Source of the DNA: Mycobacteriales bacterium
Lineage (GTDB): Bacteria > Actinomycetota > Actinomycetes > Mycobacteriales > QHCD01
DNA length: 64,000 nt
Assembly: GCA_040414495.1 (NCBI GenBank)
Contig: JBEDUI010000081.1
Coordinates: 528 to 64,527 of the forward strand
Reading direction: 5' to 3'
Shown here: positions 1 to 64,000 of the stretch, piece after piece
Numbering within the stretch: position 1 is the stretch's first letter
How the letters are laid out: each line of letters begins with the position of its first letter
Notes under the pieces: model-generated
What the model was told of the DNA's origin: nothing
Seen by the model: only the letters and a program-made list of their open reading frames with translations
The model's database searches: none
Translations under genes and position numbers: made by a program

Positions 1-1381
1 GCCGGACCGTCGCCAACACCGAGGCGGCCTGCTCGCCGCCCATCACCGAAATGCGAGCGTTCGGCCACATCCACAGAAAGCGCGGCGAATACGCCCGGCC
101 GCACATCGAGTAATTCCCGGCGCCGAACGAACCGCCGATCACCACGGTCAACTTCGGTACCCGGGCACACGCGACCGCAGTGACCATTTTCGCGCCGTGC
201 TTGGCGATTCCGCCGGCCTCGTAATCGCGGCCGACCATGAACCCGGTGATGTTCTGCAGGAACACCAACGGAATCTGACGCCGGTCGCACAGCTCGATGA
301 AATGCGCACCCTTCAACGCCGACTCGCTGAACAGAATGCCATTGTTAGCGACGATTCCCACCGGATGGCCGCAAATATGCGCGAACCCGGTCACCAGCGT
401 CGGACCGTACAACGCCTTGAACTCCGCGAATCGGCTGCCGTCCACGACGCGCGCGATTACCTCGCGCACGTCATAGGCGGTACGGATTTCCGCCGGCACC
501 ACGCCGTACAACTGGGTCGGATCCACCGCCGGTTCCGCGGTCGGTTCGACCGCCCACGGACGCGGAATCCGCGGCGGCAACGTAGCGACGATCGACCGCA
601 GGATCTGTAATGCGTGCGCGTCGTCCTCGGCCAAATGGTCGGTGACGCCGGAAGTTCGGGAATGCAACTCACCGCCACCCAATTCCTCGGCGGTGACGTT
701 TTCCCCGGTCGCGGCCTTAACCAATGGCGGGCCGCCGAGAAAGATCGTCCCCTCGTCCCGGACGATCACGGCCTCGTCGCTCATCGCCGGTACGTACGCG
801 CCGCCGGCGGTACAGGAACCCATGACCGCGGCCAGCTGCGGAATTCCCTGGGCCGACATCGTGGCCTGGTTGTAGAAGATCCGGCCGAAATGCTCGCGGT
901 CGGGAAACACCTCGTCCTGGCGGGGCAGGAACGCGCCGCCGGAATCGACCAGGTAAATGCACGGCAGGTTATTGTGCAGCGCTATTTCCTGGGCCCGCAG
1001 GTGCTTTTTCACCGTCATCGGGTAATACGTGCCGCCCTTGACCGTGGCGTCGTTGGCGACGATCACGACCTCGCGGCCACTGACCCGGCCGACCCCGGTG
1101 ATGAGCCCGGCCGCGGGCGCTTCGTCGTCGTACATTCCGGTCGCGGCCAGCGGGGAAAGCTCAAGAAACGGCGAGGCCGGATCGACCAGCGCGTCAACCC
1201 GTTCCCGGGGCAGCATCTTGCCTCGTTCGGCGTGCCGGGCGCGGGCGCGGTCGGTGCCGCCCCGGGCCGCGGTCGCGAGCCGTTCCCGCAACTCGTCGGC
1301 CAATTCCCGGTGGTATTTCTCGTTACGGGCGAATTGCTCGCTGTTGGGGTCGGCGGTCGTGCCCAACACCGGAGCGTCCAT
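1..1381 (-). CDS. acyl-CoA carboxylase carboxyltransferase (beta) subunit, methylcrotonyl-CoA carboxylase-beta-like; 3' end runs off the window
   Basis: Absent from the ORF track because there is no in-window stop. My reverse-complement translation from ATG (1381..1379) reads [35 protein letters not shown]...[33 protein letters not shown]...[17 protein letters not shown]...[27 protein letters not shown]...[16 protein letters not shown]. These are the two carboxyltransferase half-domains of AccD/MccB-type enzymes. Confidence 0.85.
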
Positions 1382-1521
1382 CCCTCGACTCACACCCTCC
1401 GAATGCCGGTGGAGCGACCCCGCTCCGTCGTTTCAGGTTAACGATCTTTGCCCGGCTGTGTCAGGGTGCGCGGCGGCGAAATACGGCCACCGCTGGTTTG
1501 GTCGGCTGAGCAGTCGCACCC

Positions 1522-2916
1522 CTAGAGCCCAGCGGTTTCCAACAGCCGCAGCCAGACCTCGCTGACGGTCGGGTACGACGGCACCGCGTGCCACAGCCGT
1601 TCCAGCGGTACCTCGCCGACGATCGCGATCGTCGCGGCGTGCAGCAACTCGCCCACCTCCGGGCCGACGAACGTCGCCCCGACCACCACCTGCCGCGACT
1701 CGTCGAGCACCAGCTGCGCCGTACCCCGGTACCCATCGGCCCGGACCGCGGCACCGGAGACGTCGCCGATCTTGTAGCTGACCACGCGGACCGCAAGCCC
1801 GGCCTCGCGGCCGGCGTACTCGGTCAAGCCGACCGACGCGACCTGCGGATCGGTGAAGATCACGCTCGGCGTGACGCCCTCGCGCACCGTGAACCGCTCG
1901 GCCGTCAACTCCTCACCCCGTACCCGGGCCACGATCACGTCCCCGCAGACCCGGGCCTCGTACTTGCCCATGTGCGTCAGCAACTCCCGGCCGGCCACAT
2001 CACCAACGGCGTAGAGCCAGCCCCCGGCGACATGCGTGTGCCGGTCGGCCCGCAGCCACGAGCCCGGTTTCAACCCGACCCGGTCCAGCCCGATGTCCGC
2101 GGTGTTGGGCCGCCGGCCGGTCGCCACCAACAGCGTGTCGACCTCGATCTCCTCGTCGCCGAGCATCACGGTGGTCGGGCCCTCGCCGGTCCGCCGTACC
2201 TCGCTGACGTTGGCGCCGGTATGCACGATCACCCCGCCTTCACGCAGCACCTCGACCATGCGCTCCCCAACGAACGGCTCGTGTGTGGCCAGCAGTCGGT
2301 CGGCCACCTCGAACAACGTGATCTTCGAGCCGAAGGCGTTCCACGCGGTGGCCATCTCGACACCGACCACGCCCCCGCCGATGATGCCCAGCCGGCGCGG
2401 CACCAGGTGCGTGCTCGTCGCCTCCCTACTCGTCCAGGGCCGGGCTTCACGCAGCCCGGGTATCGGCGGGATGCTGGCCGACGAACCGGTCGCCACGACG
2501 ACCGCGTGCCGGGCGCTGACGGTCTGCTCGATCCCGTCCGCGTCGACCACCGCCACGGTCCGCTCGCCGATCAGCCGGCCCCGACCCCGCAACACGTCGA
2601 TCCCCTTGCTGGTGGCCCAGTCGACCTGGCTCTTGTCCTCCCAGTGATGGGTGAATTCGTCGCGCCGGGACATCGTCGCCGGCACGCTGAGCGAACCGGT
2701 CACCGCCTCGGCCGCGCCGTGCACCGCCCGCGCCTGGGCCAGTACCTCGGGTCCGCGCAGTAACGCCTTGCTCGGCATGCAGGCCCAGTACGAACATTCG
2801 CCGCCGACCAGATTCGATTCGATCAGCGCCGCCGACAGCCCACCCCGTACGGCCCGGTCGGCGACGTTCTCACCGACCGCTCCCGCCCCGAGTACCACCA
2901 CGTCGTAGGTGTCCAT
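1522..2916 (-). CDS. class I pyridine nucleotide-disulfide oxidoreductase (dihydrolipoamide dehydrogenase / mercuric reductase-like family)
   Basis: ORF 1522..3141 trimmed to the internal ATG at 2916, which has GGAGG just upstream. MDTYDVVVLGAGAVGENVA gives the FAD GxGxxG fold, GGECSYWACMPSK the redox-active CxxxxC, and IIGGGVVGVE the second dinucleotide fold; a C-terminal dimerisation region follows. Confidence 0.85.
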   Translation of the reverse strand: MDTYDVVVLGAGAVGENVADRAVRGGLSAALIESNLVGGECSYWACMPSKALLRGPEVLAQARAVHGAAEAVTGSLSVPATMSRRDEFTHHWEDKSQVDWATSKGIDVLRGRGRLIGERTVAVVDADGIEQTVSARHAVVVATGSSASIPPIPGLREARPWTSREATSTHLVPRRLGIIGGGVVGVEMATAWNAFGSKITLFEVADRLLATHEPFVGERMVEVLREGGVIVHTGANVSEVRRTGEGPTTVMLGDEEIEVDTLLVATGRRPNTADIGLDRVGLKPGSWLRADRHTHVAGGWLYAVGDVAGRELLTHMGKYEARVCGDVIVARVRGEELTAERFTVREGVTPSVIFTDPQVASVGLTEYAGREAGLAVRVVSYKIGDVSGAAVRADGYRGTAQLVLDESRQVVVGATFVGPEVGELLHAATIAIVGEVPLERLWHAVPSYPTVSEVWLRLLETAGL

Positions 2917-2983
2917 GTCGCCTCCAGGTGGATCGACTCGAACAACAGCAAGCACGGCCGCGTCTACTAGTGTCGGTACGGTC

Positions 2984-3475
2984 ATGGTGACATCCGGAGA
3001 GTTCACGGCGGCGATGGCCGAGCTGGCCGGCAGCGTGGCGATCGTCTGCGTCCGGGACGAGGACGACGACGTCGGCATGACGAGTACGACGTTCTGTTCG
3101 CTGTCGCTCGAGCCGCCGCTGGTCGGGCTCGCGATCAACACGAAGTCCTATGTGGACGAACTGCTGGACCGGCGGCCCCGGTGGGCGGTGACCGTGCTCT
3201 CGGCCGGCCAGCGTGGAGTGGCGAGCCGGTTCGCCGCGGCGGGCCGGCCGAGCGCCCGGCTGTTGCTGGCCGATCTGCCGCATCACCGCGGGACGCTCTC
3301 CGGTGGGCTCATCGCCGAGGGCGGGGTGGCCGCATTGGAGTGCGAGACCGTGCAGCGGGTTCCGACTGGCGACCACACGCTGCTGGTGGCCCGGCCGTTG
3401 GCGGTCGACTACCTCGGCGGGGAGGCGGACCGGCCGTTGATTTATCGGCGCCGGCGCTACGGCGGGGTCGAATAG
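2984..3475 (+). CDS. flavin reductase-like FMN-binding domain protein
   Basis: ORF 2909..3475 trimmed to ATG 2984 (MVTSGEFTAAMAELAGSVAIVCVRDEDDDVGMTSTTFCSLSLEPPLVGLAI...), an HpaC/NADH:flavin reductase type pattern. Divergent from the disulfide reductase with 67 bp between the starts. Confidence 0.75.
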   Translation: MVTSGEFTAAMAELAGSVAIVCVRDEDDDVGMTSTTFCSLSLEPPLVGLAINTKSYVDELLDRRPRWAVTVLSAGQRGVASRFAAAGRPSARLLLADLPHHRGTLSGGLIAEGGVAALECETVQRVPTGDHTLLVARPLAVDYLGGEADRPLIYRRRRYGGVE

Positions 3476-3482
3476 AAACGGC

Positions 3483-3537
3483 GAAAGCGGAGACGTGCCG
3501 CCTCACCCCGTGGCCGAGGCGGACCGTCTCCGCTTTC
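3483..3537. terminator. bidirectional stem-loop between convergent genes
   Basis: GAAAGCGGAGACG (3483-3495) is the perfect complement of CGTCTCCGCTTTC (3525-3537). An inner CCGCCTC/GAGGCGG hairpin is also present. It lies between the flavin reductase stop and the sortase stop. Confidence 0.6.
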
Positions 3538-3552
3538 TGTGCCCTCTATGTG

Positions 3553-4215
3553 TTACGGACCAACTTTGGTCAGATGCGCCGACACCACGACGTTCTCCGG
3601 CGGCCGGCCGGGACGCAACGCGCCTCCGCAGCTGATGAGCCGGAGGGATGGGTACGTCGTGGGGGCGTAGATCTGCTCGGTCGGCAGCGTTCCGGGCCGG
3701 TAGCCACGGACGCTGTCGACCGAATACGTCGCCACGCGGCCGTCCTTGCGACGGACCGACATGGTCTGGTGCGGACCCAGTTTGGCGAGTCGGGCGAATA
3801 CGGCTGGCCTGCCGTCGCTCGCCCGGATGTAGCCGACAATGACGCTGGTGCCGGCCGAGCCAGGCGTCGCCGACCGGTCGTACCAACCTGCACGCGATGC
3901 CGGATGGGGCAGCTGCAGTTTGTGTTGGACGGTGCCGAGTCGGACCAACGAGCTGTCGACGCCCATAGTCGGGATGGCGATATGAACCGGATCCGAAGCC
4001 GGGAGCGCGGCCCCGCCGAGCGGGCGACTCGTCGTCGTTGACGATCCGTCCCGCCCGGCGTGTGGCGTCGGCCTCGCCCGGTTCGCGTCAGGGGATGGGT
4101 AACGCGAACCGAACAGGCCTGCGCCAAGCACGGCCGCCCCGGAGAGGATGAGGGCACCGACGGCCACCGACGCGATGATGCGTCGGCGACCGCCGTCGTG
4201 CCGTGCGCGAATCAC
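3553..4215 (-). CDS. sortase family protein, class F-like, with Tyr at the canonical catalytic His position
   Basis: N-terminal TM (IIASVAVGALILSGAAVLGAGLF), then IPTMGVDSSLVRLG...AGWY...GTSVIVGYIRASDGRPAVFARL...LRLISCGG...ENVVVSA, matching the class F sortase layout (xAGHVD....GPAVF / TCGG). The GTG start sits directly after the TAA stop of the upstream giant gene (TAAGTG). Confidence 0.8.
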   Translation of the reverse strand: MIRARHDGGRRRIIASVAVGALILSGAAVLGAGLFGSRYPSPDANRARPTPHAGRDGSSTTTSRPLGGAALPASDPVHIAIPTMGVDSSLVRLGTVQHKLQLPHPASRAGWYDRSATPGSAGTSVIVGYIRASDGRPAVFARLAKLGPHQTMSVRRKDGRVATYSVDSVRGYRPGTLPTEQIYAPTTYPSLRLISCGGALRPGRPPENVVVSAHLTKVGP

Positions 4216-7200
4216 TTAGAGCGGGAGTCCGCTCTCGTTCAGGCTGCTCAGCGGCGAACCGTTGGTGATCTGGCCAACCGGCAGACCACCCATGTCGGCG
4301 CCACCGAGGACGCTGGACAGACCGCCCAGACCCTGCAGCACGTTGGTCAGCCCAGTGATGTTCTGGACCGGCAGCTGGCTAACCGGAGAGGACACCGGAG
4401 CCGCAGCCGGGGCGACCGAAGCCGCACTCGGGCTGACGACCGGCAGCTGGCCGACGGGCAGCTGCCCGAGGGGCAGCTCCTCGAGCGGGTCACCGCCGAG
4501 GGCACCGGACAGACCGCCCAGACCCTGCAGCACGTTGGTCACACCGGTCAGGTTCTGGACCGGCAGGCCACCCAGCGGAGAAGACACCGGTGCGGCCACC
4601 GGGTGGATCTCCTGGGTCGAGGCCGCGGGCGCCGCGCCGCCACCGGCGACCGGCAGACCCTGCAGCGCGCTCGCCTGGCTCAGGACCGGCAGGCCCTGGC
4701 TCGCCAGACCGTTGCTGGCCACCCCGGCACCACCGAAGAGGCTGGTGAGCGGGTTGCTGGGCGCCTCACCCGGGTCGTTGAACGGGAAACCGTCCAGCGC
4801 GGCCGGGATGTGCATGACGTCCACCAGCGGGTTGCTCGGCACCGTGGTCGGGGTGTCGGTCAGCTCAGGGCTCTCGTTGAGCATGCCGTTGCCCTCGGCC
4901 AGCGCGATCAGGTTGCCGTCGATCGGCAGGTTGGTCGTGCCGGCGCCCTTGAAGTCCCGGGACGAACCCAGGTAGGACTCCGAGGGGTTGCCGTTCTCCG
5001 CGCCGTTGCCGGACGCGATCGCAACCACGTTGCCCACCACCGGCACGTTGATGTTGTCCGCGAGGTCAACATTCGAGCCGTACTTCTTCTGGGTGGGCGA
5101 GTCGAGCTGGGTCGGGTTGCCGTTCTGGTCGCCGTTGCCGTTGCTCAGCGCGGCGAAGCTCCCCAACACCGGGACGTTGACGTTGTCGGCGACGCCGAAG
5201 CTCTCGCCGTTGTTGTCCTTGGTGTCGACCTGCACCGGGTAACCGTTCTGCGACCCGTTGCCGTGGTCGACCGCCCAACCGGAGCCGTTCAGCGGGAGGT
5301 TCAGGTTGCGGAACAACCGGAACTCCGAGCCGTAACCGGAGCTGTCACCGTCCTGCGTGACGTGGCCGGGGTTTTCGTTGTTGAGCTGGGTCACGCCACC
5401 GTTCTGCGACCCGTTGCCGGAGTCGCCGGCCTGGCCCGCACCGGAGACCGGCAGGTTGACGTTGTCGCCGATGCCGATCCGGGAACCCGGGTTGCTGGCG
5501 GTGTCACCCTGGCTGACCAACTGGTTCTGCGTGCCGTTGCCGACATCCGCACCCTGGCCGACGCCGACCGCGGGGATGTTGATGTTACGGAACAGCAGCA
5601 GGCTCGAGCCCCACCCGGAGGTCACCGGGTCGGTGGTCGAACCGATACCAGAGGTGTTGTTCTGGTCGACCTTGCCGTTCTGCGACCCGTTGCCGGAGTC
5701 GCCGCCCTGACCCGCACCGTTCAGCGGGATGTTGACGTTGTCGCCAACGCTGAGGCTCGAGCCGGGGGTACGGCCGGTGTCGTTCTGGTTGACGACCTGG
5801 TTCTGCGCGCCGTTGCCGACGAGGCCGCCCTGACCCACACCCACGACCGGGATGTCGGCGTTACGCAGCAACTCGATCTGCGAGCCGAACCCACGGGCGG
5901 AGCCGTCCTTGGACAGCGTCCCGTTGTCGGTCCAGTTGCGCTGATGTACGTCGCCGTTCTGCGCGCCGTTGCCGGACGCGCCGCCCTGACCCGCACCGTT
6001 GATCGGGAAGATCGCGTTGTCCGCGACACCGATCTGCGAGCCGGGGTTGTTCCCGCTGTCGAACTGGGTGCGGTTCCCGTTCTGCGCGCCGTTACCGACG
6101 TCGCCGCCCTGACCCACGCCGATGGCGCCGCTGTCCAGGTTGCGGAACAGCTTGACCTCGGAGCCCCAGCCGTAGACGTCGTCAGCGACGCCGCCCTTGC
6201 CGGTCGTGGTCTGGGTGGTGTTGCCGTTCTGCGACCCGTTGCCGGTGACCCCGCCCTGCCCGACACCGACGGCCTGGATGATGCCGTTGTCGGCGATCGT
6301 GATCGACGAGCCGGGGCTGTTGTGGCTGTCGGTCTGGGTCGCGTTGCCGTTCTGCGACCCGTTGCCGGAGACCCCGCCCTGGCCCGCGCCGTTCAGCGGG
6401 GCGTAGACGTTGCGGAACACGTTGACGCTCTCGCCCCAACCGCCCACGCCGTCCTTGTTGACCCAGCCGTGGCCCTGGGTGTTGGTCTGGGTCTTGTCGC
6501 CGTTCTGCGCGCCGTTGCCGACGTCGCCGCCCTGGCCGACCCCGACCACCGGAATCGCGATGTTGTCCGCCGCGCTGATGGCCGACCCCTGGGTGTGGCC
6601 GTCATCGCTCTGGCTGACGTTGCCGTTCTGCGACCCGTTGCCGGAGACCCCGCCCTGACCCGCACCGTTCAACGGGATGTCGAGGTTACGGAACAGGTTG
6701 ACCGCCGAGCCCCAGCCCTGGATCTTGTCCGGGGTGTTGGAGCCCTCGCCGTTGGTGTTGCTCTGGTCGATGTTGCCGTTCTGCGCACCGTTGGCGACGT
6801 CACCGGCCTGGCCGGCGCCCGCGCCCTGCACGACCGCGTTGTCGGCGATCGAGACCGCCGAGCCCGGCGAACCGGCCTCGTCGACCTGCGACACGTCACC
6901 GTTCTGCGCCGCGTTGCCGACCACGCCAGCCTGCCCGGCACCGTCAATCGGCACCCGGACGTTGCGGAACAGGTTCACGGCCGAGCCGAACCCGGTGATG
7001 TTGTCGTAGCTCTGCGGCGGGTCGTTCGGCCCGAAGTTGGCCTGCGACACGTCGCCGTTCTGCGCGCCGTTGCCGACGACGCCCGCCTGACCCGCGCCGG
7101 TGGCCGGGATGTTCAGGTTGTCCGCCAGGCTGGCGAACGCCGGGTTGCCGCTGGGCTGATCCAGCTGCGAGATGTCGCCGTTCTGCGACCCGTTACCGAT

Positions 7201-8943
7201 GTCGCCGGCCTGACCCGCGCCGTTGAGCGGGGTGTTGGCGTTGCCGAGCAGGTTCAGACCCGAGCTGGTCGTGTTGTCCTGCAGCGCCTGGTCGACGTCG
7301 CCGTTCTGGGCGGCGTTACCGGTGTCGAATGCCTGGCCGGACGCGTTGACCGGCAGGTTCAGGTCGTCGACCAGCCGGAAGGCCGATCCCTCGCCACTGT
7401 CGCCGGTCCCTGCCATCGGGCTGGCGGCCGCGTTCGTCGTGCCGCGGTACGGCTCCGCCCCGTCGGTGTTGTCGGAGTACTGGGTGACGTCACCGTTCTG
7501 GGTGTTGTTGCCGGTGTCGACGGCCATGCCGTGCGCGTTGATCGGCACGTTGACGATGCCGGCGATGCCGTGCCCGTCGCCGAGCGTCTGGCTGACGGCG
7601 CCGTTCTGCGAGTTGTTGCCGCTGTCCACGGTCAAGACGTTGGCGTCAACCGGCATGTCGACGCTGCCCAGGATCCGCGACCCGTTGCCCTTGCCGACGT
7701 ACTCCTGGTCGATCGTCCCGTTCTGGGAGTTACGGCCGGAGTCGATGGCGGCCGCGGTCAGGTGCAGCGGAGCCTCGATGTCGCCGAGGGCGCCACCGGA
7801 CTTGGTGCTGTGCTGACCGGCCGGCGTACGCGGCTTGACGCCCACGTCGAGCAGCTCGATCTCGTGCCCGCTGGCCGTCTCGATGTTCGCGTGCGCGGTA
7901 GCCGCACTCAGTACGGTCTGCACCGGGTTGCTCGCGTCGGGCTTGAGCCCGCCGTCCGGTCCGATGCCCAGGTCGGGCGCCACCGGCAGGCCGGTGTCCT
8001 GCAGCGGCAGGCTCTTGCCCGCTGCCGACAGCTGGCCGGTCGGCTTCGTGGCCCCCGGCTGCAGCGATTCGGTGACCGTGCTGACGCCCTTGTTGAGCCC
8101 CTGCTCGGTCAGGTTCTGTGCAACCGGCAGGTTCCCGAGCATCGCCTTGGCCGCGTTGCTCGGCCCGGACGTCGCGTTGGCCAAGGTGTTGGCCGGCTTC
8201 GACTCGGGCGTGTTCTTCGGCGCGGCCGAAGCGGCTGGCAGATGACCCAGTACGGATCCGGCCGCCGGCAGTTGGCCCAGCGACTGCAGCGCGCTGGTCG
8301 GCGCCTGGACCAGGTTGGTCGGCGCCTGCAGCAGCGAGGTCGCCGAGTCCAGTCCAGGCAGACCACCGAGCAGCCCGCCGGACTGCTGCGGCCGGCTAAC
8401 CGGGTGCACAGTCTCGCGGGTGGCGTGCGTAGTGGTGTGCGCCGGAGCCGCGTGCGACGTGGCCACCTTGGGGGTGGTGGCCACGTGCGGGGCGGTGTGC
8501 GTCGCCGGCTGCGGAGCCGGAGCCGAGTGGGTGACCGGCGCCTGGGGCAGCGCGTGCTCCACGGTGCTGGTCGCACGACGGGCGGCCTTCACGACCGCCT
8601 TGGCCGGAGCCCCTGCCCGCTTCGTAGCAGCCCGCTTCGTAGCTGCCGGCTTGGCTGCCGACCTGGTCGGTGTCGCCTGGTGCGCCGGCGCTGCCGCACG
8701 GGGGGTCAGCGGCGACTGCGGCGAGAGGACATCGACGGTGTTGCTGACAATCTGCTTCGTGCTGTGCACCGCGTCCTGCACGGTGCCGTGCGTTGCCGAC
8801 CCTGACAATCCCGGCAACGCAAGTCTGGTCACGTCACTGGACGCCTTGCCCGGCGTGGAAGCGTGTGCCGCTCCCGCGCCGACCGCGACGAAACCCGCGG
8901 TGATGACGGCTGTTTCCAGTGATCTCCGGACCCAAGACTGCAT
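4216..8943 (-). CDS. 1575-aa secreted repeat protein (Asn/Gly/Gln-rich, solenoid-like), function unknown
   Basis: Signal peptide MQSWVRRSLETAVITAGFVAVGAGAAHA|ST, then an Ala/Pro/Thr/His-rich linker. This is followed by 22 repeats of N-[LIV]-x-[IV]-P-[LIV]-x-G-x-G-Q-[GA]-G-x-x-G-N-G-[SA]-Q-N-G and a duplicated C-terminal LPVQN[LI]TG[VL]TNVLQGLGGLS module. The antisense 1581-aa ORF (4060..8805) is a high-GC shadow. Confidence 0.85.
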   Translation of the reverse strand: MQSWVRRSLETAVITAGFVAVGAGAAHASTPGKASSDVTRLALPGLSGSATHGTVQDAVHSTKQIVSNTVDVLSPQSPLTPRAAAPAHQATPTRSAAKPAATKRAATKRAGAPAKAVVKAARRATSTVEHALPQAPVTHSAPAPQPATHTAPHVATTPKVATSHAAPAHTTTHATRETVHPVSRPQQSGGLLGGLPGLDSATSLLQAPTNLVQAPTSALQSLGQLPAAGSVLGHLPAASAAPKNTPESKPANTLANATSGPSNAAKAMLGNLPVAQNLTEQGLNKGVSTVTESLQPGATKPTGQLSAAGKSLPLQDTGLPVAPDLGIGPDGGLKPDASNPVQTVLSAATAHANIETASGHEIELLDVGVKPRTPAGQHSTKSGGALGDIEAPLHLTAAAIDSGRNSQNGTIDQEYVGKGNGSRILGSVDMPVDANVLTVDSGNNSQNGAVSQTLGDGHGIAGIVNVPINAHGMAVDTGNNTQNGDVTQYSDNTDGAEPYRGTTNAAASPMAGTGDSGEGSAFRLVDDLNLPVNASGQAFDTGNAAQNGDVDQALQDNTTSSGLNLLGNANTPLNGAGQAGDIGNGSQNGDISQLDQPSGNPAFASLADNLNIPATGAGQAGVVGNGAQNGDVSQANFGPNDPPQSYDNITGFGSAVNLFRNVRVPIDGAGQAGVVGNAAQNGDVSQVDEAGSPGSAVSIADNAVVQGAGAGQAGDVANGAQNGNIDQSNTNGEGSNTPDKIQGWGSAVNLFRNLDIPLNGAGQGGVSGNGSQNGNVSQSDDGHTQGSAISAADNIAIPVVGVGQGGDVGNGAQNGDKTQTNTQGHGWVNKDGVGGWGESVNVFRNVYAPLNGAGQGGVSGNGSQNGNATQTDSHNSPGSSITIADNGIIQAVGVGQGGVTGNGSQNGNTTQTTTGKGGVADDVYGWGSEVKLFRNLDSGAIGVGQGGDVGNGAQNGNRTQFDSGNNPGSQIGVADNAIFPINGAGQGGASGNGAQNGDVHQRNWTDNGTLSKDGSARGFGSQIELLRNADIPVVGVGQGGLVGNGAQNQVVNQNDTGRTPGSSLSVGDNVNIPLNGAGQGGDSGNGSQNGKVDQNNTSGIGSTTDPVTSGWGSSLLLFRNINIPAVGVGQGADVGNGTQNQLVSQGDTASNPGSRIGIGDNVNLPVSGAGQAGDSGNGSQNGGVTQLNNENPGHVTQDGDSSGYGSEFRLFRNLNLPLNGSGWAVDHGNGSQNGYPVQVDTKDNNGESFGVADNVNVPVLGSFAALSNGNGDQNGNPTQLDSPTQKKYGSNVDLADNINVPVVGNVVAIASGNGAENGNPSESYLGSSRDFKGAGTTNLPIDGNLIALAEGNGMLNESPELTDTPTTVPSNPLVDVMHIPAALDGFPFNDPGEAPSNPLTSLFGGAGVASNGLASQGLPVLSQASALQGLPVAGGGAAPAASTQEIHPVAAPVSSPLGGLPVQNLTGVTNVLQGLGGLSGALGGDPLEELPLGQLPVGQLPVVSPSAASVAPAAAPVSSPVSQLPVQNITGLTNVLQGLGGLSSVLGGADMGGLPVGQITNGSPLSSLNESGLPL
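4876..7791 (-). repeat. intragenic tandem repeat array (22 units; ~92-aa super-repeat made of alternating 41-aa and ~51-aa units)
   Basis: Counting residues, the xQNG/xQNQ/AENG cores fall at 406, 445, 481, 545, 586, 627, 679, 720, 771, 812, 863, 904, 953, 994, 1046, 1087, 1138, 1179, 1231, 1272, 1315 and ~1352. From residue 545 to 1272 the spacings are 41,41,52,41,51,41,51,41,49,41,52,41,51,41,52,41 (alternating after the first two). The long units carry G[WFY]GSxVxLFRN. Confidence 0.9.
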
Positions 8944-9034
8944 GGGAGATCCCTCTCTCTCGGATTCTGGCGGTGGTTACGTACGCCAGACAGGGGGGCG
9001 TACGGGACCCTCGTTGTGATCGCGAGAGAGCGGA

Positions 9035-10303
9035 TTAGTCAGGGGAAGTAGAGGGCCGCTTCGAGACCGAGCGGGCCATGCTGGCATCGGTCGGGTCGAC
9101 CGTTCCCAGCGTGCGTAGCGGGGCGTCCGCGTCGGCGTCCAGCGCCGCCGGGGCGCTGCTGCCGACCGAGCCGGAAGAGTTCGCGTTGGCACCCGCGCCG
9201 CTGCTCACACCGCCGGACGGAGCGGGCGGAGCCGCCGGCGCGATCGGGGTGAGCGGCTGCGGGTGCGGCAGGCCATGGTCGGCGTGGCTGATCCGCACGC
9301 TGATGGCGAGCGGGACGCTCAACTCGTCGGCCTGACGGGTCGGTCCCGCCGCGGTCGACGTCGCCGGGACGACGTGGCGGCCGGTCTCCCGAACGACCCG
9401 GTGCGCGGCAGCCACCGTCCGCTGGTGAGCAGCGGGGGCGTGCCGGACGACCGTCGCGGCAACCGACCGGACCACCGGCGTGGTGCCGACGACCGGAGTC
9501 GTTCCCAAATCCACCGGGCCGAGCTGCTCGCCGGCCGGGACCGAAAGGCCGGGCAGCGAAACGTCCGGAGCGGTGTGCTGGACCGTCTGGTTCACGGTCG
9601 AGGTGACCCGGTGCACGGTCGAGGTGACCGGCGCGGTCACGGTCGACAGGTCGGGTGCCTTACCGGAGATGGTCTGCGTAACCGACTGAACCGGCTCGCT
9701 GACCTGCTTGGCTACATGAGTGGTCTGGTCGGTCAGCGACGTGGTGGCGTGCCGGGCAGCGTCGGTGATCGGAGTGACCACCTTCTGCGTGACCGGCTTG
9801 GCCGCATCCGTGACCGACCTACTCGCGTCACCGAGCCGATGCTCGAGTTGATCACGGACCTGGCTACCGATGTCGGTCGAGTCGAGCGTCTTTCCCAGAT
9901 CAGTCGGATCGTCGGAGTGCCGGCTCGGAGCCGGAGCCGACGGAAGGCTGGAGTGGGAAGAGGCCGCGTCTTCGGTCGCGCTCGAAGCGCTGTGTTGGGC
10001 GCGAACCGTGACCGACGCCGTGTGCCGGGAATGCACGACCTGCGAGACCGCGTGGTGAACCGAGTCCGAGAGACCGGACACCGGCTGGGCCTGGTGCGTG
10101 GTCTCGTCGACGCTGTGCAGTATCGAGGTCACCGGCGTCGCGTCCTGCGGCGTCGCCGCGTGCGCCATGCCGCCAATCGCGGTGGCGCCGATCCAACCGG
10201 CGACCGCAAAGCCGCCGGTCACGAGGAACCGGCGCGCGATCCGGACCGCGGTGGAGCGCTCGGACGCCTGGTGGCGCCTCGCCCTCTCCGGTCCGAACGA
10301 CAT
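9035..10303 (-). CDS. exported Thr/Val/Ser/His-rich protein, function unknown (first gene of the sortase-linked operon)
   Basis: N-terminal basic region plus a hydrophobic segment ending AHA|ATP (RFLVTGGFAVAGWIGATAIGGMAHAATPQD). The body is low-complexity with V-T-x-x-V type repeats (PVTQKVVTPITD..., VTAPVTSTVHRVTSTVNQTV). Same strand as the giant gene and 91 bp upstream of it. Confidence 0.65.
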   Translation of the reverse strand: MSFGPERARRHQASERSTAVRIARRFLVTGGFAVAGWIGATAIGGMAHAATPQDATPVTSILHSVDETTHQAQPVSGLSDSVHHAVSQVVHSRHTASVTVRAQHSASSATEDAASSHSSLPSAPAPSRHSDDPTDLGKTLDSTDIGSQVRDQLEHRLGDASRSVTDAAKPVTQKVVTPITDAARHATTSLTDQTTHVAKQVSEPVQSVTQTISGKAPDLSTVTAPVTSTVHRVTSTVNQTVQHTAPDVSLPGLSVPAGEQLGPVDLGTTPVVGTTPVVRSVAATVVRHAPAAHQRTVAAAHRVVRETGRHVVPATSTAAGPTRQADELSVPLAISVRISHADHGLPHPQPLTPIAPAAPPAPSGGVSSGAGANANSSGSVGSSAPAALDADADAPLRTLGTVDPTDASMARSVSKRPSTSPD

Positions 10304-10724
10304 GCGGCTCCTCTGACGATGTGAAGCGGATCAGCTTCGCTCTGTCCGATTACTGCTACGCAACGTAGCGATCTTGCCGATGGTCTGCAAGTGCTGATTC
10401 CCAGCGTGTTGCGCGTAGGTCTAGGTGCGTTCGGCAGTTAATTTGTACGGCCATTAGGCGGCATTGATCCGCGCCAAACAGCGCTCAATTTCCGTGCTTG
10501 ATAGTCAAGCGGCTGCCCATCGTGACAGCTCATCGGGCCGCCCGGTCCGGCTGTTGTGCCGACCGCGACGACGATTCCGACGCCCCCGAACGGCGTCGTC
10601 TGTTCATCCGCGAACGCGGCGCCGACGTTACATCGCCGGTTAAATTGCCGGCCGGACTAATCGAGCCGCGATCTGCGCCCCAGATCGACCTGCCGACTCG
10701 ACCGTTCTGTCCTCGGTGGACTGT

Positions 10725-11489
10725 CTACTTAGGAGCGAGCCGAACGGCTCCGTCGAGCCGGATCGTCTCACCGTTCAACATAGGGTTTTCCACAATCGCG
10801 GCGACGAGCGCGGCGTACTCCTCGGGATGACCGAGCCGGCTGGGATGCGGGACCTGAGCCGCGAGCGAGGCCTGCAGGTCGCCTGGCAGACCGGCCACCA
10901 TCGGGGTTTCGAATATGCCGGGCGCGATCGTCATCACCCGGATCTGCCGGGCCGCCAATTCACGGGCGACCGCGAGGGTCAGCGACACGACGCCGCCCTT
11001 GGAGGCCGCATAGGCCGGCTGACCGATCTGCCCGTCGTACGCCGCGATCGACGCCGTGCAGATCAATACGCCCCGTTCCTCGCCGACCGGTTCGAGTGCC
11101 GCGATCCGTTCGGCCGCCAGCCGAAGGACGTTGAACGTCCCGACCAGGTTGATGTCGATGGCCCGCTGGAATTCAGACAGCGGCAGCGGACCGTGCCGGC
11201 CGAGCATCCGGCCGACGGTCGCGACGCCGGCGCAGTTGACCACCAGCCGCAGCGCGCCGAGCCGCTCGGCCGTATCGAGCGCGGCAGCGACCTGGTCCTC
11301 GTCGCGGACATCGGTCGGCCTGAACGCGACCGCGTCACCCAACTCGGCCGCCACCTCCGCTCCGGCCGAGCCGGGAAGGTCGGCGATGACGACCTTCGCG
11401 CCAGACGAGACCAGTCGCCGGACCGTGGCCTGCCCGAGGCCCGAGGCGCCGCCGGTGACGAGGGCGGCGACCGTGTCGTCAAGAAGCAT
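10725..11489 (-). CDS. short-chain dehydrogenase/reductase, 3-hydroxyacyl-CoA dehydrogenase type-2-like
   Basis: TGGASGLG cofactor motif and YAASKGG catalytic Y-x-x-x-K. Overall similarity to HSD10/FadB2-type SDRs ([24 protein letters not shown]). Confidence 0.85.
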
Positions 11490-12162
11490 GTACGGCTCCC
11501 AGTCGGATCGGCTCGATGTCCAGCGCGATACCGGACTCGTGCGGGGCGGCGCGGACCAATCGCAGATCGGGTACGACCCAATCGGCGCCGGTCAGCTCGT
11601 CGGCCCGGTGGGTCGTGGTGACGGCCAGCACGCGGCAGCCGGCGGCGCGGGCGGCCGCGATGCCGCTGGGCGCGTCCTCGACCACAACGCACCAGGCCGG
11701 GTCGACACCCAGCCGCTTCGCCGCGAGTCGGTAGCCCTCCGGGTCCGGCTTGCCTCGGCTGACGTCCTCGGCCGTGACCACAACCGTCGGGCGGCCCAGA
11801 CCCGCGGCACCGAGTCGCGTGGTCAGCAGCGGTGCCGTCGCCGAGGTCACCACGGCCCACGGCAGCGAGTCCAGCGAACCGGTCAGCTCGAGGGCGCCGG
11901 GTACCGGGACCAGACCGTCGAGGTCGGTCAGCTCAGCGGTCCGGACCAGCTGAACCGCCTCGTCGCGCTCCGGCTCGGGCAGGAAGTGGGCGACGATGTC
12001 GACATCGCGACGGCCATGTGCGACGCGCCGCAGCTCGTCAACATCTGCCCCGTACCGGTTGATGAACAGCGCCCAGGCCCGTGCGATCGGACCGGACGAG
12101 TCGACCAACGTGCCGTCATTGTCGAAGAGGAGGGCCGCACAGTGAGTCCGCATCGAGCGCAA
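11479..12162 (-). CDS. HAD-superfamily hydrolase (beta-phosphoglucomutase-like subfamily IA)
   Basis: [12 protein letters not shown] (DxDGT motif I), VVTSA (motif II), GKPDPEGY and [17 protein letters not shown] (motifs III/IV). Its 3' end overlaps the SDR start by 11 nt. Confidence 0.85.
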
Positions 12163-12213
12163 GCCTAGCCGCCCGGGACGCTCGGTTCCGCGCCCTTGTC
12201 CTTATATAAGAGG

Positions 12214-12246
12214 CAGAGCCCGCTCAGGTGAACCGAGCGGGCTCTG
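12214..12246 (-). terminator. intrinsic terminator-like hairpin after the HTH/Clp_N gene
   Basis: CAGAGCCCGCTC (12214-12225) pairs with GAGCGGGCTCTG (12235-12246), a perfect 12-bp stem with a 9-nt loop. On the minus strand it is followed by CCTCTTATATAAGG. Confidence 0.6.
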
Positions 12247-12260
12247 GAGTGCGCCGTTGT

Positions 12261-12944
12261 TCAGGTCGCCTGGAATCCGGCCAGGGCCTGGGCCACGTCG
12301 GCCCGCACCTGGTCGGCGGTCAATTCGAGCTTGCGCAACACCGTGCTGCCCACGCTGTGCGGATACCGGTCGATCGCCAGCAGCAGGTGCTCGGTGCCGA
12401 TGTAGTTGTGGCCTCGGTCGATCGCCTCGGTCAGCGCGCCGGACAGAATCTGGCTCAGCGGCGGGTTTTCCTCCGACGCCTGCTCGGCGGCCGCGGCCGG
12501 GATCTCGGCCAGCACCTTGTCCCGGGTAATGCCGTGCGCGATGAGGATCTTCGTCGCAATCGCCTCGGGTTGTGCGTACAGCGCCAGCAGTATGTGCTCG
12601 GTGCCTACGTATTCCTGGCCGGCCGCGGTCGATTCCTCCTGGGCCTTGGCCAGCGCAGCGCGGGTCCGCTGGGTGAAGCGCTCGTACGATGGCATGTTCA
12701 CTCCCGATGATGAGAAGCGCTTGTGGACGGCTTGTTTGCTCACGCCGAGTACGGCGCTGATCTCGGTCCACGTCTTGCCCGAGCCGCGGGCCCGGTCGAC
12801 GTAATGGCCGAGCAGTGCGTCGCTGGTTTCCGCGATCTGCGAGACCGTGGACGAGGCGGTGGCCAACTGGTCGAGCGGGTCGGCGCTGGGTGCGTCCCGT
12901 TGCACCGTGGTGATCAGGTCGTCGAGTGAGGGCGGTGGCGACAT
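12261..12944 (-). CDS. helix-turn-helix protein with two Clp N-terminal (Clp_N) repeats
   Basis: ORF 12261..13109 trimmed to ATG 12944 (GGAGG upstream). HTH segment KTWTEISAVLGVSKQAVHKRF, then two Clp_N repeats (YVGTEHILLALYAQ..., YIGTEHLLLAIDRY...). Confidence 0.8.
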   Translation of the reverse strand: MSPPPSLDDLITTVQRDAPSADPLDQLATASSTVSQIAETSDALLGHYVDRARGSGKTWTEISAVLGVSKQAVHKRFSSSGVNMPSYERFTQRTRAALAKAQEESTAAGQEYVGTEHILLALYAQPEAIATKILIAHGITRDKVLAEIPAAAAEQASEENPPLSQILSGALTEAIDRGHNYIGTEHLLLAIDRYPHSVGSTVLRKLELTADQVRADVAQALAGFQAT

Positions 12945-12972
12945 GGTGTCCTCCGTGGTTGATCCGATGTCG

Positions 12973-13016
12973 TCAACCGTAGGTTGACCGCCATGGATCG
13001 TCAACCCAAAGTTGAC
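12973..13016. promoter_or_regulatory. two tandem 17-bp palindromic operator-like sites
   Basis: GTCAACC-GTA-GGTTGAC (12973-12989) has perfect 7-bp arms. GTCAACC-CAA-AGTTGAC (13000-13016) matches 6/7. Centres are 27 bp apart, 29-72 bp upstream of the HTH/Clp_N start and divergent from valS. Confidence 0.6.
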
Positions 13017-13241
13017 CCGTTCGCTCACGGCGAATAGCCAGCCGGTTTTCTCAATACGGCCACGGCCCGCTCTGCTAACCTCGCCACCGTGAGGCCCGCA
13101 ACTCAGCACGTATTCGTAGCCACCACCTCGTGGCCGGGTGCGTCATGCCCTCACCGATTCAGCTGATCTGATTCATTGGTGACCCCGGTCGTACCGGGGT
13201 CACGAACTCCCGTACGGCCGGCCTGTCGAAAGGCCGACAAC

Positions 13242-15662
13242 GTGCCAGCGAAAATCCCATCCCCGCAATCCCTGCCCGACAAATGGGCGCCGTACTGGGA
13301 ACAGCAACGGACGTACGAATTCGACCGTACCGCCGCTCCGGACCGCGTCTTCAGCATCGATTCGCCGCCGCTCACCGTGAGCGGCACCCTCCACATCGGA
13401 CACTTGTACTCGTACACCCACACCGACGTGATCGCGCGTTTCCAAAGAATGCGCGGAAAAGCCGTCTGCTACCCGGTCGGCTTCGACGACAACGGGCTGC
13501 CGACCGAACGGCGGGTGCAGAACTATTACGGCGTGCGGGTCGACCCGACGATTTCCGAATCCACCAATGGCGTCGTTGGACGGGCCCGGTTCCGGGAATT
13601 GTGTGCCCGGCTCACGGCACGCGACGAGCAGATTTACGAACGGGCCTGGCGCCGGCTCGGATTGTCGGTCGACTGGTCACTGTCCTACCGCACCATGGAC
13701 GAACGCTCGCAGGTCATTTCGCAGCGGGCCTTTCTGCGCAACCTCGCCCGCGGGGAGGCGTACCGGTCCGAGGCGCCGACGCTCTGGGACGTCACCTTCC
13801 ACACCGCCGTGGCGCAGGCCGAATCGGTCGACCGGGAAATCCCCGGCGCCTTTCTCAGCCTGCGGTTCGTCGGCCCGGACTGCGATATCGCGGTCGAGAC
13901 GACCCGACCCGAATTGCTGCCGGCCTGCGTCGCTCTGGTCGCGCACCCCGACGATGCCCGCTACCAACGGCTTTTCGGCCGCACCGCCCGTACACCGCTC
14001 TTTGATGTCGAGGTGCCGATTCACCCGCACCGCCAGGCCGACCCGGACAAGGGCAGCGGAATCGCGATGGTGTGTACGTTCGGCGATCCGACCGATGTCG
14101 TCTGGTGGCGCGATCTCGCACTCGACACCCGGGCCGTGCTCGGATTCGACGGCCGATTCCGCACCGAGCCACCGTCTGGTGTGGACAGTGACCGATACGC
14201 GATCCTGGCGGGGAAATCGATCGAGGAAGCCCGGGCGGACATCGTGCAACAGCTCCGGGATTCGGGTACGTTGCTCGGACCGCCCCGGCCGGTGACGCAC
14301 TCCGTGCCGTTCTACGAGAAGGGCGAGCGCCCACTGGAGATCGTGCCGAGCCGGCAGTGGTATATCCGCAACGGTGGCCGCGACGAGGAACTGCGCGAGC
14401 AATTGTTACGCCGCGGCGCACAATTGTGTTGGCATCCAGAATGGATGCGTAGCCGCTTCAACGGCTGGGTCGAGGGGCTCCGCGGCGATTGGCTGATCAG
14501 CCGGCAGCGGTTCTGGGGTGTGCCGTTTCCACTGTGGTATCGGCTCGATGACACCGGTCAGCCCGGTGAGGTCCTCATTCCGGACGAGACCGCATTGCCG
14601 CTCGACCCGACTCAGGCCTGCCCACCCGGATTCCGGCCTGACCAACGCGATCAACCCGGTGGTTTCACCGCCGAACGCGACATCATGGATACCTGGGCCA
14701 CGTCCTCGCTGACCCCGCTGATCGGCACCGCCGAATTGACCGGCCCGCCGCGACAATTCGACCTGCACCCGCAGGCGCACGAAATCATCCGTACCTGGCT
14801 TTTCACCACGTTGTTGCGCGCACATGTCGAACGCGACGAACTGCCCTGGCGGAATGCCGCCATTTCCGGCTGGGTCGTGGATTCGCAGCACGAGAAGATC
14901 GGCAAATCCGCCGGCAACGCCGAATCACCCGAGGCGTTGCTGGACCAATTCGGTCCCGATGCGATTCGGTATTGGGCCGCGCGGGGCCGGCTCGGTTACG
15001 ACCTGACCTTCGACCTGAACCAGGTGAAGGTCGGACGGCGCCTCGCGACCAAACTCTTGAACGCGAGCCGTTTCGTGCTCTCGTTCGAGGCGACCGAGGA
15101 AATCGTCGACCGGCCGCTGGATCGGGCCCTGCTGGCCGGACTGTCCACAGTGGTGAGTGATGCGACCGCAGCGCTGGAGCTGTACGACCACGCACGGGCG
15201 CTGGAGCGTATCGAACGATTCTTCTGGCAGTTCTGCGACGACTACATCGAGTTGGTGAAGGAACGGGCATACGCCGGCTGCCCGTCCGCGCGGACGACGC
15301 TGCGGTCGGCATTGGCGCAGCTGCAACGGCTCCTGGCGCCGTACCTGCCGTTCGTGACCGAAGAGTCCTGGTCCTGGTGGCAGTCCGGTTCGGTGCACCT
15401 GACGCAATGGCCAGAACCGGGCGACGCGGGCGAGGACGCGACGCTGCACGCAGCCAGCACCGTGCTGACCGGCATCCGGCAACAGAAGTCGGCGGCCGGC
15501 CTGTCCATGCGCACACCGGTCGGGAGCATCCGGGTCGCCGGTAGCACCGACCTGGTCGCGGCCGCGGCCCGCGCCGCGACCGAACTCCAGCAGGCCGCGC
15601 ACGCCGACCAGATCGAGTTCACCGAAGCCGAGGGGCCACTCGTGGTCAGCGTGAACCCGTAA
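13242..15662 (+). CDS. valS: valine--tRNA ligase (archaeal/actinobacterial short type)
   Basis: Class I aaRS with HIGH motif ([11 protein letters not shown]) and a KMSKS-equivalent KIGKSAGN. The editing-domain signature [22 protein letters not shown]...[17 protein letters not shown] is typical of ValRS. Start moved from TTG 13176 to GTG 13242 (GAAAGG upstream); the start is uncertain. Confidence 0.8.
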
Positions 15663-15741
15663 CGCTCGGCGACCGCCAAGTCACCGATCAGCCCGTCCCA
15701 CGGGCAAAATCGAATTCTGGTCCGCCTCGTCTAGTAGGGTC

Positions 15742-16398
15742 ATGCCGATGAATGACAGGCTCGTATGGATCGATTGCGAGATGACCGGCCTCGATCTCGC
15801 CCACGACGCGTTGATCGAGGTGGCCGTCCTCGTCACCGACTCCAATCTCACGGTGCTGGGCAAAGGCATCGACATCGTCATCTCCGCCCCGGCCGAGAAG
15901 CTGGAATCGATGAACGAGGTCGTATCGGCGATGCACGCCGCCTCGGGCTTGACCGAGGCGGTCCGCGCGTCGACGGTCACGATGCAGGACGCCGAGCGGC
16001 AGGTCCTCGACTACATCCGGGAGTACGTACCGGAGCCGCGGACCGCGCCGCTGGCCGGCAACTCCATCGCCACCGACCGTGGGTTCCTCGCCCGCGACAT
16101 GCCGGCGCTGGACAACCATCTGCACTACCGGATGGTCGACGTGTCCTCGATCAAGGAGCTGAGCCGGCGCTGGTATCCGCGCGTCTACTACGCGCAGCCG
16201 GAGAAGGGCATGCAGCACCGGGCGCTGGCGGATATCGAGGAGAGCATCCAGGAGTTGCGGTATTACCGCAGCGCGATCTTCGTACCGGAGCCCGGGCCGA
16301 GTACCGATGAGGCGCGGGCGATCGCGGCCCGGATCATGAACGGCGACGCCGCAAAGGCCGATTCACCGCTGCACGAGGCGGGCCAGGCGGAGGCGTAA
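15742..16398 (+). CDS. orn: oligoribonuclease
   Basis: DEDDh exonuclease motifs: [44 protein letters not shown]. The orn/tRNA-His adjacency is common in actinobacteria. Confidence 0.92.
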
Positions 16399-16453
16399 GC
16401 CGGAGTTCCAGACGTCCGCTATGATCGTGCGGAGCCGCCGATGTGCGGCCCGC

Positions 16454-16530
16454 GGTGGGTGTAGCTCAGTTGGTAGAGCACCTGGTTGTGGTCCAGGGAG
16501 TCGTGGGTTCAAGTCCCATCACTCACCCCA
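16454..16530 (+). tRNA. tRNA-His (anticodon GTG), with encoded G-1 and 3' CCA
   Basis: Manual cloverleaf: G-1; acceptor GTGGGTG/CACTCAC; D arm GCTC-AGTTGGTA-GAGC; anticodon arm CCTGG-TTGTGGT-CCAGG; T arm GTGGG-TTCAAGT-CCCAT; discriminator C and CCA. Confidence 0.95.
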
Positions 16531-16537
16531 AGGGAAA

Positions 16538-16566
16538 GGGAGCAGCTTCGGCTGCTCCCTTTTTTC
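16538..16566 (+). terminator. rho-independent terminator after tRNA-His
   Basis: GGGAGCAGC-TTCG-GCTGCTCCC followed by TTTTTTCTT. Confidence 0.85.
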
Positions 16567-16664
16567 TTGCCCATCTCGTACGTGAATTGCGTCTCGCCGA
16601 TCCGGCGTCACTTCTGCGGCCGATCGCGCGATGAACCGGACAGCAACGTACTGAGGAGGACAAG

Positions 16665-17831
16665 ATTCCCAGATACTGGCTGTCGGTCGCGGTCGCGGCC
16701 GCATTGTCCGCGGCACTCGCCACACCAGCGACTGCCGACTCGCCAAACTGGACGCTGGACCTGCACGGGACCGACGCCAACGTCGCAGTCGATCACGGCA
16801 CGCTGCGCCTGGCCGACCCGAAGGCGCCGGCGTTGGCCAGCCCGACCGCGCTCGGTTCGCTCATCACCGCGCCGCACCGGCTCGACCGGCTCGCCACCGG
16901 GCTGGTCGCCACCCTCAACGCCGATATCCCGGCCGGCGCGGCGGTCCGGATCGACGTACGCGGCGTTGGGGGCACCGGCCGCTGGGGCGAATGGACCCCG
17001 GCCGGGGCCGCGCTGCCCGGACCGGCCCGAGTCGTTCAGGCCCGGGTCACCCTCATCGCCGCTCCGGACGGCGCCAGCCCGCGGGTGCGCGCGGTATCGC
17101 TGCGACCAATGGATTCGGGCGTCACGCCGCGGACCTCGGGCACCGCCTCGACGTACCGGGTATTCGCCACCCGCGAGGGTCTGGTCGGCGGCACCACGGC
17201 CAACGGCCACGTCATCGTCTCCCGCGATCATTTCGTCGCGCTGCCCTCCGGACGTGGACTGTCCCCCAAGGACGGCGGCAGCTACACAGTCCGGGTCTGC
17301 GCGACCAGCGGGCGCTGCGAATGGGCGCCAGTGTGGGACGTCGGGCCGTGGAATACACACGATGACTACTGGAATCCAGCCGCGATCCGCGAGGACTGGA
17401 AGGACGTAACCCAGGGCGAGCCGGAATCGCAGGCGGCGTACTCCAATGGCTACAACGGCGGTAAGGACGGCTTCGGCCGTACCGTCTCCAATCCGGCCGG
17501 GATCGACCTGGCCGACGGCACGTTCTGGGACGGACTGCAACTGACCGACAATGCCTGGGTCAACGTGACCTATTTGTGGACTGGGGCCGCTGGCGTGACC
17601 GGCACCATCGACACCGCGTTGAATGTCCGCAGTGGACCACACGGCACCGCTACCGCGGTCGGCTTGGCCGATGAGGATGCCCAGGTGCCGATCGTCTGCC
17701 AAACGACAGGCGACTCGGTCTCCGGCAGCGTAAAGAAAACGAATCTCTGGGATGAATTGGCGACCGGTTATTACGTTTCGGACGCCTATGTGGACACTGG
17801 GTCAACAAAGCAGGTCGCTCCGAATTGCTGA
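16665..17831 (+). CDS. secreted protein with RlpA-like double-psi beta-barrel region and C-terminal SH3b domain (putative cell-wall-binding/lytic protein)
   Basis: The ORF track starts it at TTG 16704, but the in-frame upstream codons encode the missing signal peptide (I-PRYWLSVAVAAALSAALATPATA|DS) behind a GAGGAGGA Shine-Dalgarno. The core YRVFATREGLVGGTTANGHVI...HFVALPS...WAPVWDVGPWN is DPBB-like. The C-terminal GTIDTALNVRSGPHGTATAVG...NLWDEL...GYYVSDAYVD is SH3b-like. The start codon is uncertain. Confidence 0.7.
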   Translation: MPRYWLSVAVAAALSAALATPATADSPNWTLDLHGTDANVAVDHGTLRLADPKAPALASPTALGSLITAPHRLDRLATGLVATLNADIPAGAAVRIDVRGVGGTGRWGEWTPAGAALPGPARVVQARVTLIAAPDGASPRVRAVSLRPMDSGVTPRTSGTASTYRVFATREGLVGGTTANGHVIVSRDHFVALPSGRGLSPKDGGSYTVRVCATSGRCEWAPVWDVGPWNTHDDYWNPAAIREDWKDVTQGEPESQAAYSNGYNGGKDGFGRTVSNPAGIDLADGTFWDGLQLTDNAWVNVTYLWTGAAGVTGTIDTALNVRSGPHGTATAVGLADEDAQVPIVCQTTGDSVSGSVKKTNLWDELATGYYVSDAYVDTGSTKQVAPNC

Positions 17832-17866
17832 GAATCGCCCCCGGAATTAGCTTCCGGGGGCGATTC
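17832..17866. terminator. bidirectional terminator hairpin between convergent genes
   Basis: GAATCGCCCCCGGAA-TTAGC-TTCCGGGGGCGATTC, a perfect 15-bp stem. Confidence 0.75.
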
Positions 17867-17882
17867 GGTATCTATCGAAAAC

Positions 17883-18674
17883 CTAGTGGGTGTTGGTGGC
17901 CCAGGCTGCCTTCGTGCCACTGTAGAGCACCAGGTTTCCGTCGGTTTGCACAAGTAGTCGACTCATATTTCCGTGCGTTCCGCTCTGCCAGAGAACGGTG
18001 CCGCGCGCCGAGTGGATAACCAGGTTTCCATTGCTCTGGAAGCTCAAATACGCGCCCCGGTGGCCCTGCGTGTGGGAATTCCACAACGCGGTGCTGCCGC
18101 GCCGAAGCACAAGATTTCCGTCGGTGCCCATGGCCAGCCGGAATGTACGGTTCTGGGAGAGGCGAGTGTGCCCGGCCGTCAACGTTTCGCCGGGCAGCAT
18201 CTCGGTCGAGTTGGTTTTCCACGCCCACAACGCTTTCTTGCCGGAGTAGATGACCAGGTTGCCGTCGTCCTGCATCGCCAGGTACGAGCCGGCGTGCCCG
18301 CCGGTGCGGCTGGTCCACAGTGGCTTGTGGGCGCGGTCATATACGACGAGGTCGCCATTCGACTGGAATTCGGTGTACGCGCCACGGTGGCCGTCGGTCT
18401 CGGTAGCCCATAGGGGAGTCTTGTCACTGGTTCGGTATATGACGGCGTTGCCGTCGCTCTGCTGCAGGAACCCATACCGCCCATTGGGCGAGCGCAGATA
18501 ATGGCCGGCCCGCAGAATCACGCCGCCCCGCAAAACACCGACCGCGGCTGGCGCCGCCGAATTGGCCTTGGCCGCCGGAGTGGCTGTATTCGCCCCGGCC
18601 GTACCGGCACCGACGCCAATTGCCACCATCGCGAGCGCGCAGCCGGCAAGAATTGCCTTGAACGTGGATTTCAC
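17883..18674 (-). CDS. secreted tandem bulb-type (monocot mannose-binding, B-lectin) lectin domain protein
   Basis: Signal peptide MKSTFKAILAGCALAMVAIGVGAGTAGA. Six QxDxNxVxY-type subdomain motifs: QQSDGNAVIY, FQSNGDLVVY, MQDDGNLVIY, MGTDGNLVLR, FQSNGNLVIH, VQTDGNLVLY. That makes two beta-prism II domains. GTG start with GGAGGA upstream. Confidence 0.85.
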   Translation of the reverse strand: MKSTFKAILAGCALAMVAIGVGAGTAGANTATPAAKANSAAPAAVGVLRGGVILRAGHYLRSPNGRYGFLQQSDGNAVIYRTSDKTPLWATETDGHRGAYTEFQSNGDLVVYDRAHKPLWTSRTGGHAGSYLAMQDDGNLVIYSGKKALWAWKTNSTEMLPGETLTAGHTRLSQNRTFRLAMGTDGNLVLRRGSTALWNSHTQGHRGAYLSFQSNGNLVIHSARGTVLWQSGTHGNMSRLLVQTDGNLVLYSGTKAAWATNTH

Positions 18675-18789
18675 TGTTCCTCCGAGAATTACCCCGATGG
18701 GTGATCGTTGTGATCACGCCCAGCCGAGCGTATTCACGGAGCTTGTCACGCAACTGACGGATTCGTGCCAACCGTGCTCAGGGCATGTA

Positions 18790-19578
18790 CTAGTCGAATT
18801 GATACGACCGTTTCGACAGGCCGTACCAGAATCCTTCGATCACGGCCTGCTGCGCGTCGATGCGGCCGGCCGCGCCGAGCGATACGAATAGCGGCGCGAA
18901 ATGCTCGGTGCGCGGATGCGCGATCCGGCCGGCCGGCGCCTTTCGGGCGAAATCGATGAGCCCGTCGAGGTCGCCGGCGGCCACCGCGCCCGAACCCCAC
19001 TCGTCGAATTCAACCGACCAGGCCGGTGGCGGCGCATCGGCCGGCGCGCCCAGATTCATTTCCCGCAGATTGTGGGTGAAAAAGCCACTGCCCATGATCA
19101 GCACGCCCTGCTCCCGCAGCGGCGCCAACCGGCGTCCGACCTCGAGCAGGCTCTGCGGGTCCAGGGTCGGCATCGACACCTGCAACACCGGAACGTCGGC
19201 GTCCGGGTACATCTCGACCAACGGTACGTATGCGCCATGGTCCAGACCACGCCCAGGAACGTCCTGTGTGGACATTCCGGTCGTGTGCAGCAGCGACCGG
19301 ACCTGCGCCGCGAGCGCTGGGGTGCCCGGGGCCGGATACCGCACCTGGTAGTAGTGGTCCGGGAAGCCCCAGAAGTCGTACGTCAGCGGCACGGTCTCGG
19401 TCGCCCCGATCGCCAGCGGCGCCTCTTCCCAGTGGGCCGAGACGACCAGGACCGCCGTGGGCCGGGGCAGATCGCGGGCCCAGGTCGCGAGTTGACTGGT
19501 CCAGAGGCGGTCGTCGGCCAGGATCGGGGCGCCGTGGCTCAGATACAGCACCGGCATCCGGGTGGTGGGCTGGCTCAT
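18790..19578 (-). CDS. class III extradiol ring-cleavage dioxygenase (4,5-DOPA dioxygenase / YgiD-like)
   Basis: ORF trimmed to ATG 19578 (AAGGAG upstream). MPVLYLSHGAP...VVSAHWE...TYDFWGFP...GLDHGAYVPL...GSGFFTHNL matches the LigB/YgiD family. Confidence 0.85.
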   Translation of the reverse strand: MSQPTTRMPVLYLSHGAPILADDRLWTSQLATWARDLPRPTAVLVVSAHWEEAPLAIGATETVPLTYDFWGFPDHYYQVRYPAPGTPALAAQVRSLLHTTGMSTQDVPGRGLDHGAYVPLVEMYPDADVPVLQVSMPTLDPQSLLEVGRRLAPLREQGVLIMGSGFFTHNLREMNLGAPADAPPPAWSVEFDEWGSGAVAAGDLDGLIDFARKAPAGRIAHPRTEHFAPLFVSLGAAGRIDAQQAVIEGFWYGLSKRSYQFD

Positions 19579-19614
19579 ATCCGCTCCTTGGGCCCTGACT
19601 CGTTGAGCATTCAA

Positions 19615-21339
19615 CTATACGGTGGCGGTGGCGCGCCGGCCACGAAACGCAAGCCGGGCCACAATGCCGAACACCACCAGCATGAGCCCGGCGTCCAGCA
19701 ATGCCGAACAGACCATGGCCCGGTCGTACCCGGAGTCCGCGACCGCGAAGAACGCCGCGCCGATCGCGGCAACCCCGGCCGAGCCGGCGAACTGGACCGT
19801 GGTGTTGAGCAGGCCCGAGCCCGCGCCGGCCTGGTCGGCCCGAACCTCGGCCATCGCCAACCCGAGAATCTGCGGCAGGACCAGACCGTTGCCCCCGCCG
19901 ACCAACAGCAGCGAAACCATGAGCCAGGCCAGCCCCGGCCGGCCCGGTTGCGCGACCTCCCACACGATCAACAGCAACCCGAGCGCCACGACCGCAGCAC
20001 CGACCGCCACAACCCGCGACCCGTACCGGCGGATCAGCCGGAATCCCAGCAACGACGTCGTACCGAACAGGACGCCCATCGGCGCGAACACCAGCCCGGC
20101 CTGCAACGCCGAGTAGCCCAACCGGTCCTGCAGCAGCAGGGTCAACGTGAACATGAAGCTGGCGAAGTACGCCATGAACGCGGCGCCGGCGACCAGACCC
20201 GAGCGGTACGAACGAACCCGCAGCAGGCTCAGGTCGAGCAACGGCTGGCGGCCCAGCGCGCCCAACCGTCGCTCGTACCGCAGGGTGACCACGGCAATCG
20301 GGACGGCGGCGACCGCCACCAGCCAGACCAACGGCCGGGAAATCGTGAGCGGAGCGAGTATCAACGCGAGCGCCGCCGAGACCCCGATCGCACCGCGCAG
20401 GTCCAGCCGGGTATGCCGGTCCGGGACCGAAGCCGGCAGCAGTCGCCAGGCCAGCGGGGCGGCGACCGCACAGATCGGCGTCGCGAACAGGAAGATGATC
20501 CGCCACCCGAGGCCGAACAGGTCCAGATCCAGCAGCAGCCCACCCAGCACCTGGCCGGCGATCGAGCCCAGACCGGAGGCGACCCCGTACCAGCCGAGCG
20601 CCCGACCGCGGTGTTCCTGCGGGATCGCAACCGTGACGATCGCCAACACCTGCGGCACCATCAGCGCACCGGCCAGCCCCTGCAGCATCCGGGCCAACAC
20701 CAGTTCGGTCGGGTTCTGCGCCAGCCCGCACAGCAGCGAGGCGACTGCGAAACCGACCATCCCGGCGACGAACGCGCGCCGGTGACCCCACAGATCGCCC
20801 AGTCGCCCGCCGGTGATCATGCCGGTCGCGTAGGCAAACGCGTAGCCACCGACGATCAGCTCCAACGCGGTCGGGCCGGCCTGCAGGTCGCGCGCGAACG
20901 AAGGCGCCGCGACATTGACAACAAAGAAGTCGAACTGGGCCAGGAACATCGCCGACATCAGCACGACCAGCATCGGGCCGGTCCGCTTGGTTCTGGTGGT
21001 CCTCACCATGTCGGTCCCAGTGTTCGTTGGCGCCCTGGTCGCAGTGTTATCCGTGCGGTCAGGCGCTGTGTTCGACATTGCGTTTTCCATTCCGCGATCG
21101 CCGCTCAGCGAGGCATCAGCCGCTCGTACGTTTGCCGCCCGGTTGTCATGCCCGGGTTGGTCCGGCGGGCTTTCCGGCCGCGGCGCATATATCCGAACGG
21201 CCGCCCGCGCTTCGAATCTTTCCGACGCCGTTACTGAAAATCGTTGCGCCCGGGCTGATCCCGCAACCACCGGCGCGGGCGTGGTTCTGTTCCTTCCCGA
21301 AATTCTCCGGCCGCGTTCCGTCCCGATTTCCGAAAGCAT
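19615..21339 (-). CDS. MFS transporter, DHA2 (14-TMS, EmrB/QacA-like) family; start uncertain
   Basis: The TM core starts near residue 120 (MLVVLMSAMFLAQFDFFVVNVAAPS...GGRLGDLWGHRR). ATG 21339 has a strong AGGAGGAG SD, but the first ~110 codons are compositionally atypical. Alternative starts are at 21090, 21078 and 21009. Confidence 0.85.
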   Translation of the reverse strand: MLSEIGTERGRRISGRNRTTPAPVVAGSARAQRFSVTASERFEARAAVRIYAPRPESPPDQPGHDNRAANVRAADASLSGDRGMENAMSNTAPDRTDNTATRAPTNTGTDMVRTTRTKRTGPMLVVLMSAMFLAQFDFFVVNVAAPSFARDLQAGPTALELIVGGYAFAYATGMITGGRLGDLWGHRRAFVAGMVGFAVASLLCGLAQNPTELVLARMLQGLAGALMVPQVLAIVTVAIPQEHRGRALGWYGVASGLGSIAGQVLGGLLLDLDLFGLGWRIIFLFATPICAVAAPLAWRLLPASVPDRHTRLDLRGAIGVSAALALILAPLTISRPLVWLVAVAAVPIAVVTLRYERRLGALGRQPLLDLSLLRVRSYRSGLVAGAAFMAYFASFMFTLTLLLQDRLGYSALQAGLVFAPMGVLFGTTSLLGFRLIRRYGSRVVAVGAAVVALGLLLIVWEVAQPGRPGLAWLMVSLLLVGGGNGLVLPQILGLAMAEVRADQAGAGSGLLNTTVQFAGSAGVAAIGAAFFAVADSGYDRAMVCSALLDAGLMLVVFGIVARLAFRGRRATATV

Positions 21340-21423
21340 CCCCGCGCTCCTCCTAGTTCACACTATTACGGATAGTAGATATCCACGATTTGAGATGTCC
21401 AGGATGTTTTCTAAACTGGTCCG

Positions 21424-21900
21424 GTGAAGTTGTCTCAGGGCGTCGAGTGGGGCTTGCACGTGGCCACGTTGCTGGCGCTGGCACCGGCCGGCCAGACGGT
21501 CCGGCGGGACGCCCTGGCCGGGCATTACGCCCTGCCCGAGGCGTATCTGGCCAAGCACCTGCAGGCGCTGACCCGGTCCGGCGTACTGCACGCCACGCCC
21601 GGGCCACGGGGCGGTTACCGGCTGGCCCGTGCGGCCGCCGATATTACGGTTCTCGAAGTCGTGGAGGCGGTCGACGGAGCGGCCAAGCCGTTTATCTGCC
21701 AGGAGATCCGGCAACGCGGCGCCAGCGGATTATCGCCCGAGGAATGCCGCCGCCCGTGCCTGATCCATTCGGTGATGAACGATGCCGACGAGGCGTGGCG
21801 GTCCTCGCTGCGCGAAGTGACCCTGGCCGATCTGGTCGCGGGCCTGCCGAGCCGGATCCGGCGGCGCAACGAGAAGCTAATGGCGGACGCGGCCAGCTGA
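21424..21900 (+). CDS. Rrf2 family transcriptional regulator
   Basis: MKLSQGVEWGLHVATLLA...RRDALAGHYALPEAYLAKHLQALTRSGVLHATPGPRGGYRLAR is a winged-helix Rrf2 signature. Three Cys (CQE...EECRRPC) might ligate a cluster. Divergent from the MFS gene. Confidence 0.9.
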   Translation: MKLSQGVEWGLHVATLLALAPAGQTVRRDALAGHYALPEAYLAKHLQALTRSGVLHATPGPRGGYRLARAAADITVLEVVEAVDGAAKPFICQEIRQRGASGLSPEECRRPCLIHSVMNDADEAWRSSLREVTLADLVAGLPSRIRRRNEKLMADAAS

Positions 21901-21909
21901 ACAATCAGG

Positions 21910-21959
21910 GACCGCCTCCCGGGACACCGGAGAGGGGGGTGATGTCCCCGGAGGCGGTC
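21910..21959 (+). terminator. long stem-loop after the Rrf2 gene
   Basis: GACCGCCTCCCGGGACA (21910-21926) pairs with TGTCCCCGGAGGCGGTC (21943-21959), 17-nt arms with one mismatched pair and a 16-nt loop. Confidence 0.6.
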
Positions 21960-22091
21960 GGTCATCACGAGCCGCTTGATCAGAGCGACATCGTGCCGTG
22001 CAGGTCACACCGTAGCCCCGGAACACCCCCCGCTGGGAATGGAACGGGCAAATATCTCATTGCTGGCAGGGATTCTCGTACAGTCGAGCGC

Positions 22092-22523
22092 ATGGCGCCG
22101 ACCTTTGACGATGTTCGGCGGCTCGCCGCCGAGGAAACTGGCCTGGCCGTTCTGGCCACTACCCGAACCGACGGCAGCGTGCACGCCACCGTGGTAAACG
22201 CGGGCCCGCTCACCGACCCGATCTCCGCACAACCCAGCGTCGGCGTGGTGGTTCGCGGCGATGCCCGCAAGCTGGAGCACCTGCGTCGTACCGGGCACGC
22301 GACGCTGACCTTCCGCCGCGGCTGGAACTGGGTATCGCTCGACGGCCCGGTGCGGATCATTCCGCCGGGCCACCCGGACGTGGACGTACCGGCCCTGCTG
22401 CGAGCGATCTTCACCGCGGCCGGAGGCACCCACGAAGACTGGGCCGAGTTCGACCGGGTGATGGCCGCCGAGAAACGGGTCGCGGTCCTGGTCGAGCCGA
22501 CCCGCATCACCGGCAACGGTTGA
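22092..22523 (+). CDS. pyridoxamine 5'-phosphate oxidase-family protein (probable F420-dependent PPOX class)
   Basis: Only the C-terminal part of track ORF 21390..22523 looks coding. It starts at ATG 22092: MAPTFDDVRRLAAEETGLAVLATTRTDGSVHATVVNAG...ATLTFRRGWNWVSLDGPVRII. Confidence 0.75.
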   Translation: MAPTFDDVRRLAAEETGLAVLATTRTDGSVHATVVNAGPLTDPISAQPSVGVVVRGDARKLEHLRRTGHATLTFRRGWNWVSLDGPVRIIPPGHPDVDVPALLRAIFTAAGGTHEDWAEFDRVMAAEKRVAVLVEPTRITGNG

Positions 22524-22572
22524 CCGAACCGGGTTAGGGTAGGGCGTTTGTACCGCCGGCCAACGGATCGAG

Positions 22573-23076
22573 ATGAACGAACACTTCAAGGACGTCCTGC
22601 ACGCGAACGAACAGTTCGCGCAGCACTACAACAGCAGCCACCTGGTCGGACGCGCCGCCCGCGGGCTGGCCATCGTCACCTGCATGGACTCGCGTATCGA
22701 CCCGCTGGGCATGCTCGGCCTGGCCAAGGGCGACGCCAAGATCCTGCGCAACGCCGGCGCCCGGGTGACCGATGACGTGCTACGGACCCTCGTGCTCGCG
22801 GTCCACCTGCTTGCGGTCGACCGGGTCATGGTCGTGGCCCACACCGACTGCCGGATGACCAAGGTCACCGACGACGAGGTGCACGAGGCAATTCGGGCCG
22901 ACGCCGGCCTGGACACCCGCAGCCTGGAATTCGGCGCGATTTCGGACCAGCGGGCCGTGCTGGCCCACGACGTGCAGCGGGTCCGTAGCTCGCCGTATCT
23001 GCCGGACGGCCTGCCCGTGCTTGGCTGCGTGTACGACCTGGACACCGGGCGGGTCAACATTCTGGTAACCGAGTAG
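22573..23076 (+). CDS. beta-class carbonic anhydrase
   Basis: Zinc ligand motifs CMDSRID and VAHTDCRM; size and layout like Rv1284-type beta-CAs. Confidence 0.88.
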   Translation: MNEHFKDVLHANEQFAQHYNSSHLVGRAARGLAIVTCMDSRIDPLGMLGLAKGDAKILRNAGARVTDDVLRTLVLAVHLLAVDRVMVVAHTDCRMTKVTDDEVHEAIRADAGLDTRSLEFGAISDQRAVLAHDVQRVRSSPYLPDGLPVLGCVYDLDTGRVNILVTE

Positions 23077-23154
23077 CGGCTCATCTGTCGAAATCGCCGC
23101 CACAGTTTCTACGGGTTCTATGACAGCTCCACCACGAACCCGATAGGAGAAACA

Positions 23155-23523
23155 ATGGCAACGACTCTCGGCAGCATTCTGCTGGGCACCGCCGATCCGG
23201 ACCGGCTGCGGCGTTGGTACGTCGAAGCTTTCGACGCGAAGGTCGACGAGTACGGATTTCTCCAGTTCGAGGACAGCCCGGGCGTTCTGGTCGACGGCCG
23301 CTCCGATGTGCAGCCGGCCAATCCCGAGCCGGGCCGGGTCATCCTCAACTTCCATGTCGACGACGCCCGGGCCACCGCGGCCCACCTCGATGGAATGGGC
23401 GTCTCCTGGCTGGTGCCGGTCGAGAAACGCGACAACGGCCTGTTCGGCACGCTGCTCGACCCCGACGGCAACTACGTCCAGATCATCCAGCTGAGCGAGG
23501 AATACCTCGCCGCTCGGTCCTGA
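23155..23523 (+). CDS. VOC (glyoxalase/bleomycin-resistance/dioxygenase) family protein
   Basis: 122 aa with single VOC domain pattern (LGSILLGTADPDRLRRWY...LLDPDGNYVQIIQ). Confidence 0.75.
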   Translation: MATTLGSILLGTADPDRLRRWYVEAFDAKVDEYGFLQFEDSPGVLVDGRSDVQPANPEPGRVILNFHVDDARATAAHLDGMGVSWLVPVEKRDNGLFGTLLDPDGNYVQIIQLSEEYLAARS

Positions 23524-23560
23524 CCCGTAATTTACTGTCCACTGTGAGGGGACAATTGTC

Positions 23561-23926
23561 ATGTTCGAGAAAACAAAGGCATTCAGCGGCTTCTCGGTGA
23601 ACGACATCCCGAACGCCAAGGCGTTCTACAGCCAGACCCTGGGCCTGCGGGTTTCAGAGGAAAACGGAATGCTGATCCTGCATGTCGCCGGCGACCGGGA
23701 CATCCTGGTCTACCCAAAGGACAACCACACCCCGGCCACGTTCACCATTCTCAATTTCCCGGTGACCGATATCGAGACGGCCGTCGACGAGCTGTCGTCC
23801 CGGGGCGTCCGGTTCGAACACTACGAAGGCCTGGACGAAAAAGGAATCAACCGGCAGGGCGGCCCGCTGATTGCCTGGTTCCAGGACCCGGCCGGCAACA
23901 TTCTGTCCGTACTGCAGGAAGACTGA
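23561..23926 (+). CDS. VOC (glyoxalase) family protein
   Basis: 121 aa: [21 protein letters not shown]...[13 protein letters not shown]. Confidence 0.75.
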
Positions 23927-24004
23927 ACCACCAGATAGGCGGCCCAGGGCGTGTCTCTCGAATTCTCGGCCTGCTGCGACGCCCGAGATTTATGAGACGC
24001 GCCC

Positions 24005-24032
24005 AGGGCGTGTTGCTAAAGCAGCACGCCCT
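24005..24032. terminator. stem-loop overlapping the dnaB stop codon (member of the GGGCGTG-armed element family)
   Basis: AGGGCGTGTTGC-TAAA-GCAGCACGCCCT, a 12-bp stem including one G-T pair. It sits between the convergent VOC and dnaB genes. Confidence 0.55.
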
Positions 24033-25404
24033 AGTCCTGCTGCATATCGACGAACCGTTGGTAATGGCCCTGAAAGGCGACGGTGATCGTGCCGGTCGGG
24101 CCATTACGGTTCTTGGCCAGAATCAGGTCCGCCTCGCCGGCGCGGGGCGATTCGCGTTCGTACATGTCCTCGCGGTGCAGCAGGATGACCATGTCGGAGT
24201 CCTGCTCGATAGCTCCGGATTCACGCAGGTCCGAGAGCATCGGCTTTTTGTCGGTGCGCTGCTCTGGACCACGGTTCAACTGGCTGATCGCAATGACGGG
24301 GCAATCGAGTTCCTTGGCCAGCAGCTTCAGCGACCGGGAGAACTCGCTGACCTCCATCTGCCGTGATTCGACCCGCTTGCCGCTGGTCATCAGCTGCAGA
24401 TAGTCGATGACGATGAGCTTGAGGTTGTGCCGCTGTTTCAGGCGCCGCGATTTGGCCCGGATTTCCATCATGGTCAGGTTGGGCGAGTCGTCGATATACA
24501 GCGGCGCGTCGGCTACCTCGCCCATTCGCCGGGCCAGCCGGCCCCAGTCGTCGTCGCTCATATTGCCCGAACGCATGTGGTGCAGCGGAACCTTCGCCTC
24601 GGCCGAGAGCAGACGCATGGTGATCTCGGACTTGCTCATTTCCAGCGAGAAGATCACCGATGCCTCGCCGCCGCGGATCGAGCACTGCCGGGCCAGATTC
24701 AGCCCGAGGATCGACTTTCCGACACCGGGCCGAGCGGCGATGGTGACCATCTGCGAGGGCTGCAAGCCGTTGGTGATTTGGTCCAGTTCGGAGAATCCGG
24801 TGGGTACGCCGAGGCTCACCCCGCCGCGGCTGGCGATGGCGTCGATCTCATCCATCGTCCCCTGCAGCAGCTGCTCGAGCCGGACGTAGTCCTCGCTGGT
24901 CCGCTGCTCGGTGATGTCGTAAACGGCGGCCTGGGCCCGGTCGACGACGTCGTCGATGTCGCCGGCATCGTTGGCCGCGCCGTACCCCAACTGCACGATC
25001 CGCGTCCCGGCCTCGATGAGCCGGCGCAACACGGCCCGTTCGGCCACGATCTGGGCGTAGTAGCCGGCGTTGGCCGCGGTCGGCACGGACGAGATCAGGG
25101 TGTGCAGGTACGGAGTGCCACCTATCCGGGTCAGCTGCCCGGAGCGGGTCAGCTCGGCCGAGACGGTGATCGGGTCGGCCGGCTCGCCCCGCCCGTACAG
25201 ATCGAGGATGGTGTCGTAGATCGACTGGTGCGCTGGGCGGTAGAAGTCGGTGCCATTGAGCACCTCGACCACGTCGGCGATGGCGTCCTTGGAGAGCAGC
25301 ATGCCGCCAAGCACCGACTGCTCGGCCTGCAGATCCTGCGGCGGCTGCCGGTCATACGCCGCTGGCGCTGGCCCGGCCACCTCGCGGTCATCGACAACCG
25401 CCAT
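24031..25404 (-). CDS. dnaB: replicative DNA helicase DnaB (no intein)
   Basis: N-terminal PPQDLQAEQSVLGGMLL. Walker A GARPGVGKS, Walker B LIVIDYLQLM, and the RecA-like C-terminal domain. Confidence 0.97.
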   Translation of the reverse strand: MAVVDDREVAGPAPAAYDRQPPQDLQAEQSVLGGMLLSKDAIADVVEVLNGTDFYRPAHQSIYDTILDLYGRGEPADPITVSAELTRSGQLTRIGGTPYLHTLISSVPTAANAGYYAQIVAERAVLRRLIEAGTRIVQLGYGAANDAGDIDDVVDRAQAAVYDITEQRTSEDYVRLEQLLQGTMDEIDAIASRGGVSLGVPTGFSELDQITNGLQPSQMVTIAARPGVGKSILGLNLARQCSIRGGEASVIFSLEMSKSEITMRLLSAEAKVPLHHMRSGNMSDDDWGRLARRMGEVADAPLYIDDSPNLTMMEIRAKSRRLKQRHNLKLIVIDYLQLMTSGKRVESRQMEVSEFSRSLKLLAKELDCPVIAISQLNRGPEQRTDKKPMLSDLRESGAIEQDSDMVILLHREDMYERESPRAGEADLILAKNRNGPTGTITVAFQGHYQRFVDMQQD

Positions 25405-25458
25405 CAGCGTCTCCCCCCTCCGGCCTGTCTGCTCGCGCCGACAGCCAACCCCGCGGCA

Positions 25459-26130
25459 ATATCCACAGCCCTGTCCACCGGGCCACTACCGATCGGCCGA
25501 ATCAACGACGGCTTGTGGACAACCGGCTCGACGAATGCACCGATACCACCCTTGCCGATCACGTCCGCGCCGTCGCGCGGCGCGCCGGGCCCGTTGTCCG
25601 ATGTTGCGAACAGCACGCCCCGGCCACCTGCTTTCACAGCGGAGTCCAGGCCGGCCTTTCGGCCCGCCGCCATCGTCACGCCCGGCTTGTCCGTCGACCG
25701 TCGCCCCATGCCCGCCTTGCGCCCCCTGCATCGTCGGATCCGAGCCGGTTAACCGACCCGGATCCGATCCCGCCGCCATGTCGGACCGCCCCGGTCCGTC
25801 CGTCCATCTGTCGACATCTGTCTACATCGAGGGTCTGACATGGCTCGCCCCCAAAACCGCGTCGGAGACCGACTCAGAAACCGACTGGGTGAGGCTAGAG
25901 CCGGTTGCGCCGCCGACTCAATTCCGCCTGTGGGCGAAGCTGCGGACAGCCTGTGGAGGAAGCGGCGCGTCCCTGTGCGGAGAATGCGGACGGCCTGTGG
26001 ATTAGCTTGTGGGAAACGCTCACATAGGGGCGCTGACCTGCGGCTTCACGATCGACAGGCTGTGGACAAAAAATTCCTGGGCTCGATTTGTCATCGACTG
26101 ACGAGCCGCGGCGGTGACCGTTGTGGGCGA
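25459..26130. promoter_or_regulatory. cluster of DnaA-box-like 9-mers in the rplI-dnaB gap
   Basis: Perfect TGTGGACAA at 25514-25522 and 26061-26069. Also TGTGGATTA 25996-26004, TGTGGGAAA 26008-26016, TGTGGGCGA 25929-25937 and 26122-26130, and TGTGGAGGA 25952-25960. On the opposite strand, ATATCCACA 25459-25467 and CTGTCCACC 25471-25479. Confidence 0.6.
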
Positions 26131-26340
26131 ATTCGCCGGGCCGGCTTTCAGCCGTATTGAGCCTCTCTCGCGACCGCTGGTGGGCAAGGCCCACCAAAAG
26201 GCGACGTCAATCCGTAGCCAAGTGCGCTGCGCCAGCCTGGGGCTGGGGACTCGGCGGTTACCGAAAGTCATCGCGACCGCCGCGGCGCCAGATCGGTGCG
26301 CGCCAATGGCCGGAGCGGCCGGACCCGCTCAAGCAGATGG

Positions 26341-26379
26341 CCCGGGTACTCGCCGCCAGAACGACGGCGAGATCCCGGG
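26341..26379 (-). terminator. GC-rich stem-loop just downstream of rplI
   Basis: CCCGGG..CTCGCCG (26341-26355) pairs with CGGCGAG..CCCGGG (26365-26379), with a 2-nt internal mismatch and a 9-nt loop. There is no clear U-tract. Confidence 0.4.
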
Positions 26380-26401
26380 CCTGATCTTGCGGTGCGGTTG
26401 G

Positions 26402-26848
26402 CTATTCGCCGACGACGTTCAGCGAGACCGCGGCGACAACCTCAGGGTGGATCCGAACGCTGACCTTGTGCGTACCGGTGCTCTTGATGTGGCCCGGCAA
26501 CTCGATGCGACGACGGTCGACGTTCGGTCCGCCGGCCGCCTTCACTGCCGCGACCACGTCGGCCGCGGTGACCGAACCAAACAGGCGGCCGCCATCGCCG
26601 GCCTTGGCGCGCAGGGTCACCTTCAGCGACTCGAGCTGGCCCTTGATCTCGTTGGCGTGGCCCAGGTCGCGCACCTCGCGCACCTCGCGGGCTCGCTTGA
26701 TCTGGGCGATCTGCTTCTCGCCGCCACGCGTCCACGCGATCGCGTAGCCACGCGGGACGAGGTAATTGCGGCCGTAACCGTCCTTGACCTCGACCACGTC
26801 GCCGGGCGCGCCGACCCCGCTGACCTCCTGCGTGAGGATGAGCTTCAC
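26402..26848 (-). CDS. rplI: 50S ribosomal protein L9
   Basis: [36 protein letters not shown]..., 148 aa. Confidence 0.97.
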
Positions 26849-26862
26849 GATCGACTCCTTCC

Positions 26863-27099
26863 TCAGCGAGCGGTGCTGGTGTAGGGCAGCAACGCCATCT
26901 CACGGCTGTTCTTGATCGCCGTGGCGACGTCACGCTGGTGCTGGCTGCAATTGCCGGTCACCCGGCGGGCCCGGATCTTGCCGCGGTCGGAGATGTACTT
27001 CCGCAGCAGGGTGGTGTCCTTGAAGTCGATGTAGCGCACCTTGTCCTTACAGAAAACGCACACCTTCTTCTTGGGCTTGCGTATTGGTGCCTTGGACAT
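26863..27099 (-). CDS. rpsR: 30S ribosomal protein S18
   Basis: [60 protein letters not shown]. Confidence 0.97.
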
Positions 27100-27129
27100 G
27101 TTGATCTGATTTCTCCTAAAAATCTGGGG

Positions 27130-27642
27130 TTAGAACGGCGGCTCGTCCGAGTACCCACCGGAGGAGGCCGCCGGAGCAGAGGCCCACGGGTCGTCGGACT
27201 GTCCTCCGCCCGACGGCGCACCGCCGCCGTAGCCACCGCTGTCGCCGCCGCCACCGAAACCGCCGCCCGAGCTGCCCCGCGAGGTCTTGTTGACCTTCGC
27301 GGTGGCGTAACGCAGGGACGGGCCGATTTCGTCGACGTCGAGCTCGACGACGGTCCGCTTCTCGCCTTCCTTGGTTTCGAACGACCGCTGCTTGAGCCGG
27401 CCGTTGACCACCACGCGGGTGCCCCGGGTCAGCGACTCCGCGACGTTCTCCGCGGCCTGCCGCCAGACCGAGCAGCGCAGGAACAGCGCTTCGCCGTCCT
27501 TCCACTCGTTGGTCTGCCGGTCGAAGGTGCGCGGCGTCGAGGCCACGGTGAAGTTGGCGACGGCCGCACCCGACGGGGTGAACCGAAGCTCAGGGTCGGC
27601 GGTCAGGTTGCCGACCACGGTGATGACTGTCTCGCCTGCCAT
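27130..27642 (-). CDS. ssb: single-stranded DNA-binding protein
   Basis: OB fold [36 protein letters not shown]..., a Gly-rich tail, and a C-terminal acidic tip DEPPF. Confidence 0.97.
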
Positions 27643-27759
27643 GAGTGACTCCTCTGCCCTCGGGCCAGAGCTGGATTTCGGATCAGTGTTGTCGCACGCT
27701 AGCGCGCCGGGAGGACCCGCCGCTTGACTTGTCCACCGATCCAGCTGGCTGGGTTAGGG

Positions 27760-28053
27760 CTACTTGCGACCCGGTCGGATGACCTTGGTGCGCAGCACCG
27801 CATCGGTGAGGTTGAGCTGACGGTCCAGCTCGGCCACCGTGTGTGCCTCGGCCTGCAGGTCGATCACGGCGTAGATGCCCTCGACGCGCTTCTTGATTTC
27901 GTACGCGAGACGGCGGCGACCCCAGATGTCGACGTTTTCCACAGCGCCGCCGTCATTGCGGACCACGCCGAGGAAGGTGTCGAGCGATGGAGCGACGGTG
28001 CGTTCCTCAAGATCGGGATCGAGGATCACCATCAGTTCGTAATGACGCAACAT
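27760..28053 (-). CDS. rpsF: 30S ribosomal protein S6
   Basis: ORF 27760..28254 trimmed to ATG 28053 (AGGAGG upstream): [28 protein letters not shown]... Confidence 0.95.
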
Positions 28054-28196
28054 CCACTCACCTCCTGTGGACTGGAACGGCCGCGGACCTTCCGCGGCAG
28101 GAGGGTGTGCGTCGACCATCGCGCACGCTCGGGTGGTTGATGGTCTGGCGGTTCGCGATCGACGCGAAACCTCAAACAGCGTACCGGAAGAAATCA

Positions 28197-28271
28197 GGGC
28201 ACCTGACCAGCCGGTTGCCGGCGCCGGATCCCGGGTGGATCCGATCGCCGTCAACTGGCTGGCCGGTGCCC
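28197..28271 (-). terminator. large imperfect stem-loop after the 357-aa secreted-protein gene, upstream of rpsF
   Basis: GGGCACC..CCAGCC (28197-28212) pairs with GGCTGG..GGTGCCC (28257-28271). An inner CGGATCC/GGATCCG hairpin is present. On the minus strand it is followed by TGATTTCTTCC. Confidence 0.5.
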
Positions 28272-28291
28272 TTTGAGTCTTTGTGTGCGGG

Positions 28292-29365
28292 TTAGGCGGT
28301 CCGACGCTGGGTGACGAGCGTACGGACCAGAGCCAGGGCGACCGTGCTGAGCAACGCGATCGCCGCGATCACCGACCAGTTGGCGCCGAGGGGTGACCCG
28401 GCTGAGCTGGTCGAAGCCGTCGTGTCCAATGCCCGCTCGGGCGGAGCCTGGTGGTTCTTGGAACCACCGTTCGAGTTGCCACCGCCCGGACCGTCGGACT
28501 TGTGGCCGGCGGCCGCACTGCTGCTGCTGGTGGACACGGGTTCCTGGGTGTGGCGGGGCGACCGGTGAGTCGCCGGCCGGGTGGAACTGGCCGTGGGTGT
28601 CGGCTCGGTGGTGCCGGTGCCGTGGGTCTGGCCGCTGCCACCGTGGTCGCTCCCGCCCCGGCCCGGCGGCGGCATGACCTGGCTGGCCACATCCGAGGGC
28701 GGCGGGGTGTAGCCGGAAATGGTCGGCGACGACTGGCCGCCACCGCTGCCCGAACCGGAGGTGGGGCCGGCCGATGACGACGCTTTACTGGTCGGCTGGG
28801 CCGGCGGTGGCGTGCTGGTCTTGCCCTGAGTCGGCGACGGAGCGCTCGACGACGTGGCCGGCGGTGTCGACTTGGCCGGTGTCGCGGCAACCGTGATCTG
28901 CCCGTGGAACGTTTCGCTCTGTGGATCCGTAGCGAGACCGAGCAGCGCGTGGCCCTGGTACGTGGCCGAGAAGTTGACGACGAACGGCTTGCTGCCGGAG
29001 CTGTACCCGGGGACGACCCGCTCCTGGTTGCGTTCGACCGTGAACTGCTGCTGGGTGGCACCGGTCACGGTGACCGTGACCGAACGCAGGGTGCCGCTGA
29101 GCGCCCCGATTACGGGCACGCTCTGGCTCGGGTCGATGTCGTTGCTGAACACGACGTCGGAGCCTGGTGCGATGGTGACCGAGGTCTGTCCCTTGTGGTC
29201 ACCAATTTGGATCCCGTTGGCGGTGAAGTGCACTACGGCGGTGCTAGCGGCACCAGCCGAATGCGACGTCAACCCGACAATTCCTATACCGATCGCCGCG
29301 GCGGCGGTCGCAACTGCACCAATGCGACGCGCCGCTCGCGGGACCCCCGAACTCGTACCGCGCAT
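28292..29365 (-). CDS. exported protein: N-terminal ~120-aa conserved domain, long Ser/Thr/Pro/Gly linker, C-terminal hydrophobic anchor; function unknown
   Basis: Signal-like N-terminus ([28 protein letters not shown]). The domain contains [40 protein letters not shown]. The C-terminus is [30 protein letters not shown]. Paralogous to the next gene. Confidence 0.7.
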
Positions 29366-29389
29366 TCCTACTCCAAAGGAGGCGAATCG

Positions 29390-29962
29390 CTACTTGTGAG
29401 TGACCGACGCCGCGGAGGGGACCTTGGCGTTACCTGGAACTGGCGCGCGCGAAATCGGCGACGCGGCCACGGTGAGCGTGCCCGACTTTGTCGCGCTCGG
29501 GCCGGGCACCAGGCCAGCCACCAGCTTGGAGTCGTAGTTGCTCCGGTAGCGGATGACGACCTTCTGGTTGCCCGAGAAGTACGGGCCGACGGTCGCCTTC
29601 TGACCCGGGGCGAGCGTGAACGGCTTCTGGGTCGCGCCGCTGACGGTGACCGTCACGGTGTTGAGGGCACCGGTGACCGTACCCAGCACCGGCGTCTTCG
29701 CAGTCGGGTCAATGTCGTTCTCGAAGACGACTTTCTGGCCGTAACGGATGGACAGCGAGGACGGTGTCGCTCCACTGCCGGTGAACGCGATCTTTGGCGT
29801 CGCGGAGGCGGCGGCTGGCTGCGGGGCCGCACCCGAGGGAGCAACTCCCCAGGCCACGCCGGCCCCGACGGCGGCGACTGCGACAACACCGAGAGCGGTG
29901 CGGCGCGAGAGACGCGGTACGCGAATCCCCATGCTTGGCATCACTTTCTCCCAAATAGGCAT
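29390..29962 (-). CDS. exported protein, single-domain paralog of the 28292-29365 product; function unknown
   Basis: Signal with RR (RLSRRTALGVVAVAAVGAGVAWG, possibly Tat-like). The domain contains VVFENDIDPTAKTPVLGTVTGALNTVTVTVSGATQKPFTL. The start may be an internal Met at 29941 or 29932. Confidence 0.65.
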   Translation of the reverse strand: MPIWEKVMPSMGIRVPRLSRRTALGVVAVAAVGAGVAWGVAPSGAAPQPAAASATPKIAFTGSGATPSSLSIRYGQKVVFENDIDPTAKTPVLGTVTGALNTVTVTVSGATQKPFTLAPGQKATVGPYFSGNQKVVIRYRSNYDSKLVAGLVPGPSATKSGTLTVAASPISRAPVPGNAKVPSAASVTHK

Positions 29963-30259
29963 TTGTAGTTAGCCCCGACCTTGCGGGCCGTGGGTGGAGC
30001 GATGGGCCCGATGGCGCTGGGCCGCTGGGTGTAACGCCGGGATAACGACCGGCGCGAGCAAAAGTAACGCAGATCGTCGGCTATATGACACACGGTCGCA
30101 CGAAGGACCTGCTCCTCCCGATTGCGGCTACCATATCGACTATTCCTGGACACAGTCCGTAGCGCAAGCGGGGCAGCGAGTGACCGCCGTTCGGCTGGTG
30201 GCGCAATTCCGGTCAGCCGCCGAAAAAAGATCGTCAGGGTCGCACCGTAGCCTGACCGC

Positions 30260-31036
30260 ATGGTTGCGATTGGTGCCCATGTCGACCCAGAGGACCCGCT
30301 GGCCGCCGCGGCCGAGCGAGGCGCCGACATCGTTCAGTTCTTCCTTGCCGATCCGCAGGACTGGAAGAGTCCGCGTCCGCGCGCCGACGCCGAGCAGATC
30401 CGGAACGCGCCGACCCAGGTCGTCATCCACGCGCCGTACGTGATGAACGTGGCGTCCCGTAACAACCGGATCCGCATCCCCAGCCGCAAGCTGATCCACG
30501 CCCACGCCAAGGCGGCGGCGACGGTCGGCGCGATCGGCCTGGTGGTGCACGGCGGCCACGTCGGTGCGAAGGAAGATCCGACCGAAGGCGTGGAGAACTG
30601 GCGCAAGCTGTTCGTCCGGGCCGCCGATGACGGCGGTTTCGGGGTACAGATCCTGATTGAGAACACGGCCGGCGGCGACAACGCCATGACCCGTGAGCTG
30701 GACCGGCTGGCGGCGCTGTGGGACGCGATCGGCGAGTTCGAGCCGGGCTTCTGCCTGGATACCTGCCATGCGTTCTCGGCCGGCATCGACCTGTCCGACG
30801 TGGTCGACCGCGTCATGGGCATCACCGGCCGGATCGATCTGGTGCACGCCAACAACTCACGCGACGAGTTCGGGTCCAGCCGGGACCGGCACGCCAACCT
30901 GAAGGCCGGCCAGATCGATCCGGCGCAGATTGCCGGCGTCGTGGCCGCGGCCGGCGCGCCGGTGGTCGTCGAGACGCCGGGCGGCGCGGCCGAGCACATC
31001 GAAGACATCGGGTTGCTGCGCGAGCAGCTCGCTTAG
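30260..31036 (+). CDS. nfo: deoxyribonuclease IV (endonuclease IV)
   Basis: TIM-barrel AP endonuclease 2 pattern: IGAHV...VIHAPYVMNVAS...GLVVHGG...ILIENTAGG...CLDTCHAFSAG...VHANNSRDEFGSSRDRH. Confidence 0.88.
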   Translation: MVAIGAHVDPEDPLAAAAERGADIVQFFLADPQDWKSPRPRADAEQIRNAPTQVVIHAPYVMNVASRNNRIRIPSRKLIHAHAKAAATVGAIGLVVHGGHVGAKEDPTEGVENWRKLFVRAADDGGFGVQILIENTAGGDNAMTRELDRLAALWDAIGEFEPGFCLDTCHAFSAGIDLSDVVDRVMGITGRIDLVHANNSRDEFGSSRDRHANLKAGQIDPAQIAGVVAAAGAPVVVETPGGAAEHIEDIGLLREQLA

Positions 31037-31052
31037 GACTGCGAGGCGTGTC

Positions 31053-31907
31053 ATGAGCAACAACGTGGATGCTCCCGTCGGCCGCGTCTGGCTGATCACC
31101 GGCGCCTCGTCCGGGTTCGGCCGGGCGATCACCGAGGCCGCGCTGCAGGCCGGCGACACGGTGGTCGCGGCCGCCCGGCGTACCGAGGCGGTGGCCGATC
31201 TGGCCGCCGCCCACCCCGACCGGCTCAGCCCGATCGCGCTCGATGTCACCGACTCGGCCCGGATCGCGGAGGTCGTGGCCGAGGTGATCCGCCGGTACGG
31301 GCGGATCGACGTTTTGGTCAACAACGCCGGTCACGGCATGGTCGGCGCGGCGGAGGAGACCACGGACGCGGAGCTGCGCGAGCTGATGGAGGTGCACTTC
31401 TTCGGACCGGCCGCGCTGACCCGGGCCGTACTCCCGCACATGCGCCGGCAGGGCTCGGGCGCCATCGTGCAGATGACCAGCCAGGGCGGTCAGCTCGCGT
31501 TCGCTGGCGTCTCGGCCTACTGCGCTACGAAGTTCGCGTTGGAAGGCTTCTCCGAGGCGTTGGCGGCGGAGGTCGGACCGCTCGGCATCGACGTACTCAT
31601 CGTGGAGCCCGGCTCGTTTCGGACCCGACTCTTCGGCGGTGGCCTACACCAGTCGGGCCGTATCGACGCCTACGACCAGACGGTCGGACCGGTGCGGGAC
31701 ATGATGGCCAGCGGCGACGGGACCCAGCCGGGCGACCCGGCCAAGGCGGCCGCCGCCATTCTCACGGCGCTGGCGGCCGACCGCACCCCGTTGCGACTGC
31801 CCTTGGGCGCCGACGCGGTCGACGCGCTCATCGCGCACGCCGACGGGGTAAGGGCAGAGCTGTTGGCCTGGGAACAGATCAGTCGCAATACCGCACTGGC
31901 CGACTGA
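31053..31907 (+). CDS. SDR family oxidoreductase
   Basis: ORF trimmed to ATG 31053. VWLITGASSGFGRA (TGxxxGxG), NNAG, and YCATKFALEG (YxxxK). Confidence 0.85.
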   Translation: MSNNVDAPVGRVWLITGASSGFGRAITEAALQAGDTVVAAARRTEAVADLAAAHPDRLSPIALDVTDSARIAEVVAEVIRRYGRIDVLVNNAGHGMVGAAEETTDAELRELMEVHFFGPAALTRAVLPHMRRQGSGAIVQMTSQGGQLAFAGVSAYCATKFALEGFSEALAAEVGPLGIDVLIVEPGSFRTRLFGGGLHQSGRIDAYDQTVGPVRDMMASGDGTQPGDPAKAAAAILTALAADRTPLRLPLGADAVDALIAHADGVRAELLAWEQISRNTALAD

Positions 31908-31973
31908 CCATCCCGGATGCGGGACGATAGGCGCCATGTGGGGGACGCGTATCCGTAGCGAAACAGCCGCACC

Positions 31974-33338
31974 ATGACCGAGCCACAGCTACGCCGGATC
32001 CGATGGTGGGCCGACCCGCTCGTCGTGATCGCGCTGGTGGCGTTGGCGGCGTTGCTGCTGGGGGCCTGGCTCATCAAGCAGGGCTGCATCGGCCCGCACT
32101 ACGACCAGTTCGGCATCTCCAGCGCCTTCGGGCCGAACCGCCACAAGGACTACTGCTACTCCGACATCCAACAGCTCTGGCCCTCCCGCGGCATCTCCAC
32201 CCACGTCTTCCCGTACCTACACGGCAATCTGCGGGACGGGGCGCTGACCGGCAGCACGGTCGAGTACCCGGTGCTGACCGGACTGTTCATCTGGCTGACC
32301 GCGCTTGCCGCCCACAACGATGGTCAGTTCATGGCCATCTCGGCCGCCTGCCTGGCCCCGTTCGCGTTGCTGACCGGTGCGCTGCTGGCCCGGCTGACCG
32401 GCCGCCGGGCGCTGATCTTCGCCGCGGCACCGGCGATCCTGTTCTACGCATTCCTGAACTGGGACCTGCTGGCCGTGGCCGCCTTCGTCGCTGCGGTGTG
32501 GTGCTGGTGGCGGGGGCGGCCGGTGAGCGCGGCCGTGCTGCTCGGTGTCGGCGCGGCGTTGAAGCTCTATCCGGGGCTGGGCATCGTGCCGCTGGCCCTG
32601 GCCTTGCTGGTCGAGCGGGACCGGGCCGGCGCGGCCAAGGTGGTCGCCGCCGGCGTCGGTACGTTCATCCTGATCAATCTGCCGTTCGTGCTGGCGAACC
32701 CGCGCGGCTGGTGGGCTACGTACGCGTTCCAGTCGGCCCGGCCCGCCGATATCACCACGAACTCGATCTGGTTCTGGGGTACGCCTTCACTGTCCACCCA
32801 CGACCTGAACCAGCTCACCACCGGACTCATCCTCGCGGCCTGGCTGGTCGCGGTCGGCGTCGGCTGGCTGCGCACCCGCGGCGGTGGACCGTACCCGTGG
32901 TTGCAGGTCACCGCCGCCATGACCTGCGCGTTTCTGGTGCTGAACAAGGTGCATTCGCCGCAGTACGTGTTGTGGGTGCTGCCGTTCCTGGCGCTGATCA
33001 AGGTGCGGTGGGGCTGGTGGGTGGCGTACTGGGTGTTCGACGCGCTGCTGTTCTTCGGTCTCGACCGCTGGTTCTACGTCATCGCGCAGGGTGGTGACGA
33101 CAGCCTGGTCAAGCAGTTGGTCATCCTCGGCGTGTGGGGTCGGGCCGGGACGCTGGCCCTGCTCTACGTGGTATTTCTCGTCACGCCGCTGGCGCTCAAG
33201 CCGGCGAACCGTTGGTCCTTGCCGGTCCAGCCGTCGGGGGCGCCGTCGAGCACCCCGCCGGCCGGATCGTCGACACCGTCGGCCCGCACCACATCCCGAT
33301 CCGGCGCGAGCACGTCCCGGACCACCAGCACGCCGTAA
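31974..33338 (+). CDS. polytopic membrane protein, GT87/DUF2029-type glycosyltransferase-like (Rv0051-like)
   Basis: Many TM segments. Shares with the next gene the motifs CYSDI..L, VEYPVLTGLF, FLNWDLLAVA, GAALKLYP and KVHSPQY. Confidence 0.75.
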   Translation: MTEPQLRRIRWWADPLVVIALVALAALLLGAWLIKQGCIGPHYDQFGISSAFGPNRHKDYCYSDIQQLWPSRGISTHVFPYLHGNLRDGALTGSTVEYPVLTGLFIWLTALAAHNDGQFMAISAACLAPFALLTGALLARLTGRRALIFAAAPAILFYAFLNWDLLAVAAFVAAVWCWWRGRPVSAAVLLGVGAALKLYPGLGIVPLALALLVERDRAGAAKVVAAGVGTFILINLPFVLANPRGWWATYAFQSARPADITTNSIWFWGTPSLSTHDLNQLTTGLILAAWLVAVGVGWLRTRGGGPYPWLQVTAAMTCAFLVLNKVHSPQYVLWVLPFLALIKVRWGWWVAYWVFDALLFFGLDRWFYVIAQGGDDSLVKQLVILGVWGRAGTLALLYVVFLVTPLALKPANRWSLPVQPSGAPSSTPPAGSSTPSARTTSRSGASTSRTTSTP

Positions 33339-35251
33339 AGCACCACCATCAGGTCCCGGACCACCACGACGAGCAGGAACCAGGACTGGTCCAGGCCACG
33401 CACCAGCACGTGGTAGCCCTGGTTGGCATAGTCCTGCTGTTGCATCTGCAGGAACCAGTACATACGCGGGAACCACAGCAGCACCTCGACCGCCTGCCAG
33501 GCCAGGTACGAGCGCCACGAGGGCCGGGCCAGCACCGCCAACGGCACCAGCCACAACGAGTACTGCGGGCTCCACACCTTGTTGGTCAGCAGGAATCCGG
33601 CGACCAGCAGGAACGCCAACTGCGCCACGCGGGGCCGGCGCGGCGCGAAGAGGCCGAGCGCCCCGACACCGAGGCACACCAACACGAACAGCGCCATCGT
33701 GGCGGCGTTCAGCGTGCTCTTGGGGATCGTGGTGCCACCGGCGATCTGCTGCCCGACGTTCCACAATGTGTCCGGGTCGGCCAACCGGCTGGAGTTCAAC
33801 GTGAAGAACTGCTTCCACGCGGTCGGCCACAGCAGCGCGATCGGAATGTTGACCACGGCCCAGCCGACGATCGCCGTACCGAGCGTGACCCCGAATTCCC
33901 GCATCCGCCGGGTTCGCAGGCACAGCACCAACAGCGGGCCGAGCAGGAACAACGGATACAGCTTGGCCGCCGCGCCGAGTCCGAACAGCAGTCCGGCCAG
34001 GCCGTGCCGGCGCCGGGACCAGGCAAGCATTCCGCACGTGGCCAGCGCGACCGCGAACAGATCCCAGTTGGTGAACGCGTGCAGGAACAGCACCGGCGAG
34101 AGCGCCACCATCGCGGCGTCCCAGACCCGGCGGCGGGCCAGCCGGGACACCGCCCAGACGATCACCAGCGCGCAGATGGCCAGCATGATGACCGTGACCT
34201 GCCAGTAGGTCTCGACCGGCGGGGGACGGGGCAGGCCCGAGACGTTGGCCGCGACGCGGTCGTACCCGTGCGCCACCTCGGCCGCGGCGTACATGAAGAA
34301 GCCGGTCAGGACCGGATACTCCATGAGCTGGTTCGGGTCCTGGTTGTGGTACGGCACTTTCTGCTGATCCAGGCCCTTCCCGCTGTACAGCGGGATCACG
34401 TCCGAATAGCACATCCAGACGTATTCCTTGCCCAGCACGAACGCCTTCTGGTTGTTGTTCGTGGCGACCTGCTGGGAGAGCGTCCAGTTGCCGGACTGAC
34501 ACGGCGCCTTCTGCACCCAGCCGAGCAGAAGGGTGAAGATCGCGAACGCCAGTAGCACCCGTAACGGCGTCCAGAACCATTGCCGGCCGATCACGCCGTG
34601 CCGGCCCCACGGCCCGCCGACGACGGTGCTCGCGCCGCGGACGACGGAGTCGCTGCGGCTGGGTACGACCCGCCCGATCAGGCCTCGGCCTACGACCGGA
34701 GAGCCGACGCTGGGCCGGGTCGGCCGGTTTTCCGGTCCCGGTCCGGGCGACGGTGGCTCTGGTCTGTTCGGGGCGAGCCGGATATCGGGTCCTGGCTGTG
34801 GTGGTGCCGCTGGTACGGGCCGCGGTTGAGTCTGGTCTATCGGCTTCGCAGGCGGTCGCGGCTCTCGCTCGGCGGCCGGCGTCGGCTGCGGTGCTCCCGA
34901 CTGCGGCTCTCGCTCGGCGTGCGGTGTCGGCGGGGGCGGTGCTGGCTGTGGCGTTGGGTCGGGATGCCTGGCCTCCACCGGTACCGGTTCGGCCTGTTGT
35001 GCTGTGGCGTCGGTCGACGTCGGCTCAGCCGACGCCGGGTCGGCCGGTGCCGGCTCCGGCCGGCGTGCATTCCCCGGCACCGGGCCGGGCCCGGGTGGGG
35101 GCGTGCCGGCGCGGGAGGATGGCCTCGGCTCGTTGCCGTTCGATCGGCCGTTCGACGCTGGCTCATCGTGGCCATGCGTGCGCTCGGCCGGCTCGGTTTC
35201 CCTCTCGCTCACGGGCCCCATGCTGCCGTACGCGGCTGTGTGCCCACACAC
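33164..35251 (-). CDS. polytopic membrane protein, GT87/DUF2029-type (Rv0051-like) with ~230-aa Pro-rich N-terminal extension
   Basis: MCYSDVIPLY, MEYPVLTGFF, FTNWDLFAVA, GAAAKLYP and KVWSPQY are paralogous to 31974..33338. It follows ponA on the same strand. The start could be ATG 35251 or 35221. Confidence 0.8.
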   Translation of the reverse strand: MCGHTAAYGSMGPVSERETEPAERTHGHDEPASNGRSNGNEPRPSSRAGTPPPGPGPVPGNARRPEPAPADPASAEPTSTDATAQQAEPVPVEARHPDPTPQPAPPPPTPHAEREPQSGAPQPTPAAEREPRPPAKPIDQTQPRPVPAAPPQPGPDIRLAPNRPEPPSPGPGPENRPTRPSVGSPVVGRGLIGRVVPSRSDSVVRGASTVVGGPWGRHGVIGRQWFWTPLRVLLAFAIFTLLLGWVQKAPCQSGNWTLSQQVATNNNQKAFVLGKEYVWMCYSDVIPLYSGKGLDQQKVPYHNQDPNQLMEYPVLTGFFMYAAAEVAHGYDRVAANVSGLPRPPPVETYWQVTVIMLAICALVIVWAVSRLARRRVWDAAMVALSPVLFLHAFTNWDLFAVALATCGMLAWSRRRHGLAGLLFGLGAAAKLYPLFLLGPLLVLCLRTRRMREFGVTLGTAIVGWAVVNIPIALLWPTAWKQFFTLNSSRLADPDTLWNVGQQIAGGTTIPKSTLNAATMALFVLVCLGVGALGLFAPRRPRVAQLAFLLVAGFLLTNKVWSPQYSLWLVPLAVLARPSWRSYLAWQAVEVLLWFPRMYWFLQMQQQDYANQGYHVLVRGLDQSWFLLVVVVRDLMVVLYGVLVVRDVLAPDRDVVRADGVDDPAGGVLDGAPDGWTGKDQRFAGLSASGVTRNTT

Positions 35252-35269
35252 CCCCGCATGGTGTACGGG

Positions 35270-37606
35270 TCAACCAGCGGAGTTGGCGGAGGTCGCCGGT
35301 GCGTTGGTAGGCGGCGAGGACGGACTGGACGAGCGCGGTGCGAGCGTGACCGGCGCGGTCGGTGGTGCCGGCGGCAGGTTCGTGGGCGGCGCGGTCGTTG
35401 GCGGCGGTGTCGTGGTCGGCGGAGCGGTGCTCGTTGGGGGCTGCGTTGTGGGCGGAGGCGTGGTCGTGGGCGGGGTGGTCGTGGGTGCCTGCGTCGGCGG
35501 GAGGGTGGTCGGGACGCTGCTGGATGGTGGCGCGGTCGGAATCGTGCTCGGCAGGCTGCTGCTGGTCGCCGGCGGCACCGAGTCACCGCTGCCGTTGATC
35601 ACCGGCGCGGCCGGCAACGGCTGGTTCGGGCTGTCGGCCAGGTAGGCGTCCATGAACGCCTGCCACGTCTTGCCCGGAAGCCCCGAGCCGTAGACGATTT
35701 CGCCGGCAGCGTTGACGATCGGATCGCTGCCGTCGGTGCCGACCCAGACGGCGGCCGAGACCTTCGGGGTGAAGCCGGCCATCCACGCGTCCTTGTTCTG
35801 CCCGGTCTCGGCCAGCTGCGCGGTACCGGTCTTGGACGCGGTCTGCCGGTCACCGGCCAGCCCGTCGCCGGATGAGCTGGCAACCTGCTCCATCGAGTAC
35901 GTGACGTCGTTGGCGACCTGCGGGGTGAAGACCCGCTTGCCGGCCGGCGTGTGCTGGTAGAGCACCCGCCCCGAGCTGTCGGTGACCTGCTGCACGAAGT
36001 ACGGCGTGTGGCTCACGCCGCCGTCGGCCAGCGTGGCGTAACCGGACGCCTGGTCGATCGGCCGCACCTCGTACTGACCGATCGAAATACCGCCGCCGAC
36101 CTGGCCGTCGCTGTTCTGCAGCGTGGGCTGGTGGTTGTCGTTGCGACGGGTCGGAATGCCGGCCGCGTGCGCGGAGGCGGCCACGGTCTTCGGTCCGACC
36201 TGCAGCCCGATCTTGTAGAAGACGGTGTTCAGCGACATCGTCATGGCCGTGGTGACCGAGCAGAATGAACACGACTCGCCGTCGGAGTTGTGCACGACGA
36301 CGCCGCCGAGCAGCTGACCGCTGGAGCCGTCGTACTCGGTGTTGTCGGTGATATCGGCCTTGCCCTGCTGGGTCTGGGTCAGCGCGGCGGCCAGCACGTA
36401 CGGTTTGAACGTCGACCCGGGCTGCCGCCACGCCTGGGCGTAGTCGAAGCCGTCGCCGCTGGATCCGCCGTAATACGCGAGCACCTTGCCGCTGGACGGG
36501 TCGATCGCGACCAACGCCTGTCGTAGGTTCTTTGGCTGCCCGGCGAACGTCTGGTCCACCGCCGCTTCAGCGTCCTGCTGGGCCTTCGGGTCGATCGTGG
36601 TGACGATCTTCAGGCCGTCCCGGTTGAGCGTGGACTCGTCGACACCATTGGCCGCCAGCTCGGCCTTTACCTGGGCGACGACGTAACCGGCCGGCCCGGA
36701 GGCCTGGTTGAGGGTGGCGTCGCGCCCGATCGGCTTGACGGTCGGATACCGCAGCGTCGCCGCCTGCTGACTGGTGAGCTTGCCCATTTTCACCATGCCG
36801 TTGATAACGAATTGCCAGCGGGCCTTGGCGTTGGCCGGATGGTTTTCCGGGTCGTACAGCGCCGGGGAACGAATGCTGGAGGCCAACACCGCGCCCTGGG
36901 CCACGTTCAGCTCGTTGACCGGCTTTCCGAAATACGTTTCGGCGGCGGCCTCAATGCCGTACGCGCCACGGCCGAAATAGATCGTGTTGAGATACCAATC
37001 CAGGATCTGGTCCTTGGAATACTTCCGATCCAGCTTGACCGCGATAAAGATTTCCCGGAATTTGCGGCTGAACGTGCGCTTCTGGGTGAGGAACGCGTTT
37101 TTCACGTACTGCTGGGTAATCGTCGACCCACCCTGCACGCTTCCACCGCGAATGTCCTCCCACGCGGCCCGGGCAATGCCTTTAGGCGAGATGCCTGGTT
37201 CGGAATAGAAACCGCGGTCCTCGGCCGCGAGCACGTCATTACGCACCTGGACCGGCACCTTGGTGAGCGGAACGTCGGTACGGTTCTGCGCGCCGATCTT
37301 TGCCATCACGGTCTTGCCGTCGGAGTACGTGATCGTCGAAACCTGGTTGGTGGAAATCTGGCTCGGCTTCGGCACCTTGGTCGTGACGTAAAGGAACGTC
37401 ACGCCGCCGATCATGATCAGCAATAGCACCAGGGCGCTGGAGAGGGCGATCTTCCAGCGGCGGCGACGACGCTTCCGCCGCTCAGGGGAGCGCCGATCGG
37501 GTCGCTTCTTCTTCCGTGGCCGCAGATCCTGTTCCGACCATGGCATCGTGCCCCCGTCGTCGAACAGCGGACCGGTTCGGTCCGAGTCCCACGAATCCTT
37601 GCTCAC
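35270..37606 (-). CDS. ponA: class A penicillin-binding protein (bifunctional transglycosylase/transpeptidase, PonA1-like)
   Basis: GT51 motifs (AAEDRGFY, GGSTITQQYVKN, RKxxE) and transpeptidase STFKP (SxxK), SDG and KTGT. The tail is Pro/Thr-rich. Confidence 0.95.
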   Translation of the reverse strand: MSKDSWDSDRTGPLFDDGGTMPWSEQDLRPRKKKRPDRRSPERRKRRRRRWKIALSSALVLLLIMIGGVTFLYVTTKVPKPSQISTNQVSTITYSDGKTVMAKIGAQNRTDVPLTKVPVQVRNDVLAAEDRGFYSEPGISPKGIARAAWEDIRGGSVQGGSTITQQYVKNAFLTQKRTFSRKFREIFIAVKLDRKYSKDQILDWYLNTIYFGRGAYGIEAAAETYFGKPVNELNVAQGAVLASSIRSPALYDPENHPANAKARWQFVINGMVKMGKLTSQQAATLRYPTVKPIGRDATLNQASGPAGYVVAQVKAELAANGVDESTLNRDGLKIVTTIDPKAQQDAEAAVDQTFAGQPKNLRQALVAIDPSSGKVLAYYGGSSGDGFDYAQAWRQPGSTFKPYVLAAALTQTQQGKADITDNTEYDGSSGQLLGGVVVHNSDGESCSFCSVTTAMTMSLNTVFYKIGLQVGPKTVAASAHAAGIPTRRNDNHQPTLQNSDGQVGGGISIGQYEVRPIDQASGYATLADGGVSHTPYFVQQVTDSSGRVLYQHTPAGKRVFTPQVANDVTYSMEQVASSSGDGLAGDRQTASKTGTAQLAETGQNKDAWMAGFTPKVSAAVWVGTDGSDPIVNAAGEIVYGSGLPGKTWQAFMDAYLADSPNQPLPAAPVINGSGDSVPPATSSSLPSTIPTAPPSSSVPTTLPPTQAPTTTPPTTTPPPTTQPPTSTAPPTTTPPPTTAPPTNLPPAPPTAPVTLAPRSSSPSSPPTNAPATSANSAG

Positions 37607-37667
37607 GGCCTACAGTCTCCTCGCGAGATCGGGTCCTCTGGTGACGACCCGACCGAGGTCGACTCGA

Positions 37668-38078
37668 CTATTCCTGCGCGGCCTTCTTGCGGCGGCGCGG
37701 GCGGGTCTGCTGCTCCGGCTCTTTCCCGAGCACGAACGAGCGAACCAGATGGTTCCAACCGCAGGTCTTGCAGACCTCTACAACGTAGACGTTGAACTCG
37801 TTGTGCGCTGCCGCCATTGCCGGCAACTCGGCCGGCGCCTTGGCCTGGCCGGAGATGTGGCCCAGGTCGTCGCCGTAGACGTAGTAGACGTTGATCAGCC
37901 GTTCCTTGCGGCAGATCGGGCACGTCGTTTCGGTGAGGCTGCCGTGATATTTCGCGGCCCGTTGCAAGTAGGGGTGGGCGTCGCACGCCTCGAAAGTGCC
38001 GATGCGGCCCGCGTAGACATCCGCCAGCAGCGAGCGGCGCTGCAGCGAGTAGTCGACTACGGATCTGCGCAAGGTCAC
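37668..38078 (-). CDS. DUF5318-type conserved actinobacterial protein (Rv0049-like), Cys4 zinc-ribbon-like
   Basis: 136 aa with CPICRKE...CKTCGWNH. Syntenic position between PadR/ino1 and ponA. Confidence 0.75.
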   Translation of the reverse strand: MTLRRSVVDYSLQRRSLLADVYAGRIGTFEACDAHPYLQRAAKYHGSLTETTCPICRKERLINVYYVYGDDLGHISGQAKAPAELPAMAAAHNEFNVYVVEVCKTCGWNHLVRSFVLGKEPEQQTRPRRRKKAAQE

Positions 38079-38391
38079 GTCGGTCAGGGTACGGGCGCAA
38101 ACCGCGCTCTGCCAGCGCCACAGCCGTTCGCCGACCGTAATCGGACGTGAACACTCTCACCTCGATAGCTCTGCCGAACACCTTGCGTTCCAGCGAAGAA
38201 AGGGGTGTGCCGTCTCGTCGGCCGCGGTGGTTGACGCCATGCACACATTGCGTCAACCAGTGCGTCGCCACGTCCCTGGATCCGCGCGGCAGAGTTACGG
38301 TCCGTATCGGCCAGCCGGCAAGAGGTCCGGCGTAGTTTTTGGTGATGGGTGGAGCCATTGGTCAATTCCGAACGGTGTAGCGAGTGGACAC

Positions 38392-38802
38392 TCAGCGCTG
38401 GATTTGGTCGGCCAGGCGCCGGCCGCCGTGGCCTACGTCCTGAATCACAATGCGGTCGGCGCTGAATGTCCCCGACGAATTCCCGGACTCGTTCCATTTC
38501 CCCGGCGTCTTTTTCGGAATGTTCACAGTGGACAGTGGGCTGTTTCCGACCGCGTACGGGATCGGGATGCCGATGCTGGTGTCGCGCGGCGCCCATATCC
38601 CGGCCGGATCACGGGATATAGAGAAGGGCTTCGATTTCCTCGCACACGTCACCTGGATATAGCCGTGGGCTGAGTTCACGACCATGGCGCTAACGGGCCG
38701 CGTCGCCGCGCCCATCGTGATCGTTGGGGTAGCCGCCTTAGCTGTCCCCGTCCATGCGACTACTCCCACGCCCGTCCCCCGCCGCCGGATCCACTTCGGC
38801 AT
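38392..38802 (-). CDS. hypothetical small protein, possibly exported
   Basis: ORF 38392..38925 trimmed to ATG 38802 (MPKWIRRRGTGVGVVAWTGTAKAATP...). Third-position GC looks coding-like by eye, but I recognise no family. Confidence 0.4.
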   Translation of the reverse strand: MPKWIRRRGTGVGVVAWTGTAKAATPTITMGAATRPVSAMVVNSAHGYIQVTCARKSKPFSISRDPAGIWAPRDTSIGIPIPYAVGNSPLSTVNIPKKTPGKWNESGNSSGTFSADRIVIQDVGHGGRRLADQIQR

Positions 38803-38989
38803 TCCATTCCCCTCGTCGCGCGCTGTCGGTGCCATCCCCCATAGAAGAGACTGACGAGCCGGTTGCGTGGTTCGGCCCGATTCAGTTCTCGCCGCTCCCG
38901 GACTCCGGTTTGCCCCTTCGGGCACTCCCCGGCGATGGACGTGCTGGCACCCGCCCGGCTCCCCGTGTATCGTCGCGCTCTATCGAAAG

Positions 38990-39010
38990 GATGTATCGAA
39001 TCGATACATC
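38990..39010. promoter_or_regulatory. 21-bp perfect palindrome, probable PadR operator
   Basis: GATGTATCGA-A-TCGATACATC has 10-bp perfect arms and contains ATGT...ACAT, as in PadR-family operators. It lies 55 bp upstream of the PadR start, and an extra TATCGA copy sits at 38981-38986. Confidence 0.65.
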
Positions 39011-39064
39011 GGAATGACGGGTAGTGGGGATGGCAGACGTGCTCTTCGGGGTGGGTGACCTGCG

Positions 39065-39670
39065 GTGAGTCGACGCTCAGGCGTACTCGAGCTCGCCGTA
39101 CTCGGGTTGCTGCACGAGCATCCGCTGCACGGCTACGAGCTACGCAAGCGACTCAACGCCGTGCTCGGGCCGTTCCGGGCGATCTCGTACGGGTCGCTCT
39201 ACCCGTGCCTGAAAGAGCTGCTGGCCGGTGGGTTGATCGCCACCGAGGAGCCGGACCAGACGGAGGTGAGCGCAACGCGGCGCTCGCGCATCGTCTACAA
39301 GCTCACCGCCGAGGGCAAGGACCACCTGCAACAGCTGCTGGACGAGGCCGGACCAGCGGCGTGGGAGGACGAGACCTTCGGCGTACACCTTGCCTTCTTC
39401 GCGCAGACCGACGCGGCCGTACGGCTGCGCATTCTCGAGGGTCGACGCAGCCGCCTCGAGGAACGCAAGGAGCACGTCCGGTCCGCCCTGTCGCGGACCC
39501 GGGAACGCCTGGACAACTACACCCTCGCGCTGCAGGAACACGGCCTGGAGTCTGTGGAACGCGAGGTCCGTTGGCTGGACGAACTGATCGAAACCGAGCG
39601 ACGGGGCGCACCCGATCGGCGTCAAGCCGACGAGCGCGACGGCGGGGCGAGTGGAGCCGAGGACCAGTAA
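39065..39670 (+). CDS. PadR family transcriptional regulator (Rv0047c-like)
   Basis: LELAVLGLLHEHPLHGYELRKRL...ISYGSLYPCLKELLAGGLI...RIVYKLTAEGK. Confidence 0.9.
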   Translation: MSRRSGVLELAVLGLLHEHPLHGYELRKRLNAVLGPFRAISYGSLYPCLKELLAGGLIATEEPDQTEVSATRRSRIVYKLTAEGKDHLQQLLDEAGPAAWEDETFGVHLAFFAQTDAAVRLRILEGRRSRLEERKEHVRSALSRTRERLDNYTLALQEHGLESVEREVRWLDELIETERRGAPDRRQADERDGGASGAEDQ

Positions 39671-39729
39671 CCGGCACCGCGCAGCCGACGCGCCAGCACT
39701 GACCAGAGGAAAAATAAAGGAGAAATACA

Positions 39730-40809
39730 ATGAGTCCGATTCGCGTCGCCGTGGTGGGCGTCGGCAACTGTGCCGCCTCGCTCATCCAGGGCGTGCAGTA
39801 TTACCGCCACGCTGATCCCGCCGAACGGGTACCCGGCCTGATGCACGTCAGGTTCGGCGACTACCACGTCCGCGACATCGAATTCGTGGCTGCGTTCGAC
39901 GTTGACGCCAAGAAGGTCGGGCGTGACCTGTCCGAGGCGATCTTCGCCAGCCAGAACAACACGATCAAGTTCGCCGACGTACCGCCGCTGAACGTGACTG
40001 TCGCACGTGGACACACCCACGACGGTCTCGGCAAGTACTACCAGGAAACCATCGAAGAGGCCGACGAGAGCCCGGTCGACGTGGTCGAGGCGCTGAAGGA
40101 AGCCCACGCCGACGTGCTCGTGTCGTATCTTCCGGTGGGTTCGGAAGCGGCGGATCGGTTCTACGCCCAGTGCGCGATCGACGCCAAGGTCGCGTTCGTC
40201 AACGCGCTGCCGGTCTTCATCGCCGGTACGCCGGAATGGGCCGACAAATTTACCGCGGCCGGCGTGCCGATCGTTGGTGACGACATCAAGAGCCAGGTCG
40301 GCGCGACCATCACCCACCGGGTGTTGGCCAAGCTGTTCGAGGACCGCGGCGTGCAGCTCGATCGCACGATGCAGCTGAATGTCGGCGGCAACATGGACTT
40401 CATGAACATGTTGGAGCGCGACCGCCTCGAGTCCAAGAAGATCTCGAAGACCCAGTCGGTCACCTCGCAGCTCTCACACGACATCGGCAAGGACAACGTC
40501 CACATCGGACCGTCGGATTACGTGGCCTGGTTGGATGACCGGAAATGGGCATACGTCCGGCTCGAGGGACGCGCGTTCGGTGACGTTCCGCTGAACCTGG
40601 AGTACAAGCTCGAGGTCTGGGACTCGCCCAACTCGGCCGGCATCATCATCGACGCGATCCGCGCGGCGAAGATCGCCAAGGACCGCGGTATCGGTGGCCC
40701 GATCCTCTCGGCGTCCTCGTACTTCATGAAGTCGCCGCCGGTGCAGTACGACGACAGCGAGGCCCGCGAGCAGGTGGAGAAATTCATTCGCGGTGAGGTC
40801 GAGCGCTAG
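39730..40809 (+). CDS. ino1: inositol-3-phosphate synthase (myo-inositol-1-phosphate synthase)
   Basis: [18 protein letters not shown]-type N-terminus, [20 protein letters not shown] and NVGGNMDF. Strong AAAGGAG RBS. Confidence 0.95.
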
Positions 40810-40825
40810 CTCGTTTTCAGCACGG

Positions 40826-40862
40826 ACGTGGCGTTGGTCGGTCAGCCCGGCCAACGCCACGT
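40826..40862. terminator. hairpin between the convergent ino1 and SDR genes
   Basis: ACGTGGCGTTGG (40826-40837) pairs with CCAACGCCACGT (40851-40862), a perfect 12-bp stem, followed by TTTG. Confidence 0.6.
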
Positions 40863-40883
40863 TTGCGTGAATTGCTGTTGCAG

Positions 40884-41657
40884 TCAGCGCTTTCGCAGTC
40901 GCAAAGACTGCCACGAAGAATCCGATGACCAACCGCCGTCGACCGGTAATGCGGCGCCGTTGATGAAACCGCTGCGCTCCGGGTCGGCCAGAAATGCCAC
41001 CGCGGCGGCGATATCGCCGGGCCGGGCGAATCGGCCCATCGGCACCTGATTGATGATGTCCTCATCGACATAGCCGCCGCCGGCCTGATCGGCGGCGTCC
41101 ATTTCGGTCTTCACCCAGCCCGGGCAGACCGCATTCACCCGCACACCGCGTCCGCCCCATTCCCCGGCCAGGGTCCGGGTGAGACCGACCAGCCCGTGCT
41201 TGCTGGCGTTGTACGCCGCCCGGTCGCTCACCCCGCGCAGCCCGGCGATCGAGGCGATATTGACGATCGACCCGGAGCCGGCGGTCAGCATTACCCGGCC
41301 GATTTCCCGGCTAAGCAGAAACGGCCCGGTGAGGTTGACCTCCAATACCCGCCGCCACAACTCGGCCGTGGTTTCCTCGGCCGGCGTGATCGCGCTGATG
41401 CCGGCGTTGTTCACCAATACGTCGATCCGCCCGTACCTGCTGAGCACCTGCTCGGTCAGCGTACGAACCGCCGATTCATCACTGACGTCAATGACGGCCG
41501 GGAGCGTTTCGCCAGAGATCGCCGCGGCGGTCGCCTCGGGCGGGCGAATGTCCACAAGCACCACCCCGTAGCCTTCGCCGGCCAGTGTTTCGCTGACCTG
41601 CCGGCCGATTCCCTGGCCGGCTCCGGTCACCACCGCGATTCGTTGAGTCGTAGGCAT
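40884..41657 (-). CDS. SDR family oxidoreductase (FabG-like)
   Basis: VVTGAGQGIG, NNAG and YNASKHG (YxxxK). Confidence 0.88.
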   Translation of the reverse strand: MPTTQRIAVVTGAGQGIGRQVSETLAGEGYGVVLVDIRPPEATAAAISGETLPAVIDVSDESAVRTLTEQVLSRYGRIDVLVNNAGISAITPAEETTAELWRRVLEVNLTGPFLLSREIGRVMLTAGSGSIVNIASIAGLRGVSDRAAYNASKHGLVGLTRTLAGEWGGRGVRVNAVCPGWVKTEMDAADQAGGGYVDEDIINQVPMGRFARPGDIAAAVAFLADPERSGFINGAALPVDGGWSSDSSWQSLRLRKR

Positions 41658-42083
41658 TTCGGCAGTTTAAGACGCGAAGTCGGGCATGATTCACGTCACC
41701 ACGCCGCGCGTCGCAGCGCGACACCCCGCCACCGGGTAATCCGCGGAAATGCGGCTTGCGATGTCGTGGTTCACTAAATGGGGTCGCGCCGGTCAATGTC
41801 GATCGCGATGACGACCACATCCCGTAAGAGGCCAGCCCTGGATAGGGCGGCTGCGCAGTGCCCGAAATACCGCAGGACCCGAAAGACCCGCAGCACCCCG
41901 AAAGTCCCGACGTACCAACACACCTCATAAGCAAGATCGAGAAACCGCCGTTGCGCCTGAATTAACCCCGGCGCAACAGATTCCAGCAGTACCCCGACAT
42001 GCCGCAATGGTGTGCCGGTCACCCCGCACTGCCCGAAAACAGCCCTCGACTAATTCGTCCAGAACTAATTCAAAGGTTGCACG

Positions 42084-43361
42084 TTGTTCACCCCGTATCG
42101 CTCGCTGTTCGCCCTGCCTGGCACGCGAGCTTTCATCATCGCCGGCGTCATCGGACGTTTTCCCCTTTCCATGCTCGGATTGGGCACCACCCTGCTCATT
42201 ACGATCACGACCGGCTCGTACGGGTTGGCCGGTCTGATCAGTGCCACGCTGGCGTTGTCGAATGCCGCGATGGCGCCGCTCGTCGGGCGGCTTTCGGACC
42301 GGCACGGTCAATCCAAGGTCGTGCTGCCGGTCGTCGGCCTGCACGTGATCGGCGTGATCACCTTGACCAGCGCGGTGTTGTCGCACGCCCCGCGTCCACT
42401 GTGGATTCCGGCCGCGATGCTGGCCGGCGCATCGGTGCCGCCGATCGGGTCGATGGTGCGCACCCGGTGGACGGCTCTGGTCGGCGGGACTGAGGCGCTG
42501 AATACCGCCCTGTCGTTGGAGTCCGCACTGGACGAGACGGTGTTCGTCATCGGCCCGGTCGCCGCGACCGTCCTGGCCACGACGGTATGGCCGGCGGCCG
42601 GCGTGAGCATCGAGGTGCTGCTCGCCATCATCGGCGGGCTGGCGTTCGCGGCCCAGCGTCGCACCGAACCGGCGCCCCGACGGCACGAGGGGGCGGCCCG
42701 CGCCCGGGCGATCTCGGTCCGCGGTCTGCGCGTGCTGGTCGGCACGTTCGTCATCGTCGGCATGATCTTCGGGACGATCGACATTTCGATGGTTGCCTTC
42801 GCTACGCAGCACGGCAGCCGGGGCGCGTCCGGTCCGATCCTGGCCGTGTTCGCGTTCGGCAGCCTGACCGCCGGCGTGCTGTACGGCACGGTGAAATGGC
42901 GGGCGCCACTGCACCGGCGGTTCCAGCGCGGGGTCGCCGGGCTCGCCCTCGGTACGGTCCCGGTGGCCCTGGCCCCGAACATTCCGATCATGGTGGTCGC
43001 CGGGCTGATCATCGGTGTGACGATCTCGCCGACCCTGGTCGCGGGCATGGGTCTGGTCGAGGAGTTGGTGCCGGCGAGTGCGCTGACCGAGGGCTTCGCC
43101 TGGGTCGGTACGGCGCTGGGCGTCGGGGTCGCGGTCGGCTCGTCGGTCTCGGGCCGGATCGTCGACGCGACCAGTGGTCACCAGGCCATGCTCGGGGCGA
43201 CCTGTGCCGCCACGCTCGCGGCGATCGTCGCGTACTTCAGCCGGCGGTTGCTGGTCGCGCAGACACCGGCGGACATGCTCGCCTCGGTGGAGGAGCACCC
43301 ACTGGTCGGACCGGAGCCCGTGGTCAGCGAGCCGGTCCCGGGCGAACTCGAGGCCTGCTAG
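42084..43361 (+). CDS. MFS transporter
   Basis: 12-TMS-like hydrophobic profile with the GRLSDRHGQ motif between TM2 and TM3. TTG start. Confidence 0.85.
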   Translation: MFTPYRSLFALPGTRAFIIAGVIGRFPLSMLGLGTTLLITITTGSYGLAGLISATLALSNAAMAPLVGRLSDRHGQSKVVLPVVGLHVIGVITLTSAVLSHAPRPLWIPAAMLAGASVPPIGSMVRTRWTALVGGTEALNTALSLESALDETVFVIGPVAATVLATTVWPAAGVSIEVLLAIIGGLAFAAQRRTEPAPRRHEGAARARAISVRGLRVLVGTFVIVGMIFGTIDISMVAFATQHGSRGASGPILAVFAFGSLTAGVLYGTVKWRAPLHRRFQRGVAGLALGTVPVALAPNIPIMVVAGLIIGVTISPTLVAGMGLVEELVPASALTEGFAWVGTALGVGVAVGSSVSGRIVDATSGHQAMLGATCAATLAAIVAYFSRRLLVAQTPADMLASVEEHPLVGPEPVVSEPVPGELEAC

Positions 43362-43934
43362 TCAATTCATGCGGGGATCGTCCGGGAACGAGGCGATCAA
43401 CGCCAGCCGGTTGCCCTGCCGGCGCAGCACCTCACTCCACAGATCGACCTCGGGATCGGCGAAAACGTCGGCGGGGCGCCCCGGCACGATCAGCCAGGCG
43501 CCCTCGCTGATCTCGTCGGCCAATTGTTGTGCGCCCCAGCCGGCGTATCCGGCGAACACCCGCAACCCGGACAGCGCCGTCTGCAACCCGTCCGGGTCGC
43601 TGTCCAGATCGGCCAGCCCGACCCGGCCGGTGATCGCGGTCCAGCCGACCGGCGCATGTCCCGGCAACGCCTGAGCCAGGCACAGCGCGGCGTTCCGTTC
43701 AACCGGCCCACCGACAAACAGCTGCCGCGGTCCACTGGCCAGCTCCCACCACTGTGGAAGGACGTCGAGCAGCTGCACGTCGCTGGGGCGGTTCAGGATC
43801 ACCCCGGTCGTGCCGTCTTTTCGGTGATCAATGACGAAGATGACGGCACGGGTGAAATTCGGGTCGCGCAACAACGGGGACGCGACAAGTAACATGCCGG
43901 GTTCGATTCCGGCGTCCGGACGGAGGGCACACAT
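43362..43934 (-). CDS. YqgE/AlgH family protein (UPF0301)
   Basis: LLVASPLLRDPNFTRAVIFVIDHRKDGTTGVILNRPS...FVGGPV...VFAGYAGWGAQQLADEI..GAW. The start may be 43934 or 44021. Its stop abuts the stop of the convergent MFS gene with zero gap. Confidence 0.85.
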   Translation of the reverse strand: MCALRPDAGIEPGMLLVASPLLRDPNFTRAVIFVIDHRKDGTTGVILNRPSDVQLLDVLPQWWELASGPRQLFVGGPVERNAALCLAQALPGHAPVGWTAITGRVGLADLDSDPDGLQTALSGLRVFAGYAGWGAQQLADEISEGAWLIVPGRPADVFADPEVDLWSEVLRRQGNRLALIASFPDDPRMN

Positions 43935-44052
43935 ACTGGCTTCGATCTTGCCGTACCGAAGAGTCCTGGCGCGATAGCCCTGGCCGCTTCGGTAGCCAAA
44001 CAGTGACAACAATGGCGGCACGTACGCTTTCCTTGTAGGAGGAGAGCAGCCA

Positions 44053-45369
44053 GTGACCGATTATCCAGCGACCGCGGGCCAGCTGCCGACCAGCCGGCGT
44101 GGACACGTTCGGGAAATCCTCGCCACCGGCGATTTCGACCGGCTTTTCTGCACCCGGCTGACGAGCCAGTGCGCGGACGGGGTTTTCCAGGCCAGCCTGG
44201 CCGGCGCGGTGCTGTTCAACCCGGAACGGGCGGCCCATCCGACCCAGGTCGCGGCCGGGCTCGCCGTACTGCTGCTGCCGTATTCCTTCGTCGGGCCGTT
44301 CGCCGGCGTGCTGCTGGATCGCTGGAGCCGACAGCGGATCCTGCTGCTGGGCAACCTGATCCGGTGTGTGCTGGTCGTGCTCGTCGCGGTCGAAATCGCC
44401 AGCGGGCTGGGCGGACCACCGCTGTACGCCACCGCGCTGGTGACGATTTCGGTCAACCGGTTCTTCCTGTCCGGTCTGTCGGCGGCACTCCCGCACGTCA
44501 TTGACCCCAGGCACCTGGTCACCGCCAATGCACTCTCCACAACGGCCGGAACCGGGGCTACCGCGCTCGGTGGGGCGGCGGCGCTGTTGGTCCGGCTCGC
44601 GGTCGGTTCCGGGAATCACGGGTACGCCGCAATCGCGATCTCCTCGGCCATCGGGTACGGCGCCTCGGCCATTGCCGTGTCCGGATTCCGCCGGGACCGG
44701 CTCGGTCCGGACGAGACCGAGGTCGCCGGCCGCGAATCCGCCCGCGAGATCGTGGCCGGGCTGACCGCCGGCGCCCGACATGTGTACCGCCGCAAGCCGG
44801 CGTTCTACGCGCTGGCCACGATGACCGTGCACCGGTTCTGCTATGGCATGACGACCATCGCGGGGATCCTGCTGTACCGCAACTACTTCCACGACGACGG
44901 GATCTTCCGGGCCGGCCTGGCCGGATTAAGCCAGATGGTCGCGCTCGGCGCGGCCGGGTCGCTGCTGGCCGCGGTGGTCACGCCAGCGGCGACCCGTCGG
45001 ATCGGCAAACCGGCCTGGATCACCGGACTGCTCATCGGGGCCGGCGTGGTCGAGTTGGCGCTCGGCGCGCCGTACACGATGCCGGCTCTGCTGCTGGCCG
45101 CGTTCCTACTCGGGCTGGCCGCGCAGGGCGTGAAGATCAGCGTGGACACCACGGTCCAGGAGACGATCGACGACGACTTCCGCGGCCGGGTGTTCTCGGT
45201 CTACGACACGTTGTTCAACGTCATGTACGTGCTGGCCGCCGTCGTCGGGGTGTTCACGCTGCCGGACACCGGTAAGTCGTACGCGATGCTGATCGCGGTC
45301 GCCATCGGGTACGTCGCGACCGCCCTGCTCTACCGGACTGCCACCCGCCGGCTAGGGCGTGTCTCTTAG
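44053..45369 (+). CDS. MFS transporter
   Basis: Polytopic profile with [11 protein letters not shown]-type loop motif. Confidence 0.85.
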
Positions 45370-45515
45370 ATCCTGGCCGTCGCGAGCGGTGATCCAGGCG
45401 GCGTCCGGCAAGGCAGAGGAGGAGCCGATACCGGTGTTGTATCGGCGACGACGACAACGCAGCCGGTCGTCGTCTGGGCGCCGCGCAGCAGGCCGAGGAT
45501 TTAAGAGGCACGCCC
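45355..45515. repeat. 161-bp palindromic intergenic element (19-bp imperfect terminal inverted repeats)
   Basis: GGGCGTGTCTCTTAGATCC (45355-45373) versus GGATTTAAGAGGCACGCCC (45497-45515) is 17/19 complementary. Inner hairpins are CCGATAC..GTATCGG and GACGACGAC..GTCGTCGTC. The arms resemble those at 23945-24005. Confidence 0.6.
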
Positions 45516-45519
45516 TAAC

Positions 45520-46299
45520 TTACGGCAACTCCAGGTCGGCGTAGGCCGGGACGTGGTCGGAGGGCCATTCGTCGCCGTCGTGGTAATCGCAAATGCCGGC
45601 CGAACTGGCCCCGATCCCGCGGACCAACAGCCAGTCGATCCGCCCGCCCGGCTCCGGCGGCTTCCACCCGGCGTACGTGCTGATATCCGGCCCGTTGCCG
45701 AGGCTCCAGGCGTCGGACAGGCCGGTGTCCTTGGTCAGAATGTCGTACGCGGCGCATCGACCGGCGGAGCAGTTGAAATCGCCGGAAACCACCAATGGCC
45801 GGTCGGCCGGAAATCGCGCCAACCGCGAGGCGATGAGCCGCGCGCCCCGCACGCGAGCTTTTTCGAACGCATTGTCCAGGTGCGTATTGAGCCAGGTGAA
45901 TTCCCCGCCCTCGTAGCCGAAACGCACCCAGGTCGCCATCCGGATCGAGCGATTCCGCCAGGTCAGCGACCGCGATCCCATCTTCGACGGTCGATTGGAC
46001 AACCAGAAATGGTCGTATTCCAGCGGTTCGAGAATTCGCGGGTCGTACAGAATCGCGCTGTACTCGTCATGGCTGCCACCGCGCCGGCCCAATCCGATCC
46101 ATTCGTACGGCACCGGCGCGTCCGCGACGATCTGCCGTAACTGAAAGAAATGGCCCTCCTGCGTACCAATCACATGCGGCTGGGTGCGCCGTAAAACCTC
46201 GGCCATCAAAGGCCGGCGCGCCGACCACGGATGCGGCCCGCGTTCGCTCGGGAATTTCAGGTTGTATGTCATTCCGCGAATCAACACGGGCCTAATCAT
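45520..46299 (-). CDS. endonuclease/exonuclease/phosphatase (EEP) family protein
   Basis: TYNLKF...GTQEG...NTHLD...SGDFN...SDHVP catalytic motif series. Confidence 0.85.
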   Translation of the reverse strand: MIRPVLIRGMTYNLKFPSERGPHPWSARRPLMAEVLRRTQPHVIGTQEGHFFQLRQIVADAPVPYEWIGLGRRGGSHDEYSAILYDPRILEPLEYDHFWLSNRPSKMGSRSLTWRNRSIRMATWVRFGYEGGEFTWLNTHLDNAFEKARVRGARLIASRLARFPADRPLVVSGDFNCSAGRCAAYDILTKDTGLSDAWSLGNGPDISTYAGWKPPEPGGRIDWLLVRGIGASSAGICDYHDGDEWPSDHVPAYADLELP

Positions 46300-46486
46300 G
46301 CCCGAATTACGGCACGACCTGGACTACCTCGCCCGGCGACAGATGCCGGTAGAACGTCTTCGCCGCATTCAACGACAGGTGCACGCACCCGTTGGACTGC
46401 ACGTACAGGCTGGGCGGACAGGTCGACGCAGGCGTGTGCCGCCGGTCTCTTCGGCGAGCGATTCCTCGTTGGGGTGATTCCGTGGT

Positions 46487-47953
46487 TCAGCGCGGCGGCG
46501 TGATGCCCTGCTGCGCCGCCCAGCGGTACAGCTCGGCCACCACGTCGTCGCGATCCTGCGGTCCGTGCTCCATGCGCAACGCCAGCAGGTGCTTGTACGC
46601 CTGCCCGACCAGCGGACCCGGCGGAATGCCCAGCAGCTCCATGATCTCGTTGCCGTTGAGGTCCGGCCGGATCGCGTCCAGCTGCTCCTGGGCCGAGAGC
46701 GCCTCGATCCGTTCCTCCAGGGCGTCGTACGACGCGGCCAGCATCGCCGCCCGGCGCTTGTTCCGCGTGGTCGAGTCGGACCGGACCAGCTTGTGCAGCC
46801 GGGGCAGCAGATCACCGGCATCGGTCACGTACCGGCGTACCGCTGAATCGGTCCACTCGCCGCGGCCGTACCCGTGGAACCGCAGATGCAGGAAGACCAG
46901 CTTGGCCACGTCCTCGATGAACGCCTTCGGGTAACGCAACGCGCGGAGCCGCTTGCGGACCAGCTTCGCCCCGACCACCTCGTGGTGGTGGAACGAAACC
47001 CCGCCGCCCGGTTCGTGCCGCCGGGTCGCCGGCTTGCCGATGTCGTGCAGCAGCGCGGCCATCCGCAGCACCAGGTCCGGCTCGTCCTCCAGATCGATCG
47101 CCTGCTCCAGCACGGTCAGCGTGTGTGCGTACACGTCCTTGTGCTGGTGGTGCTCGTCGATCTCCATCCGCAACGCCGGCAGCTCGGGCAGGATATGGTC
47201 GGCCAGCCCGGTGTTGACCAACAGCTGCAGGCCGGCGCGGGGATGCGCGCCCAACAGCAGCTTGGACAGCTCCACCTGCACCCGCTCGGGCGTGATCCGG
47301 GTGATCTGCTCGGCCATTGCCGTAATGGCGTCGATCACCAACCGGTCCGGAGTGAACCCCAGCTGCGATACGAACCGCGCCGCCCGCAGCATCCGCAACG
47401 GGTCGTCGCGGAACGAGTCCTCCGGCGCGCCCGGCGTACGCAGCGTCTGCGTGGTGATGTCACCCAGCCCGTCGAACGGGTCGATGAACTCGTGCCGCGG
47501 CACCGAGATCGCCATCGCGTTGACGGTGAAGTCGCGACGGACCAGATCCTCGGCCAGCGACTGCCCGAACGTCACCTCCGGGTCCCGGCTGACCCAGTCG
47601 TACTGGTCGGTCCGGAAGGTGGTGATCTCCAGTTGCAGGCCGGATTTGGTCAGCCCGATCGTGCCGAACTCGATACCGATGGTCCACGTGGCCTCGGCCC
47701 AACCCTCGGCGATCTTCAGCACCTGCTGCGGCACCGCGTCGGTCGTGAAGTCCAGGTCGGCACCGAGCCGACCCAGCAGCGCATCCCGTACCGAACCGCC
47801 GACCAGATACAGCTCGTGGCCGGCTTCGGCGAACCGGCGACCGAGTTCATCGGCAATCGGGAAGACACCGAATAGCTCGGCAACGGCGCGCTCCTGCGCG
47901 TCGGTCAAGCGGCGGCGCTCTTCAGTCACAACCCTCTCCACACTCCCGGACAC
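46487..47953 (-). CDS. cca: CCA tRNA nucleotidyltransferase / poly(A) polymerase family (PcnA-like) with HD domain
   Basis: LVGGSVRDALLGR..DLDFTT nucleotidyltransferase head, RDFTVNA, and HD domain LHDIGKP. Confidence 0.9.
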   Translation of the reverse strand: MSGSVERVVTEERRRLTDAQERAVAELFGVFPIADELGRRFAEAGHELYLVGGSVRDALLGRLGADLDFTTDAVPQQVLKIAEGWAEATWTIGIEFGTIGLTKSGLQLEITTFRTDQYDWVSRDPEVTFGQSLAEDLVRRDFTVNAMAISVPRHEFIDPFDGLGDITTQTLRTPGAPEDSFRDDPLRMLRAARFVSQLGFTPDRLVIDAITAMAEQITRITPERVQVELSKLLLGAHPRAGLQLLVNTGLADHILPELPALRMEIDEHHQHKDVYAHTLTVLEQAIDLEDEPDLVLRMAALLHDIGKPATRRHEPGGGVSFHHHEVVGAKLVRKRLRALRYPKAFIEDVAKLVFLHLRFHGYGRGEWTDSAVRRYVTDAGDLLPRLHKLVRSDSTTRNKRRAAMLAASYDALEERIEALSAQEQLDAIRPDLNGNEIMELLGIPPGPLVGQAYKHLLALRMEHGPQDRDDVVAELYRWAAQQGITPPR

Positions 47954-48055
47954 GAGCCGACAGCCTAGTTGGCGAGCTCACGGCGGCGCGGAGCACCAGC
48001 AACACCAGCTTGCGGCAGCACGGCGTCGCTCCGCGCTCCGTCTACGATCGGAGCC

Positions 48056-48520
48056 ATGCCTCGCACGCAGCCTCGACGCCGGAAGCTGCGGACTGTCACC
48101 GAGACGTCCGCCGGCGGGCTGGTTGTGGACCGGCTGGACGAGGAGGCGCGAGGCGTGTTGATCGGACGGTTGGATCGGCGCGGCCGGCTGTTGTGGTCGC
48201 TGCCCAAGGGGCATTTGGAGCCGTCCGAATCGGCGGAGGACGCGGCGATCCGCGAGGTCCATGAGGAGACCGGGATCTCCGGCGAGATCGTGCACCGGCT
48301 CGGCACCATCGACTTCTGGTTCGTGGCCGACGGCCGCCGGGTCCACAAGACCGTGCACCACTTCCTGCTGCTCGCGCGCAGCGGTGAACTCTCCGACGCC
48401 GACGTCGAGGTATCCGAGGTGGCCTGGGTGCCGCTGCCGGATGTTCCGGCGCAGTTGGCGTACGACGACGAACGCGAGCTGGCCTCCCGCGCGCAGGGAC
48501 TGCTCGCCAGCAGCGCGTGA
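48056..48520 (+). CDS. NUDIX hydrolase (MutT4-like)
   Basis: ORF trimmed to ATG 48056 (GGAG upstream). Nudix box [26 protein letters not shown]. Confidence 0.88.
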
Positions 48521-50799
48521 ACCGGCCCCGCACGCCGCAGCGGCGCATCCAGTCGCCGCGGCGCTCCCCCGTGCCACGGCACCGGTCCGTCCTGGCCCCG
48601 GTGGTCGGGGTGGTGGTCGGGGCGCTGGTCGTGGCGGCCGGCTGGGTCGGACCGACGCCGGCCTCGGCCCAACCCGGTGGCGTGGACAACCTGACCTCCG
48701 GACCCAAGCAGGTCCGGGTGACCGTCGATCAGCTGAACCCGAAACTCATCAAGGCCGACTCGACCATCACCGCCACCGGCACTCTGACCAACGTCAGCGC
48801 GCACAAGGTCACCTCGCCGCAGATCCGGCTGCAGACCGGCACGCCGCTGACCGACCGGTCGCAGCTGACCGCGAACCCGCCACCCGAGGCCGGTGCATAC
48901 TCGTGCACCTTCAAGGACCTGCCGCACGACCTCGTCCCCGGACAATCCCAGAACTACACGGTCTCGTGTCCGGCCAGCACGCTCGGGCTGACCGCGACCG
49001 GTGTGTACCCACTGACCGTGAACGTCAACGGCACCTTGTTCGACGGCACAACCGCCCGGGTCGGCGAGGCCGACACGTCGCTGCCGTTCTTCACCCAAAA
49101 GCCGGCCGCGCCGACCAAGGTGTCCTGGCTGTGGCCCATCATCGACCGCCCGCACCAGTTCACCCCGGGTCTGCTCTACGGCGCCTCGCACAGGTTGCCC
49201 AGTGGTGTGTTCCGCGACGACGCGCTGGCCTCCTCACTCAAGGCGACCGGTCGCCTCGGCCGGCTCGTATCGACCGCGCTGTTCGCGCCGAAAGACGTCC
49301 AGCTGACCATCGTTCTGGACCCGGAGCTGATCAGCGAGGTGGCCGCCATGCGCAGCAGCTACCAGGTGGCCAACGGCTCCGCCACGGTCGCCGGCACCGG
49401 CAGCCGGGCCGCCCGCGACTGGCTGACCCGACTCGAGCGGCTGACCAAGCGGCCCGGCGTCACCGTCGACGTCCTGCCCTACGCCGACCCCGACCTGCTC
49501 GCCCTGGCCGACGGGCCAGTGGGACTGTCCGCCCGGATCGGGCCGGCCTACGAACAGGGTCTGAGCGCGATCCGGAAGATCATGCCGATCAACAACCCGC
49601 TCGCTCTGGCCTGGCCGGCCGACGGTCAGCTCGACAACAACACGCTCTACACCCTGGCCGGACAGTCGCTGGCCGGCGTGGTCGCCTCGTCCGACTCGCT
49701 GCCGCTGACGCAGAGCCAGACCCCGACCCCGAACGCCGCCGCCAGCATTCCGGCCCAGGGCACCACGCTGCGGGCGGTGGTGCCGGACAGCCAGCTCGGC
49801 AAGGTGGTCGGCATACCGCGGCTGACCAAGGGCCTGCGGTTGAGCGAGCAGGAGTTCATCTCCGAGCTGGCCATGATCACCGCGGAGGCGCCCAGCAACG
49901 CCCGCAGCATCGTCATCGCGCCGCCGCGCCGCTGGGCCACCTCGCCGTCCTATCTCAAGGCGATGCTCGAGGACAGCACCTCTTTGCCGTGGGCCCAGAG
50001 CACGTCGGTCTCCGACACGCTGGCCGCCCCGATCACGGCCCAGCGCGGCGCGCTGCAGCATCCGGCCAACGCGAGCCGGAACCAGGTGACGCAGACCCAG
50101 CTGAGCACGCTGAGCGGCGACCTGGGCTCGCTCAACAGCTTCAGCTCGACCCTGTCCAATCAGGACGCCGACACGCTGCTGACCCCGTATTACAAGGCCA
50201 TCCTCACCGCCAGCTCCTCGGCCTGGCGGAGCGACCAGCCGCTGGGCGAGTCGTTTCTGCGCGACCTCGGTCAGGCGATCGCGGGCCTGCAGTCCCGGGT
50301 GTACGTGGTGGCGCCGTCGACCAAGCAACGCAGCTACACCCTGGCCTCTTCGTCCAGCCCGCTGGTGCTGACGGTCGCCAATACGTTCAATGTCCCGGTC
50401 AAGGTGCTGGTCCAGGTCATCCCGCGCGGTTCGGCCGGCTTCCGGGCCAGCTCGGTACCGGTCACGATCGCCCCGAACTCGCGGCAGACGGTCAAGGTGC
50501 CGGCGCACGTCGAACGGTCGGGCAGCTTCTCGGTCATGGCCGGCATCACGACCCCGCAGGGCAGCGGACAGGTTCTCGGACAACAGGTGCAGTTGAAGGT
50601 ACGGAGCACCGCATACGGAGTGGTCACCCTGGGCATCACCGGCGGCGCGTTCGCCCTCCTGCTTCTGCTGGTCATGCTGCGGCTCTACCGCCGTATCCGG
50701 GCATCCCGCCGGCCACCGGAGCCGCACGATCCCTCAGTCGAGTACCCGACCGGTGAATACCCGACCCTGACCCGGCACCGCTCGGACGCCGCCTCATGA
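48517..50799 (+). CDS. conserved actinobacterial exported protein with C-terminal TM anchor (Rv3909-like, DUF6049-type)
   Basis: Signal/[23 protein letters not shown] and C-terminal [25 protein letters not shown]. Syntenic between NUDIX and murJ. GTGA start/stop overlap with NUDIX and ATGA overlap with murJ. Confidence 0.75.
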
Positions 50800-52820
50800 G
50801 CGACTACTACCCACGCGGCGCACCACCGCGGCCACCGCATCGTTCGCGGCCCCCGCAGCAGCCTCGGCAACAAGCTCCGCAGCGACCGCCGCAACAGCCT
50901 CCGCCGCGGCCACCACGCGAGCCGTACCGCGACCGCTACCAAGGTGCGTACGAAGACCTCTACAGCGACGACTACTACAGCCCGCAACCGCTGGGCAGCT
51001 GGAACGGCGACGAACCGTATTCCAGCCTCGTCCTCGGCCGCTGGGACGGGCATCGGATCGTCAGCCCGGAAGAGGACGCGCAACGGCAGGGCCTCGAGGC
51101 ACCGCCGATCAAACCGCGCAAGCAGCTGTACACGGTCACCGCACGCGGCGGGGTGCGCCGGGTCGGGCCGAGCGAGGTCGGGGCCGAGCAGCGCCAGCCG
51201 GGAACCCGGGCCGGCGCCGAGCCGAGCCTGGCCCGGTCCAGCCGCATCATGGCGATCGCCAGCGCGACTTCCCGGATCACCGGCTTCGCCCGGCAGATCG
51301 CGCTGACCGCCGCGGTCGGCCTCGGCCTGATCGGCGACGCGTACAACACCGCCAACTACCTGCCCAACATCGTCTACGAGCTGCTGCTCGGCGGCGTGCT
51401 CACCTCGGTGATCGTGCCGCTGCTGGTGCACGCGCAACGCAACCACGCCGACGACGGCGAGGCGTACGCGCAGCGGCTGCTGTCCCTGGCCACGGTGATG
51501 TTGACCGTCGCCACGATTCTCGCGGTCCTGGCGGCGCCATTACTGGTCCGGTTATTCGGCATCTCCGGCGGTTCGCAGGAACACGTGGCGACGTGGCTGG
51601 CCAGACTGCTGTTACCCGAGATGGTCTTCTACGGCGTCGGGGCGATGCTCGGCGCGATCCTGAATACCCGCGGCGTCTTCGGCCCACCGATGTGGGCGCC
51701 GGTCCTGAACAACGTTGTCGTCATTCTTACGGCCGCGCTGTTCTTCGTCATGCCCGGGCCGCACACGTTGACGGTCGAGTCGATGACCACGGCCCAGATC
51801 CTGGTGCTGGGCATCGGTACGACGTTGGGCATCGTGGCCCAGACAATCGTGCTGCTGCCGTATGTGCGCCGAGTCGGCTTCCGCTGGCGGTGGCGCTTCG
51901 ACCTGCGCGGATCCGGGCTCGGCCAGGACGGCGCGCTCCTGCTGTGGGTCATCGGGTACGTCGTGGTGAGCCAGATCGGCGTCTCCACGATCGTGCACCT
52001 GTCGAACTCGGCCGGGACCGAGAGCGGCGGCATCGGGTACGCGGTGTACGCCAACGCCAGCCTGCTGTTCCAGATGCCGTACGGCATCGTCGGCGTCGCG
52101 CTGCTGACCGCGCTACTGCCCCGGATGAGCCGGGCCGCGGCGACCGGCGACATTCGCCGGATGCTCGATGACCTGTCGCTGGGCAGCCGGCTCACCGCGG
52201 TCGCGCTGATCCCGATCACCGTCGGTTTCATCGTGCTCGGGCCGGCGATCGCGGTGTCGATCTTCGCTCACGGGCGCACCTCGATCAGCAGCGCACACAC
52301 CATGGGTCTGGCCCTGGCATGGTCGGCGTTCGGTCTGCTGCCGTACGCGATGACGTTGCTGCAGTTGCGCGCGTTCTACGCGGTCAAGGACGCCCGGACG
52401 CCGACTCTGATCAACGTTGCGATTGTGGCGTTCCGCTTGGTCATCTGCTTCATCGTGCCGGTAATCCTGCCGGCGCGGCAGGTGGTCATTGGGCTCGCGG
52501 TTGCCAACAGCCTGTCATTCATAGTCGGTCTGGTGCTCGGGGATGTGCTGCTGCGTAAGCGGTTCGGGCCGCTGGGCACCGGCCGGTTGGTCCGGACGAG
52601 TACGCAGATGCTGATCGCATCTATCATCGGCGGGCTCGTCGCCTGGCTGGCCCTGTACGTCATCACCCAGGAATTCGGTTCGGGCCGGGCCGGCTACACG
52701 CTGGCCACCATCGTCGGCTGTCTGGCCGGTGGCGTCGTCGCGTTCATCGTGGCGATGCGCCTGCGGGTCGAGGATCTCAATGCGGCGGTGGGCCGGGTCC
52801 GCCAACAACTCGGACGATGA
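50796..52820 (+). CDS. murJ: lipid II flippase MurJ (MviN) with ~150-aa Pro/Gln/Tyr-rich N-terminal extension
   Basis: SRITGFARQIALTAAVGLGLIGDAYNTANYLPNIVYELLLGGVLTSVIVPLLV plus 14 TM-like segments. Confidence 0.92.
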   Translation: MSDYYPRGAPPRPPHRSRPPQQPRQQAPQRPPQQPPPRPPREPYRDRYQGAYEDLYSDDYYSPQPLGSWNGDEPYSSLVLGRWDGHRIVSPEEDAQRQGLEAPPIKPRKQLYTVTARGGVRRVGPSEVGAEQRQPGTRAGAEPSLARSSRIMAIASATSRITGFARQIALTAAVGLGLIGDAYNTANYLPNIVYELLLGGVLTSVIVPLLVHAQRNHADDGEAYAQRLLSLATVMLTVATILAVLAAPLLVRLFGISGGSQEHVATWLARLLLPEMVFYGVGAMLGAILNTRGVFGPPMWAPVLNNVVVILTAALFFVMPGPHTLTVESMTTAQILVLGIGTTLGIVAQTIVLLPYVRRVGFRWRWRFDLRGSGLGQDGALLLWVIGYVVVSQIGVSTIVHLSNSAGTESGGIGYAVYANASLLFQMPYGIVGVALLTALLPRMSRAAATGDIRRMLDDLSLGSRLTAVALIPITVGFIVLGPAIAVSIFAHGRTSISSAHTMGLALAWSAFGLLPYAMTLLQLRAFYAVKDARTPTLINVAIVAFRLVICFIVPVILPARQVVIGLAVANSLSFIVGLVLGDVLLRKRFGPLGTGRLVRTSTQMLIASIIGGLVAWLALYVITQEFGSGRAGYTLATIVGCLAGGVVAFIVAMRLRVEDLNAAVGRVRQQLGR

Positions 52821-52953
52821 GGAGCGCACTGACTCGTGACAACCGTCGCCACAGCACCTGCGTCTGGACGTGTGGTGTGTTCGATCCAGTTTCTGGCTGG
52901 TGCATGCCTGGACGGTTGCGCATACTGGGTTGGTCACCGATGGGGGGAGAGCG

Positions 52954-54441
52954 GTGAGTTCTGACGTCGCCAGCGGACGGGCATCATCCGGCCGGTTGGG
53001 CTCCCGTTACGAGTTGCACGAGCGCATCGAAACCTCCACGACACGCTCGTCCCGTCTCACATCGTGGCGTGCCTACGACACCACCCTGCGCCGGCAAGTC
53101 CGGCTCGACGTGCATCGTCCCGGCGGCGAGGCCGCCCGCCGGTTTCTGACCACCGCGTACGCCGCGGGCGCGGTGACCCACCCGGCTCTGGCCCGGGTGC
53201 TCGACGTCGTCGACGAAGGTCAGCAGGCCTACGTGGTCAGCGCCTGGATCGACGGCACCCCGCTGACCCGGTTGTTGTCCGAGTCGCCGTTCGAGCCCGA
53301 TCAGGCCGCGTCCATCGTCGGCCAGCTCACCGACGGGGTCATCGCCGCCCACCAGGCCGGCACGACGGTCGGCGTGCTCCGCCCGGATCATCTGCTCCTC
53401 ACGCCCAGCGGCACCGTGACCCTCGTACGGGTGCCCCGACCCGGCCCGACTCCGACCGATGACGTGCGCGGCCTGGGCGCCCTGCTGTACGCCGCACTGA
53501 CCAGCCGTTGGCCGCTGGACACCGGCGGCGCCGGCCTGCCGCCCGCGCCCACCACCAGCGGCCGGCTGTGCACTCCGCGCCAGCTGCGCGCCGGCATCCC
53601 AGCCGACCTGTCCAACCTCACGATGCGGGCGCTGTACCCAGACCAGCCCGGAGGCATCAGCTCGGCCACCACGTTCGCCGACGCGATCCGGGCCCGGACC
53701 GGGCCGCCGCCGGACCTGCTGCCGTTCCGTGGCGCCGGCGAGCCACCCGAGCCGGACGACCGACCGGAGCGGACCCGCCGTAGCTCCACTCGGCTGGTGG
53801 TGCCCCTGGCCTGCCTGCTCGTATTCGGCCTGATGGCCTGGTTGGTGGTCAGTGTGGTCACCGGGAATGGCAACCACGGCTCCAAGCCGGCCGCCGCCGG
53901 TCAGTCGCCGAAAACGTCGGCCTCGGCGACGCATCCGTCGCGCTCATCGACCTCTGGTCACAAGGCGCCGGCCCACGAGGTGTCGGCACCCACCGCGATC
54001 AAGGCCGCCAGCGTGAACAGCTTCAATCCGTATAACCAGCCGCCCGGCGACGACAACGCGTCGAAAGTCGGGTTGGCCTCGGACGGCAATCCAGCCACGG
54101 CCTGGGAGACCGATCCGTACAGCCGTTCGCCCAAATTCGGCAACCTGAAGCCGGGTTCGGGCCTGATATTCGACATGGGCTCTGCCGTCACGATCCGGCA
54201 GATCCGTATCAGTACGCCCACTCCGGGTATCTCGTTACAGGTGCTGGCGGCCGACTCCCCGTCCGAGGCACAGAACTCGATGACGGTGGTCGGCAGCGAG
54301 TCGCACACTGGTTCGTCGATGACGGTCTCGTCGGCATCGAAGACGCCGCATCGCTACTGGGTCGTCTGGCTCACCGAGTTGGCGCCGACGTCGTCGGGTC
54401 AGTACCAGGGCGGCATCAGCGAGGTCCGTTTCCTGCACTAA
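52954..54441 (+). CDS. membrane pseudokinase: intracellular kinase-like domain, single TM, extracellular F5/8 type C (discoidin)-like domain
   Basis: ORF trimmed to GTG 52954 (GGGGGGAGAG upstream). The kinase-like fold lacks the canonical catalytic motifs as far as I can see. TM LVVPLACLLVFGLMAWLVVSVV. C-terminal DGNPATAWETD...GGISEVRF. It matches the C-terminal half of M. tuberculosis MviN. Confidence 0.75.
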   Translation: MSSDVASGRASSGRLGSRYELHERIETSTTRSSRLTSWRAYDTTLRRQVRLDVHRPGGEAARRFLTTAYAAGAVTHPALARVLDVVDEGQQAYVVSAWIDGTPLTRLLSESPFEPDQAASIVGQLTDGVIAAHQAGTTVGVLRPDHLLLTPSGTVTLVRVPRPGPTPTDDVRGLGALLYAALTSRWPLDTGGAGLPPAPTTSGRLCTPRQLRAGIPADLSNLTMRALYPDQPGGISSATTFADAIRARTGPPPDLLPFRGAGEPPEPDDRPERTRRSSTRLVVPLACLLVFGLMAWLVVSVVTGNGNHGSKPAAAGQSPKTSASATHPSRSSTSGHKAPAHEVSAPTAIKAASVNSFNPYNQPPGDDNASKVGLASDGNPATAWETDPYSRSPKFGNLKPGSGLIFDMGSAVTIRQIRISTPTPGISLQVLAADSPSEAQNSMTVVGSESHTGSSMTVSSASKTPHRYWVVWLTELAPTSSGQYQGGISEVRFLH

Positions 54442-54494
54442 TGACGGACCGACATGGTCCGTGGGTAGGCAGGCATCGGAGATACGGCGGAGCG

Positions 54495-55127
54495 ATGGCA
54501 CGTCTGACTGGTACGCAGCAATCCGACTATTCTCGCACCGTGCCCGCGGCCGGTGATCCCACCCAGATGAGCGACGCCGAGTTGCTACGAGCCCACGTGG
54601 CCGGCGACCCCTATGCGTTCGACACCCTCATCAAACGGCACCGGGACCGGCTCTGGGCGGTCGCTCTGCGGACCATGCGGGACCCCGACGAGGCGGCCGA
54701 CGCCCTGCAGGACGCGCTGATCTCCGCGTTCCGGGCGGCCGGATCGTTCCGCGCCGAGTCCGCGGTCACCACCTGGCTGCACCGCATCGTCGTCAACGCC
54801 TGCCTCGACCGCATTCGCCGGCGTAAGGCCCGGCCGACCGTCAGCCTGCCCGAGGAAGGTCCGGGTGAGCCGGTCGAGCGGCGCGACCAGATCTCCGAAC
54901 GGGACACGGCGATGGCGATCGAGGCGGCGCTCGGTGAGTTGCCGGTCGAGCAACGGGCCGCGATCACGCTGGTCGACCTGGAGGGCTACTCGGTCGCCGA
55001 CAGCGCGCAGATCCTCGGCGTCGCCGAAGGCACCATCAAAAGTCGGTGCGCCCGGGGCCGCGCGCGGTTGGCGACTCTCCTCGGACACCTGCGGAACCAG
55101 GACGGGCCATCGGTCGTCGCACCGTAG
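54495..55127 (+). CDS. sigM: ECF RNA polymerase sigma factor SigM-like
   Basis: Region 2 DEAADALQDALISAFR...VTTWLHRIVVNACLDRIRR. Region 4 LPVEQRAAITLVDLEGYSVADSAQILGVAEGTIKSRCARGRARL. ATG 54495 has GGAG upstream. Confidence 0.88.
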   Translation: MARLTGTQQSDYSRTVPAAGDPTQMSDAELLRAHVAGDPYAFDTLIKRHRDRLWAVALRTMRDPDEAADALQDALISAFRAAGSFRAESAVTTWLHRIVVNACLDRIRRRKARPTVSLPEEGPGEPVERRDQISERDTAMAIEAALGELPVEQRAAITLVDLEGYSVADSAQILGVAEGTIKSRCARGRARLATLLGHLRNQDGPSVVAP

Positions 55128-55150
55128 TTGGCACGTATTGGGGAGGCGCG

Positions 55151-56008
55151 ATGAGTGCTGAGGATCGGCTCGAGCCGGTGTTCGGACCAGATGGCCAGCC
55201 GGACGCAGCGACCTTGGCGGGCTTGGAGCTCGACGCATTCGACGCCGAGACCACGGCTATGATCCGCGCCCGTCTGAGCGAATCCCCCAAATCCCGCGAA
55301 ACTCTCGCCGCCCTGGATGCTGTCCGGGACCGGCTGCACGAGCAACCGACTCCGCGGATGCCGGATGCGGTCGCGGACCGGATCTCGGCCGCCTTACGGT
55401 CCGAGCAGCAGGCGCGTGCCGCCGGTCCGCCCGCCATCGCGGAGGAGTCGCGGCAGCCGCAGCAGACCGCCGGAGTCGTCAGCCTCGAGGAGGCCCGGAC
55501 GCGACGCGCGCGCCGTACCCGCCGACTCGGTCTGGCCGCTGCGGGGGTCGCGGTCCTCGCCGCCGGTGGCATCGTTTACGGCGTCACCGCCCAGAACTCG
55601 ACCAGCGGCAACCCCCAGCAACCGAACCAGGCGCTGGTCCACCCCTCCGCGGGCGCGAAGTCCTCGCACCAGGTCGGGCAGCCGGACATCGGACAGTCCG
55701 CACCGCATCAGACCGCCGTCCCCAGCTACACCAAAGACAACCTTCGGGCCGCGTTGCCCACCATCGTCGCCACGTCCAAGACCGGCGTGAACGTCCCCGG
55801 CGGTTCGAGCGCCGGGCCCGACATAGCCGCCTGCAGCGGGACGCTCGGTCAGAAGTCCGAACCGCTCGCCGTGCAGCACGCGCAGTTCCAGGGCCGCAGC
55901 TCGTACGTCTTCGTCTACCCGACCGGAACCGACCACCAGGCCAAGGTCTTCGTCGTCAGCCCGACCTGCACCGGTGCCCCGCTCTACCAGACGAGCGGTC
56001 AGTACTGA
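55151..56008 (+). CDS. anti-sigma-M factor-like membrane protein
   Basis: Immediately downstream of sigM. Single TM LGLAAAGVAVLAAGGIVYGV after a ~120-aa cytoplasmic domain. GGGAGG RBS. Confidence 0.7.
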   Translation: MSAEDRLEPVFGPDGQPDAATLAGLELDAFDAETTAMIRARLSESPKSRETLAALDAVRDRLHEQPTPRMPDAVADRISAALRSEQQARAAGPPAIAEESRQPQQTAGVVSLEEARTRRARRTRRLGLAAAGVAVLAAGGIVYGVTAQNSTSGNPQQPNQALVHPSAGAKSSHQVGQPDIGQSAPHQTAVPSYTKDNLRAALPTIVATSKTGVNVPGGSSAGPDIAACSGTLGQKSEPLAVQHAQFQGRSSYVFVYPTGTDHQAKVFVVSPTCTGAPLYQTSGQY

Positions 56009-56189
56009 GCACGTAGCGGGTTTATCGGACAGCGGTACCGGGTGTGGCCTGGTCCTACGGCCCGGTGCGGGAATGTCAACCCCGTAGGATCCGTTGGGCG
56101 CGATGGTGGGTCGCAACCGATTCAAGAACGGCTCGACCACCGTGCTTCAAGTGACTTCAGGTGCTTGCAGGCGAGGGAAGGGTCCAGGC

Positions 56190-57161
56190 GTGAGCAGCGA
56201 AGACATCCGCAACGTCATCATCATCGGTTCAGGTCCGGCCGGATACACGGCCGCGCTGTACACCGCTCGCGCCAACCTGGAGCCGCTCGTTTTCGAGGGC
56301 AGCCAGTACGGCGGCGCGCTGATGACCACCACCGAGGTGGAGAACTACCCGGGTTTCACCGAGGGCATCCTCGGCCCCGAGCTCATGGAGACGATGCGGT
56401 CCCAGGCTGAGCGGTTCGGAGCGGAACTGCGCCCCGACGACGTAGCCGAGGTCGACCTGTCCGGTCCGGTGAAGACCGTGACCGCCAGCGGCAAGACCTA
56501 CCGAGCCCGGGCCGTCATCGTGGCGACCGGTTCGGCGTACCGGTACCTGGGGCTGGGCAGCGAGAAGGAACTGCTCGGTCACGGCGTATCGGCGTGTGCG
56601 ACCTGTGACGGGTTCTTTTTCCGCGATCAGGACATCGCCGTGGTCGGCGGCGGCGACACCGCCATGGAAGAGGCGACGTTCCTCACCCGGTTCGCGCGCA
56701 GCGTGACGATCATCCACCGCCGCGACCAGTTGCGGGCCAGCAAGATCATGCAGGAGCGGGCGTTCAACAACGACAAGATCCGGTTCGTCTGGGACAGCGA
56801 AGTCACCGAGGTGCTCGGCGACAAGTCGGTGACCGGTGTACGGCTACGCAACCGGGTCACCGGCGATGAGTCGACGCTCGAGGTGAGCGGGCTGTTCGTC
56901 GCGATCGGACACGAGCCGCGCACCGAGCTGGTTCGGGGCCAGCTGAAGCTGGACGACAGTGGGTACGTCGTTGTCGAGTCGCCCTCGACCCGGACCAACC
57001 TCGACGGCGTGTTCGCGTGTGGCGATGTCGTCGACCACACGTACCGTCAGGCCATCACCGCCGCGGGGACCGGCTGTTCGGCGGCGTTGGACGCCGAGCG
57101 TTGGCTCGCCGCTCAGGACGAGGCCGGCGAGCCCGCACCCAGCTCAGCCGTCACCGCCTGA
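56190..57161 (+). CDS. trxB: thioredoxin-disulfide reductase
   Basis: [16 protein letters not shown], active site CATCDG, second fold [15 protein letters not shown] start at 56190. Confidence 0.95.
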
Positions 57162-57190
57162 CCGATCATCACAACCGAGAGAGAGACACC

Positions 57191-57517
57191 GTGTCTGAAC
57201 ACAGCGTGAAAGTCACCGACGAGAGCTTCGCCAGCGACGTACTAGGTAGCGACAAGACCGTCGTGGTGGACTTCTGGGCTGAGTGGTGCGGGCCATGCAA
57301 GATGGTCTCGCCGGTGCTCGAGGAGATCGCCGGTGAGCACGCCGACAAGATCACCCTGGCCAAGCTGAACATCGACGATAACCCGCAGATCGCCCGCGAG
57401 TACCAGATCATGTCGATCCCGACGATGTCGGTGTTCCAGGGCGGCAAGCTGGTCAAGTCGATCGTCGGCGCGAAGCCGAAGGCCGCACTGCTGTCGGACC
57501 TGAAGGACTACCTGTAA
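57191..57517 (+). CDS. trxA: thioredoxin
   Basis: VVVDFWAEWCGPCKM (WCGPC). 108 aa from GTG 57191. Confidence 0.95.
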   Translation: MSEHSVKVTDESFASDVLGSDKTVVVDFWAEWCGPCKMVSPVLEEIAGEHADKITLAKLNIDDNPQIAREYQIMSIPTMSVFQGGKLVKSIVGAKPKAALLSDLKDYL

Positions 57518-57696
57518 TCCGTCGGTAATGTCCTCGCCTGTCGTTTTCTGACGGGCCCCGTCATCGCCCGATGTGAGCTATCTGCAGAATGGTCGACGAC
57601 GACCCGCCCTTGGATGTGCCGGTCCGGGCCGCCTCCGCATTGCGCGGAACAGTGGCCCGAGGCCGGCACAACCATTCAGACCGTAGGAACCCACGC

Positions 57697-58815
57697 ATGC
57701 CGTTGATCAACCGCGGCGACACTGGCGCCGCCGTGACCGAGATCCGTAGCACGTTGATGGCGTTGGGCCTGCTGGTCAACGGCACCTCGCCCGGCGGTGT
57801 CTTCGACGACGAGACCGACCTCGCCGTCCGCACGTTCCAGCAGAACCGCGGGCTGACCGTGGACGGCGTCGTCGGGTCGGAGACCTACCAGGCGATCAGC
57901 GCGGCGCGCTGGCGGCTCGGCGACCGGGTTATCGCGTTCATCCCCGACCATCCGGTCGTCGGCGACGACGTCAGCGTTCTGCAGGAACGACTCCTTGAGC
58001 TCGGTTACGACAGCGGTCGCCCGGACGGTGTCTTCGGTTCCCGGACCGAGGGCGCGCTGCGGGCATTCCAGCGCGACTCCGGGTTGCAGTCCGACGGGAC
58101 GTGTGGCCCGGAGACGTTGCGGGCGCTGAGCCGACTCGGTCGCAAGGTCATCGGCGGTCGGCCGCAGCTGCTACGCGAAACGACCCGGGTCGCCAGCGCC
58201 GGTCCGGCCCTGGTCGGCAAGCGGGTCATCATCGATCCCGGTCATGGCGGCGACGACGCGGGCGGTCAGTACGGACCGTGGACCGAGGCCGAGCTGGTGT
58301 GGGACCTGGCCACCCGGTTGGAAGGTCGGCTCGGCGCCGCCGGCGTCACGGCCTACCTGACCCGCGGTCGGACGAGCGGCTTGTCCGAGCAGGAGCGGGC
58401 CCGGTTCGCCAATTCCACCGGCGCCGACCTGGTCATCTCGCTACACATCGACGCCAACCGCTCTCCCCTCGCCCAGGGAGTTGCGACCTACCACTTCGGT
58501 ACCGGCTCGGGCCTCACCTCGACCGTCGGCGAACAGCTGGCTGGCCTGGTACAGCGGGAAGTCGTGGCCCGTACCGGCCTGCTCAACTGCCGGACCCACG
58601 CCAAGACCTGGGAGCTGTTGCGGCTCACCACGATGCCGGCGATCCGGTTGGAGGTCGGCCACCTCTCCCATGCCGGCGACCGGACCCGGCTGACCGACCC
58701 GGCGTTCCGCGACACCGTCGCCGAGGCCGTCCTGGTCGCCGTACAGCGGCTCTACCTGCCGGCCGAGATCGATCCGCCGACCGGCACGTTCACAATCCCG
58801 ACGATCTCGGTCTGA
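57697..58815 (+). CDS. cwlM: N-acetylmuramoyl-L-alanine amidase CwlM-like (two PG-binding domains + amidase_3)
   Basis: Two PGBD1 repeats (GDTGAAVTEIRSTLMALG...TFQQNRGLTVDGVVGSETY; GDDVSVLQERLLELGY...AFQRDSGLQSDGTCGPETL). Amidase_3 core VIIDPGHGGDD...SLHIDA. Confidence 0.9.
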   Translation: MPLINRGDTGAAVTEIRSTLMALGLLVNGTSPGGVFDDETDLAVRTFQQNRGLTVDGVVGSETYQAISAARWRLGDRVIAFIPDHPVVGDDVSVLQERLLELGYDSGRPDGVFGSRTEGALRAFQRDSGLQSDGTCGPETLRALSRLGRKVIGGRPQLLRETTRVASAGPALVGKRVIIDPGHGGDDAGGQYGPWTEAELVWDLATRLEGRLGAAGVTAYLTRGRTSGLSEQERARFANSTGADLVISLHIDANRSPLAQGVATYHFGTGSGLTSTVGEQLAGLVQREVVARTGLLNCRTHAKTWELLRLTTMPAIRLEVGHLSHAGDRTRLTDPAFRDTVAEAVLVAVQRLYLPAEIDPPTGTFTIPTISV

Positions 58816-58827
58816 CCCCGGGCTGTC

Positions 58828-59544
58828 TCAGACCGGCCGCAGAATCGGATCAGGGCTCATACTGCCCAGCAGTCGTTCGAGCGCCGACTCGACGTCCTCC
58901 CGCCACGACACCGTGCTCTTGATCTCCAGGCGCAGCCGCGGGTAACGCGGGTGCGGCCGTACGGTCTTGAACCCCACCGCCAGCAGGTAGTCGGCCGGCA
59001 ACACGCAGCCCGGCTTGGACCAGCGCACGTCGCCGAACGCCTCCACCGCCTTGACCCCGCGCCGGGTCAGGTCCTTCGCCACGCCCTGGATCAACATCCG
59101 GCCCAGGCCCCCACCGGCGAACTCGGGGATGATCGTGGCGGTCATCAGCAGCACCGCATCGGCGCCGACCGGACTCGTCGGAAAGGTGACCGAGCGTGGC
59201 ACGTAACCCGGTGGCGCGTACATCACGTAACCGGCCGGGACGCCGTCGACGTACGCGATCTTGCCGCAGGAACCCCACTCCAACAGCACCGAGGAAACCC
59301 AGGACTCCTTCTCCAACCCGGGGTCGCCGGTCGTCTGGGCCCGTTCGCCGTGAATCGGACCCAGCTCCCAGAACACGCAGCGGCGGCAGCGCAGCGGAAG
59401 GTCGTCGAGGTTGTCCAACGTGATGCTGACCAAGCGCCGAGACACGCTTCGCTGCGCCTCCTTGCTCCAACGGCGGTCCGCCAAACAGCGGTCGCAGGGC
59501 CCGGGCAATCGATCGTACGCGTAGGCACTGAATCTCGGTGGCAA
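58828..59544 (-). CDS. GNAT family N-acetyltransferase-like protein (Rv3916c-like)
   Basis: LRCRRCVFWE Cys motif followed by an acetyltransferase-like core (FAGGGLGRMLIQGVAKDLTRRGVKAVEAF). TTG 59544 lacks an RBS; the alternative GTG 59445 has GAGG upstream. Confidence 0.7.
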   Translation of the reverse strand: MPPRFSAYAYDRLPGPCDRCLADRRWSKEAQRSVSRRLVSITLDNLDDLPLRCRRCVFWELGPIHGERAQTTGDPGLEKESWVSSVLLEWGSCGKIAYVDGVPAGYVMYAPPGYVPRSVTFPTSPVGADAVLLMTATIIPEFAGGGLGRMLIQGVAKDLTRRGVKAVEAFGDVRWSKPGCVLPADYLLAVGFKTVRPHPRYPRLRLEIKSTVSWREDVESALERLLGSMSPDPILRPV

Positions 59545-59630
59545 GCGCGGTTAGACTTCTCCTTGGCCCTCAGGCGGGTCGACCGTAGCCGAGGTGCGGC
59601 GCGGGACAGCTGAGATGCGGAGGAGGGGAC

Positions 59631-61007
59631 GTGCGCGACGTACTGCGAGGCGGTTCATCGAGCGAAGGTCTACCGATTGGTCCGCAGACAGCAGCAGCAA
59701 GCGCCGGCACCACCCTCGATCCGTACGCAGACCGCTACGCAGACCGCACCCGCGGCATGTCGGTCTCGGAGATCCGGGCTTTGTTCGCGGTCGCCAACCG
59801 CCCCGAGATCGTCTCGCTTGCCGGCGGAATGCCCTACACCGCCGCGCTTCCGATCGACGCCGTCGCCGAGATGGTCGGCGAGTTGCTGGCCAACAATGGG
59901 CCAAAGGCGTTGCAGTACGGACCGGGTCAGGGCGACCCCCGACTACGCGAACTGATCTGCGAAGTGATGGCCCTGGAGGGCATCACCGGGTCGGCCGAGG
60001 ACGTCACGGTGACGGTCGGTTCGCAGCAGGCGCTGGATCTGGTCAGCCGGATCTTCATCGACCCGGGCGATGTCGTGTTGGCCGAGGGCCCGTCGTATGT
60101 CGGCGCGCTGGGCACGTTCGAGGCGGCGCAGGCCGAGGTGCGGCACGTACGGATGGACAGCGACGGGCTGATTCCGGAGGCGTTGCGCGAGGCGTTGGAG
60201 CTGTTGCGCAGCCAGGGCCGGCGGGCCAAGTTCCTCTACACAGTGCCGAATTACCACAACCCGGCCGGCGTGACCCTGACGCTGGAGCGGCGGCGCGAGG
60301 TGCTGGCGATCTGCGAGGAGTACGACCTGCTCGTACTCGAGGACAACCCGTACGGGTTGCTCGGCTTCGACGGAGTGATCCAGCCGGCACTGCGGTCGAT
60401 GGCGCCGGACCGGGTGATCTACCTCGGGTCGTTCTCCAAGACGTTCGCCGCCGGAGTCCGGGTCGGCTGGGCGCTGGCGCCGCCGGCGGTACGGCAGAAG
60501 CTGGTGCTGCTGTCCGAGGCCGAGGTGTTGTGCCCGCCGAACCTGACCCAGTTCGTGGTGGCCGAGTACCTCGCGACGCAGCCCTGGCGGGAGCAGCTCA
60601 AGGTGTTCCGGGAGCTGTACCGCGACCGTCGGGATGCGACGTTGGATGCGCTTACGGCGTTGATGCCGGCCGAGTGCACCTGGACCAAGCCGGCCGGTGG
60701 GTTCTACGTCTGGTTGACCCTGCCGGAAGGGCTCGACTCCAAGATCATGCAGCCGCGGGCGATCCACTCCCGGGTCGCTTATGTGCCGGGCATTGGCTTC
60801 TACGCCGATGGCAACGGCCGGCGGGACATGCGGCTCTCGTACTGCTTCCCCGAGCCGGAGCGGATCCGGGAAGGCGTACGGCGGCTGGCCGGAGTCATCG
60901 AGGAAGAGCTCGAGCTGCGGGAGACGTTCCTCGGTGATCGGCCTCAGGCCCAGCACGCGCCGGGTGTCCGGCACGCAAGCGACGCGCCGGGGCCAGACGT
61001 CGCCTGA
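59631..61007 (+). CDS. PLP-dependent aminotransferase, class I/II fold (2-aminoadipate/aromatic aminotransferase-like)
   Basis: ISLAGGMP, YGPGQG, PSYVGAL, VPNYHNPAG and SFSKTFAAGVRVGW (PLP lysine). AGGAGG RBS before GTG 59631. Confidence 0.85.
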   Translation: MRDVLRGGSSSEGLPIGPQTAAASAGTTLDPYADRYADRTRGMSVSEIRALFAVANRPEIVSLAGGMPYTAALPIDAVAEMVGELLANNGPKALQYGPGQGDPRLRELICEVMALEGITGSAEDVTVTVGSQQALDLVSRIFIDPGDVVLAEGPSYVGALGTFEAAQAEVRHVRMDSDGLIPEALREALELLRSQGRRAKFLYTVPNYHNPAGVTLTLERRREVLAICEEYDLLVLEDNPYGLLGFDGVIQPALRSMAPDRVIYLGSFSKTFAAGVRVGWALAPPAVRQKLVLLSEAEVLCPPNLTQFVVAEYLATQPWREQLKVFRELYRDRRDATLDALTALMPAECTWTKPAGGFYVWLTLPEGLDSKIMQPRAIHSRVAYVPGIGFYADGNGRRDMRLSYCFPEPERIREGVRRLAGVIEEELELRETFLGDRPQAQHAPGVRHASDAPGPDVA

Positions 61008-61092
61008 CTCGCACGTATGCTCTCCCGCGCATGGTTGATTCGTGTGGGGGTGCCGGCGGGGCTCCGTTCCCGGGGTTCTGTGACCGGCGTAC

Positions 61093-62124
61093 ATGAGCGG
61101 AGCGGGCGTGGATTCGAAGTCGGTAGTGACCAGTGACGTCCCGGCAAGCCAGCCCGGCGAGGACCTGCACGCGGTGGTCCTCGCCGGCGGCCTGGCCTAC
61201 GAGCGCGAGGTGTCGTTGTCCTCGGGTCGCCGGGTGGCCGACGCGTTGCACCGGGCGGGCGCGGATGCGCTGATCATCGACGCCGACGCCGAGCTGGTGT
61301 CCCGGTTGACCACGACCCGGCCCGATGCGGTGTTCATCGCGCTGCATGGTTCGTCCGGCGAGGACGGCGCGCTGCGGGGCGTACTGGATCTGCTGGACGT
61401 GCCGTACGTCGGCAGCTCAGCGGTCGCGTGCCGCGCCGCGTGGGACAAGCCGACCGCCAAGGCCGTGGTTCGAGCGGTCGGGGTCGCGACGCCGGACTGG
61501 ATCGCGCTGCCCCAGACGACGTTCCGGGAACTCGGCGCGGGCGAGGTCCTGGATCGGTTGGTCACCCGGTTCGGGGTGCCGTTGATTGTGAAGCCGGCCC
61601 AGGGCGGCTCGGCGCTGGGGACGCAGTTGGTCACCGACGTGGCCGACCTGCCGGCCGCGATGGTCGGCTGCTTCTCGTACGCCGACACGGTGCTGGTCGA
61701 GCGGTACGTGCGTGGGGTCGAGGTTGCGGTGAGCGTGCTCGACGACGGTTCCGGTGCCCAGGCGCTGCCGGCGGTGGAGATCGTGGCGTCGGCGGGGATC
61801 TTCGACTACGCGTCGCGGTACACGTCCGGGATGACGACGTACCACACGCCGGCCCGGCTGGAGCCGGATACGGCGGCCGCGCTGGCTTCGATGGCGGTGA
61901 CGACGCACCAGGCTTTGGGGCTGCGGGACCTGTCCCGGGTCGACGCGATCGTCACCGCCGACGGGCGGATCGAGTTCCTCGAAGTCAACGTCGCGCCGGG
62001 CATGACGGAGACCAGCCTGTTCCCCATGGCAGTGGCCGCTGCCGGTCTGGATCTCGGTGAGCTGTGCGTGCGGCTGCTCTCGCAGGCGGCGAGCCGGTCG
62101 CGTGGCGGTACCCCGGCGGTCTGA
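61093..62124 (+). CDS. ddl: D-alanine--D-alanine ligase
   Basis: VVLAGGLAYEREVSLSSG, ALHGSSGEDGALRGVLDLLDVPYVGS, LIVKPAQGGSALG and EVNVAPGMTETSLFP. Confidence 0.9.
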   Translation: MSGAGVDSKSVVTSDVPASQPGEDLHAVVLAGGLAYEREVSLSSGRRVADALHRAGADALIIDADAELVSRLTTTRPDAVFIALHGSSGEDGALRGVLDLLDVPYVGSSAVACRAAWDKPTAKAVVRAVGVATPDWIALPQTTFRELGAGEVLDRLVTRFGVPLIVKPAQGGSALGTQLVTDVADLPAAMVGCFSYADTVLVERYVRGVEVAVSVLDDGSGAQALPAVEIVASAGIFDYASRYTSGMTTYHTPARLEPDTAAALASMAVTTHQALGLRDLSRVDAIVTADGRIEFLEVNVAPGMTETSLFPMAVAAAGLDLGELCVRLLSQAASRSRGGTPAV

Positions 62125-62250
62125 GCTTTTACTCCGTCGCTGCCCGGCACGGTTACTTTCTGGTCTTCGTCGTGGCGCGGCCGTTTGCTGCGACTGTACG
62201 GCCGCCGCGTCCGGGTCAGGCTTTCCGTAATAGTCAGCTGCAATCCTCGT

Positions 62251-62294
62251 GATTTCCGTGCCGCACGTCCCTCTCTCGATTTCCGTGCCGCACG
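62251..62294 (+). repeat. 17-bp perfect direct repeat pair
   Basis: GATTTCCGTGCCGCACG occurs at 62251-62267 and 62278-62294, 27 bp start-to-start. Confidence 0.9.
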
Positions 62295-62530
62295 CCTCCC
62301 GGTTGGGCTTTAGCAATCCCCGCGATCCGCGACCGTTTCGGCGCCGCCGGACCCCCCGGTCAGACCGTCGCCTAATGCGCAGCCAGCCGTGCCATGCCCG
62401 TCGCTCCCGGCCGGTCTTCCGGCAATGCCCAGCCACATGCTGCCCTTCGCCGCACTGCCCGCGGTCGACCTTCCGGCGATGCCCGGCGCTCGGCTGGCCC
62501 GGACCTCACACCGCTACTTACCGGGCGACC

Positions 62531-62900
62531 CATTCATTCGGCCCTTGTGCGTCGCCCACGGGCGCTGGCTATCGGCGGCTCCCGCTCGATCTTGCTTCCC
62601 GGTCGGTGTTCTCGGTCTCTTCTGCGTCGCCCGGACGGATCCCCGTCTGACGGGCGCGGCGATCGTTCGATCCTGCTTCCCCACCGGCCATTCGTTCGGT
62701 GCTTGTGCTTCGCCTACCCGCGGGTGATCGCTCGCCTATCGGGTGAGTCTCGTGTTCGATCCTGCTTCCCCACCGGCCCGCTCGACTGGCTCTTCTACGT
62801 CGCGCACCTGCCAGGCGGTCACTGTCTCGGCCTCGTGTTCGATCCCGCTTCCCCGCTAGCCCTTCCGTTCGGCCTTGTACGTCGCGCACCTTCCGGGCTC
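62531..62900 (+). repeat. degenerate tandem repeat, 4-5 units of ~81-89 bp, non-coding
   Basis: Core GTTCGATCCTGCTTCCCCACCGGCC at 62665-62689 and 62754-62778, with variants at 62837-62861 and 62584-62606. A second conserved block cattc[ag]ttcgg..cttgt[ga]c.tcgc sits at 62531, 62689 and 62861. The unit lengths (81, 89, 83) are not consistently multiples of three. Confidence 0.8.
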
Positions 62901-64000
62901 CCGGCCTCCGCGGCCTCCCGCCGGCATCTTCGTACTGCCTCACTGTCCGCGGCTCCAGCTCTCCGTGCCGCCACTGTCGCTCATCGGTGCAGTACCTGTG
63001 TTTCTGCTCTCTGGTCAGTCTTCCCAGCGTCGTCATGTTCGCGGTCGGGCTGCGTCGCCTTTGCCTGATCGGTCACCGGTGCGCCGCCAGCCGCTGCGCG
63101 TGCCGCCGGATCCTGCCGAGTGCTCAGACTGTCGGCTGGGCCGGCGACCTCCCGAGTCGGACTTCAGTCCCGCCCGATGTACCGGCCCGTTCGTCTCCCC
63201 CTGCCTTCGACCTGACTGGAGCGCGACATTCGTACGGCATCCTCTGCGCTCGCCCTGGCCCTGAGCCGACCTAAGTCCTCGCTATGCCCCGGTCGTCAAC
63301 CCCGGCCGGCCAGGGAGGCCGTCGCTTGGGTTTTGACACCGCCGAACTTTCGCTCGACTCGCCGGAGGTTTGACGCTGTTCAGCCTTCGCCGATTACCCG
63401 ACTCGCCTTCACCGAGTCGCAGACCGGGCACCTCGCCCAGTGCTTCGGTTGTTCGTCACTCCCTGCTTTTTCGACCCTTCGAGAACCCGGGTCTTGACGG
63501 CTCCTCGGGTACTGCCCCGATCCACGCCCGCCGCCGATTTGGATCGTCGCGACCTCTTCTTCCCGCCGGGTTACGTCGCCAGACACGGCCGGGTTTCGTC
63601 GCCAGGCGTGATCGGCCAGCCGAATCGGCCGGTTGGGAGTTTGCTAGCAGTGATCAGCTGGCGTTCGACCCGCGGTACAGGCACAGGTGTGGCAGCAACG
63701 TCTGGCACGCACTTGTTGGGATAGCTCGGACACGCCCTCTTCGGTAGCTTCGGACTCCTCATTGCCCGACCACCCGACGTCGATCGCGCGGCGAGCCTGG
63801 TCGGCTCTGCGCTGGATCGTGTGTGCGCGAACTGTCGCGCAGTCCGCTGTCGAGTCACCTGCACTCGTCGTCCAGTCTGAGGAGGCAGTCCCTTCGGTCC
63901 GGCGGCTCATACGGCTCCGCTCCCGCCGCGACCCGAGCCTGTTCGGAGAGGCGCCGGGCCCGACCACGCGATGCGGCGAGTCGAACGGATGGCGCGTGCT

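Follow-up and report, generated by a model that had tools for sequence, protein, structure and literature searches.

The question raised by this locus is what a sortase-like gene contributes when it is coupled directly to the gene of a giant secreted repeat protein, and whether the two encode a dedicated enzyme and its substrate, as the initial annotation proposed. The window, a stretch of 64,000 nucleotides (64 kb) from a Mycobacteriales bacterium, carries three genes on the minus strand at 3553-10303, and the open reading frames are found where that annotation placed them. Gene 1 (9035-10303, 422 amino acids) starts with ATG and has GAGGAG upstream, gene 2 (4216-8943, ATG start, 1575 amino acids) encodes the giant protein, and gene 3 (3553-4215, GTG start, 220 amino acids) encodes a sortase-fold protein. 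In-frame third-position GC is 0.85, 0.90 and 0.79 for genes 1, 2 and 3, respectively, which fits real coding sequence. The TAAGTG described at 4213-4218 is read on the minus strand and places the stop codon of the giant gene directly against the GTG start of gene 3, and the region upstream of gene 1 (10304-10724) is indeed lower in GC, with 0.61 compared with about 0.70 for the genes and 0.677 for the whole window.

The gene 3 product contains a sortase domain (Pfam PF04203, E=6e-18) preceded by a transmembrane segment (residues 11-37). Its best NCBIfam match is to the class F sortases of Actinomycetota (NF033748), of which Cutibacterium acnes SrtF is to our knowledge the only characterised member, at 134 bits and below the cut-off of 166. 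As in class F sortases, the domain follows an N-terminal anchor and includes the (L/I)-x-(T/S)-C-G-G cysteine motif, preceded by LRL. The active-site cysteine is Cys-196 (codon 3628-3630, minus strand), whereas the alignment places Tyr-129 (codon 3829-3831, minus strand) at the catalytic histidine position, which is histidine in all canonical relatives; the protein reads VIVGYI in place of their GH and retains LRLISCGG. The designation "sortase-F-like" therefore holds for the domain, the anchor, the cysteine and the best-matching class but is weakened by the score below the cut-off and by the tyrosine. In a neighbor-joining tree the Tyr-for-His proteins are monophyletic, with phenylalanine in one member. 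Among the loci collected, the 16 that tblastn places nearest to gene 3, of which a metagenome scan newly supplied 10, have GY and the cysteine, the 71 more distant ones have GH and the cysteine, and a sister group with GY (P0018, P0032, P0035 and P0045) also lacks the cysteine. Six Tyr-sortases of 43-68% identity share 56 invariant columns including P-x-LRLI-x-CGG, which argues for purifying selection rather than decay. The N-terminal 83 residues are conserved in homologues and are missing from a 137-amino acid product on record (P0003).

The trio is conserved as a unit with a tight junction in four lineages, and a fifth has it in a looser arrangement, as would be expected from the operon first proposed. 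In the three lineages besides that of the window the stop and start codons are spaced by 0-4 nucleotides, with the junction TAAATG in L005/L006/L010, TAAATAGATG in L008/L009 and TAAGTG in L096/L097, and in each case the same flavin reductase gene follows. These are related uncultured soil actinomycetes; the fifth lineage (L017 and L019) is more divergent and retains the gene 1 partner, the giant gene and the Tyr-sortase with two small open reading frames in between. Judged from the sequences searched, the operon is rare and restricted to soil-actinomycete lineages. Fodinicola genomes and related contigs retain the pair of partner and giant genes, and in F. acaciae and F. feengrottensis no sortase occurs within 6.6-10 kb downstream of the pair. 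The sortase gene is thus an add-on in one branch rather than an obligatory component, and its product is not essential to the basic function of the giant protein.

These observations bear on two readings of gene 3. A class F sortase that reads a sorting signal in the giant or 422-amino acid protein and attaches that protein to peptidoglycan by a covalent bond would account for the sortase domain, the membrane anchor, the conserved cysteine in its TLxTC-like motif and the conserved translational coupling to the giant gene; relatives in the clade are coupled to proteins whose C terminus carries a hydrophobic segment and a basic tail, and in Streptomyces the long chaplins are substrates of sortases (PMC8225981). 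It is decidedly improbable, however, because all sortases are described with a His-Cys-Arg triad (PMC8225981) and the histidine is replaced by tyrosine or phenylalanine clade-wide, the class F score lies under the NCBIfam cut-off, and the Fodinicola pair has no adjoining sortase. Neither large protein has an LPXTG-like or LAXTG motif with a hydrophobic stretch and basic tail, nor does any open reading frame of the 64-kb window have such a motif followed by these elements. The dedicated sortase with its adjacent substrate is not borne out on the same grounds. The opposite reading, that gene 3 is a decaying or unrelated passenger whose position reflects nothing more than synteny inherited in a single clade, would fit the loss of the histidine, the further loss of the cysteine in the sister group, the absence of the gene near the Fodinicola pair and the lack of phenotype of class F sortase knock-outs in Actinoplanes missouriensis (PMC13251363). 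It is distinctly unlikely given the invariant columns, which take in the cysteine motif and the N-terminal anchor, and given a junction kept although the sortases are only 61-68% identical and a linkage that holds at about 42%. Elsewhere in the clade, independent members show translational coupling to different surface proteins, such as that at L023, which has CARDB/DUF11 repeats, a transmembrane segment and a basic tail. The initial annotation took class F sortases to sit alone in most actinobacteria; several gene 3 relatives follow large surface proteins.

From N to C terminus, the giant protein has a signal peptide, a linker rich in Pro, Ala and Thr, 22 repeat units and a Leu/Pro/Gly/Ser-rich tail. 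The signal peptide MQSWVRRSLETAVITAGFVAVGAGAAHA (8860..8943, minus strand) is almost invariant among all giant homologues, and both it and that of gene 1, predicted earlier, are supported by basic and hydrophobic stretches at the N terminus that end in AHA, as judged by eye and by a Kyte-Doolittle hydropathy scan. The repeat region (4849..7812, minus strand) is formed by Gly/Asn/Gln-rich units of about 40 amino acids each with the consensus G-x-G-S-x5-[RD]-N-x-N-x-P-x-x-G-x-G-Q-G-G-x-x-G-N-G-x-Q-N-G-x-V-x-Q, and in its central part units marked by FRN and ADN alternate to give double units of about 92 amino acids. Almost no similarity between the units is detected at the DNA level with Tandem Repeats Finder, indicating the repeats are old. 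The C-terminal Gly/Leu/Pro/Ser-rich domain (4219..4848, minus strand) shows an internal duplication, ends in ...GGLPVGQITNGSPLSSLNESGLPL and has neither a hydrophobic segment nor a basic tail. The last ~25 residues include LP[LV]G or GLPL in the giants from the window, L005, L008, L017, P0001, P0002, L096 and L024 but not in the homologue P0049. The composition is hydrophilic (Gly, Asn, Asp, Ser and Gln), with no cysteine in the protein and no lysine or arginine in the last 210 residues. Homologues in L005 and L008 share 66% identity by tblastn (69-72% when aligned with MAFFT) and those in L017, Fodinicola and P0049 share 39-44%.

In the gene 1 product, an N-terminal hydrophobic segment that contains RR, a Thr/Val-rich middle and a Pro-rich region can be distinguished; its one hydrophobic segment by Kyte-Doolittle spans residues 26-44, and the protein is predicted to be exported or membrane-anchored. 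The conserved C-terminal tail, ...LGTVDPTDASMARxVSxRPSTSPD-stop (9038..9112, minus strand), is nearly identical among the window, L005 and L008, and the final six residues P-S-x-S-P-D are invariant in 6 aligned homologues, Fodinicola included, with variants PPVSPD (L017), TAVSPD (L095) and PSFSPD (Marinactinospora) elsewhere in the family. A gene for this SPD-tail protein lies upstream of every giant-protein homologue examined, and SPD-tail genes are also placed directly upstream of PF03777 chaplin-domain genes in Fodinicola acaciae and Marinactinospora rubrisoli, a link between the 422-amino acid family and chaplin genes that the initial annotation overlooked. The signal peptides of these chaplin proteins are very similar to that of the giant, which closely resembles those of the L001 and L012 chaplin-domain proteins. 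F. acaciae, which forms abundant aerial hyphae (PMC7232338), encodes a protein with 10 chaplin domains 2 kb away from its giant, and the short, local motif D-V-P-[VL]-N-x-S-G-[NQ]-A-I is common to the giant protein and chaplin units.

The signal peptide, the common upstream gene, the shared motif and the nearby 10-domain protein would all fit a very divergent chaplin, that is, a functional-amyloid hydrophobic sheath protein built from chaplin repeats. This reading is unlikely, as PF03777 gives no match to the giant protein at E<=1, hhalign of its repeats against chaplin gives a probability below 1%, no giant homologue scores above 5.7 bits with a chaplin-unit HMM, and the unit is 40 amino acids rather than chaplin-sized. 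The long chaplins ChpA-C and class E sortases belong to the Streptomyces aerial-hypha sheath. The giant resembles them as a secreted multi-repeat β protein of a filamentous actinomycete with a link to the sortase family, but it has no detectable chaplin homology, lacks the Cys pair and the LAXTG signal and is hydrophilic where they are hydrophobic, and gene 3 encodes a sortase of another class without the histidine.

Searches of Pfam and NCBIfam at E<=1 give no family for the giant protein and only noise-level matches for the gene 1 product, as the initial annotation had anticipated. An exhaustive search of 1.84 billion representative proteins with the repeat profile matched only 12 proteins, a word-seeded search found 2, and the gene 1 family is represented by 5 proteins in the protein search; both large proteins belong to no described family. 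AlphaFold2 models of the repeats are all-β with low confidence (pLDDT 34 and 54), and Foldseek finds no significant fold match to the models (best E=0.06, TM-score <=0.17), so the proposal of a β-solenoid or fibre is drawn from the sequence pattern itself. Adhesins and ice-binding or ice-nucleating solenoids typically have regular Gly/Asn/Gln/Thr-rich β repeats, and those of the giant would fit such proteins; the nonsignificant Foldseek matches are mostly β-helical, with the FapC amyloid and one ice-binding protein among them, and the source samples are soils. An adhesin, matrix or ice- or mineral-binding protein without a role in a sheath, next to an unrelated membrane protein encoded by gene 1, is nevertheless very improbable, given the lack of a significant fold match and the strict pairing of giant with SPD-tail genes and of SPD-tail with chaplin genes, which points to a shared assembly context.

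Two other known systems are instructive. The curli protein CsgA and FapC likewise have short, imperfect Gly/Asn/Gln-rich repeats in which certain Q, N and G residues are conserved, and are secreted with dedicated accessory proteins from the same operon, but the curli unit is about 22 amino acids compared with 40 in the giant, comparing profiles reveals no similarity to the CsgA repeats, PF07012 gives no match, the fold match to FapC is not significant, and the Gram-positive host has no outer-membrane secretion channel. Gram-positive sortase-dependent pilus and surface clusters also place a surface-protein gene before its own sortase-family gene, whereas here no pilin or Ig-like domains and no sorting signal are detected and the sortase lacks the histidine; the L023-type Tyr-sortase loci are closer to that pattern than this operon.

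The region upstream of gene 1 contains candidate regulatory elements on the minus strand, assigned from three sequences (the window, L005 and L008). An ECF-sigma-type motif, TGTAAC-N17-GGATGA (10604..10632), lies ~300 nucleotides before the gene 1 ATG and is kept as TGTAAC-N17-[AG]GATGA in all three while the neighbouring bases diverge; GTAAC-N16-18-GATGA occurs 2 times in the window compared with 0.1 expected. The motif resembles those published for Streptomyces BldN (CGTAAC-N16-CGTTGA, PMC2375139) and for ShbA (CGTAAC-N16-CGATGA, PMC12019637), and we infer that it is a promoter. Directly downstream, the hairpin GACGCC-GTTCGG-GGCGTC (10580..10597) has a stem that is preserved in 3/3 loci through a single compensatory change (G:C to A:U) and a single wobble pair. 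These three sequences would fit either a stem-loop at the 5' end of the mRNA or a terminator belonging to the short-chain dehydrogenase gene upstream. A putative housekeeping-type promoter, TTGCAG-N17-TACGTT (10362..10390), gives no call in a strict consensus scan; both hexamers are common to the three sequences with a spacer of 17-18 nucleotides by eye. The perfect inverted repeat GCTACG-TTG-CGTAGC (10355..10369) overlaps the candidate -10 element, its core CTACGTTGCGTAG(C) is identical in 3/3 loci about 55-70 nucleotides before the ATG, and it is likely an operator; an Rfam search of the repeat and upstream region gave no match.

The reading we favour, held with middling confidence, is that the operon encodes a lineage-restricted cell-envelope module whose probable role is to build or decorate a protein fibre or sheath at the surface of the hyphae. 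Expression would probably be driven by the ECF-type promoter, the housekeeping-type promoter overlapped by the palindromic operator, or both. The giant protein would be secreted and fold into an elongated β-rich, probably solenoid-like, rod, taking a structural place like that of chaplins although no homology to them is detectable, and the SPD-tail protein may help to assemble or organise such β-proteins; its gene holds the same position relative to chaplin genes. The Tyr-sortase would not perform classical LPXTG transpeptidation on the giant; it might cleave or attach the giant within the LP-rich C-terminal domain by a noncanonical reaction that depends on the cysteine, or act as a noncatalytic membrane tether or chaperone. 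Since the sortase-like protein has no catalytic histidine, these actinomycetes would probably make the surface structure by a route other than the textbook sortase one.

The three same-strand genes placed at 3553-10303 in the initial annotation are recovered as the same three ORFs, all on the minus strand. Gene 1 (9035-10303, ATG start with GAGGAG ahead of it) encodes a 422-amino acid protein, termed here the SPD-tail partner, gene 2 (4216-8943, ATG start) the 1575-amino acid giant repeat protein, and gene 3 (3553-4215, GTG start) a 220-amino acid sortase-like protein. In-frame third-position GC is 0.85, 0.90, and 0.79 for genes 1-3, respectively, as expected at 68% genome GC, indicating that these are real coding genes. 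The junction TAAGTG at 4213-4218 is confirmed, with the giant-gene stop abutting the GTG start of the sortase-like gene, and the 421-bp upstream region does have the lower GC content ascribed to it (0.61 compared with ~0.70 inside the three genes). The signal peptides proposed for the first two products agree, judged by eye and by a hydropathy scan, with N termini in which a basic stretch and a Gly/Ala-rich hydrophobic stretch lead to AHA, and residues 11-37 of the sortase-like protein make up a strong transmembrane segment. Pfam and NCBIfam searches were run with both large proteins, and Pfam gave nothing credible, so neither falls into a described family. The product recorded for gene 3 in NCBI and Logan (P0003) is a 137-amino acid form from Met-84, which explains why an exact-sequence look-up with the 220-amino acid protein returns no record. 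The 83 residues upstream of Met-84 contain the membrane anchor and are conserved in homologues, making the GTG at 4215 the likelier start, and the start of P0003 is probably mis-called.

Residues 79-215 of the sortase-like protein match PF04203 with 65.2 bits (E = 6e-18, gathering score 26.6 bits). Class F is by far the top-scoring class, with class E reaching only 21 bits. The description of a sortase-F-like enzyme thus holds for the domain and the class ranking but not in full, as the class F model NF033748 scores 134.4 bits, below its curated cut-off of 166, and the catalytic histidine is missing. The motif GH that supplies this histidine at the end of strand β4 reads VIVG-Y129-I in the window protein; the alignment places tyrosine at the same position in the homologues P0004, P0005, P0006, and P0011 and phenylalanine in P0007, and GH is kept in the canonical relatives P0012-P0016. 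No other conserved histidine is present in the clade alignment. The active-site cysteine motif LRLIS-C196-GG is intact and invariant in the clade, as are Arg-156 and Arg-192. By-eye alignment to the SrtA sequence puts Asn-208 at the position equivalent to SrtA Arg-197, and the same asparagine is found in the aligned canonical class F relatives. A sequence search of solved sortase structures gave no match. All sortases have been described with a His-Cys-Arg triad (PMC8225981), and the Tyr-clade would therefore be either chemically divergent or non-catalytic, judging from the aligned residues.

The replacement marks a coherent group. Metagenomes were scanned with the clade alignment and all resulting loci rechecked by tblastn; the 16 nearest loci (10 of them new from the metagenome scan) combine Tyr with Cys, and in the other 71, which are more distant, His is found with Cys. 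The 12 unique Tyr sequences form a single clade in a neighbor-joining tree with no His member within it. Six clade members sharing 43-68% identity agree at 56 alignment positions, which take in the anchor region and P-x-LRLI-x-CGG; this argues that the Tyr-sortase is maintained and not decaying. A second class-F-like group has GY together with a lost cysteine (P0018, P0032, P0035, P0045 at L014 8001-8561, and P0017 at L013 8001-8603), with the motifs LRLISLRD, LRLITWRG, and LRLISTGG in Actinomadura, Actinoallomurus, and other hosts. These proteins, one of which carries the NCBI name "class F sortase," are likely pseudo-enzymes.

A sortase gene beside a surface-protein gene is a familiar arrangement; the window locus departs from two defining rules of such pairs and involves two orphan families. 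The giant protein has no LPXTG/LAXTG motif with hydrophobic segment and basic tail, ending in ...NESGLPL with no hydrophobic segment, and an LPXTG/LAXTG-type signal is also absent from the 422-amino acid protein. A six-frame scan of the whole 64-kb window for a sorting-signal tail found none. Elsewhere in the Tyr-clade, too, the sortase gene is translationally coupled to that of a surface protein. On contig L023 a surface protein of >1278 amino acids with CARDB/DUF11 Ig-like repeats (86-3922) overlaps the Tyr-sortase gene (3919-4596) by 4 nt, and on contig L015 a surface protein (3-932) ending in ...VPSGAPNTGGG, a transmembrane segment, and RRRGASRP overlaps its Tyr-sortase gene (929-1573), again by 4 nt. 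Both partner proteins end in a hydrophobic segment followed by a basic tail, and the giant protein of the window has neither. The two tails look shared, with TVP[SL]GA followed by the hydrophobic segment and an RRR tail, and may represent a non-LPXTG sorting signal for the Tyr-clade. Class-F-like sortases also cluster with large proteins in an actinobacterial metagenome-assembled genome (L013 1-8603), where consecutive sortase-domain genes of 396, 212, and 200 amino acids come after three large unannotated proteins of 1042, 1099, and 493 amino acids.

The sortase-like protein has close homologues, and their contigs keep the gene order of the window. A metagenome-assembled genome labeled "Mycobacteriales bacterium" (L005/L006/L010) carries genes of 440, 1597, and 240 amino acids with the junction TAAATG; as in the window, HAD hydrolase and short-chain dehydrogenase genes come before the trio and a flavin reductase gene after it. 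Two soil-metagenome contigs (L008/L009) have genes of 379, 1585, and 220 amino acids with the junction TAAATAGATG; and on contigs L096/L097 the giant-gene end ...NAGGLSL is followed by TAAGTG, the sortase gene, and the flavin reductase gene. The L005 and L008 giant proteins are 66% identical to that of the window by tblastn and 69-72% in a MAFFT alignment. If the sortase-like gene were a passenger, this would conflict with the conserved stop/start junction and with the apparent purifying selection on the gene. The flavin reductase gene (2984-3475, plus strand) is convergent with the sortase-like gene, and its position, kept in four closely related lineages (L005, L008/L009, L096/L097, and L007), is probably plain synteny. 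A more distant lineage (L017/L019) keeps the partner, a giant homologue with 40% identity, and a sortase with 42% identity, and two small ORFs separate the giant and sortase genes. The first of these in L017 (5840-6055) overlaps the giant-gene stop and encodes a 71-amino acid protein with VPSGT, a C-terminal transmembrane segment, and the basic tail RRRKSGKA; the second (6585-6875) overlaps the sortase start and encodes a 96-amino acid protein with a giant-like signal peptide. Similar ORFs occur in L018, L019, and L020.

Fodinicola differs. The partner and a giant protein with 39-44% identity occur in Fodinicola acaciae, F. feengrottensis, and related contigs (L001-L004 and L011), but no sortase gene lies downstream of the L001 and L011 giant genes within the 6.6-10 kb covered; the L002-L004 contigs stop just past the giant gene. 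The gene after the giant in F. acaciae is methyltransferase-like, and L095 has the partner and giant genes at a contig end. The partner and giant genes thus form the invariant core, with the sortase-like gene belonging to one branch. These sortase-less loci, together with the missing histidine and the missing sorting signal, disfavor a canonical sortase-substrate pair, and the reading in the initial annotation is upheld in part, for the conserved unit but not for a class F sortase acting in the usual way on an adjacent substrate. A genome scan with the giant alignment, in which the search patterns came from the signal peptide, gave three matches only: F. feengrottensis, a chaplin-like gene of Marinactinospora, and the metagenome-assembled genome already known. 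The F. feengrottensis giant homologue (L011 8001-13956) is broken into several ORFs in different frames, so that it is a pseudogene or else its repeats were misassembled.

The giant protein is composed of four parts, a signal peptide (residues 1-28), a Pro/Ala/Thr-rich linker extending to ~377, a repeat region (378-1365), and a tail of 210 residues that is rich in Gly/Leu/Pro/Ser, contains no Lys or Arg, and ends in GLPL. The 22 repeat units of ~40 residues follow the consensus G-x-G-S-x5-[RD]-N-x-N-x-P-x-x-G-x-G-Q-G-G-x-x-G-N-G-x-Q-N-G-x-V-x-Q, and in the middle of the array "LFRN" and "ADN" units alternate to form double units of ~92 amino acids. Tandem Repeats Finder detects nearly no DNA-level similarity among the repeats, indicating that they are ancient. 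A profile of the 22 units run against 1.84 billion representative proteins with no word filters gave 12 matches (two long proteins and 10 short or partial ones), and a word-seeded search with the giant protein gave two proteins, making the repeat a true orphan. AlphaFold2 predicts an all-β structure with low confidence both for the 988-amino acid repeat region from a three-sequence alignment (mean pLDDT 34) and for a 275-amino acid segment (mean pLDDT 54) modeled from in-register segments of the window protein and the homologues P0001, P0002, and P0049 plus short fragments. Foldseek comparison of a low-confidence model with the PDB found nothing significant (top match E = 0.06, TM-score 0.13), and the prevalence of β-helix proteins in the list of matches is at most a hint as to the fold. 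The giant protein may also, though less probably, be a generic adhesin or an ice-binding protein. Homology to curli was considered and rejected, as hhalign against CsgA repeats R1-R5 gave 0.7% probability; a Pfam search of the giant protein found no match to the curli repeat PF07012 (Sx5QxGxGNxAx3Q).

The SPD-tail partner provides a link to the chaplins. The 422-amino acid protein and its homologues (233-440 amino acids) have an Arg-rich N terminus with a hydrophobic segment containing an invariant tryptophan, a variable, low-complexity middle, and an extreme C terminus P-S-x-S-P-D that is invariant in the aligned homologues (...KRPSTSPD in the window), with the 25 terminal residues nearly identical across the three closest lineages. 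Variants of the tail are PPVSPD in L017, TAVSPD in L095, and PSFSPD in Marinactinospora. A partner-family profile search retrieves only five proteins, and no Pfam family matches the SPD-tail proteins. Residues 22-37 of the window protein (10194-10241, minus strand) contain IARRFLVTGG, which resembles a twin-arginine (Tat) motif; its RR is present in L005, L008, L017, and L012 and absent from the Fodinicola homologues. F. acaciae has a second SPD-tail gene (L001 15252-16175) directly 5' of a gene (16293-18335) for a 680-amino acid protein with ten PF03777 domains and an LPVTG sorting signal, and in Marinactinospora rubrisoli an SPD-tail gene (L012 5562-6587) lies directly 5' of two chaplin-domain genes (6834-7700 and 8001-9629), the tail in both species reading PS[VF]SPD. 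This suggests that the SPD-tail proteins are an undescribed chaplin-associated family.

The signal peptides of the L001 and L012 chaplin proteins (MNIWLRRSLQGLILTGGFVVMGAAAAHA and MRKWVRTSAETAILTAGFVALG) are nearly the same as that of the giant protein, which, with its SPD-tail neighbor, thus occupies a chaplin-type genomic position with a chaplin-type export signal. This context supports the view that the giant protein is a divergent chaplin, but the sequence gives no support to it. PF03777 has no Pfam match in the giant protein at E ≤ 1, while the L001 and L012 proteins, as positive controls, match at 1.9e-67 and 7.4e-14. Comparison of the giant repeats with nine F. acaciae chaplin units by hhalign gave a probability of 0.9%, and, with every filter disabled, a chaplin-unit HMM scored ≤5.7 bits on each of seven giant homologues. 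These comparisons aligned only a local motif of 5 to 13 residues, which is insufficient for homology, and the chaplin cysteine pair is absent from the giant protein, which has no cysteine. With the direct homology tests failing and a composition unlike that of chaplins, only a functional analogy is left, and the giant protein would be at most a functional analogue of the chaplins.

The region upstream of gene 1 was compared in an alignment of three sequences (window, L005, and L008), in which islands of identity stand within otherwise diverged DNA, and the motif assignments made here are inferences from these three sequences. An ECF-type promoter-like motif, TGTAAC-N17-[AG]GATGA, is located at 10604-10632, a hairpin with one compensatory change at 10580-10597, and a candidate promoter, TTGCAG-N17-TACGTT, at 10362-10390, the -10 element of which is overlapped by the perfect palindrome GCTACGTTGCGTAGC (10355-10369). 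The motif at 10604-10632, a candidate promoter, resembles the ECF promoters of Streptomyces BldN (CGTAAC-N16-CGTTGA; PMC2375139), which drives the chaplin and rodlin genes (PMC4255298), and of ShbA (CGTAAC-N16-CGATGA; PMC12019637), agreeing with the ShbA hexamers at 5 of 6 bases in each with a spacer longer by 1 base. The core pattern GTAAC-N16-18-GATGA occurs twice in the window compared with 0.1 expected. The second match, GTAAC-N16-GATGA at 52984-53010 (minus strand), is probably due to chance; it was rejected as a promoter, being antisense inside the plus-strand ORF 52870-54441 with no family-bearing gene downstream. This ORF has a weak kinase-like match and comes after a MurJ gene. A consensus promoter scan found no sigma-70 sites, and terminator-like sites in a consensus scan are fewer than expected by chance. 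Rfam 15 at gathering score matched only a tRNA in the window and at E ≤ 1 matched nothing in 10200-10800; a riboswitch or leader RNA was rejected on this basis. RNAalifold gave a positive (unfavorable) covariation term for the three sequences, a number too small for a firm judgment.

In the best-supported reading, the module would comprise a secreted, elongated β-repeat giant protein and an SPD-tail protein of the kind found next to chaplins as well. In the branch of the window, a membrane-anchored Cys/Tyr sortase-fold protein would be added, handling or tethering the giant protein in some non-classical way. We regard the chances as evenly balanced that the module forms a lineage-restricted cell-surface structure, and a specific role for the sortase-like protein is held with less confidence than that. 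A more far-reaching and improbable reading is that mycelial actinomycetes have a so far unrecognized pathway for surface assembly, in which SPD-tail proteins would be general partners of secreted β-sheath proteins (chaplins and the giant protein) and the His-less Cys/Tyr sortases would provide new chemistry or non-catalytic tethering for proteins with no classical sorting signal.

A 2026 study described what class F sortases do in filamentous actinomycetes as unknown; in Actinoplanes missouriensis, a quadruple deletion of these genes had no phenotype (PMC13251363). At the window locus the sortase-F-like protein is genetically tied to one partner, which makes a specific test possible. One coherent branch has swapped the supposedly universal catalytic histidine with the cysteine kept under selection, which implies that the chemistry has changed or that the protein acts as a pseudo-enzyme. 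The locus also brings out two orphan families, the 40-amino acid Gly/Asn/Gln repeat found in ~12 of 1.84 billion proteins and the PSxSPD-tail family. The association of SPD-tail proteins with chaplins is testable in cultured Fodinicola, of which F. acaciae forms aerial hyphae (PMC7232338), and the PSxSPD-tail family, apparently chaplin-linked in cultured Fodinicola and Marinactinospora, offers an experimental way into the hyphal surface layers of actinomycetes other than Streptomyces.

Follow-up and report, generated by a model that had tools for sequence, protein, structure and literature searches.

A probable pseudo-sortase of class F ancestry, with tyrosine at the catalytic histidine position, encoded beside a giant repeat protein in a Mycobacteriales genome

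Sortases are textbook His-Cys-Arg transpeptidases and serve as targets in drug development and biotechnology. The 220-aa sortase-like protein described here, encoded in a 64,000-nt stretch of Mycobacteriales DNA (hereafter the window), has a tyrosine, Tyr129, at the position of the catalytic histidine of class F sortases, and it belongs to a clade in which this position is tyrosine or phenylalanine throughout. Comparison with relatives gives good support to the view that canonical sortase activity has been lost in this clade, and we consider, with moderate confidence, that the window protein is a class-F-derived, non-catalytic pseudo-sortase, tethered to the membrane as a binding partner of the giant repeat protein encoded directly upstream. 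The coordinates of the relevant features are collected in Table 1.

Table 1. Features of the sortase-like gene and its surroundings, in positions of the window
Feature	Positions	Strand	Remarks
Inverted repeat, 22-nt arms	3483..3537		Between the convergent sortase-like and flavin-reductase genes
Sortase-like gene, 220 aa	3553..4215	minus	Start GTG at 4215, stop codon 3553-3555
Sortase-fold β-barrel domain, residues 76-220	3556..3990	minus	pLDDT >90; Foldseek; dN/dS 0.21-0.39
Codon TGC of Cys196, nucleophile position in LISCGG	3628..3630	minus	Kept here; kept in 20/39 clade members
Codon TAC of Tyr129, catalytic-His position of class F sortases	3829..3831	minus	Alignments, profile, model
N-terminal membrane anchor, about residues 13-35	4111..4179	minus	AF2 helix 17-34; R11, R12 and hydrophobic residues invariant in orthologues
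1575-aa secreted, Cys-free repeat protein	4216..8943	minus	At least 21 GNGxQNG repeats; presumed partner
422-aa protein, first gene of the module	9035..10303	minus	N-terminal signal or anchor; conserved C-terminal ...STSPD ending

The assignment of the protein to the sortase superfamily (PF04203, MEROPS C60 fold) is secured by both sequence and predicted structure. It matches the Pfam Sortase family PF04203 with 65.2 bits against a cutoff of 26.6, and the AlphaFold model, with a mean pLDDT of 83 overall, retrieves only sortases among its top Foldseek matches in the PDB (E ~1e-8, probability 1.0). The best NCBIfam model is that for class F sortases, NF033748, which the protein reaches with 134.4 bits, below the cutoff of 166. 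A phmmer search of PDB sequences with the 220-aa protein gave no match, and solved sortases were reached only with the family profile. The public annotation of the gene, P0001, is a 137-aa protein starting at M84; because the N-terminal RR pair and the transmembrane segment are conserved in orthologues, the 220-aa form is the real product and P0001 is too short. An Arg-rich stretch (R3, R5 and R10-12) lies ahead of the membrane anchor, and a disordered linker of about 40 residues joins the anchor to the sortase barrel. The predicted topology is accordingly type II, with an extracellular domain.

The segment around Tyr129 reads GTSVIVGYIRASDGRPAVFARL. When the protein is aligned without gaps to canonical class F sortases, Y129 falls beneath the invariant His of G-H-[VI]-D and C196 beneath the invariant Cys of TCGG, so that GTSVIVG-Y-I is matched to G.AV..G-H-V-D and LISCGG to LITCGG. 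The catalytic His that ends β4 in the motif G-H-[VIL]-D is present in 124/124 canonical relatives and is replaced by Tyr129 in the window protein, and Cys196 supplies the catalytic Cys expected in [TS]CGG at the end of β7. The family profile extends this equivalence to solved structures of other classes: its His column coincides with the catalytic His of Clostridium perfringens SrtD (4d70, 'IAGHRN') and Thermobifida fusca SrtE (9iok, 'VAGH'), and its Cys column with the catalytic Cys of both. No solved class F structure appeared in PDB searches by sequence, Foldseek or profile. An hhalign comparison of the Tyr/Phe-clade profile with Staphylococcus aureus SrtA gave a probability of 2% and was ambiguous around the His; it was left out of the residue equivalence. 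In the AlphaFold model, Y129 ends the strand 122-129, C196 ends the strand 189-196 and N208 opens the strand 208-219, which places these three residues, as far as the prediction goes, where β4, β7 and β8 contribute to a canonical sortase active site. The Arg of T. fusca SrtE aligns with Asn (N208) in His-bearing and Tyr/Phe-bearing class F proteins alike, in a weak alignment (E ~0.01), and R192 is invariant in both groups. Alignment, profile-to-PDB comparison and model strands thus agree with the original prediction that Tyr129 stands where the class F His is expected and that Cys196 is retained.

The protein contains no other histidine suited to take over the catalytic position. H98, H104 and H149, the last two of which had been named as possible alternatives, all lie in variable columns; H214, which varies among the relatives, is located at the distal end of β8.

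The relatives of the protein were collected in an exhaustive HMMER search of 1.84 billion representatives, which returned 8,573 sequences, and the catalytic columns were tabulated for the best 150 of these together with earlier matches, about 194 sequences in all. Among those tabulated, 124 carry His, and every one of them (124/124) keeps the Cys; the His column is otherwise Tyr in 61, Phe in 9 and Gln in 1. When the two catalytic columns were left out and a neighbour-joining tree was computed, the window protein fell into a monophyletic group of 38 leaves, here called the GYI clade, which is sister to His/Cys sequences. The window protein shows all the features by which the clade can be recognized, namely G-[YF]-I at the former His site, an 11-residue β7-β8 loop ending in xxGNVVV, loss of K174, D201 and Y205, and monophyly in the tree. 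Cultured carriers of clade members include Kribbella sp. GL6, with WP_427886975.1, and Microlunatus soli, with WP_157683104.1.

These comparisons dispose of the possibility that an ordinary class F sortase was turned into the observed sequence by a private mutation or a sequencing or assembly error. As had been pointed out, TAC is indeed a single transition away from CAC, and this is what speaks for an error. However, VGYI or VGFI is the sequence in every orthologue at 53-68% identity, and a CAC codon was found in none of them. Because Tyr or Phe recurs in assemblies that are independent of one another and differ in sample and taxon (L001, L004, L010, L012, L013, L102 and P0002-P0009), Tyr129 is neither an error nor a strain-specific change; the many other substitutions specific to the clade argue in the same direction. 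We regard an error as extremely improbable.

The two catalytic columns have had quite different histories within the clade. Position 129 is Tyr or Phe in 39/39 members, with the change from Tyr to Phe occurring several times, including in the window's own orthologous group, where P0005-P0008 combine Phe with Cys. The Cys is kept in only 20/39; on several distinct branches, T, V, S, G, I or M stands in its place. Because both kinds of change are scattered through the tree of the clade, they are best read as repeated and independent. A second and more degenerate group, found in Actinomadura and Actinoallomurus, consists of remnants of ~180 aa with Tyr at the His site and W, V, R, L, F or A in place of Cys; here, Tyr or Phe occupies the position in 30/31. 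The subclade associated with giant proteins (the window, P0002-P0009, P0047, L010, L012, L013 and L102) conserves Cys196 strictly, so that the thiol may still be of importance there. A scan of a genome collection with a narrow alignment used a pattern containing CGG, which biased it toward Cys-bearing proteins, and its matches were mostly canonical sortases. A profile search of an index of 5.8 billion proteins, limited by its word filter, contributed few further members.

Further residues of class F sortases have disappeared together with the His. The GYI clade has lost D131, K174, D201 and Y205, which are present in 105, 107, 88 and 118, respectively, of the 124 His-bearing class F sequences, and its β7-β8 loop has 11 residues in 37/39 members, as against 13 in 100/124 of the His-bearing group. 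In a column-by-column comparison with the His-bearing sequences, no new conserved polar residue specific to the clade was found. What is kept is P103, W111, P118, G119, G122, G128, F140, R156, D158, R192, G197, G198 and N208, and the β6-β7 loop is unchanged in length (18 residues) and retains its F/L177-P178…V182-Y183 motif. In sortases, the β6-β7 loop serves in recognition of the sorting signal, and the β7-β8 loop influences the handling of substrate and nucleophile. The latter loop is the subject of PMC8361268. Taken together, the pattern in the GYI clade suggests that catalysis has been lost and the binding surface kept.

The loss of transpeptidation is deduced from established sortase chemistry, in which the His is needed as a general acid/base; in SrtA, mutants of His120 lose activity. 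A protein that has remained an enzyme would therefore have to rely on Cys196 for transpeptidase or protease activity in an altered arrangement, in which Tyr129 or another residue stands in for the His. Its target would be a non-LPXTG motif in the giant protein, for example LPVGQ or GLPL at the C-terminus. In a variant of this explanation, a long-lived thioester would tether the giant protein to the sortase-like membrane protein. The invariance of Cys196 across the giant-protein-associated subclade, at 42-68% identity, is what such an enzyme would lead one to expect, as is that of R192 and N208 beside the active site. However, P0005-P0008 pair the Cys with a Phe, which can neither donate nor accept a proton, and the Cys itself has been given up several times independently elsewhere in the clade. 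In addition, no conserved polar residue has appeared that might replace the His, and other class F residues close to the active site are gone. An enzyme of this kind is accordingly rather unlikely in our estimate, and the different catalytic arrangement that had been offered as one explanation for the Tyr is likewise judged unlikely, given the interchange of Tyr and Phe within one orthologous group, a dispensable Cys and the lack of a new polar residue. The Phe-bearing orthologues also led us to reject a Cys-Tyr cross-link cofactor. By contrast, the idea of a divergent or inactive pseudo-sortase, also put forward in the original prediction, gains support from the conservation of Tyr/Phe, the losses of Cys and the losses of other residues.

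An inactive protein need not have a function, and a class F paralogue that lost its activity and is kept by genomic inertia would also show lost catalytic residues and a score under the NCBIfam cutoff. The existence of the more degenerate Actinomadura-type clade also speaks for such a relic. Selection on the coding sequence bears on this explanation from both sides. In pairwise comparisons between the window, L001 and L004, dN/dS is 0.21-0.39 for the domain and 0.70-0.84 for the N-terminal anchor and linker; because the value for the domain is well below that for the linker, the domain is under selection and the gene is not simply decaying. A dN/dS of 0.2-0.4 is nonetheless fairly relaxed, above the usual values for enzymes, so that the domain is held less tightly than a typical enzyme. 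Against a relic also stand an intact open reading frame, the conservation of the anchor and the fold, with 14 residues invariant among clade members at ~30-68% identity, and an operon position conserved in several families. Furthermore, the former His site is filled by Tyr or Phe, and not by random residues, in the GYI clade and almost throughout the Actinomadura-type clade. Overall, a functionless relic appears improbable. The pseudoenzyme reading is preferred because the aromatic residue at the His site, the dispensable Cys and the lost residues are combined with a retained fold, loop and anchor, with selection and with a retained genomic position.

The sortase-like gene is the last of a three-gene unit on the minus strand, and the TAA stop of the giant gene (4216-4218) abuts its GTG start. 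The two genes are translationally coupled. The inverted repeat downstream is a probable bidirectional terminator that would end the operon. The repeats of the giant protein, at least 21 in number, alternate between 41 and 51 aa and have the form …N.n.P..G.GQ.G..GNG.QNG…Q; the protein has no Pfam or NCBIfam match. The C-termini of the giant proteins are rich in LP, ending in GGLPVGQITNGSPLSSLNESGLPL in the window, …ALPLGKLS in L012, …GLPVGGVSDL…GLPVGGLS in L010 and …GGLPSVGQLPLG in Fodinicola. Coupling to a protein whose C-terminal LP-x-G motifs resemble the start of the GVDTG sorting signal is a further point in favor of the enzymatic explanation. The giant proteins have no hydrophobic and basic C-terminal tail, and the window's 1575-aa protein has no LPXTG motif. 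Inspection of the 422-aa and 1575-aa proteins bears out the earlier remark that the other products of the operon lack LPXTG signals, and a sorting signal of a class F system is absent from these two neighbors as well as from every open reading frame of the window. The window likewise contains no second sortase-family gene. Weak matches to a sortase HMM at 52840-54438 and 54938-56005 belong to a pseudokinase-like and an anti-sigma-like protein with low-complexity regions, neither of which is a sortase.

The module, consisting of the ...SPD protein, the giant protein and the Tyr-type sortase-like protein, recurs in at least five further loci (L001/L002, L004, L012, L102 and, partially, L010), down to ~43% identity. 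It occurs with the same flanking genes in a Mycobacteriales MAG (L001, L002, L009) and in soil metagenome contigs (L004, L005, L100); in Jatrophihabitantaceae MAGs and contigs (L012, L102 and, partially, L010), an insertion of about 1 kb with small open reading frames separates the giant and sortase-like genes. The orthologous MAG encodes a canonical His/Cys class F sortase elsewhere in its genome (L042). Searching an index of 5.8 billion proteins with the giant protein gave only two matches; a metagenome scan with its C-terminal 500 aa found nothing, and one with a five-sequence alignment found 6 loci. The cultured actinobacterium Fodinicola acaciae has the ...SPD and giant proteins and no adjacent sortase-like gene, so that the pairing is not obligatory, a point in favor of a functionless relic. 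Next to its giant gene, F. acaciae encodes one more ...SPD protein, as well as a protein of 680 aa that has ten chaplin repeats, an LPVTG anchor and a signal peptide identical to that of the giant protein.

In other lineages, genes of the GYI clade lie directly after genes for surface proteins, mostly with CARDB, DUF11 or DUF7507 domains. The C-termini of these surface proteins follow the pattern x-P-x-G-[GA]-[VA]-x-[AT]-G-x-G, then a hydrophobic segment and then RR, and they match the NCBIfam model NF058571, 'GVDTG sorting domain', just under its cutoff. A canonical His/Cys class F sortase comes next after the GYI member in L011 and L089, with a stop/start overlap in L011. In L006-L008, the order is a polytopic sortase-like protein, with Ser for His and Tyr for Cys, then a canonical class F sortase and then a GYI-clade member of the Y/T type. 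A regex scan found a candidate sorting-signal open reading frame within 3 kb of a sortase-family gene in 41/88 loci. About 35 of these 41 are credible on inspection; they are GVDTG-type proteins, and the gene directly downstream encodes a canonical class F sortase. A GVDTG protein followed by a class F sortase thus appears to be the normal substrate-enzyme arrangement of class F, and the pseudo-sortases have inherited their genomic position from it.

The window protein thus keeps the predicted type II anchor, the linker and the extracytoplasmic sortase barrel with its β6-β7 loop, while the general acid/base His has given way to Tyr or Phe and several other class-F-specific residues near the active site are gone. 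We propose that this membrane-tethered module binds the giant secreted protein made from the translationally coupled upstream gene, either to retain or organize it on the cell surface or to make it available for assembly. The LP-rich C-terminus of the giant protein (…GGLPVGQITNG…GLPL) may be viewed as resembling a sorting signal minus its membrane tail. In other lineages, where clade members are encoded beside an intact sorting-signal substrate and a genuine class F sortase, the pseudo-sortase probably serves instead as an accessory to sorting. The binding or retention role, as well as its target, is speculative. A single-chain AlphaFold chimera of the giant protein's last 40 residues, a linker and the domain showed no confident docking: the peptide had a pLDDT of 43-47, with only PVGQIT at or above 50. 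This model, itself of low confidence, lends no support to the idea of a peptide lying in the groove, without refuting it.

A more far-reaching proposal, which we hold only tentatively and consider doubtful in its full form, is that class-F-derived pseudo-sortases constitute a functional class of membrane-anchored, non-catalytic receptors for sorting-signal-like C-termini. In some bacteria, they would be obligatory partners of an active class F sortase, the two making up a pseudoenzyme-enzyme pair; here, they would replace covalent cell-wall anchoring, tethering the fibre-like 1575-aa protein either non-covalently or via a thioester at Cys196.

Known systems provide both parallels and differences. 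To our knowledge, SrtF of Cutibacterium/Propionibacterium acnes is the only characterized class F example. The window protein resembles class F sortases in its β-barrel fold, its N-terminal anchor, the motifs GW[YF]..S..PG, PAVF, R.DG, LRLI[ST]CGG and N.VV.A, and the location of its gene directly downstream of a surface-protein gene. It differs from them in carrying Tyr for His, in the loss of D131, K174, D201 and Y205, in a β7-β8 loop shorter by 2 residues, in its score below the family cutoff and in having a neighbor without a GVDTG/LPXTG signal and membrane tail. No physiological role has been established for class F, and an Actinoplanes strain with a quadruple srtF knockout lacks a phenotype (PMC8225981, PMC13251363).

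A functional precedent is SipA/LepA of Streptococcus pyogenes, which is related to signal peptidases but lacks their catalytic residues, and without which sortase-dependent pili are not assembled (PMC4049620). Like the window protein, SipA is a homologue of a processing enzyme that keeps the fold and the peptide cleft and has lost the catalytic residues, and its gene lies among those for surface proteins and sortases. It has been suggested to bind a component on the cell surface, in parallel with the role proposed here. However, the two are unrelated in fold and ancestry, and the requirement for SipA is experimental, whereas the window protein is known from sequence alone. YwpE of Bacillus subtilis is a truncated sortase-like protein (PMC8225981). 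Truncated or orphan proteins of the YwpE type share with the window protein a sortase-like annotation and doubtful activity and substrates, but YwpE is a single truncated case, and the present protein has a complete domain and belongs to a conserved and widespread clade. Review literature states that all sortases use the His-Cys-Arg triad (PMC8225981), and the searchable full-text literature contained no description of a pseudosortase or catalytically inactive sortase; the GVDTG signal exists only as an NCBIfam model, with nothing relevant in the searchable literature. The GYI clade apparently represents a real, non-catalytic and undescribed branch of the sortases.

Finally, these findings bear on how sortase-fold proteins are annotated and understood. 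Members of the clade are named 'sortase' or 'class F sortase' in databases (for example, P0003, P0043, P0049 and P0054); such names over-state what these proteins are, and many entries so named are probably not enzymes. A non-catalytic role in the handling of surface proteins is possible for proteins with the sortase fold, and in these soil actinobacteria an uncharacterized route probably brings the giant GNGxQNG repeat proteins to the surface or keeps them there. Class F is the least understood sortase class, and the receptor-class proposal, if true, would mean that actinobacteria retain surface proteins in a new way and would give a first physiological handle on class F systems. The cultured Kribbella and Microlunatus strains that carry clade members, together with F. 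acaciae, which carries the giant protein, make this reading testable.

The giant repeat protein encoded beside the sortase-like gene comprises at least 21 repeats, of 41 and 51 residues in alternation, built on the motif [LF][FA][RD]N...P..G.GQ.G..GNG.QNG...Q, and probably represents an undescribed repeat family of surface proteins, with a β-solenoid or fibre-like form. Searches of Pfam and NCBIfam returned no match for it, and its sole named homologue, at 39% identity, is a Fodinicola acaciae 'beta strand repeat-containing protein'. The gene ahead of it encodes a protein with the C-terminus ...[PT][VS]SPD, which is common to all such proteins; one is invariably encoded ahead of the giant protein and, in Fodinicola, ahead of a long chaplin as well. 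They have no database match and form a conserved partner family.

The Fodinicola chaplin carries an anchor composed of LPVTG, a transmembrane segment and RRR, and shares with the giant GNGxQNG proteins the signal peptide xWxRRSLxxxxxTGGFVxxGxxAAHA. Because the signal peptide is the same, there are hints that the long chaplin and the giant proteins are related or have an export or regulation route in common. In the Jatrophihabitantaceae loci, the giant gene and the sortase-like gene are set apart by an inserted stretch of about 1 kb that contains small conserved ORFs. One of these ORFs ends in ...GRHRKK[KR]GLAAAGL...TGGLRRRK, an ending that looks like a tail anchor, and a second has a signal peptide of the giant-protein type. 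Furthermore, ssb lies near the module in a related Mycobacteriales MAG (L001), as does rpsF-ssb-rpsR-rplI-dnaB in F. acaciae (L097), which suggests an origin-proximal, core-genome location.

Features of the window and of related loci, with coordinates
Feature	Location	Strand	Remarks
Giant repeat protein, 1575 aa	window 4216-8943	-	secreted, Cys-free, Gly/Asn/Gln-rich
...SPD proteins	window 9035-10303; L012 (Jatrophihabitantaceae) 3612-4571; L097 9151-9870 and 15306-16175	- (window)	small, low-complexity, secreted or anchored
Long chaplin, 680 aa, Fodinicola acaciae	L097 16293-18335		ten chaplin (PF03777) repeats
Insertion small ORFs, Jatrophihabitantaceae	L012 8874-9167; L010 487-729; L102 6549-6872		
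Predicted MurJ-like flippase, pseudokinase-like, anti-sigma-like and thioredoxin-reductase-like proteins	window 50796-57161	+	translations judged by eye
Third sortase-family protein, 377-396 aa	L006 8156-9346; L008 2602-3735		same cluster as active class F sortase
Start of 1039-aa protein	L008 13693-14382		
Sortase-domain remnants, about 180 aa	proteins P0016-P0046; L098/L099 8001-8561 (Actinomadura sp. DC4)		separate clade
GVDTG-type protein ahead of class F sortase (examples)	L033 8881-9741; L063 8208-9728		
Residue N208	window, codon 3592-3594		Asn, aligned weakly with β8 catalytic Arg of SrtE

Other sortase-family variants were also found. The third sortase-family protein combines a polytopic N-terminal membrane region with a sortase-like domain that carries Ser in place of His and Tyr in place of Cys, and is predicted to be another, independent catalytically dead sortase relative adjoining an active class F sortase. 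In L008, precomputed Pfam matches to DUF7507 (CLIPPER_2) and to the Sortase domain suggest a possible fusion of a surface protein with a sortase domain in the 1039-aa protein. The remnants of the Actinomadura-type clade, annotated in databases as 'class F sortase', have Tyr at the His site and W, V, R, L, F or A at the Cys site; most lack a membrane anchor, and they are encoded by orphan genes that follow an SDR gene.

Canonical class F sortase genes, in many genome loci (L020-L087), very often lie directly downstream of a gene for a protein of sorting-signal type, with a C-terminus in which P-x-GG-[VA]-x-[TA]-G-x-G comes before a hydrophobic stretch and then RR, corresponding to NCBIfam NF058571 GVDTG_CTERM. 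A crude regular expression placed a candidate within 3 kb in 41 of 88 loci, roughly 35 being credible and directly upstream. This C-terminus has the look of the sorting signal native to class F, and no mention of it was found in the literature searched. As for the catalytic residues, a weak profile-to-PDB alignment (E about 0.01) places an almost invariant Asn, in His-bearing class F proteins and in those with Tyr or Phe instead, at the β8 column that in T. fusca SrtE holds the catalytic Arg. In addition, an invariant Arg, R192, stands four residues ahead of the Cys. The third catalytic residue of class F may be placed differently from that of other sortase classes.

Follow-up and report, generated by a model that had tools for sequence, protein, structure and literature searches.

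The window, i.e. the complete stretch of 64,000 nt analysed here, carries on its minus strand a large gene encoding a repeat protein, accompanied by a partner gene upstream and by a sortase-domain gene downstream (Table 1). The segment described as repetitive by a previous sequence-only reading (4876-7791) corresponds to aa 385-1356 of this protein. Its ORF shows a GC3 of 0.90 and is the sole one in that stretch which passes the codon-position GC filter. Ahead of the ATG at position 8943, GAGAGAGGG is found, which resembles a ribosome-binding site. The plus strand holds an overlapping ORF of nearly equal length (1581 codons, 4060-8805), and chance antisense ORFs are frequent in high-GC DNA. 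That the minus-strand ORF is no gene but merely the chance antisense of its plus-strand counterpart has, nevertheless, virtually no probability. The coding GC3 signature is present in the minus-strand frame only, and homologues, which come from at least six genomes and conserve the order of the repeats, exist only for the minus-strand product. Together with the ribosome-binding-site-like stretch ahead of the ATG, these observations refute the antisense reading; moreover, the plus-strand translation is rich in Arg, Val, Ala and Gly, as expected of an antisense frame in high-GC DNA. The repeat gene is a genuine, conserved coding gene.

Table 1. Coordinates of the repeat gene, of the segments of its product and of the two neighbouring genes within the window.
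Feature	Position	Strand	Remarks
Sortase-domain gene, 220 aa	3553..4215	minus	GTG start immediately after the TAA of the repeat gene
Repeat-protein CDS	4216..8943	minus	1575 aa plus TAA stop at 4216-4218
C-terminal tail, aa 1393-1575	4219..4767	minus	Gly/Leu/Pro/Ala/Ser-rich, no Lys/Arg, GRAVY +0.43
Array of 22 units of 41 aa, aa 379-1366	4846..7809	minus	unit HMM and anchor motif
Seven A/B super-repeats of 90-93 aa each, aa 651-1294	5062..6993	minus	
N-terminal flank, aa 29-378	7810..8859	minus	Pro/Ala/Thr/Ser-rich, low complexity, basic (pI 10.0)
Leader/signal peptide, aa 1-28	8860..8943	minus	MQSWVRRSLETAVITAGFVAVGAGAAHA, followed by S; cleavage predicted from sequence
Upstream partner gene, 422 aa	9035..10303	minus	91 nt upstream of the repeat gene, same strand

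The unit HMM recognises 22 units in the window protein, likewise 22 in its closest orthologue (L001) and 18-20 in the others, with the consensus xxGSxVxL[AF][DR]NxN[ILV]P[VIL]NGAGQ[AG]GxxGNG[SA]QNGxVxQxD. The long core motif proposed earlier holds as a consensus but, applied as a strict regular expression, matches one unit only. The GNGxQNG anchors are located at aa 403, 442, 478, 542, 583, 624, 676, 717, 768, 809 and 860 in the first half of the array and at aa 901, 950, 991, 1043, 1084, 1135, 1176, 1228, 1269, 1312 and 1351 in the second. From aa 542 onwards they follow each other at distances of 41, 41, 52, 41, 51, 41, 51, 41, 49, 41, 52, 41, 51, 41, 52, 41 and 43 residues. The sixteen spacings reported by the sequence-only reading are identical to these, its reference point being offset by three residues, and its count of 22 regularly spaced repeats agrees with that of the HMM. 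The alternation it had called strict is, however, not maintained throughout: distances of 39 and 36 residues separate the first three units, the next distance amounting to 64, and the alternation of 41 with 49-52 residues is therefore confined to aa 583-1312.

Each super-repeat pairs an A unit, recognisable by G[WFY]GS..LFRN, with a B unit, recognisable by PGS..[IV]ADN, and additionally includes an insert of roughly 10 aa. The identity among A units (53%) and among B units (50%) exceeds that between A and B units (43%). The prefix said to precede every second unit, when written as G[WFY]G[SE]x[VILF]x[LV][FL]RN, indeed occurs exactly seven times (aa 651, 743, 835, 925, 1018, 1110 and 1203). GNG[SAT]QN is present 13 times, whereas 2000 shuffles contain it 0.008 times on average and never more than once; at lags 41 and 92/93 the autocorrelation peaks at two to four times the shuffle maximum. 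A half-unit of 20 residues, corresponding to two coils per unit, was considered as well but rejected, as at lag 20 the autocorrelation (0.12) does not rise above the shuffle maximum. Visual inspection does show [AS][DQ]Nxx[IV] recurring with an offset of 20.

In accordance with the earlier description, the repeat protein contains no Cys at all and its repeat block is rich in Gly (19%), Asn (13%) and Gln (7%). The block is hydrophilic and acidic (GRAVY -0.49, pI 4.05). Asn27, Gln30, Asn31 and Gln36 of the unit are conserved to at least 90%, while Gly3, Gly18, Gly20, Gly26, Gly28 and Gly32 as well as Pro15 are retained in roughly three-quarters or more of 42 units. Hydrophobic positions (6, 8, 12, 14, 16 and 34) alternate within the unit. 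In the terminal units 1-3 and 19-22, hydrophobic residues take the place of GQGG.

The repeats are old. When compared with L001, 21 of the 22 units match best with their positional counterpart (69-89% identity), whereas the best paralogous unit within the window protein reaches 33-72%. Over about 1000 residues the repeat block shares 77% identity with that of L001 without a single indel, whereas the flanks, in which indels are present, reach 55-60% (N-terminal flank 61%); the block is thus under stronger constraint than its flanks. A homogenisation at the DNA level, which the sequence-only reading had wished to see checked, is not observed: Tandem Repeats Finder detects no array of 123 or 276 nt but a lone two-copy stretch of 108 nt (7480-7689, 75% matches).

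Searches of Pfam and NCBIfam with the whole protein and with single super-repeats (15 of them against Pfam) yielded no match at E ≤ 10, nor did a PDB sequence search with the protein and a super-repeat profile. Among 1.84 billion proteins, only nine cluster representatives were found, all of which belong to Fodinicola, to Jatrophihabitantaceae or to further Mycobacteriales; the sources of family members include plant roots and metagenome-assembled genomes from soil. F. feengrottensis has its copy broken into three ORFs, which may reflect either a pseudogene or an error in the assembly. NCBI names the orthologue of F. acaciae (P0001) “beta strand repeat-containing protein”, a descriptive label behind which there is no family model, structure or function. 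All in all, this is a very small, undescribed family which is limited to Fodinicola-like actinomycetes.

The leader MQSWVRRSLETAVITAGFVAVGAGAAHA exhibits a positively charged n-region, a hydrophobic core and an AHA cleavage-type motif and is identical in L001 at all 28 positions. This leader type is common to the repeat protein, to a poly-chaplin of Fodinicola and to a Cys-repeat protein of L003; the leaders of repeat protein and poly-chaplin share 11 of 22 residues (pairwise E 7e-7). The N-terminal flank is closed by a conserved GHEIELLDVG motif just ahead of unit 1. A stretch of about 55 aa, APVSSP..LPVQN[LI]TG.TNVLQGLGGLS, is present twice in the C-terminal tail, which also contains the LPxxG-type motifs LPVAG and LPVGQ and terminates in ...NESGLPL; neither a membrane helix nor a charged tail is found in it. 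Accordingly, no LPXTG, LAXTG or class-F-type P.GG..[TA]G sorting motif combined with a hydrophobic helix and a positively charged tail is present in the repeat protein, and Pfam and NCBIfam reveal no known wall-binding domain. LPxTG-like strings occur sporadically in orthologues (LPLTG in L002, LPPTG in L003, LPTTG in L004) but never together with a helix and a charged tail. A connection with a sortase, as surmised from the sequence, is hence supported by the sortase-domain gene directly following the stop codon but not by a sorting signal.

The product of this downstream gene is recognised by the Pfam Sortase model (E 6e-18; 65 bits at a cut-off of 26.6) and scores 134 bits with the NCBIfam model class_F_sortase (NF033748), which is below the cut-off of 166. 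It possesses an N-terminal membrane helix and retains the Cys motif LRLISCGG, while the position of the catalytic His reads GYI instead of GH. Tyr occupies this position in all five copies of the lineage, in contrast to GH in seven of seven canonical class F sortases. Since the catalytic His is missing, the homologue may be inactive. It is located no more than 2 kb downstream of the repeat gene in four of six genomes, abutting it in the window and in L001, adjacent to it in L003 and about 1.7 kb away in L002, while in neither of the two Fodinicola genomes is a sortase present beside the repeat gene. In seven of seven plasmid examples of canonical class F sortases the substrate gene lies directly upstream, which is the very slot filled by the repeat gene. 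Canonical class F substrates are, however, small secreted proteins ending in P.GG[VA].[TA]G, a hydrophobic helix and an Arg-rich tail, whereas the repeat protein offers loose LPxxG motifs only, with neither helix nor charged tail, and its sortase partner differs from canonical class F enzymes by the Tyr at the catalytic-His position.

Three parts can be distinguished in the upstream partner, namely a membrane or leader segment (FLVTGGFAVAGWIGATAIGGMAHA), a body of low complexity made up of Thr, Ser, Val and Ala and, at the C-terminus, the conserved motif ...RSVSKRPSTSPD. This protein could not be assigned to any Pfam or NCBIfam family. This type of partner precedes the repeat gene in all five relatives for which the upstream side is available (L001, L002, L003, L004 and L012), with only the second cassette being visible on that side in L003. 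It is also found ahead of the poly-chaplin and Cys-repeat genes. These genes form lineage-specific surface-protein cassettes in which a presumably secreted “...SPD” partner is followed by a giant repeat protein bearing a leader of the WxRRSL type and, in some cases, by a class-F-like sortase homologue. A ten-domain chaplin and an unrelated Cys-repeat protein are among the further cargos carried by cassettes of this type. The rest of the window harbours no further paralogues, leaders or chaplin motifs.

An AlphaFold2 model of the whole repeat block based on an alignment of three sequences turned out to be unusable (pLDDT 34, pTM 0.33). For a model of three super-repeats (pLDDT 49, pTM 0.43), in-register repeat windows served as pseudo-homologues; MAFFT staggered the overlapping windows of this alignment, yet the repeat phase stayed correct. 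Both models are all-beta but of low confidence, most residues having a pLDDT below 50. In the second model, DSSP assigns strands to positions 5-13, 16-19, 24-31 and 34-38 of all units. Foldseek returned no match from the PDB at E ≤ 0.001 (TM-scores 0.07-0.18); the non-significant rows are mostly beta-solenoids and functional amyloids, namely SufD, FapC, CsgA, LpxD and pectate lyases. Mutual information calculated from 146 units (effective number 70) places 6 of the 25 top pairs at i+j of about 44-47, compared to about 2.4 expected, a weak covariation which is at most suggestive of a strand-turn-strand unit. The beta-solenoid or amyloid-like fibre envisaged by the sequence-only reading thus stays a candidate: both models are all-beta, but their confidence is low and no structural neighbour is significant. 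For the same two reasons a rod model is unproven, and disorder would lead to a low pLDDT as well.

With curli CsgA and the Fap amyloids (PF07012; PDB 8c50, 9u4u) the repeat protein shares imperfect tandem repeats with fixed Gln, Asn and Gly in a Q-x-G-x-x-G-N-G-x-Q style as well as the all-beta prediction, and CsgA and FapC are among the top, albeit non-significant, Foldseek rows (TM-scores about 0.1). In contrast to these, the repeat protein has no Curlin_rpt (PF07012) match, its unit measures 41 aa rather than the roughly 20-23 aa of curli, with no significant sub-period of 20 aa, and all units reside within one chain of 1575 aa whereas curli are built from small polymerising subunits. Curli-type secretion or nucleator genes are not found near the repeat gene.

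Instead of adopting a regular fold, the repeat block might be a disordered, hydrophilic spacer or matrix rich in Gly, Asn and Gln which holds water or fills space around the hyphae, its periodicity merely mirroring the history of duplication. The low pLDDT of most residues in both models and the composition of the block with its few hydrophobic residues would agree with this, and a putative wall-anchored protein of intrinsically disordered nature is reported from another actinomycete (PMC13293333). Yet we regard disorder as rather unlikely. The conservation is position-specific, being highest at Asn27, Gln30, Asn31 and Gln36 and extending to six Gly positions and Pro15, and hydrophobic positions alternate; the exact unit length and the absence of indels between orthologues contrast with the low-complexity flanks, in which indels occur. 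In addition, the terminal units are cap-like, hydrophobic and conserved across genomes, and DSSP reveals regular beta structure rather than coil in the models. A flat lattice of Thr, Ser, Asn, Gln and Asp binding an ordered ligand, be it ice, a mineral surface or metal ions, as in ice-binding or ice-nucleating beta-solenoids or calcium-binding beta-rolls, appears very improbable. Such a lattice could be seen in the x-[TS]-Q-[TS]-[DN] segment present in each unit and in the many Asp residues which go along with the low pI of the block. GYGS is a motif of ice-nucleation repeats, and G[WFY]GS resembles it. F. feengrottensis, moreover, originates from acidic, metal-rich rock (PMC7232338). However, the family has also been obtained from plant roots and soil, no Pfam match at E ≤ 10 to ice-nucleation, HemolysinCabind or any other repeat family was found, and the GGxGxD nonapeptide of calcium-binding rolls, judged by eye, does not fit the unit.

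A further alternative concerns ancestry. The 41-residue unit might be a very diverged chaplin domain which has lost its Cys residues and become hydrophilic, the protein then representing a covalently concatenated chaplin-type amyloid-like fibre and a genuine, though remote, member of the chaplin superfamily. Like the long, sortase-anchored chaplins, the repeat protein would be a secreted actinomycete protein made of units of about 40-50 residues with a predicted beta-rich structure, and in the window its gene adjoins a sortase-family gene. In both Fodinicola genomes a poly-chaplin gene is situated 2 kb from the repeat gene (10 Pfam ChpA-C stretches in F. acaciae). This poly-chaplin is sortase-anchored and has the same type of leader and a paralogous upstream partner. 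Its period of about 52 aa comes near the length of an A unit plus insert. There is also a collinear motif likeness, GS.[VIL]..GN ... [VI]N.P[VI]..G[NQ].[VA][AI], whose short segment [VI]N.P[VI]..G[NQ] is common to both and which is strongest in the hydrophobic terminal units, e.g. NINVPVVGNVVAIAS vs VNAPVTVCGNSVAVLG. Profile comparison by hhalign of the terminal units alone with chaplin domains gave a probability of 3.0% (P 0.015) and an empirical P of 0.01 in 300 column shuffles.

These likenesses are opposed by the failure of PF03777 (ChpA-C/DUF320) to match the whole protein or any of 15 single super-repeats at E ≤ 10, while the Fodinicola neighbour as positive control attains 223 bits with 10 ChpA-C domains. 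For all units, hhalign probabilities are as low as 0.75% vs ChpH, where the query sequence is 99% identical to real ChpH, and 1.0% vs the Fodinicola and ChpH domains; the empirical P from column shuffles is 0.07, the reversed control is nearly as high (9.5 vs 10.7), and the confident alignment spans 5-9 columns only. The kind of profile check for which the sequence-only reading had called thus gives no significant link to chaplins, and homology is not demonstrable by sequence. Chaplins are hydrophobic and surface-active (GRAVY +0.60 for ChpH and +0.18 for the poly-chaplin) and usually have two conserved Cys, in contrast to the hydrophilic, acidic and Cys-free repeat protein, which also lacks their LAXTG/LPXTG sorting signal and membrane helix. 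Streptomyces chaplins comprise one or two chaplin units, compared to 22 units here. Since the unrelated Cys-repeat cargo uses the same type of cassette, a common leader and partner indicate a shared route of export and assembly rather than homology of the cargos. We consider a diverged chaplin array unlikely, though deserving some weight.

The reading we favour, at somewhat better than even probability, is that of a Sec-exported protein of about 152 kDa in its mature form whose acidic, ancient array of 22 beta units contributes to a structural fibre or sheath of the hyphal surface. The AHA motif and the leader conserved at 28 of 28 positions are in line with export, and the same leader type is borne by the sortase-anchored poly-chaplin. 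Each unit would form four short strands, i.e. two strand-turn-strand elements, with the invariant Asn, Gln and Gly at the turns and the few alternating hydrophobic residues facing inward. The stacked units would then build up one long, rigid, beta-rich rod, either a solenoid or a hairpin arcade, capped by the more hydrophobic terminal units, while the basic Pro/Ala-rich N-terminal segment and the Gly/Leu/Pro-rich tail might hold this rod away from the hypha. The adjacent Tyr-for-His sortase homologue may process or tether the protein via the LPxxG-type motifs of the tail. A role at the surface is probable because secreted, regular beta-repeats are encoded next to a sortase-like gene and, in relatives, alongside a ten-domain chaplin. 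Fodinicola forms abundant aerial hyphae (PMC7232338), and in Fodinicola-like filamentous actinomycetes a fibre or sheath of the hyphal surface would be the most likely function.

A bolder extension, to which we assign a low probability, would see in the WxRRSL leader, the “...SPD” partner and the His-less sortase a new surface-assembly system of Fodinicola-like actinomycetes with interchangeable giant repeat cargos, and in the repeat protein a hydrophilic, Cys-free, chaplin-descended amyloid-like rod which is pre-assembled in a single chain and attached independently of LPXTG. If this were true, it would provide the first physiological context for class-F-type sortases, whose physiological roles have been described as unknown (PMC13251363). 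The combination of a giant cargo with a Tyr-for-His sortase homologue in one conserved cassette makes the question of these roles directly testable.

Phylogenetically the family is narrow, and the occurrence of secreted repeat proteins next to sortases is a familiar theme. Yet it is essentially an orphan family with neither domain model nor structure, whose architecture is unusually strict and hierarchical. If a solenoid or arcade fold proves true, the family would represent a new sequence class of Asn/Gln-ladder beta-rods. Its gene context bears on the poorly understood question of how the hyphal surface is built in filamentous actinomycetes outside Streptomyces, ten-domain chaplins being encoded in the genomes considered here.

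Between 4.1 and 8.9 kb of the window, the overall GC content of which is about 68 %, two overlapping open reading frames of about 1580 codons each are present on opposite strands. Solely the one spanning 4216-8943 on the minus strand shows a high-GC coding signature (GC of 0.66, 0.52 and 0.90 at codon positions 1, 2 and 3), and solely for its product are homologues found. Translation would start at the ATG at 8943, which is preceded by GAGAGAGGG. The region 4876-7791, in which a sequence-only reading had recognised 22 regularly spaced repeats, corresponds to residues 385 to 1356 of the 1575-residue product. Indeed, the anchor motif GNGxQNG occurs 22 times in this protein, and a unit-derived profile detects 22 of them here and 18 to 22 in the full-length relatives. 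From residue 542 onwards the anchors are spaced by 41, 41, 52, 41, 51, 41, 51, 41, 49, 41, 52, 41, 51, 41, 52, 41 and 43 residues, the first sixteen values being identical to the series counted in that reading. Autocorrelation of the repeat protein peaks at lags 41 and 92/93, while a sub-period of 20 residues finds no support in it. That such regularity exceeds chance is evident from GNG[SAT]QN, which is present 13 times compared to 0.008 expected upon shuffling. The prefix G[WFY]GS..LFRN, suggested to precede every second unit, is observed seven times, on alternate units, and the reported lack of cysteine applies to the entire protein. The alternation of 41 and about 51 residues holds for residues 583 to 1312 but not for the first three units, which are spaced by 39 and 36 residues, and the long core pattern proposed earlier is valid as a consensus but, if taken literally, matches a single unit only.

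The segments of the protein are listed in the table below. Within the 41-residue unit, Asn27, Gln30, Asn31 and Gln36 are conserved to at least 90 %, and Gly3, Gly18, Gly20, Gly26, Gly28, Gly32 and Pro15 are retained in roughly three quarters or more of 42 units. An alternating pattern of hydrophobic residues is seen at positions 6/8 and 12/14/16, and further ones occupy 25 and 34. In units 1-3 and 19-22 a hydrophobic strand (e.g. NVVAIAS, SFAALSN, NLIALAE) replaces the G-A-G-Q-G-G stretch. This replacement is conserved in all homologues and, judged by sequence, would suit cap units of a repetitive fold.

Coordinates of the features described (plain numbers, window; aa, residues of the repeat protein; L001, locus of the closest orthologue; L002 and L003, Jatrophihabitantaceae loci; L004, F. 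feengrottensis; L012, F. acaciae)
Feature	Location	Strand	Remarks
Leader	aa 1-28		MQSWVRRSLETAVITAGFVAVGAGAAHA, followed by S
N-terminal segment	aa 29-378		Basic (pI 10.0), Pro/Ala/Thr-rich, low-complexity; closes with conserved GHEIELLDVG
22-unit array	aa 379-1366		Acidic (pI 4.05), hydrophilic, GRAVY -0.49
Tail	aa 1393-1575		Gly/Leu/Pro-rich, without Lys/Arg; two ~55-residue copies, several LPxxG strings; last residues ...NESGLPL
Orthologue, F. acaciae	L012:5001-9299
Orthologue, F. feengrottensis	L004:8456-13050		Three consecutive ORFs: 8456-10495, 10528-11001, 11359-13050
Tyr-type class-F-like sortase homologues	3553-4215; L001:13724-14446; L002 ~14150-14828; L003:2331-3179; L003 ~9198-9629	- (window)
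'...SPD' partner family	9035-10303; L001:7453-8841; L002:7786-8745; L003:3789-5036	- (window)	422 aa in the window
'...SPD' partner family, Fodinicola	L012:4151-4870, 10306-11175; L004 ORFs with ends near 8384 and 15120
Third cargo	L003:5128-9009		1293 aa
Conserved ~120-aa gene	L002:13484-13852; L003:3195-3554
About ten tandem PF03777 domains	L012:11293-13335; L004 ~15255-17600		Period ~52 aa
tRNA-His (GTG)	16455-16530	+	Sole RNA gene detected in the window

Elsewhere in the window, the approximately 1.8 kb from 62200 to 64000 contain no ORF in any frame and are strongly pyrimidine-rich on the plus strand (AT skew -0.35). Direct repeats about 85-90 nt apart are present around 62644-62900, with GTTCGATCCTGCTTCCCCACCGGCC occurring three times, and Rfam yields no match in 62200-64000 at gathering thresholds.

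Searches of Pfam, NCBIfam and PDB sequences with the repeat protein gave no match even at E<=10. A profile of the 92-residue super-repeat, which consists of an A unit, a B unit and an insert of about ten residues, retrieved nine proteins from 1.84 billion cluster representatives, namely the Fodinicola acaciae orthologue, labelled 'beta strand repeat-containing protein' by NCBI, a second full-length protein and, for the rest, fragments. In the representative genomes covering 185,579 species, to which the window's own genome does not belong, four loci were found. One of them (L001) belongs to a Mycobacteriales metagenome-assembled genome and is syntenic, its best segment being 76 % identical; two belong to Jatrophihabitantaceae metagenome-assembled genomes and one to Fodinicola feengrottensis. 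The latter carries the gene as three separate ORFs, with a 188-aa fragment annotated by NCBI as 'hypothetical protein' at this locus; pseudogenisation may account for the split, as may frameshift errors in so repetitive a sequence. The family is undescribed and near-orphan, and its hierarchy is unusually exact. Since secreted tandem-repeat proteins beside sortases are of a familiar kind, however, the repeat protein is not categorically new.

Identity amounts to 53 % between A units and 50 % between B units but to 43 % between A and B units, which shows the duplicated module to be the A/B pair. At the DNA level the units are on average 56 % identical (maximum 80 %), and Tandem Repeats Finder detects no 123- or 276-nt array. 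For 21 of the 22 units the best match in L001 is the positionally equivalent unit (69-89 % identity), while the best paralogue of a unit within the protein reaches 33-72 %. Hence, the array is older than the split of these genomes and there is no ongoing homogenisation, which settles in the negative a question raised by the sequence-only reading.

Directly after the TAA of the repeat gene, a sortase-domain gene of 220 residues begins with GTG. Its product matches Pfam Sortase above cut-off (E 6e-18), while its NCBIfam class_F_sortase score of 134 bits falls below the cut-off of 166. The homologue abuts the repeat gene in L001 as well, overlaps it by 11 nt in L003 and is located about 1.7 kb downstream in L002; in the two Fodinicola genomes none is present at the position after the repeat gene. 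All five copies of this lineage carry G-Y-I at the position of the catalytic His, keep the Cys motif LR[LI][IV][ST]CGG and possess a new invariant His near the C-terminus. By sequence, this Tyr-type subfamily may comprise pseudo-enzymes or enzymes of altered mechanism. Canonical class F sortases of seven plasmid loci (L005-L011; Kitasatospora, Streptomyces, Cryobacterium) have GH in 7/7 cases, and in all seven the directly upstream gene encodes a small secreted protein which ends in P.GG[VA].[TA]G (e.g. LPAGGVAAGEGG, MPAGGVETGGG, PSGAPDTG), then a hydrophobic helix and a tail rich in Arg. Such an ending looks like a class-F-specific sorting signal. As the repeat gene directly precedes the sortase homologue in the same manner as these canonical substrates, it occupies the 'substrate slot', yet the repeat protein has no sorting signal. 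The earlier suspicion of a sortase link is therefore borne out as far as gene neighbourhood is concerned, but neither a sorting signal nor the catalytic His accompanies it. What class F sortases do physiologically is reported to be unknown, and Actinoplanes missouriensis mutated in four of them reportedly showed no phenotype (PMC13251363).

The protein encoded upstream of the repeat gene consists of a low-complexity body between a leader or membrane segment and the C-terminus ...RSVSKRPSTSPD. Conserved counterparts of this partner are present in L001 and L002, and in L003 one precedes a third type of cargo. The marks of the family are solely an N-terminal hydrophobic segment and a C-terminal ...R.V[RS][NK]....P[SP].SPD; those members tested gave no match in Pfam or NCBIfam, and every partner listed immediately precedes a giant repeat protein with a leader. 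The third cargo has a WxRRSL-type leader as in the repeat protein, about eleven Cys-containing repeats (ASQQAITAVGGLMQNPCGSADASLLFETSTAFGGC) unrelated to the 41-aa unit, Ig repeats of CARDB-like type and a sorting signal in which PGGAPDTGGG is succeeded by a helix and RR; a gene for a Tyr-type sortase homologue follows. Its Cys pair is, as in chaplins, 18 residues apart, although Pfam recognises no chaplin domain in this protein. A short way downstream of the repeat gene, in or beside the cassette, both Jatrophihabitantaceae loci also share a gene whose product of about 120 aa has one hydrophobic segment, is 52 % identical between them across 85 aa and matches no family. In L002 it separates the repeat gene from the sortase homologue, and in L003 it comes immediately behind the sortase homologue.

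Upstream of the F. acaciae orthologue lies the gene of a secreted protein of 239 residues, the C-terminus of which reads ...RVRNAALDPSVSPD. A second partner, ending in ...AKPSVSPD, follows 2 kb downstream of the orthologue and is itself followed by a 680-residue chaplin protein, whose leader (VNIWLRRSLQGLILTGGFVVMGAAAAHA) is identical to that of the window protein at 11/22 positions (pairwise E 7e-7). It contains ten Pfam ChpA-C domains (E 1.9e-67) and a sorting signal of classical type, with LPVTG preceding a membrane helix and RRR. The same layout of orthologue, partner and multi-chaplin protein is observed in F. feengrottensis. The long chaplins of Streptomyces contain two domains only; the Fodinicola proteins, with about ten, would be unusually long chaplins.

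The genomic context is striking, yet sequence comparison lends chaplin membership no support. A ChpH query that matches real ChpH at 99 % identity and brought up >7000 PF03777 proteins aligned with 42 repeat units in hhalign at a probability of 0.75 %. Chaplin domains of the Fodinicola neighbour together with ChpH gave 1.0 % over nine columns (xNxP[IV]xGxG versus VNAPVTVCG), and restricting the comparison to the hydrophobic terminal units gave 3.0 % (P 0.015), the relaxed alignment being collinear across 27 columns. Column-shuffle nulls returned a P of 0.07 with all units included and of 0.01 with the terminal ones only, with a reversed control scoring nearly as high. Moreover, chaplins are hydrophobic and contain cysteines, whereas the repeat protein is hydrophilic and lacks them. 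On account of these insignificant scores, the missing cysteines and the hydrophilicity, membership in the chaplin family, towards which the resemblance noted earlier had pointed, is unsupported; at most, a very distant common origin of unit and chaplins is possible, and that the unit is a real descendant of chaplins appears unlikely.

A disordered matrix protein would be another explanation, and AlphaFold2 models are of low confidence: a mean pLDDT of 34 was obtained for the entire repeat block, modelled from three sequences, and a pLDDT of 49 (pTM 0.43) for three super-repeats in a second run using in-register repeat windows of three proteins as pseudo-homologues. Both models, however, are all-beta. 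In the second, every unit contains four strands (positions 5-13, 16-19, 24-31 and 34-38) which form two strand-turn-strand elements whose breaks coincide with the conserved Gly, Asn and Pro. By mutual information across 146 units, pairs whose positions sum (i+j) to about 44-47 are weakly over-represented, as would fit a strand-turn-strand unit, be it hairpin or arch. In addition, the repeat block is 77 % identical to that of L001 with zero indels in about 1000 residues, whereas the flanks, apart from the leader (28/28 identical), show 55-60 % identity and do contain indels, which argues for a fold of strict geometry over a floppy spacer. We consider disorder quite improbable; the all-beta models with their repeating strands and the i+j excess make a regular beta architecture of the array likely. 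Foldseek against the PDB gave no significant match (best E 0.036, TM-scores 0.07-0.18); the rows are nearly all beta-solenoids or functional amyloids (SufD, FapC, CsgA, LpxD, tapirin, pectate lyases), which means little at this model confidence. Of the beta-solenoid suggested from the sequence, a regular beta architecture is hence likely, while the models speak neither for nor against a solenoid proper.

We somewhat favour a secreted, structural repeat protein of the cell surface whose beta fold is regular; granted this, a true solenoid would be the less probable form, though a serious candidate. The protein would be exported via Sec and form a long, rigid, hydrophilic, acidic, beta-rich rod of 22 units. 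Together with the basic N-terminal segment and the Gly/Leu/Pro tail, this rod would belong to the surface or sheath of the hyphae in filamentous actinomycetes akin to Fodinicola, which form abundant aerial hyphae (PMC7232338). It would use the export and assembly route of chaplin-type proteins, with the same leader, an '...SPD' partner and sometimes a sortase homologue; export, leader cleavage, location and any sortase action are all what we infer. The cassette constitutes a concrete, testable lead: its shared leader, '...SPD' partner and Tyr-for-His sortase homologue are conserved, while its cargos, ten-domain chaplins among them, are interchangeable.

Follow-up and report, generated by a model that had tools for sequence, protein, structure and literature searches.

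In this work, we sought to explain why a dense cluster of DnaA boxes lies between rplI and dnaB in the genome of an uncultured member of Mycobacteriales sensu lato, whose DnaB is at most 78% identical to that of any reference species. The window, the whole 64-kb stretch of DNA that was analysed, contains no dnaA-like open reading frame (ORF) or DnaA signature in any frame and no dnaN, in keeping with an earlier sequence-only reading that had placed the cluster away from dnaA-dnaN. That reading had named three possible roles for the cluster, namely titration of DnaA, control of dnaB by DnaA, and the remnant of an origin. The evidence set out here favors control of dnaB, with which titration may coexist, and lends no support to an origin remnant.

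The genes rpsF, ssb, rpsR and rplI, the gap and dnaB follow one another in this order, all on the minus strand. rplI, encoding ribosomal protein L9 (26402-26848; Pfam Ribosomal_L9_N and Ribosomal_L9_C), is the last of the rpsF-ssb-rpsR-rplI group, with rpsR, ssb and rpsF upstream of it, and dnaB, encoding the replicative DNA helicase (24031-25404; Pfam DnaB and DnaB_C), is free of an intein. The 997 bp between the two genes (25405-26401) are non-coding. Codon-position GC bias is absent across the gap, the flanking genes having a GC content of about 0.9 at third positions, and the gap ORFs have codon-usage scores that are below zero or close to it. When eight ORFs from the flanks and the gap were compared with Pfam, only dnaB and rplI gave matches; a scan of 24900-26900 against Rfam (E <= 1) gave none, and tblastn searches of the gap ORFs against 80 loci returned only weak matches, due to the box array. 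The GC content of the gap, which had been described as lower than its surroundings, is 0.673 against 0.677 for the window, and only the array falls below this (0.631). Twenty-one nucleotides past the rplI stop codon lies a strong stem-loop, an inverted repeat on the minus strand (26339-26381; RNA fold -42.4 kcal/mol, z = -6.8 relative to shuffles), which is the probable terminator of the ribosomal-protein operon.

The DnaA-box cluster is real, and all nine DnaA-box-like 9-mers listed in the sequence-only reading are present. The perfect box TTGTCCACA occurs only twice in the 64 kb, both times in the gap and on the minus strand, the sense strand of dnaB (25514-25522 and 26061-26069), as had been claimed; the mean in dinucleotide shuffles is 0.23. 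Six CCACA/TGTGG cores lie on the same strand within 202 bp (25929-26130), an excess over chance that had also been proposed and that 200 dinucleotide shuffles bear out, their maximum being 4 and their mean maximum 2.9. With up to two mismatches allowed, nine same-strand matches fall within 300 bp against a shuffle maximum of 5, and this cluster in the rplI-dnaB gap, the densest on one strand anywhere in the window, exceeds all 200 shuffles. For the 64-kb window we also computed scores from a published weight matrix of the M. tuberculosis DnaA box, a scan that the sequence-only reading had suggested for the whole genome. The gap makes up 1.6% of the window and holds 4 of the 13 top-0.01% matches and 13 of the 128 top-0.1% matches; the array (25926-26125) is the best-scoring 200-bp stretch of the window, where an occupancy proxy reaches 79 times its median, and the second best is 25451-25650.

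The core of the element extends from 26069 to 25929 on the minus strand, that is, in the sense of dnaB. It begins with box 1 (26069-26061), a perfect TTGTCCACA with a preceding T-tract (26061-26076 together; sense AATTTTTTGTCCACAGCCTGTCGAT). The A-tract that had been noticed beside this box does exist; it is, in fact, a conserved T-rich or pyrimidine tract that precedes box 1 on the sense strand. Between box 1 and the array lies a conserved spacer element, CGCAGGTCAG (26033-26042, minus strand). The array itself (25929-26016, minus strand) consists of seven DnaA-box-like 9-mers arranged head-to-tail on the sense strand: TTTCCCACA (26016-26008), TAATCCACA (26004-25996), the degenerate CCGTCCGCA (25993-25985) and CTCCGCACA (25982-25974), TCCTCCACA (25960-25952), the degenerate CTGTCCGCA (25949-25941) and TCGCCCACA (25937-25929). 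Their start-to-start spacing is 12, 11, 11, 22, 11 and 12 bp and, since boxes of the same orientation recur every 11-12 bp, all of them lie on one face of the helix. The cluster as first described (25929-26130) needs amending in two respects: its array boxes are conserved, but the outermost box (26122-26130) is not conserved in relatives, and the three degenerate boxes (25941-49, 25974-82 and 25985-93) had been overlooked. The arrangement differs from a DARS-type core, in which three boxes are present and adjacent ones have opposite orientation, in that the array boxes are all head-to-tail on one strand.

Seven nucleotides past the last array box begins the -35 of a predicted dnaB promoter, P1 (25892-25921, minus strand), composed of TTGAGT (25921-25916), an 18-nt spacer and a -10, TAGCCT (25897-25892). 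A generic scan of the gap for sigma-70 promoters and terminators found nothing, and P1 is thus proposed on the basis of its conservation. In a five-way alignment of close relatives TTGAG and TAG..T are retained with a spacer of 17-18 nt, and both are also present in a further relative, L086. Upstream of dnaB in general, the -10-like sequence TA[GA][CG]GT was observed 57 times against 4 expected, and the distance from box to -10 peaks at 30-32 nt. A second promoter-like motif, of the RecA-NDp/PafBC (RecA-independent DNA-damage) type, sits 50-60 nt downstream of P1 (25819-25840, minus strand; TGTCAGAC, 8 nt, TAGACA). Compared with the RecA-NDp consensus, tTGTCRgtg-8nt-TannnT (PMC5656591), its upstream half and spacing fit, but its -10 lacks the last T. 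The motif is conserved in L081-L084, and 59 of 84 loci have a motif of this type before dnaB on its sense strand (60 observed, 0.8 expected). Together with LexA-like boxes, found upstream of dnaB in 30 of the 84 loci but not in this window's gap, this fits a report that damage induces dnaB, in part via PafBC, and that in M. tuberculosis the gene carries a putative SOS box (PMC8151990).

We located relatives by their DnaB, the close set being those with 86-95% identity to the DnaB of the window, and with these genomes the sole alignable non-coding block is 26073-25916. The invariant columns of the five-way alignment are the box cores of the array, the TCCACA-CCTGT core of box 1, which is also kept in L086, CGCAGGTCAG, the -35 and the -10. 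L086 is one contig that shares the long gap. Its array and promoter are 90.5% identical to those of the window, ungapped, and its damage-type promoter motif is 100% identical; identity is 61% upstream of the array. In two relatives, in which genes have been inserted after rplI or rplI is absent, the array remains beside dnaB. The spacer element CGCAGGTCAG is nearly invariant in the window's clade and also occurs in L001, L058 and Blastococcus (L085); it is not enriched over all 84 loci, nor is GCAGGTC/GACCTGC enriched as a pan-actinobacterial motif (11 observed, 10 expected). Judged by this pattern in the sequence, the cluster is clearly a functional element.

A wider comparison covered 80 genomes whose DnaB is 71-78% identical to that of the window, including Mycobacterium, Mycolicibacterium, Nocardia, Rhodococcus, Tsukamurella and Pseudonocardiales as well as Frankiales-type metagenome genomes, Nanopelagicales and Microlunatus; the 80 loci, in which the rplI-dnaB gap is usually 400-700 bp, do not include M. 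tuberculosis or M. smegmatis. Across these loci, which are phylogenetically related so that the counts overstate independent observations, the kilobase preceding dnaB carries 2.1 boxes per kb with at most one mismatch, compared with 0.20 in the remaining sequence, and almost all of these boxes are on the sense strand; TCCACA was observed 224 times against 6.6 expected; and cores number 11.9 per kb on the sense strand, 2.9 on the antisense strand and 1.45 in the background. Successive sense cores in the 80 loci are most often 11 bp (81 pairs) or 12 bp (33 pairs) apart, followed by 22-23 and 32-33 bp. An nhmmer profile built from the clade's array matched about 70 of the 80 loci, Mycobacterium among them (for example L052, E = 1.4e-5), almost only at -100 to -380 relative to dnaB, and had one match in the window. 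Conservation in related genera, by which the sequence-only reading had proposed to check its claim, is thus observed: about 70 of the 80 genomes, belonging to Mycobacteriales, Pseudonocardiales, Frankiales and other groups, carry this architecture at 100-380 bp upstream of dnaB. The element order is the same in Blastococcus, and the pyrimidine tract and TCCACAGG are present in distant loci. In contrast to many relatives, the window's gap has neither the ACACGCC repeats that are conserved in other lineages nor a LexA box.

From the anatomy, statistical excess, conservation and linkage to dnaB described above, we infer that the array is bound by DnaA in this organism, forms part of the dnaB promoter and places dnaB under DnaA-dependent, probably positive, control, a reading that we consider likely. 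Control of dnaB is the role that fits best because the array abuts a conserved -35 and -10, because it stays with dnaB, and because a weaker-binding DnaA mutant under-expresses dnaB in M. tuberculosis. In the mechanism that we propose, a strong anchor box with a T-rich flank would stand about five helical turns upstream of seven weaker boxes, and the phased boxes of uniform orientation would hold DnaA molecules side by side as a head-to-tail oligomer. With 7 nt between the array and the -35, such an oligomer would contact RNA polymerase from upstream; this contact would most likely stimulate transcription of dnaB, and helicase supply would thereby track the level of active initiator. The second, DNA-damage-type promoter would act further downstream, and the strong hairpin would close the operon upstream. 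The sign of the regulation is probably positive, a judgement drawn from one mutant in another genus, and placement upstream of a promoter does not prove activation.

The element is a further example of a known mycobacterial DnaA site and not a new kind of element. A pull-down of M. tuberculosis DNA with purified DnaA yielded five highly enriched regions, one of which is Rv0057, upstream of dnaB (Hicks et al. 2020, PLoS Pathog, PMC7738170), with enriched windows 195-220 nt before dnaB. The homologous five regions were recovered by DnaA ChIP-seq in M. smegmatis, where enrichment at the dnaB-rplI peak was 225-fold, compared with 44-fold at oriC (PMC7738170). Occupancy this strong in M. smegmatis would also fit a titration role. 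With the DnaA I282T mutant protein, enrichment at the site upstream of dnaB is about threefold lower, and expression of dnaB in the M. tuberculosis I282T mutant is reduced (log2 -0.70, padj 1e-46; PMC7738170). The mycobacterial dnaB-rplI (Rv0057) site likewise lies between rplI and dnaB, about 100-380 nt ahead of dnaB, and shares the box motif, on the sense strand of dnaB; the array profile from this window finds the mycobacterial sites, and strand and phasing are shared. Binding of DnaA to the mycobacterial site, known from M. tuberculosis and M. smegmatis, occurs both in vitro and in vivo, and dnaB expression follows the occupancy of that site. Slow-growing mycobacteria have 2-3 strict cores, and the array here is denser than theirs; a long leader puts it 525-665 nt from the dnaB start codon, near which there are extra boxes. 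Beyond the known site, our work contributes the architecture in detail, the phasing at 11 bp, the fixed way in which array and promoter join, and the taxonomic breadth. The proposal of a secondary DnaA-box cluster outside oriC is supported by motif, statistics, conservation and the DnaA binding of the mycobacterial counterpart (PMC7738170).

DnaA-dependent control of dnaB would mean that the initiator protein is wired to the supply of the helicase that it must load. Such wiring would not be confined to mycobacteria, given that the anchor box, the 11-bp phased array, the predicted promoter and the DNA-damage promoter motif are found in several actinobacterial orders. In Caulobacter crescentus, the DnaA regulon reportedly includes binding of DnaA upstream of dnaB (Hottes et al. 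2005, as cited in PMC7738170). There, too, the initiator is reported to act on the replicative helicase gene as a transcription factor, in an unrelated phylum and at sites that have no sequence homology with those described here; the parallel to Caulobacter was pointed out by the authors of the mycobacterial study (PMC7738170).

The alternative that survives best is that the array is mainly a sink for DnaA, analogous to datA or to the B. subtilis clusters, that would hold or inactivate DnaA once initiation has occurred, thereby set the timing of replication and affect dnaB only secondarily. In E. coli, datA is likewise a non-origin DnaA-box cluster with high occupancy; together with IHF it promotes hydrolysis of DnaA-bound ATP, and it is not a promoter element. 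That the dnaB-rplI site gives the strongest DnaA ChIP signal in M. smegmatis supports such a role, as do the many phased sites of the array, which are suited to the loading of an oligomer. The B. subtilis clusters outside oriC are intergenic, and they both regulate neighboring genes and jointly restrain initiation (PMC2533591, PMC3245932), although the genes that they adjoin do not include the replicative helicase. Another actinobacterial secondary DnaA-box cluster, D78 of Streptomyces coelicolor (Smulczyk-Krawczyszyn et al. 2006), is cited in PMC3479198 as a negative regulator of replication. A pure sink, however, would need neither a set distance between array and promoter nor to travel with dnaB, and we regard a sink as an improbable main function, albeit one compatible with control of the promoter. 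The locus offers a defined sequence with which to ask whether the strongest DnaA site in these genomes serves gene regulation, initiator buffering, or both.

A more far-reaching version, which we put forward as speculation and hold to be somewhat less probable again, is that the array upstream of dnaB could be the main chromosomal DnaA reservoir across Actinomycetes, occupied above oriC. It would then restrain re-initiation, as an analogue of datA in bacteria that lack Hda and SeqA, and at the same time tie helicase synthesis to the level of initiator; in this lineage, the extra inverted boxes in the long leader would serve as an additional DnaA-dependent brake or loop.

It is very unlikely that the repeats of the TCCACAGG type are bound by another transcription factor, for instance a response regulator that recognizes direct repeats, instead of DnaA. 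The motif does reach past the 9-mer, TCCACAGG occurring as ATCCACAG 83 times against 0.7 expected, and further conserved elements lie nearby (CGCAGGTCAG here and the ACACGCC repeats in other lineages). Its core, however, is identical to the DnaA-box consensus, with perfect copies of TTGTCCACA and TTATCCACA among the sites, and a pull-down with nothing but purified DnaA enriches the mycobacterial counterpart in vitro (PMC7738170).

That the cluster is a relic of an earlier origin, or itself a cryptic secondary one, is more improbable still. Low-affinity arrays in E. coli oriC consist of same-orientation 9-mers 2 bp apart. With these, the present array has in common the 11-bp phasing, the uniform orientation and a stronger anchor box. 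Its dense, oriented boxes resemble the oligomerization region of an origin, and next to box 1 lies the most AT-rich 30-mer in the gap (GC 0.40). Here, however, a promoter adjoins the array and an unwinding element was not found, the only AT-rich stretch being a T-tract of 6-7 nt. A simple scan of both gap strands for DnaA-trios (at least two TA[AG] repeats) found none, no GC-skew switch is seen at the locus, and neither dnaA nor dnaN lies within the window. Moreover, the presence of the same array before dnaB in many orders argues for a maintained promoter element.

The idea that the boxes arose by chance, or from composition, within an unannotated coding gene, like the annotated Rv0057 of M. 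tuberculosis, can draw on gap ORFs of 83-106 codons, on the weakly positive codon score and 63%-identical database match of one frame (25709-25407), and on indels relative to that match that are all three multiples of three, yet it is scarcely credible given the lack of codon-position GC bias and of Pfam matches, the absence of a frame-consistent ORF in sixteen mycobacterial gaps, and a conservation that peaks on the boxes with no 3-nt rhythm. The frame in question ends in TGATG, overlapping the dnaB start, and its single database homologue among 1.8 billion representatives is L086 itself. Between the two, dN/dS is 1.06 and the differences number 21, 20 and 22 over the three codon positions; with change equal at all codon positions, we rejected this frame as a gene, and the earlier view that the gap holds no convincing ORF stands. 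Open frames across the gap upstream of dnaB are therefore probably not genes, a warning for annotation that makes suspect the Rv0057-type frames in mycobacterial gaps, the over-extended dnaB calls in relatives and a 94-codon call in L086.

The leader, from the promoters to the dnaB start codon (25405-25818, minus strand; about 410 nt), evolves fast: it is about 78% identical to that of L086 and cannot be aligned to L081-L084. It exceeds the leader of most relatives by about 300 nt, and both promoters, at about 410-480 nt before the start codon, lie far beyond the distance seen in most of them. The extra stretch, of 400 nt, does not appear to be a mobile or repeated element, as the window holds no other copy of it and relatives gave no match. 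A palindrome within the leader (25734-25767) is specific to the window and was rejected as a functional element, since it is not conserved in L086, and the RNA fold of the leader (z = -2.3) is not decisive. Additional control within the long leader is possible. The three boxes of mixed orientation that had been reported near the dnaB start are present (25459-25522); they lie in a leader that L086 alone shares, within the span of the rejected open frame (25709-25407). They are lineage-specific and may provide an extra, lineage-specific layer of control. Two are antisense box-like 9-mers on the plus strand: ATATCCACA (25459-25467), which ranks in the top 0.01% by weight matrix and is kept in L086, and the weak CTGTCCACC (25471-25479), which is disrupted there. 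The third is the proximal perfect box, TTGTCCACA in the sense orientation (25514-25522, minus strand), 110-118 nt before the dnaB ATG. This box is specific to the genome, being deleted in L086, its closest relative, and absent from L081 and L082; a composition estimate puts the chance expectation for a perfect 9-mer, over about 500 nt, at roughly 1e-3.

Upstream of dnaB, on the sense strand, 59 of the 84 dnaB loci compared carry a motif of the kind found in RecA-independent DNA-damage promoters (TGTCRG, 10 nt, TA; found within L003-L084 and in the window), with 60 occurrences observed against 0.8 expected. The motif usually lies 55-125 nt from the dnaB start codon; in the window it occupies 25819-25840 on the minus strand, 415-436 nt from that codon. 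In non-mycobacterial lineages its -10 element is TAGNAC-like, a mismatch to the TannnT of the published consensus. LexA-type boxes (GAAY-N4-GTTC) were also found upstream of dnaB, in 30/84 loci compared with 3.5 expected, and are placed between the promoters and the gene (L001, L004, L046, L067 and 26 others), as exemplified by TCGAACACAGGTTCGA in L001. The rplI-dnaB gap of the window contains no such box and, therefore, this lineage seems either to have lost SOS control of dnaB or never to have acquired it.

In the window, a tandem repeat of 2.4 copies of the 10-bp unit CATCTGTCGA (25805-25828) overlaps the -10 element of the damage-type promoter, and a 13-nt inverted repeat has its arms, GCCATGTCGGACC and GGTCTGACATGGC, at 25775-25787 and 25832-25844. 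The inverted repeat thus brings in a second TGTCGGAC motif, which reads on the other strand at a distance of 44 nt from the first copy. The closest relative, L086, largely keeps the tandem repeat and retains both arms of the inverted repeat, the RNA fold of which is only marginal (z = -2.0). The dnaB leader also contains a near-perfect palindrome of 34 nt with a 15-bp stem (25734-25767; -32 kcal/mol, z = -5.1), which is not kept in L086 (z = 0.4).

Ahead of the DnaA-box array, a direct repeat containing ACACGCC was identified in 71/84 loci, typified by CAACACGCCCGG, about 15 nt and then CGACACGCCG. It lies about 20-100 nt upstream of the array (L004, L007, L009, L026, L040, L046, L067 and others), and the count over the 84 loci is 128, compared with 2.8 expected. 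The direct repeat is absent from the rplI-dnaB gap of the window. Directly past the dnaB stop codon of the window are two minus-strand copies of AACACGCCCTGGGC, 59 nt apart (24001-24013 and 23942-23954), the first of which forms part of a small hairpin.

Gene callers place the dnaB start 14-80 codons too far upstream in relatives (called starts at 633 in L081, 1847 in L082 and 2501 in L085), and in Blastococcus the called extension runs over the DnaA-box array itself. Since the strand and frame of the longest gap ORF vary between species among 16 mycobacterial loci (within L046-L078), Rv0057, the annotation that occupies the rplI-dnaB gap in M. tuberculosis, is probably not a gene. The DnaB of the window lacks an intein; several close homologues (P0040, P0043, P0046, P0047, P0051 and P0073; 611-785 aa) contain one, as indicated by intein Pfam domains.

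In relatives, genes have been inserted into the segment from rplI to the array. In L083, the insertion (394-1748) encodes a SnoaL protein and a SnoaL-domain-containing sigma factor of the ECF type, and in L082 (3-1600) it holds small ORFs. In L084, dnaB and rplI are not adjacent (upstream of 3001), and an IS110 transposase follows dnaB.
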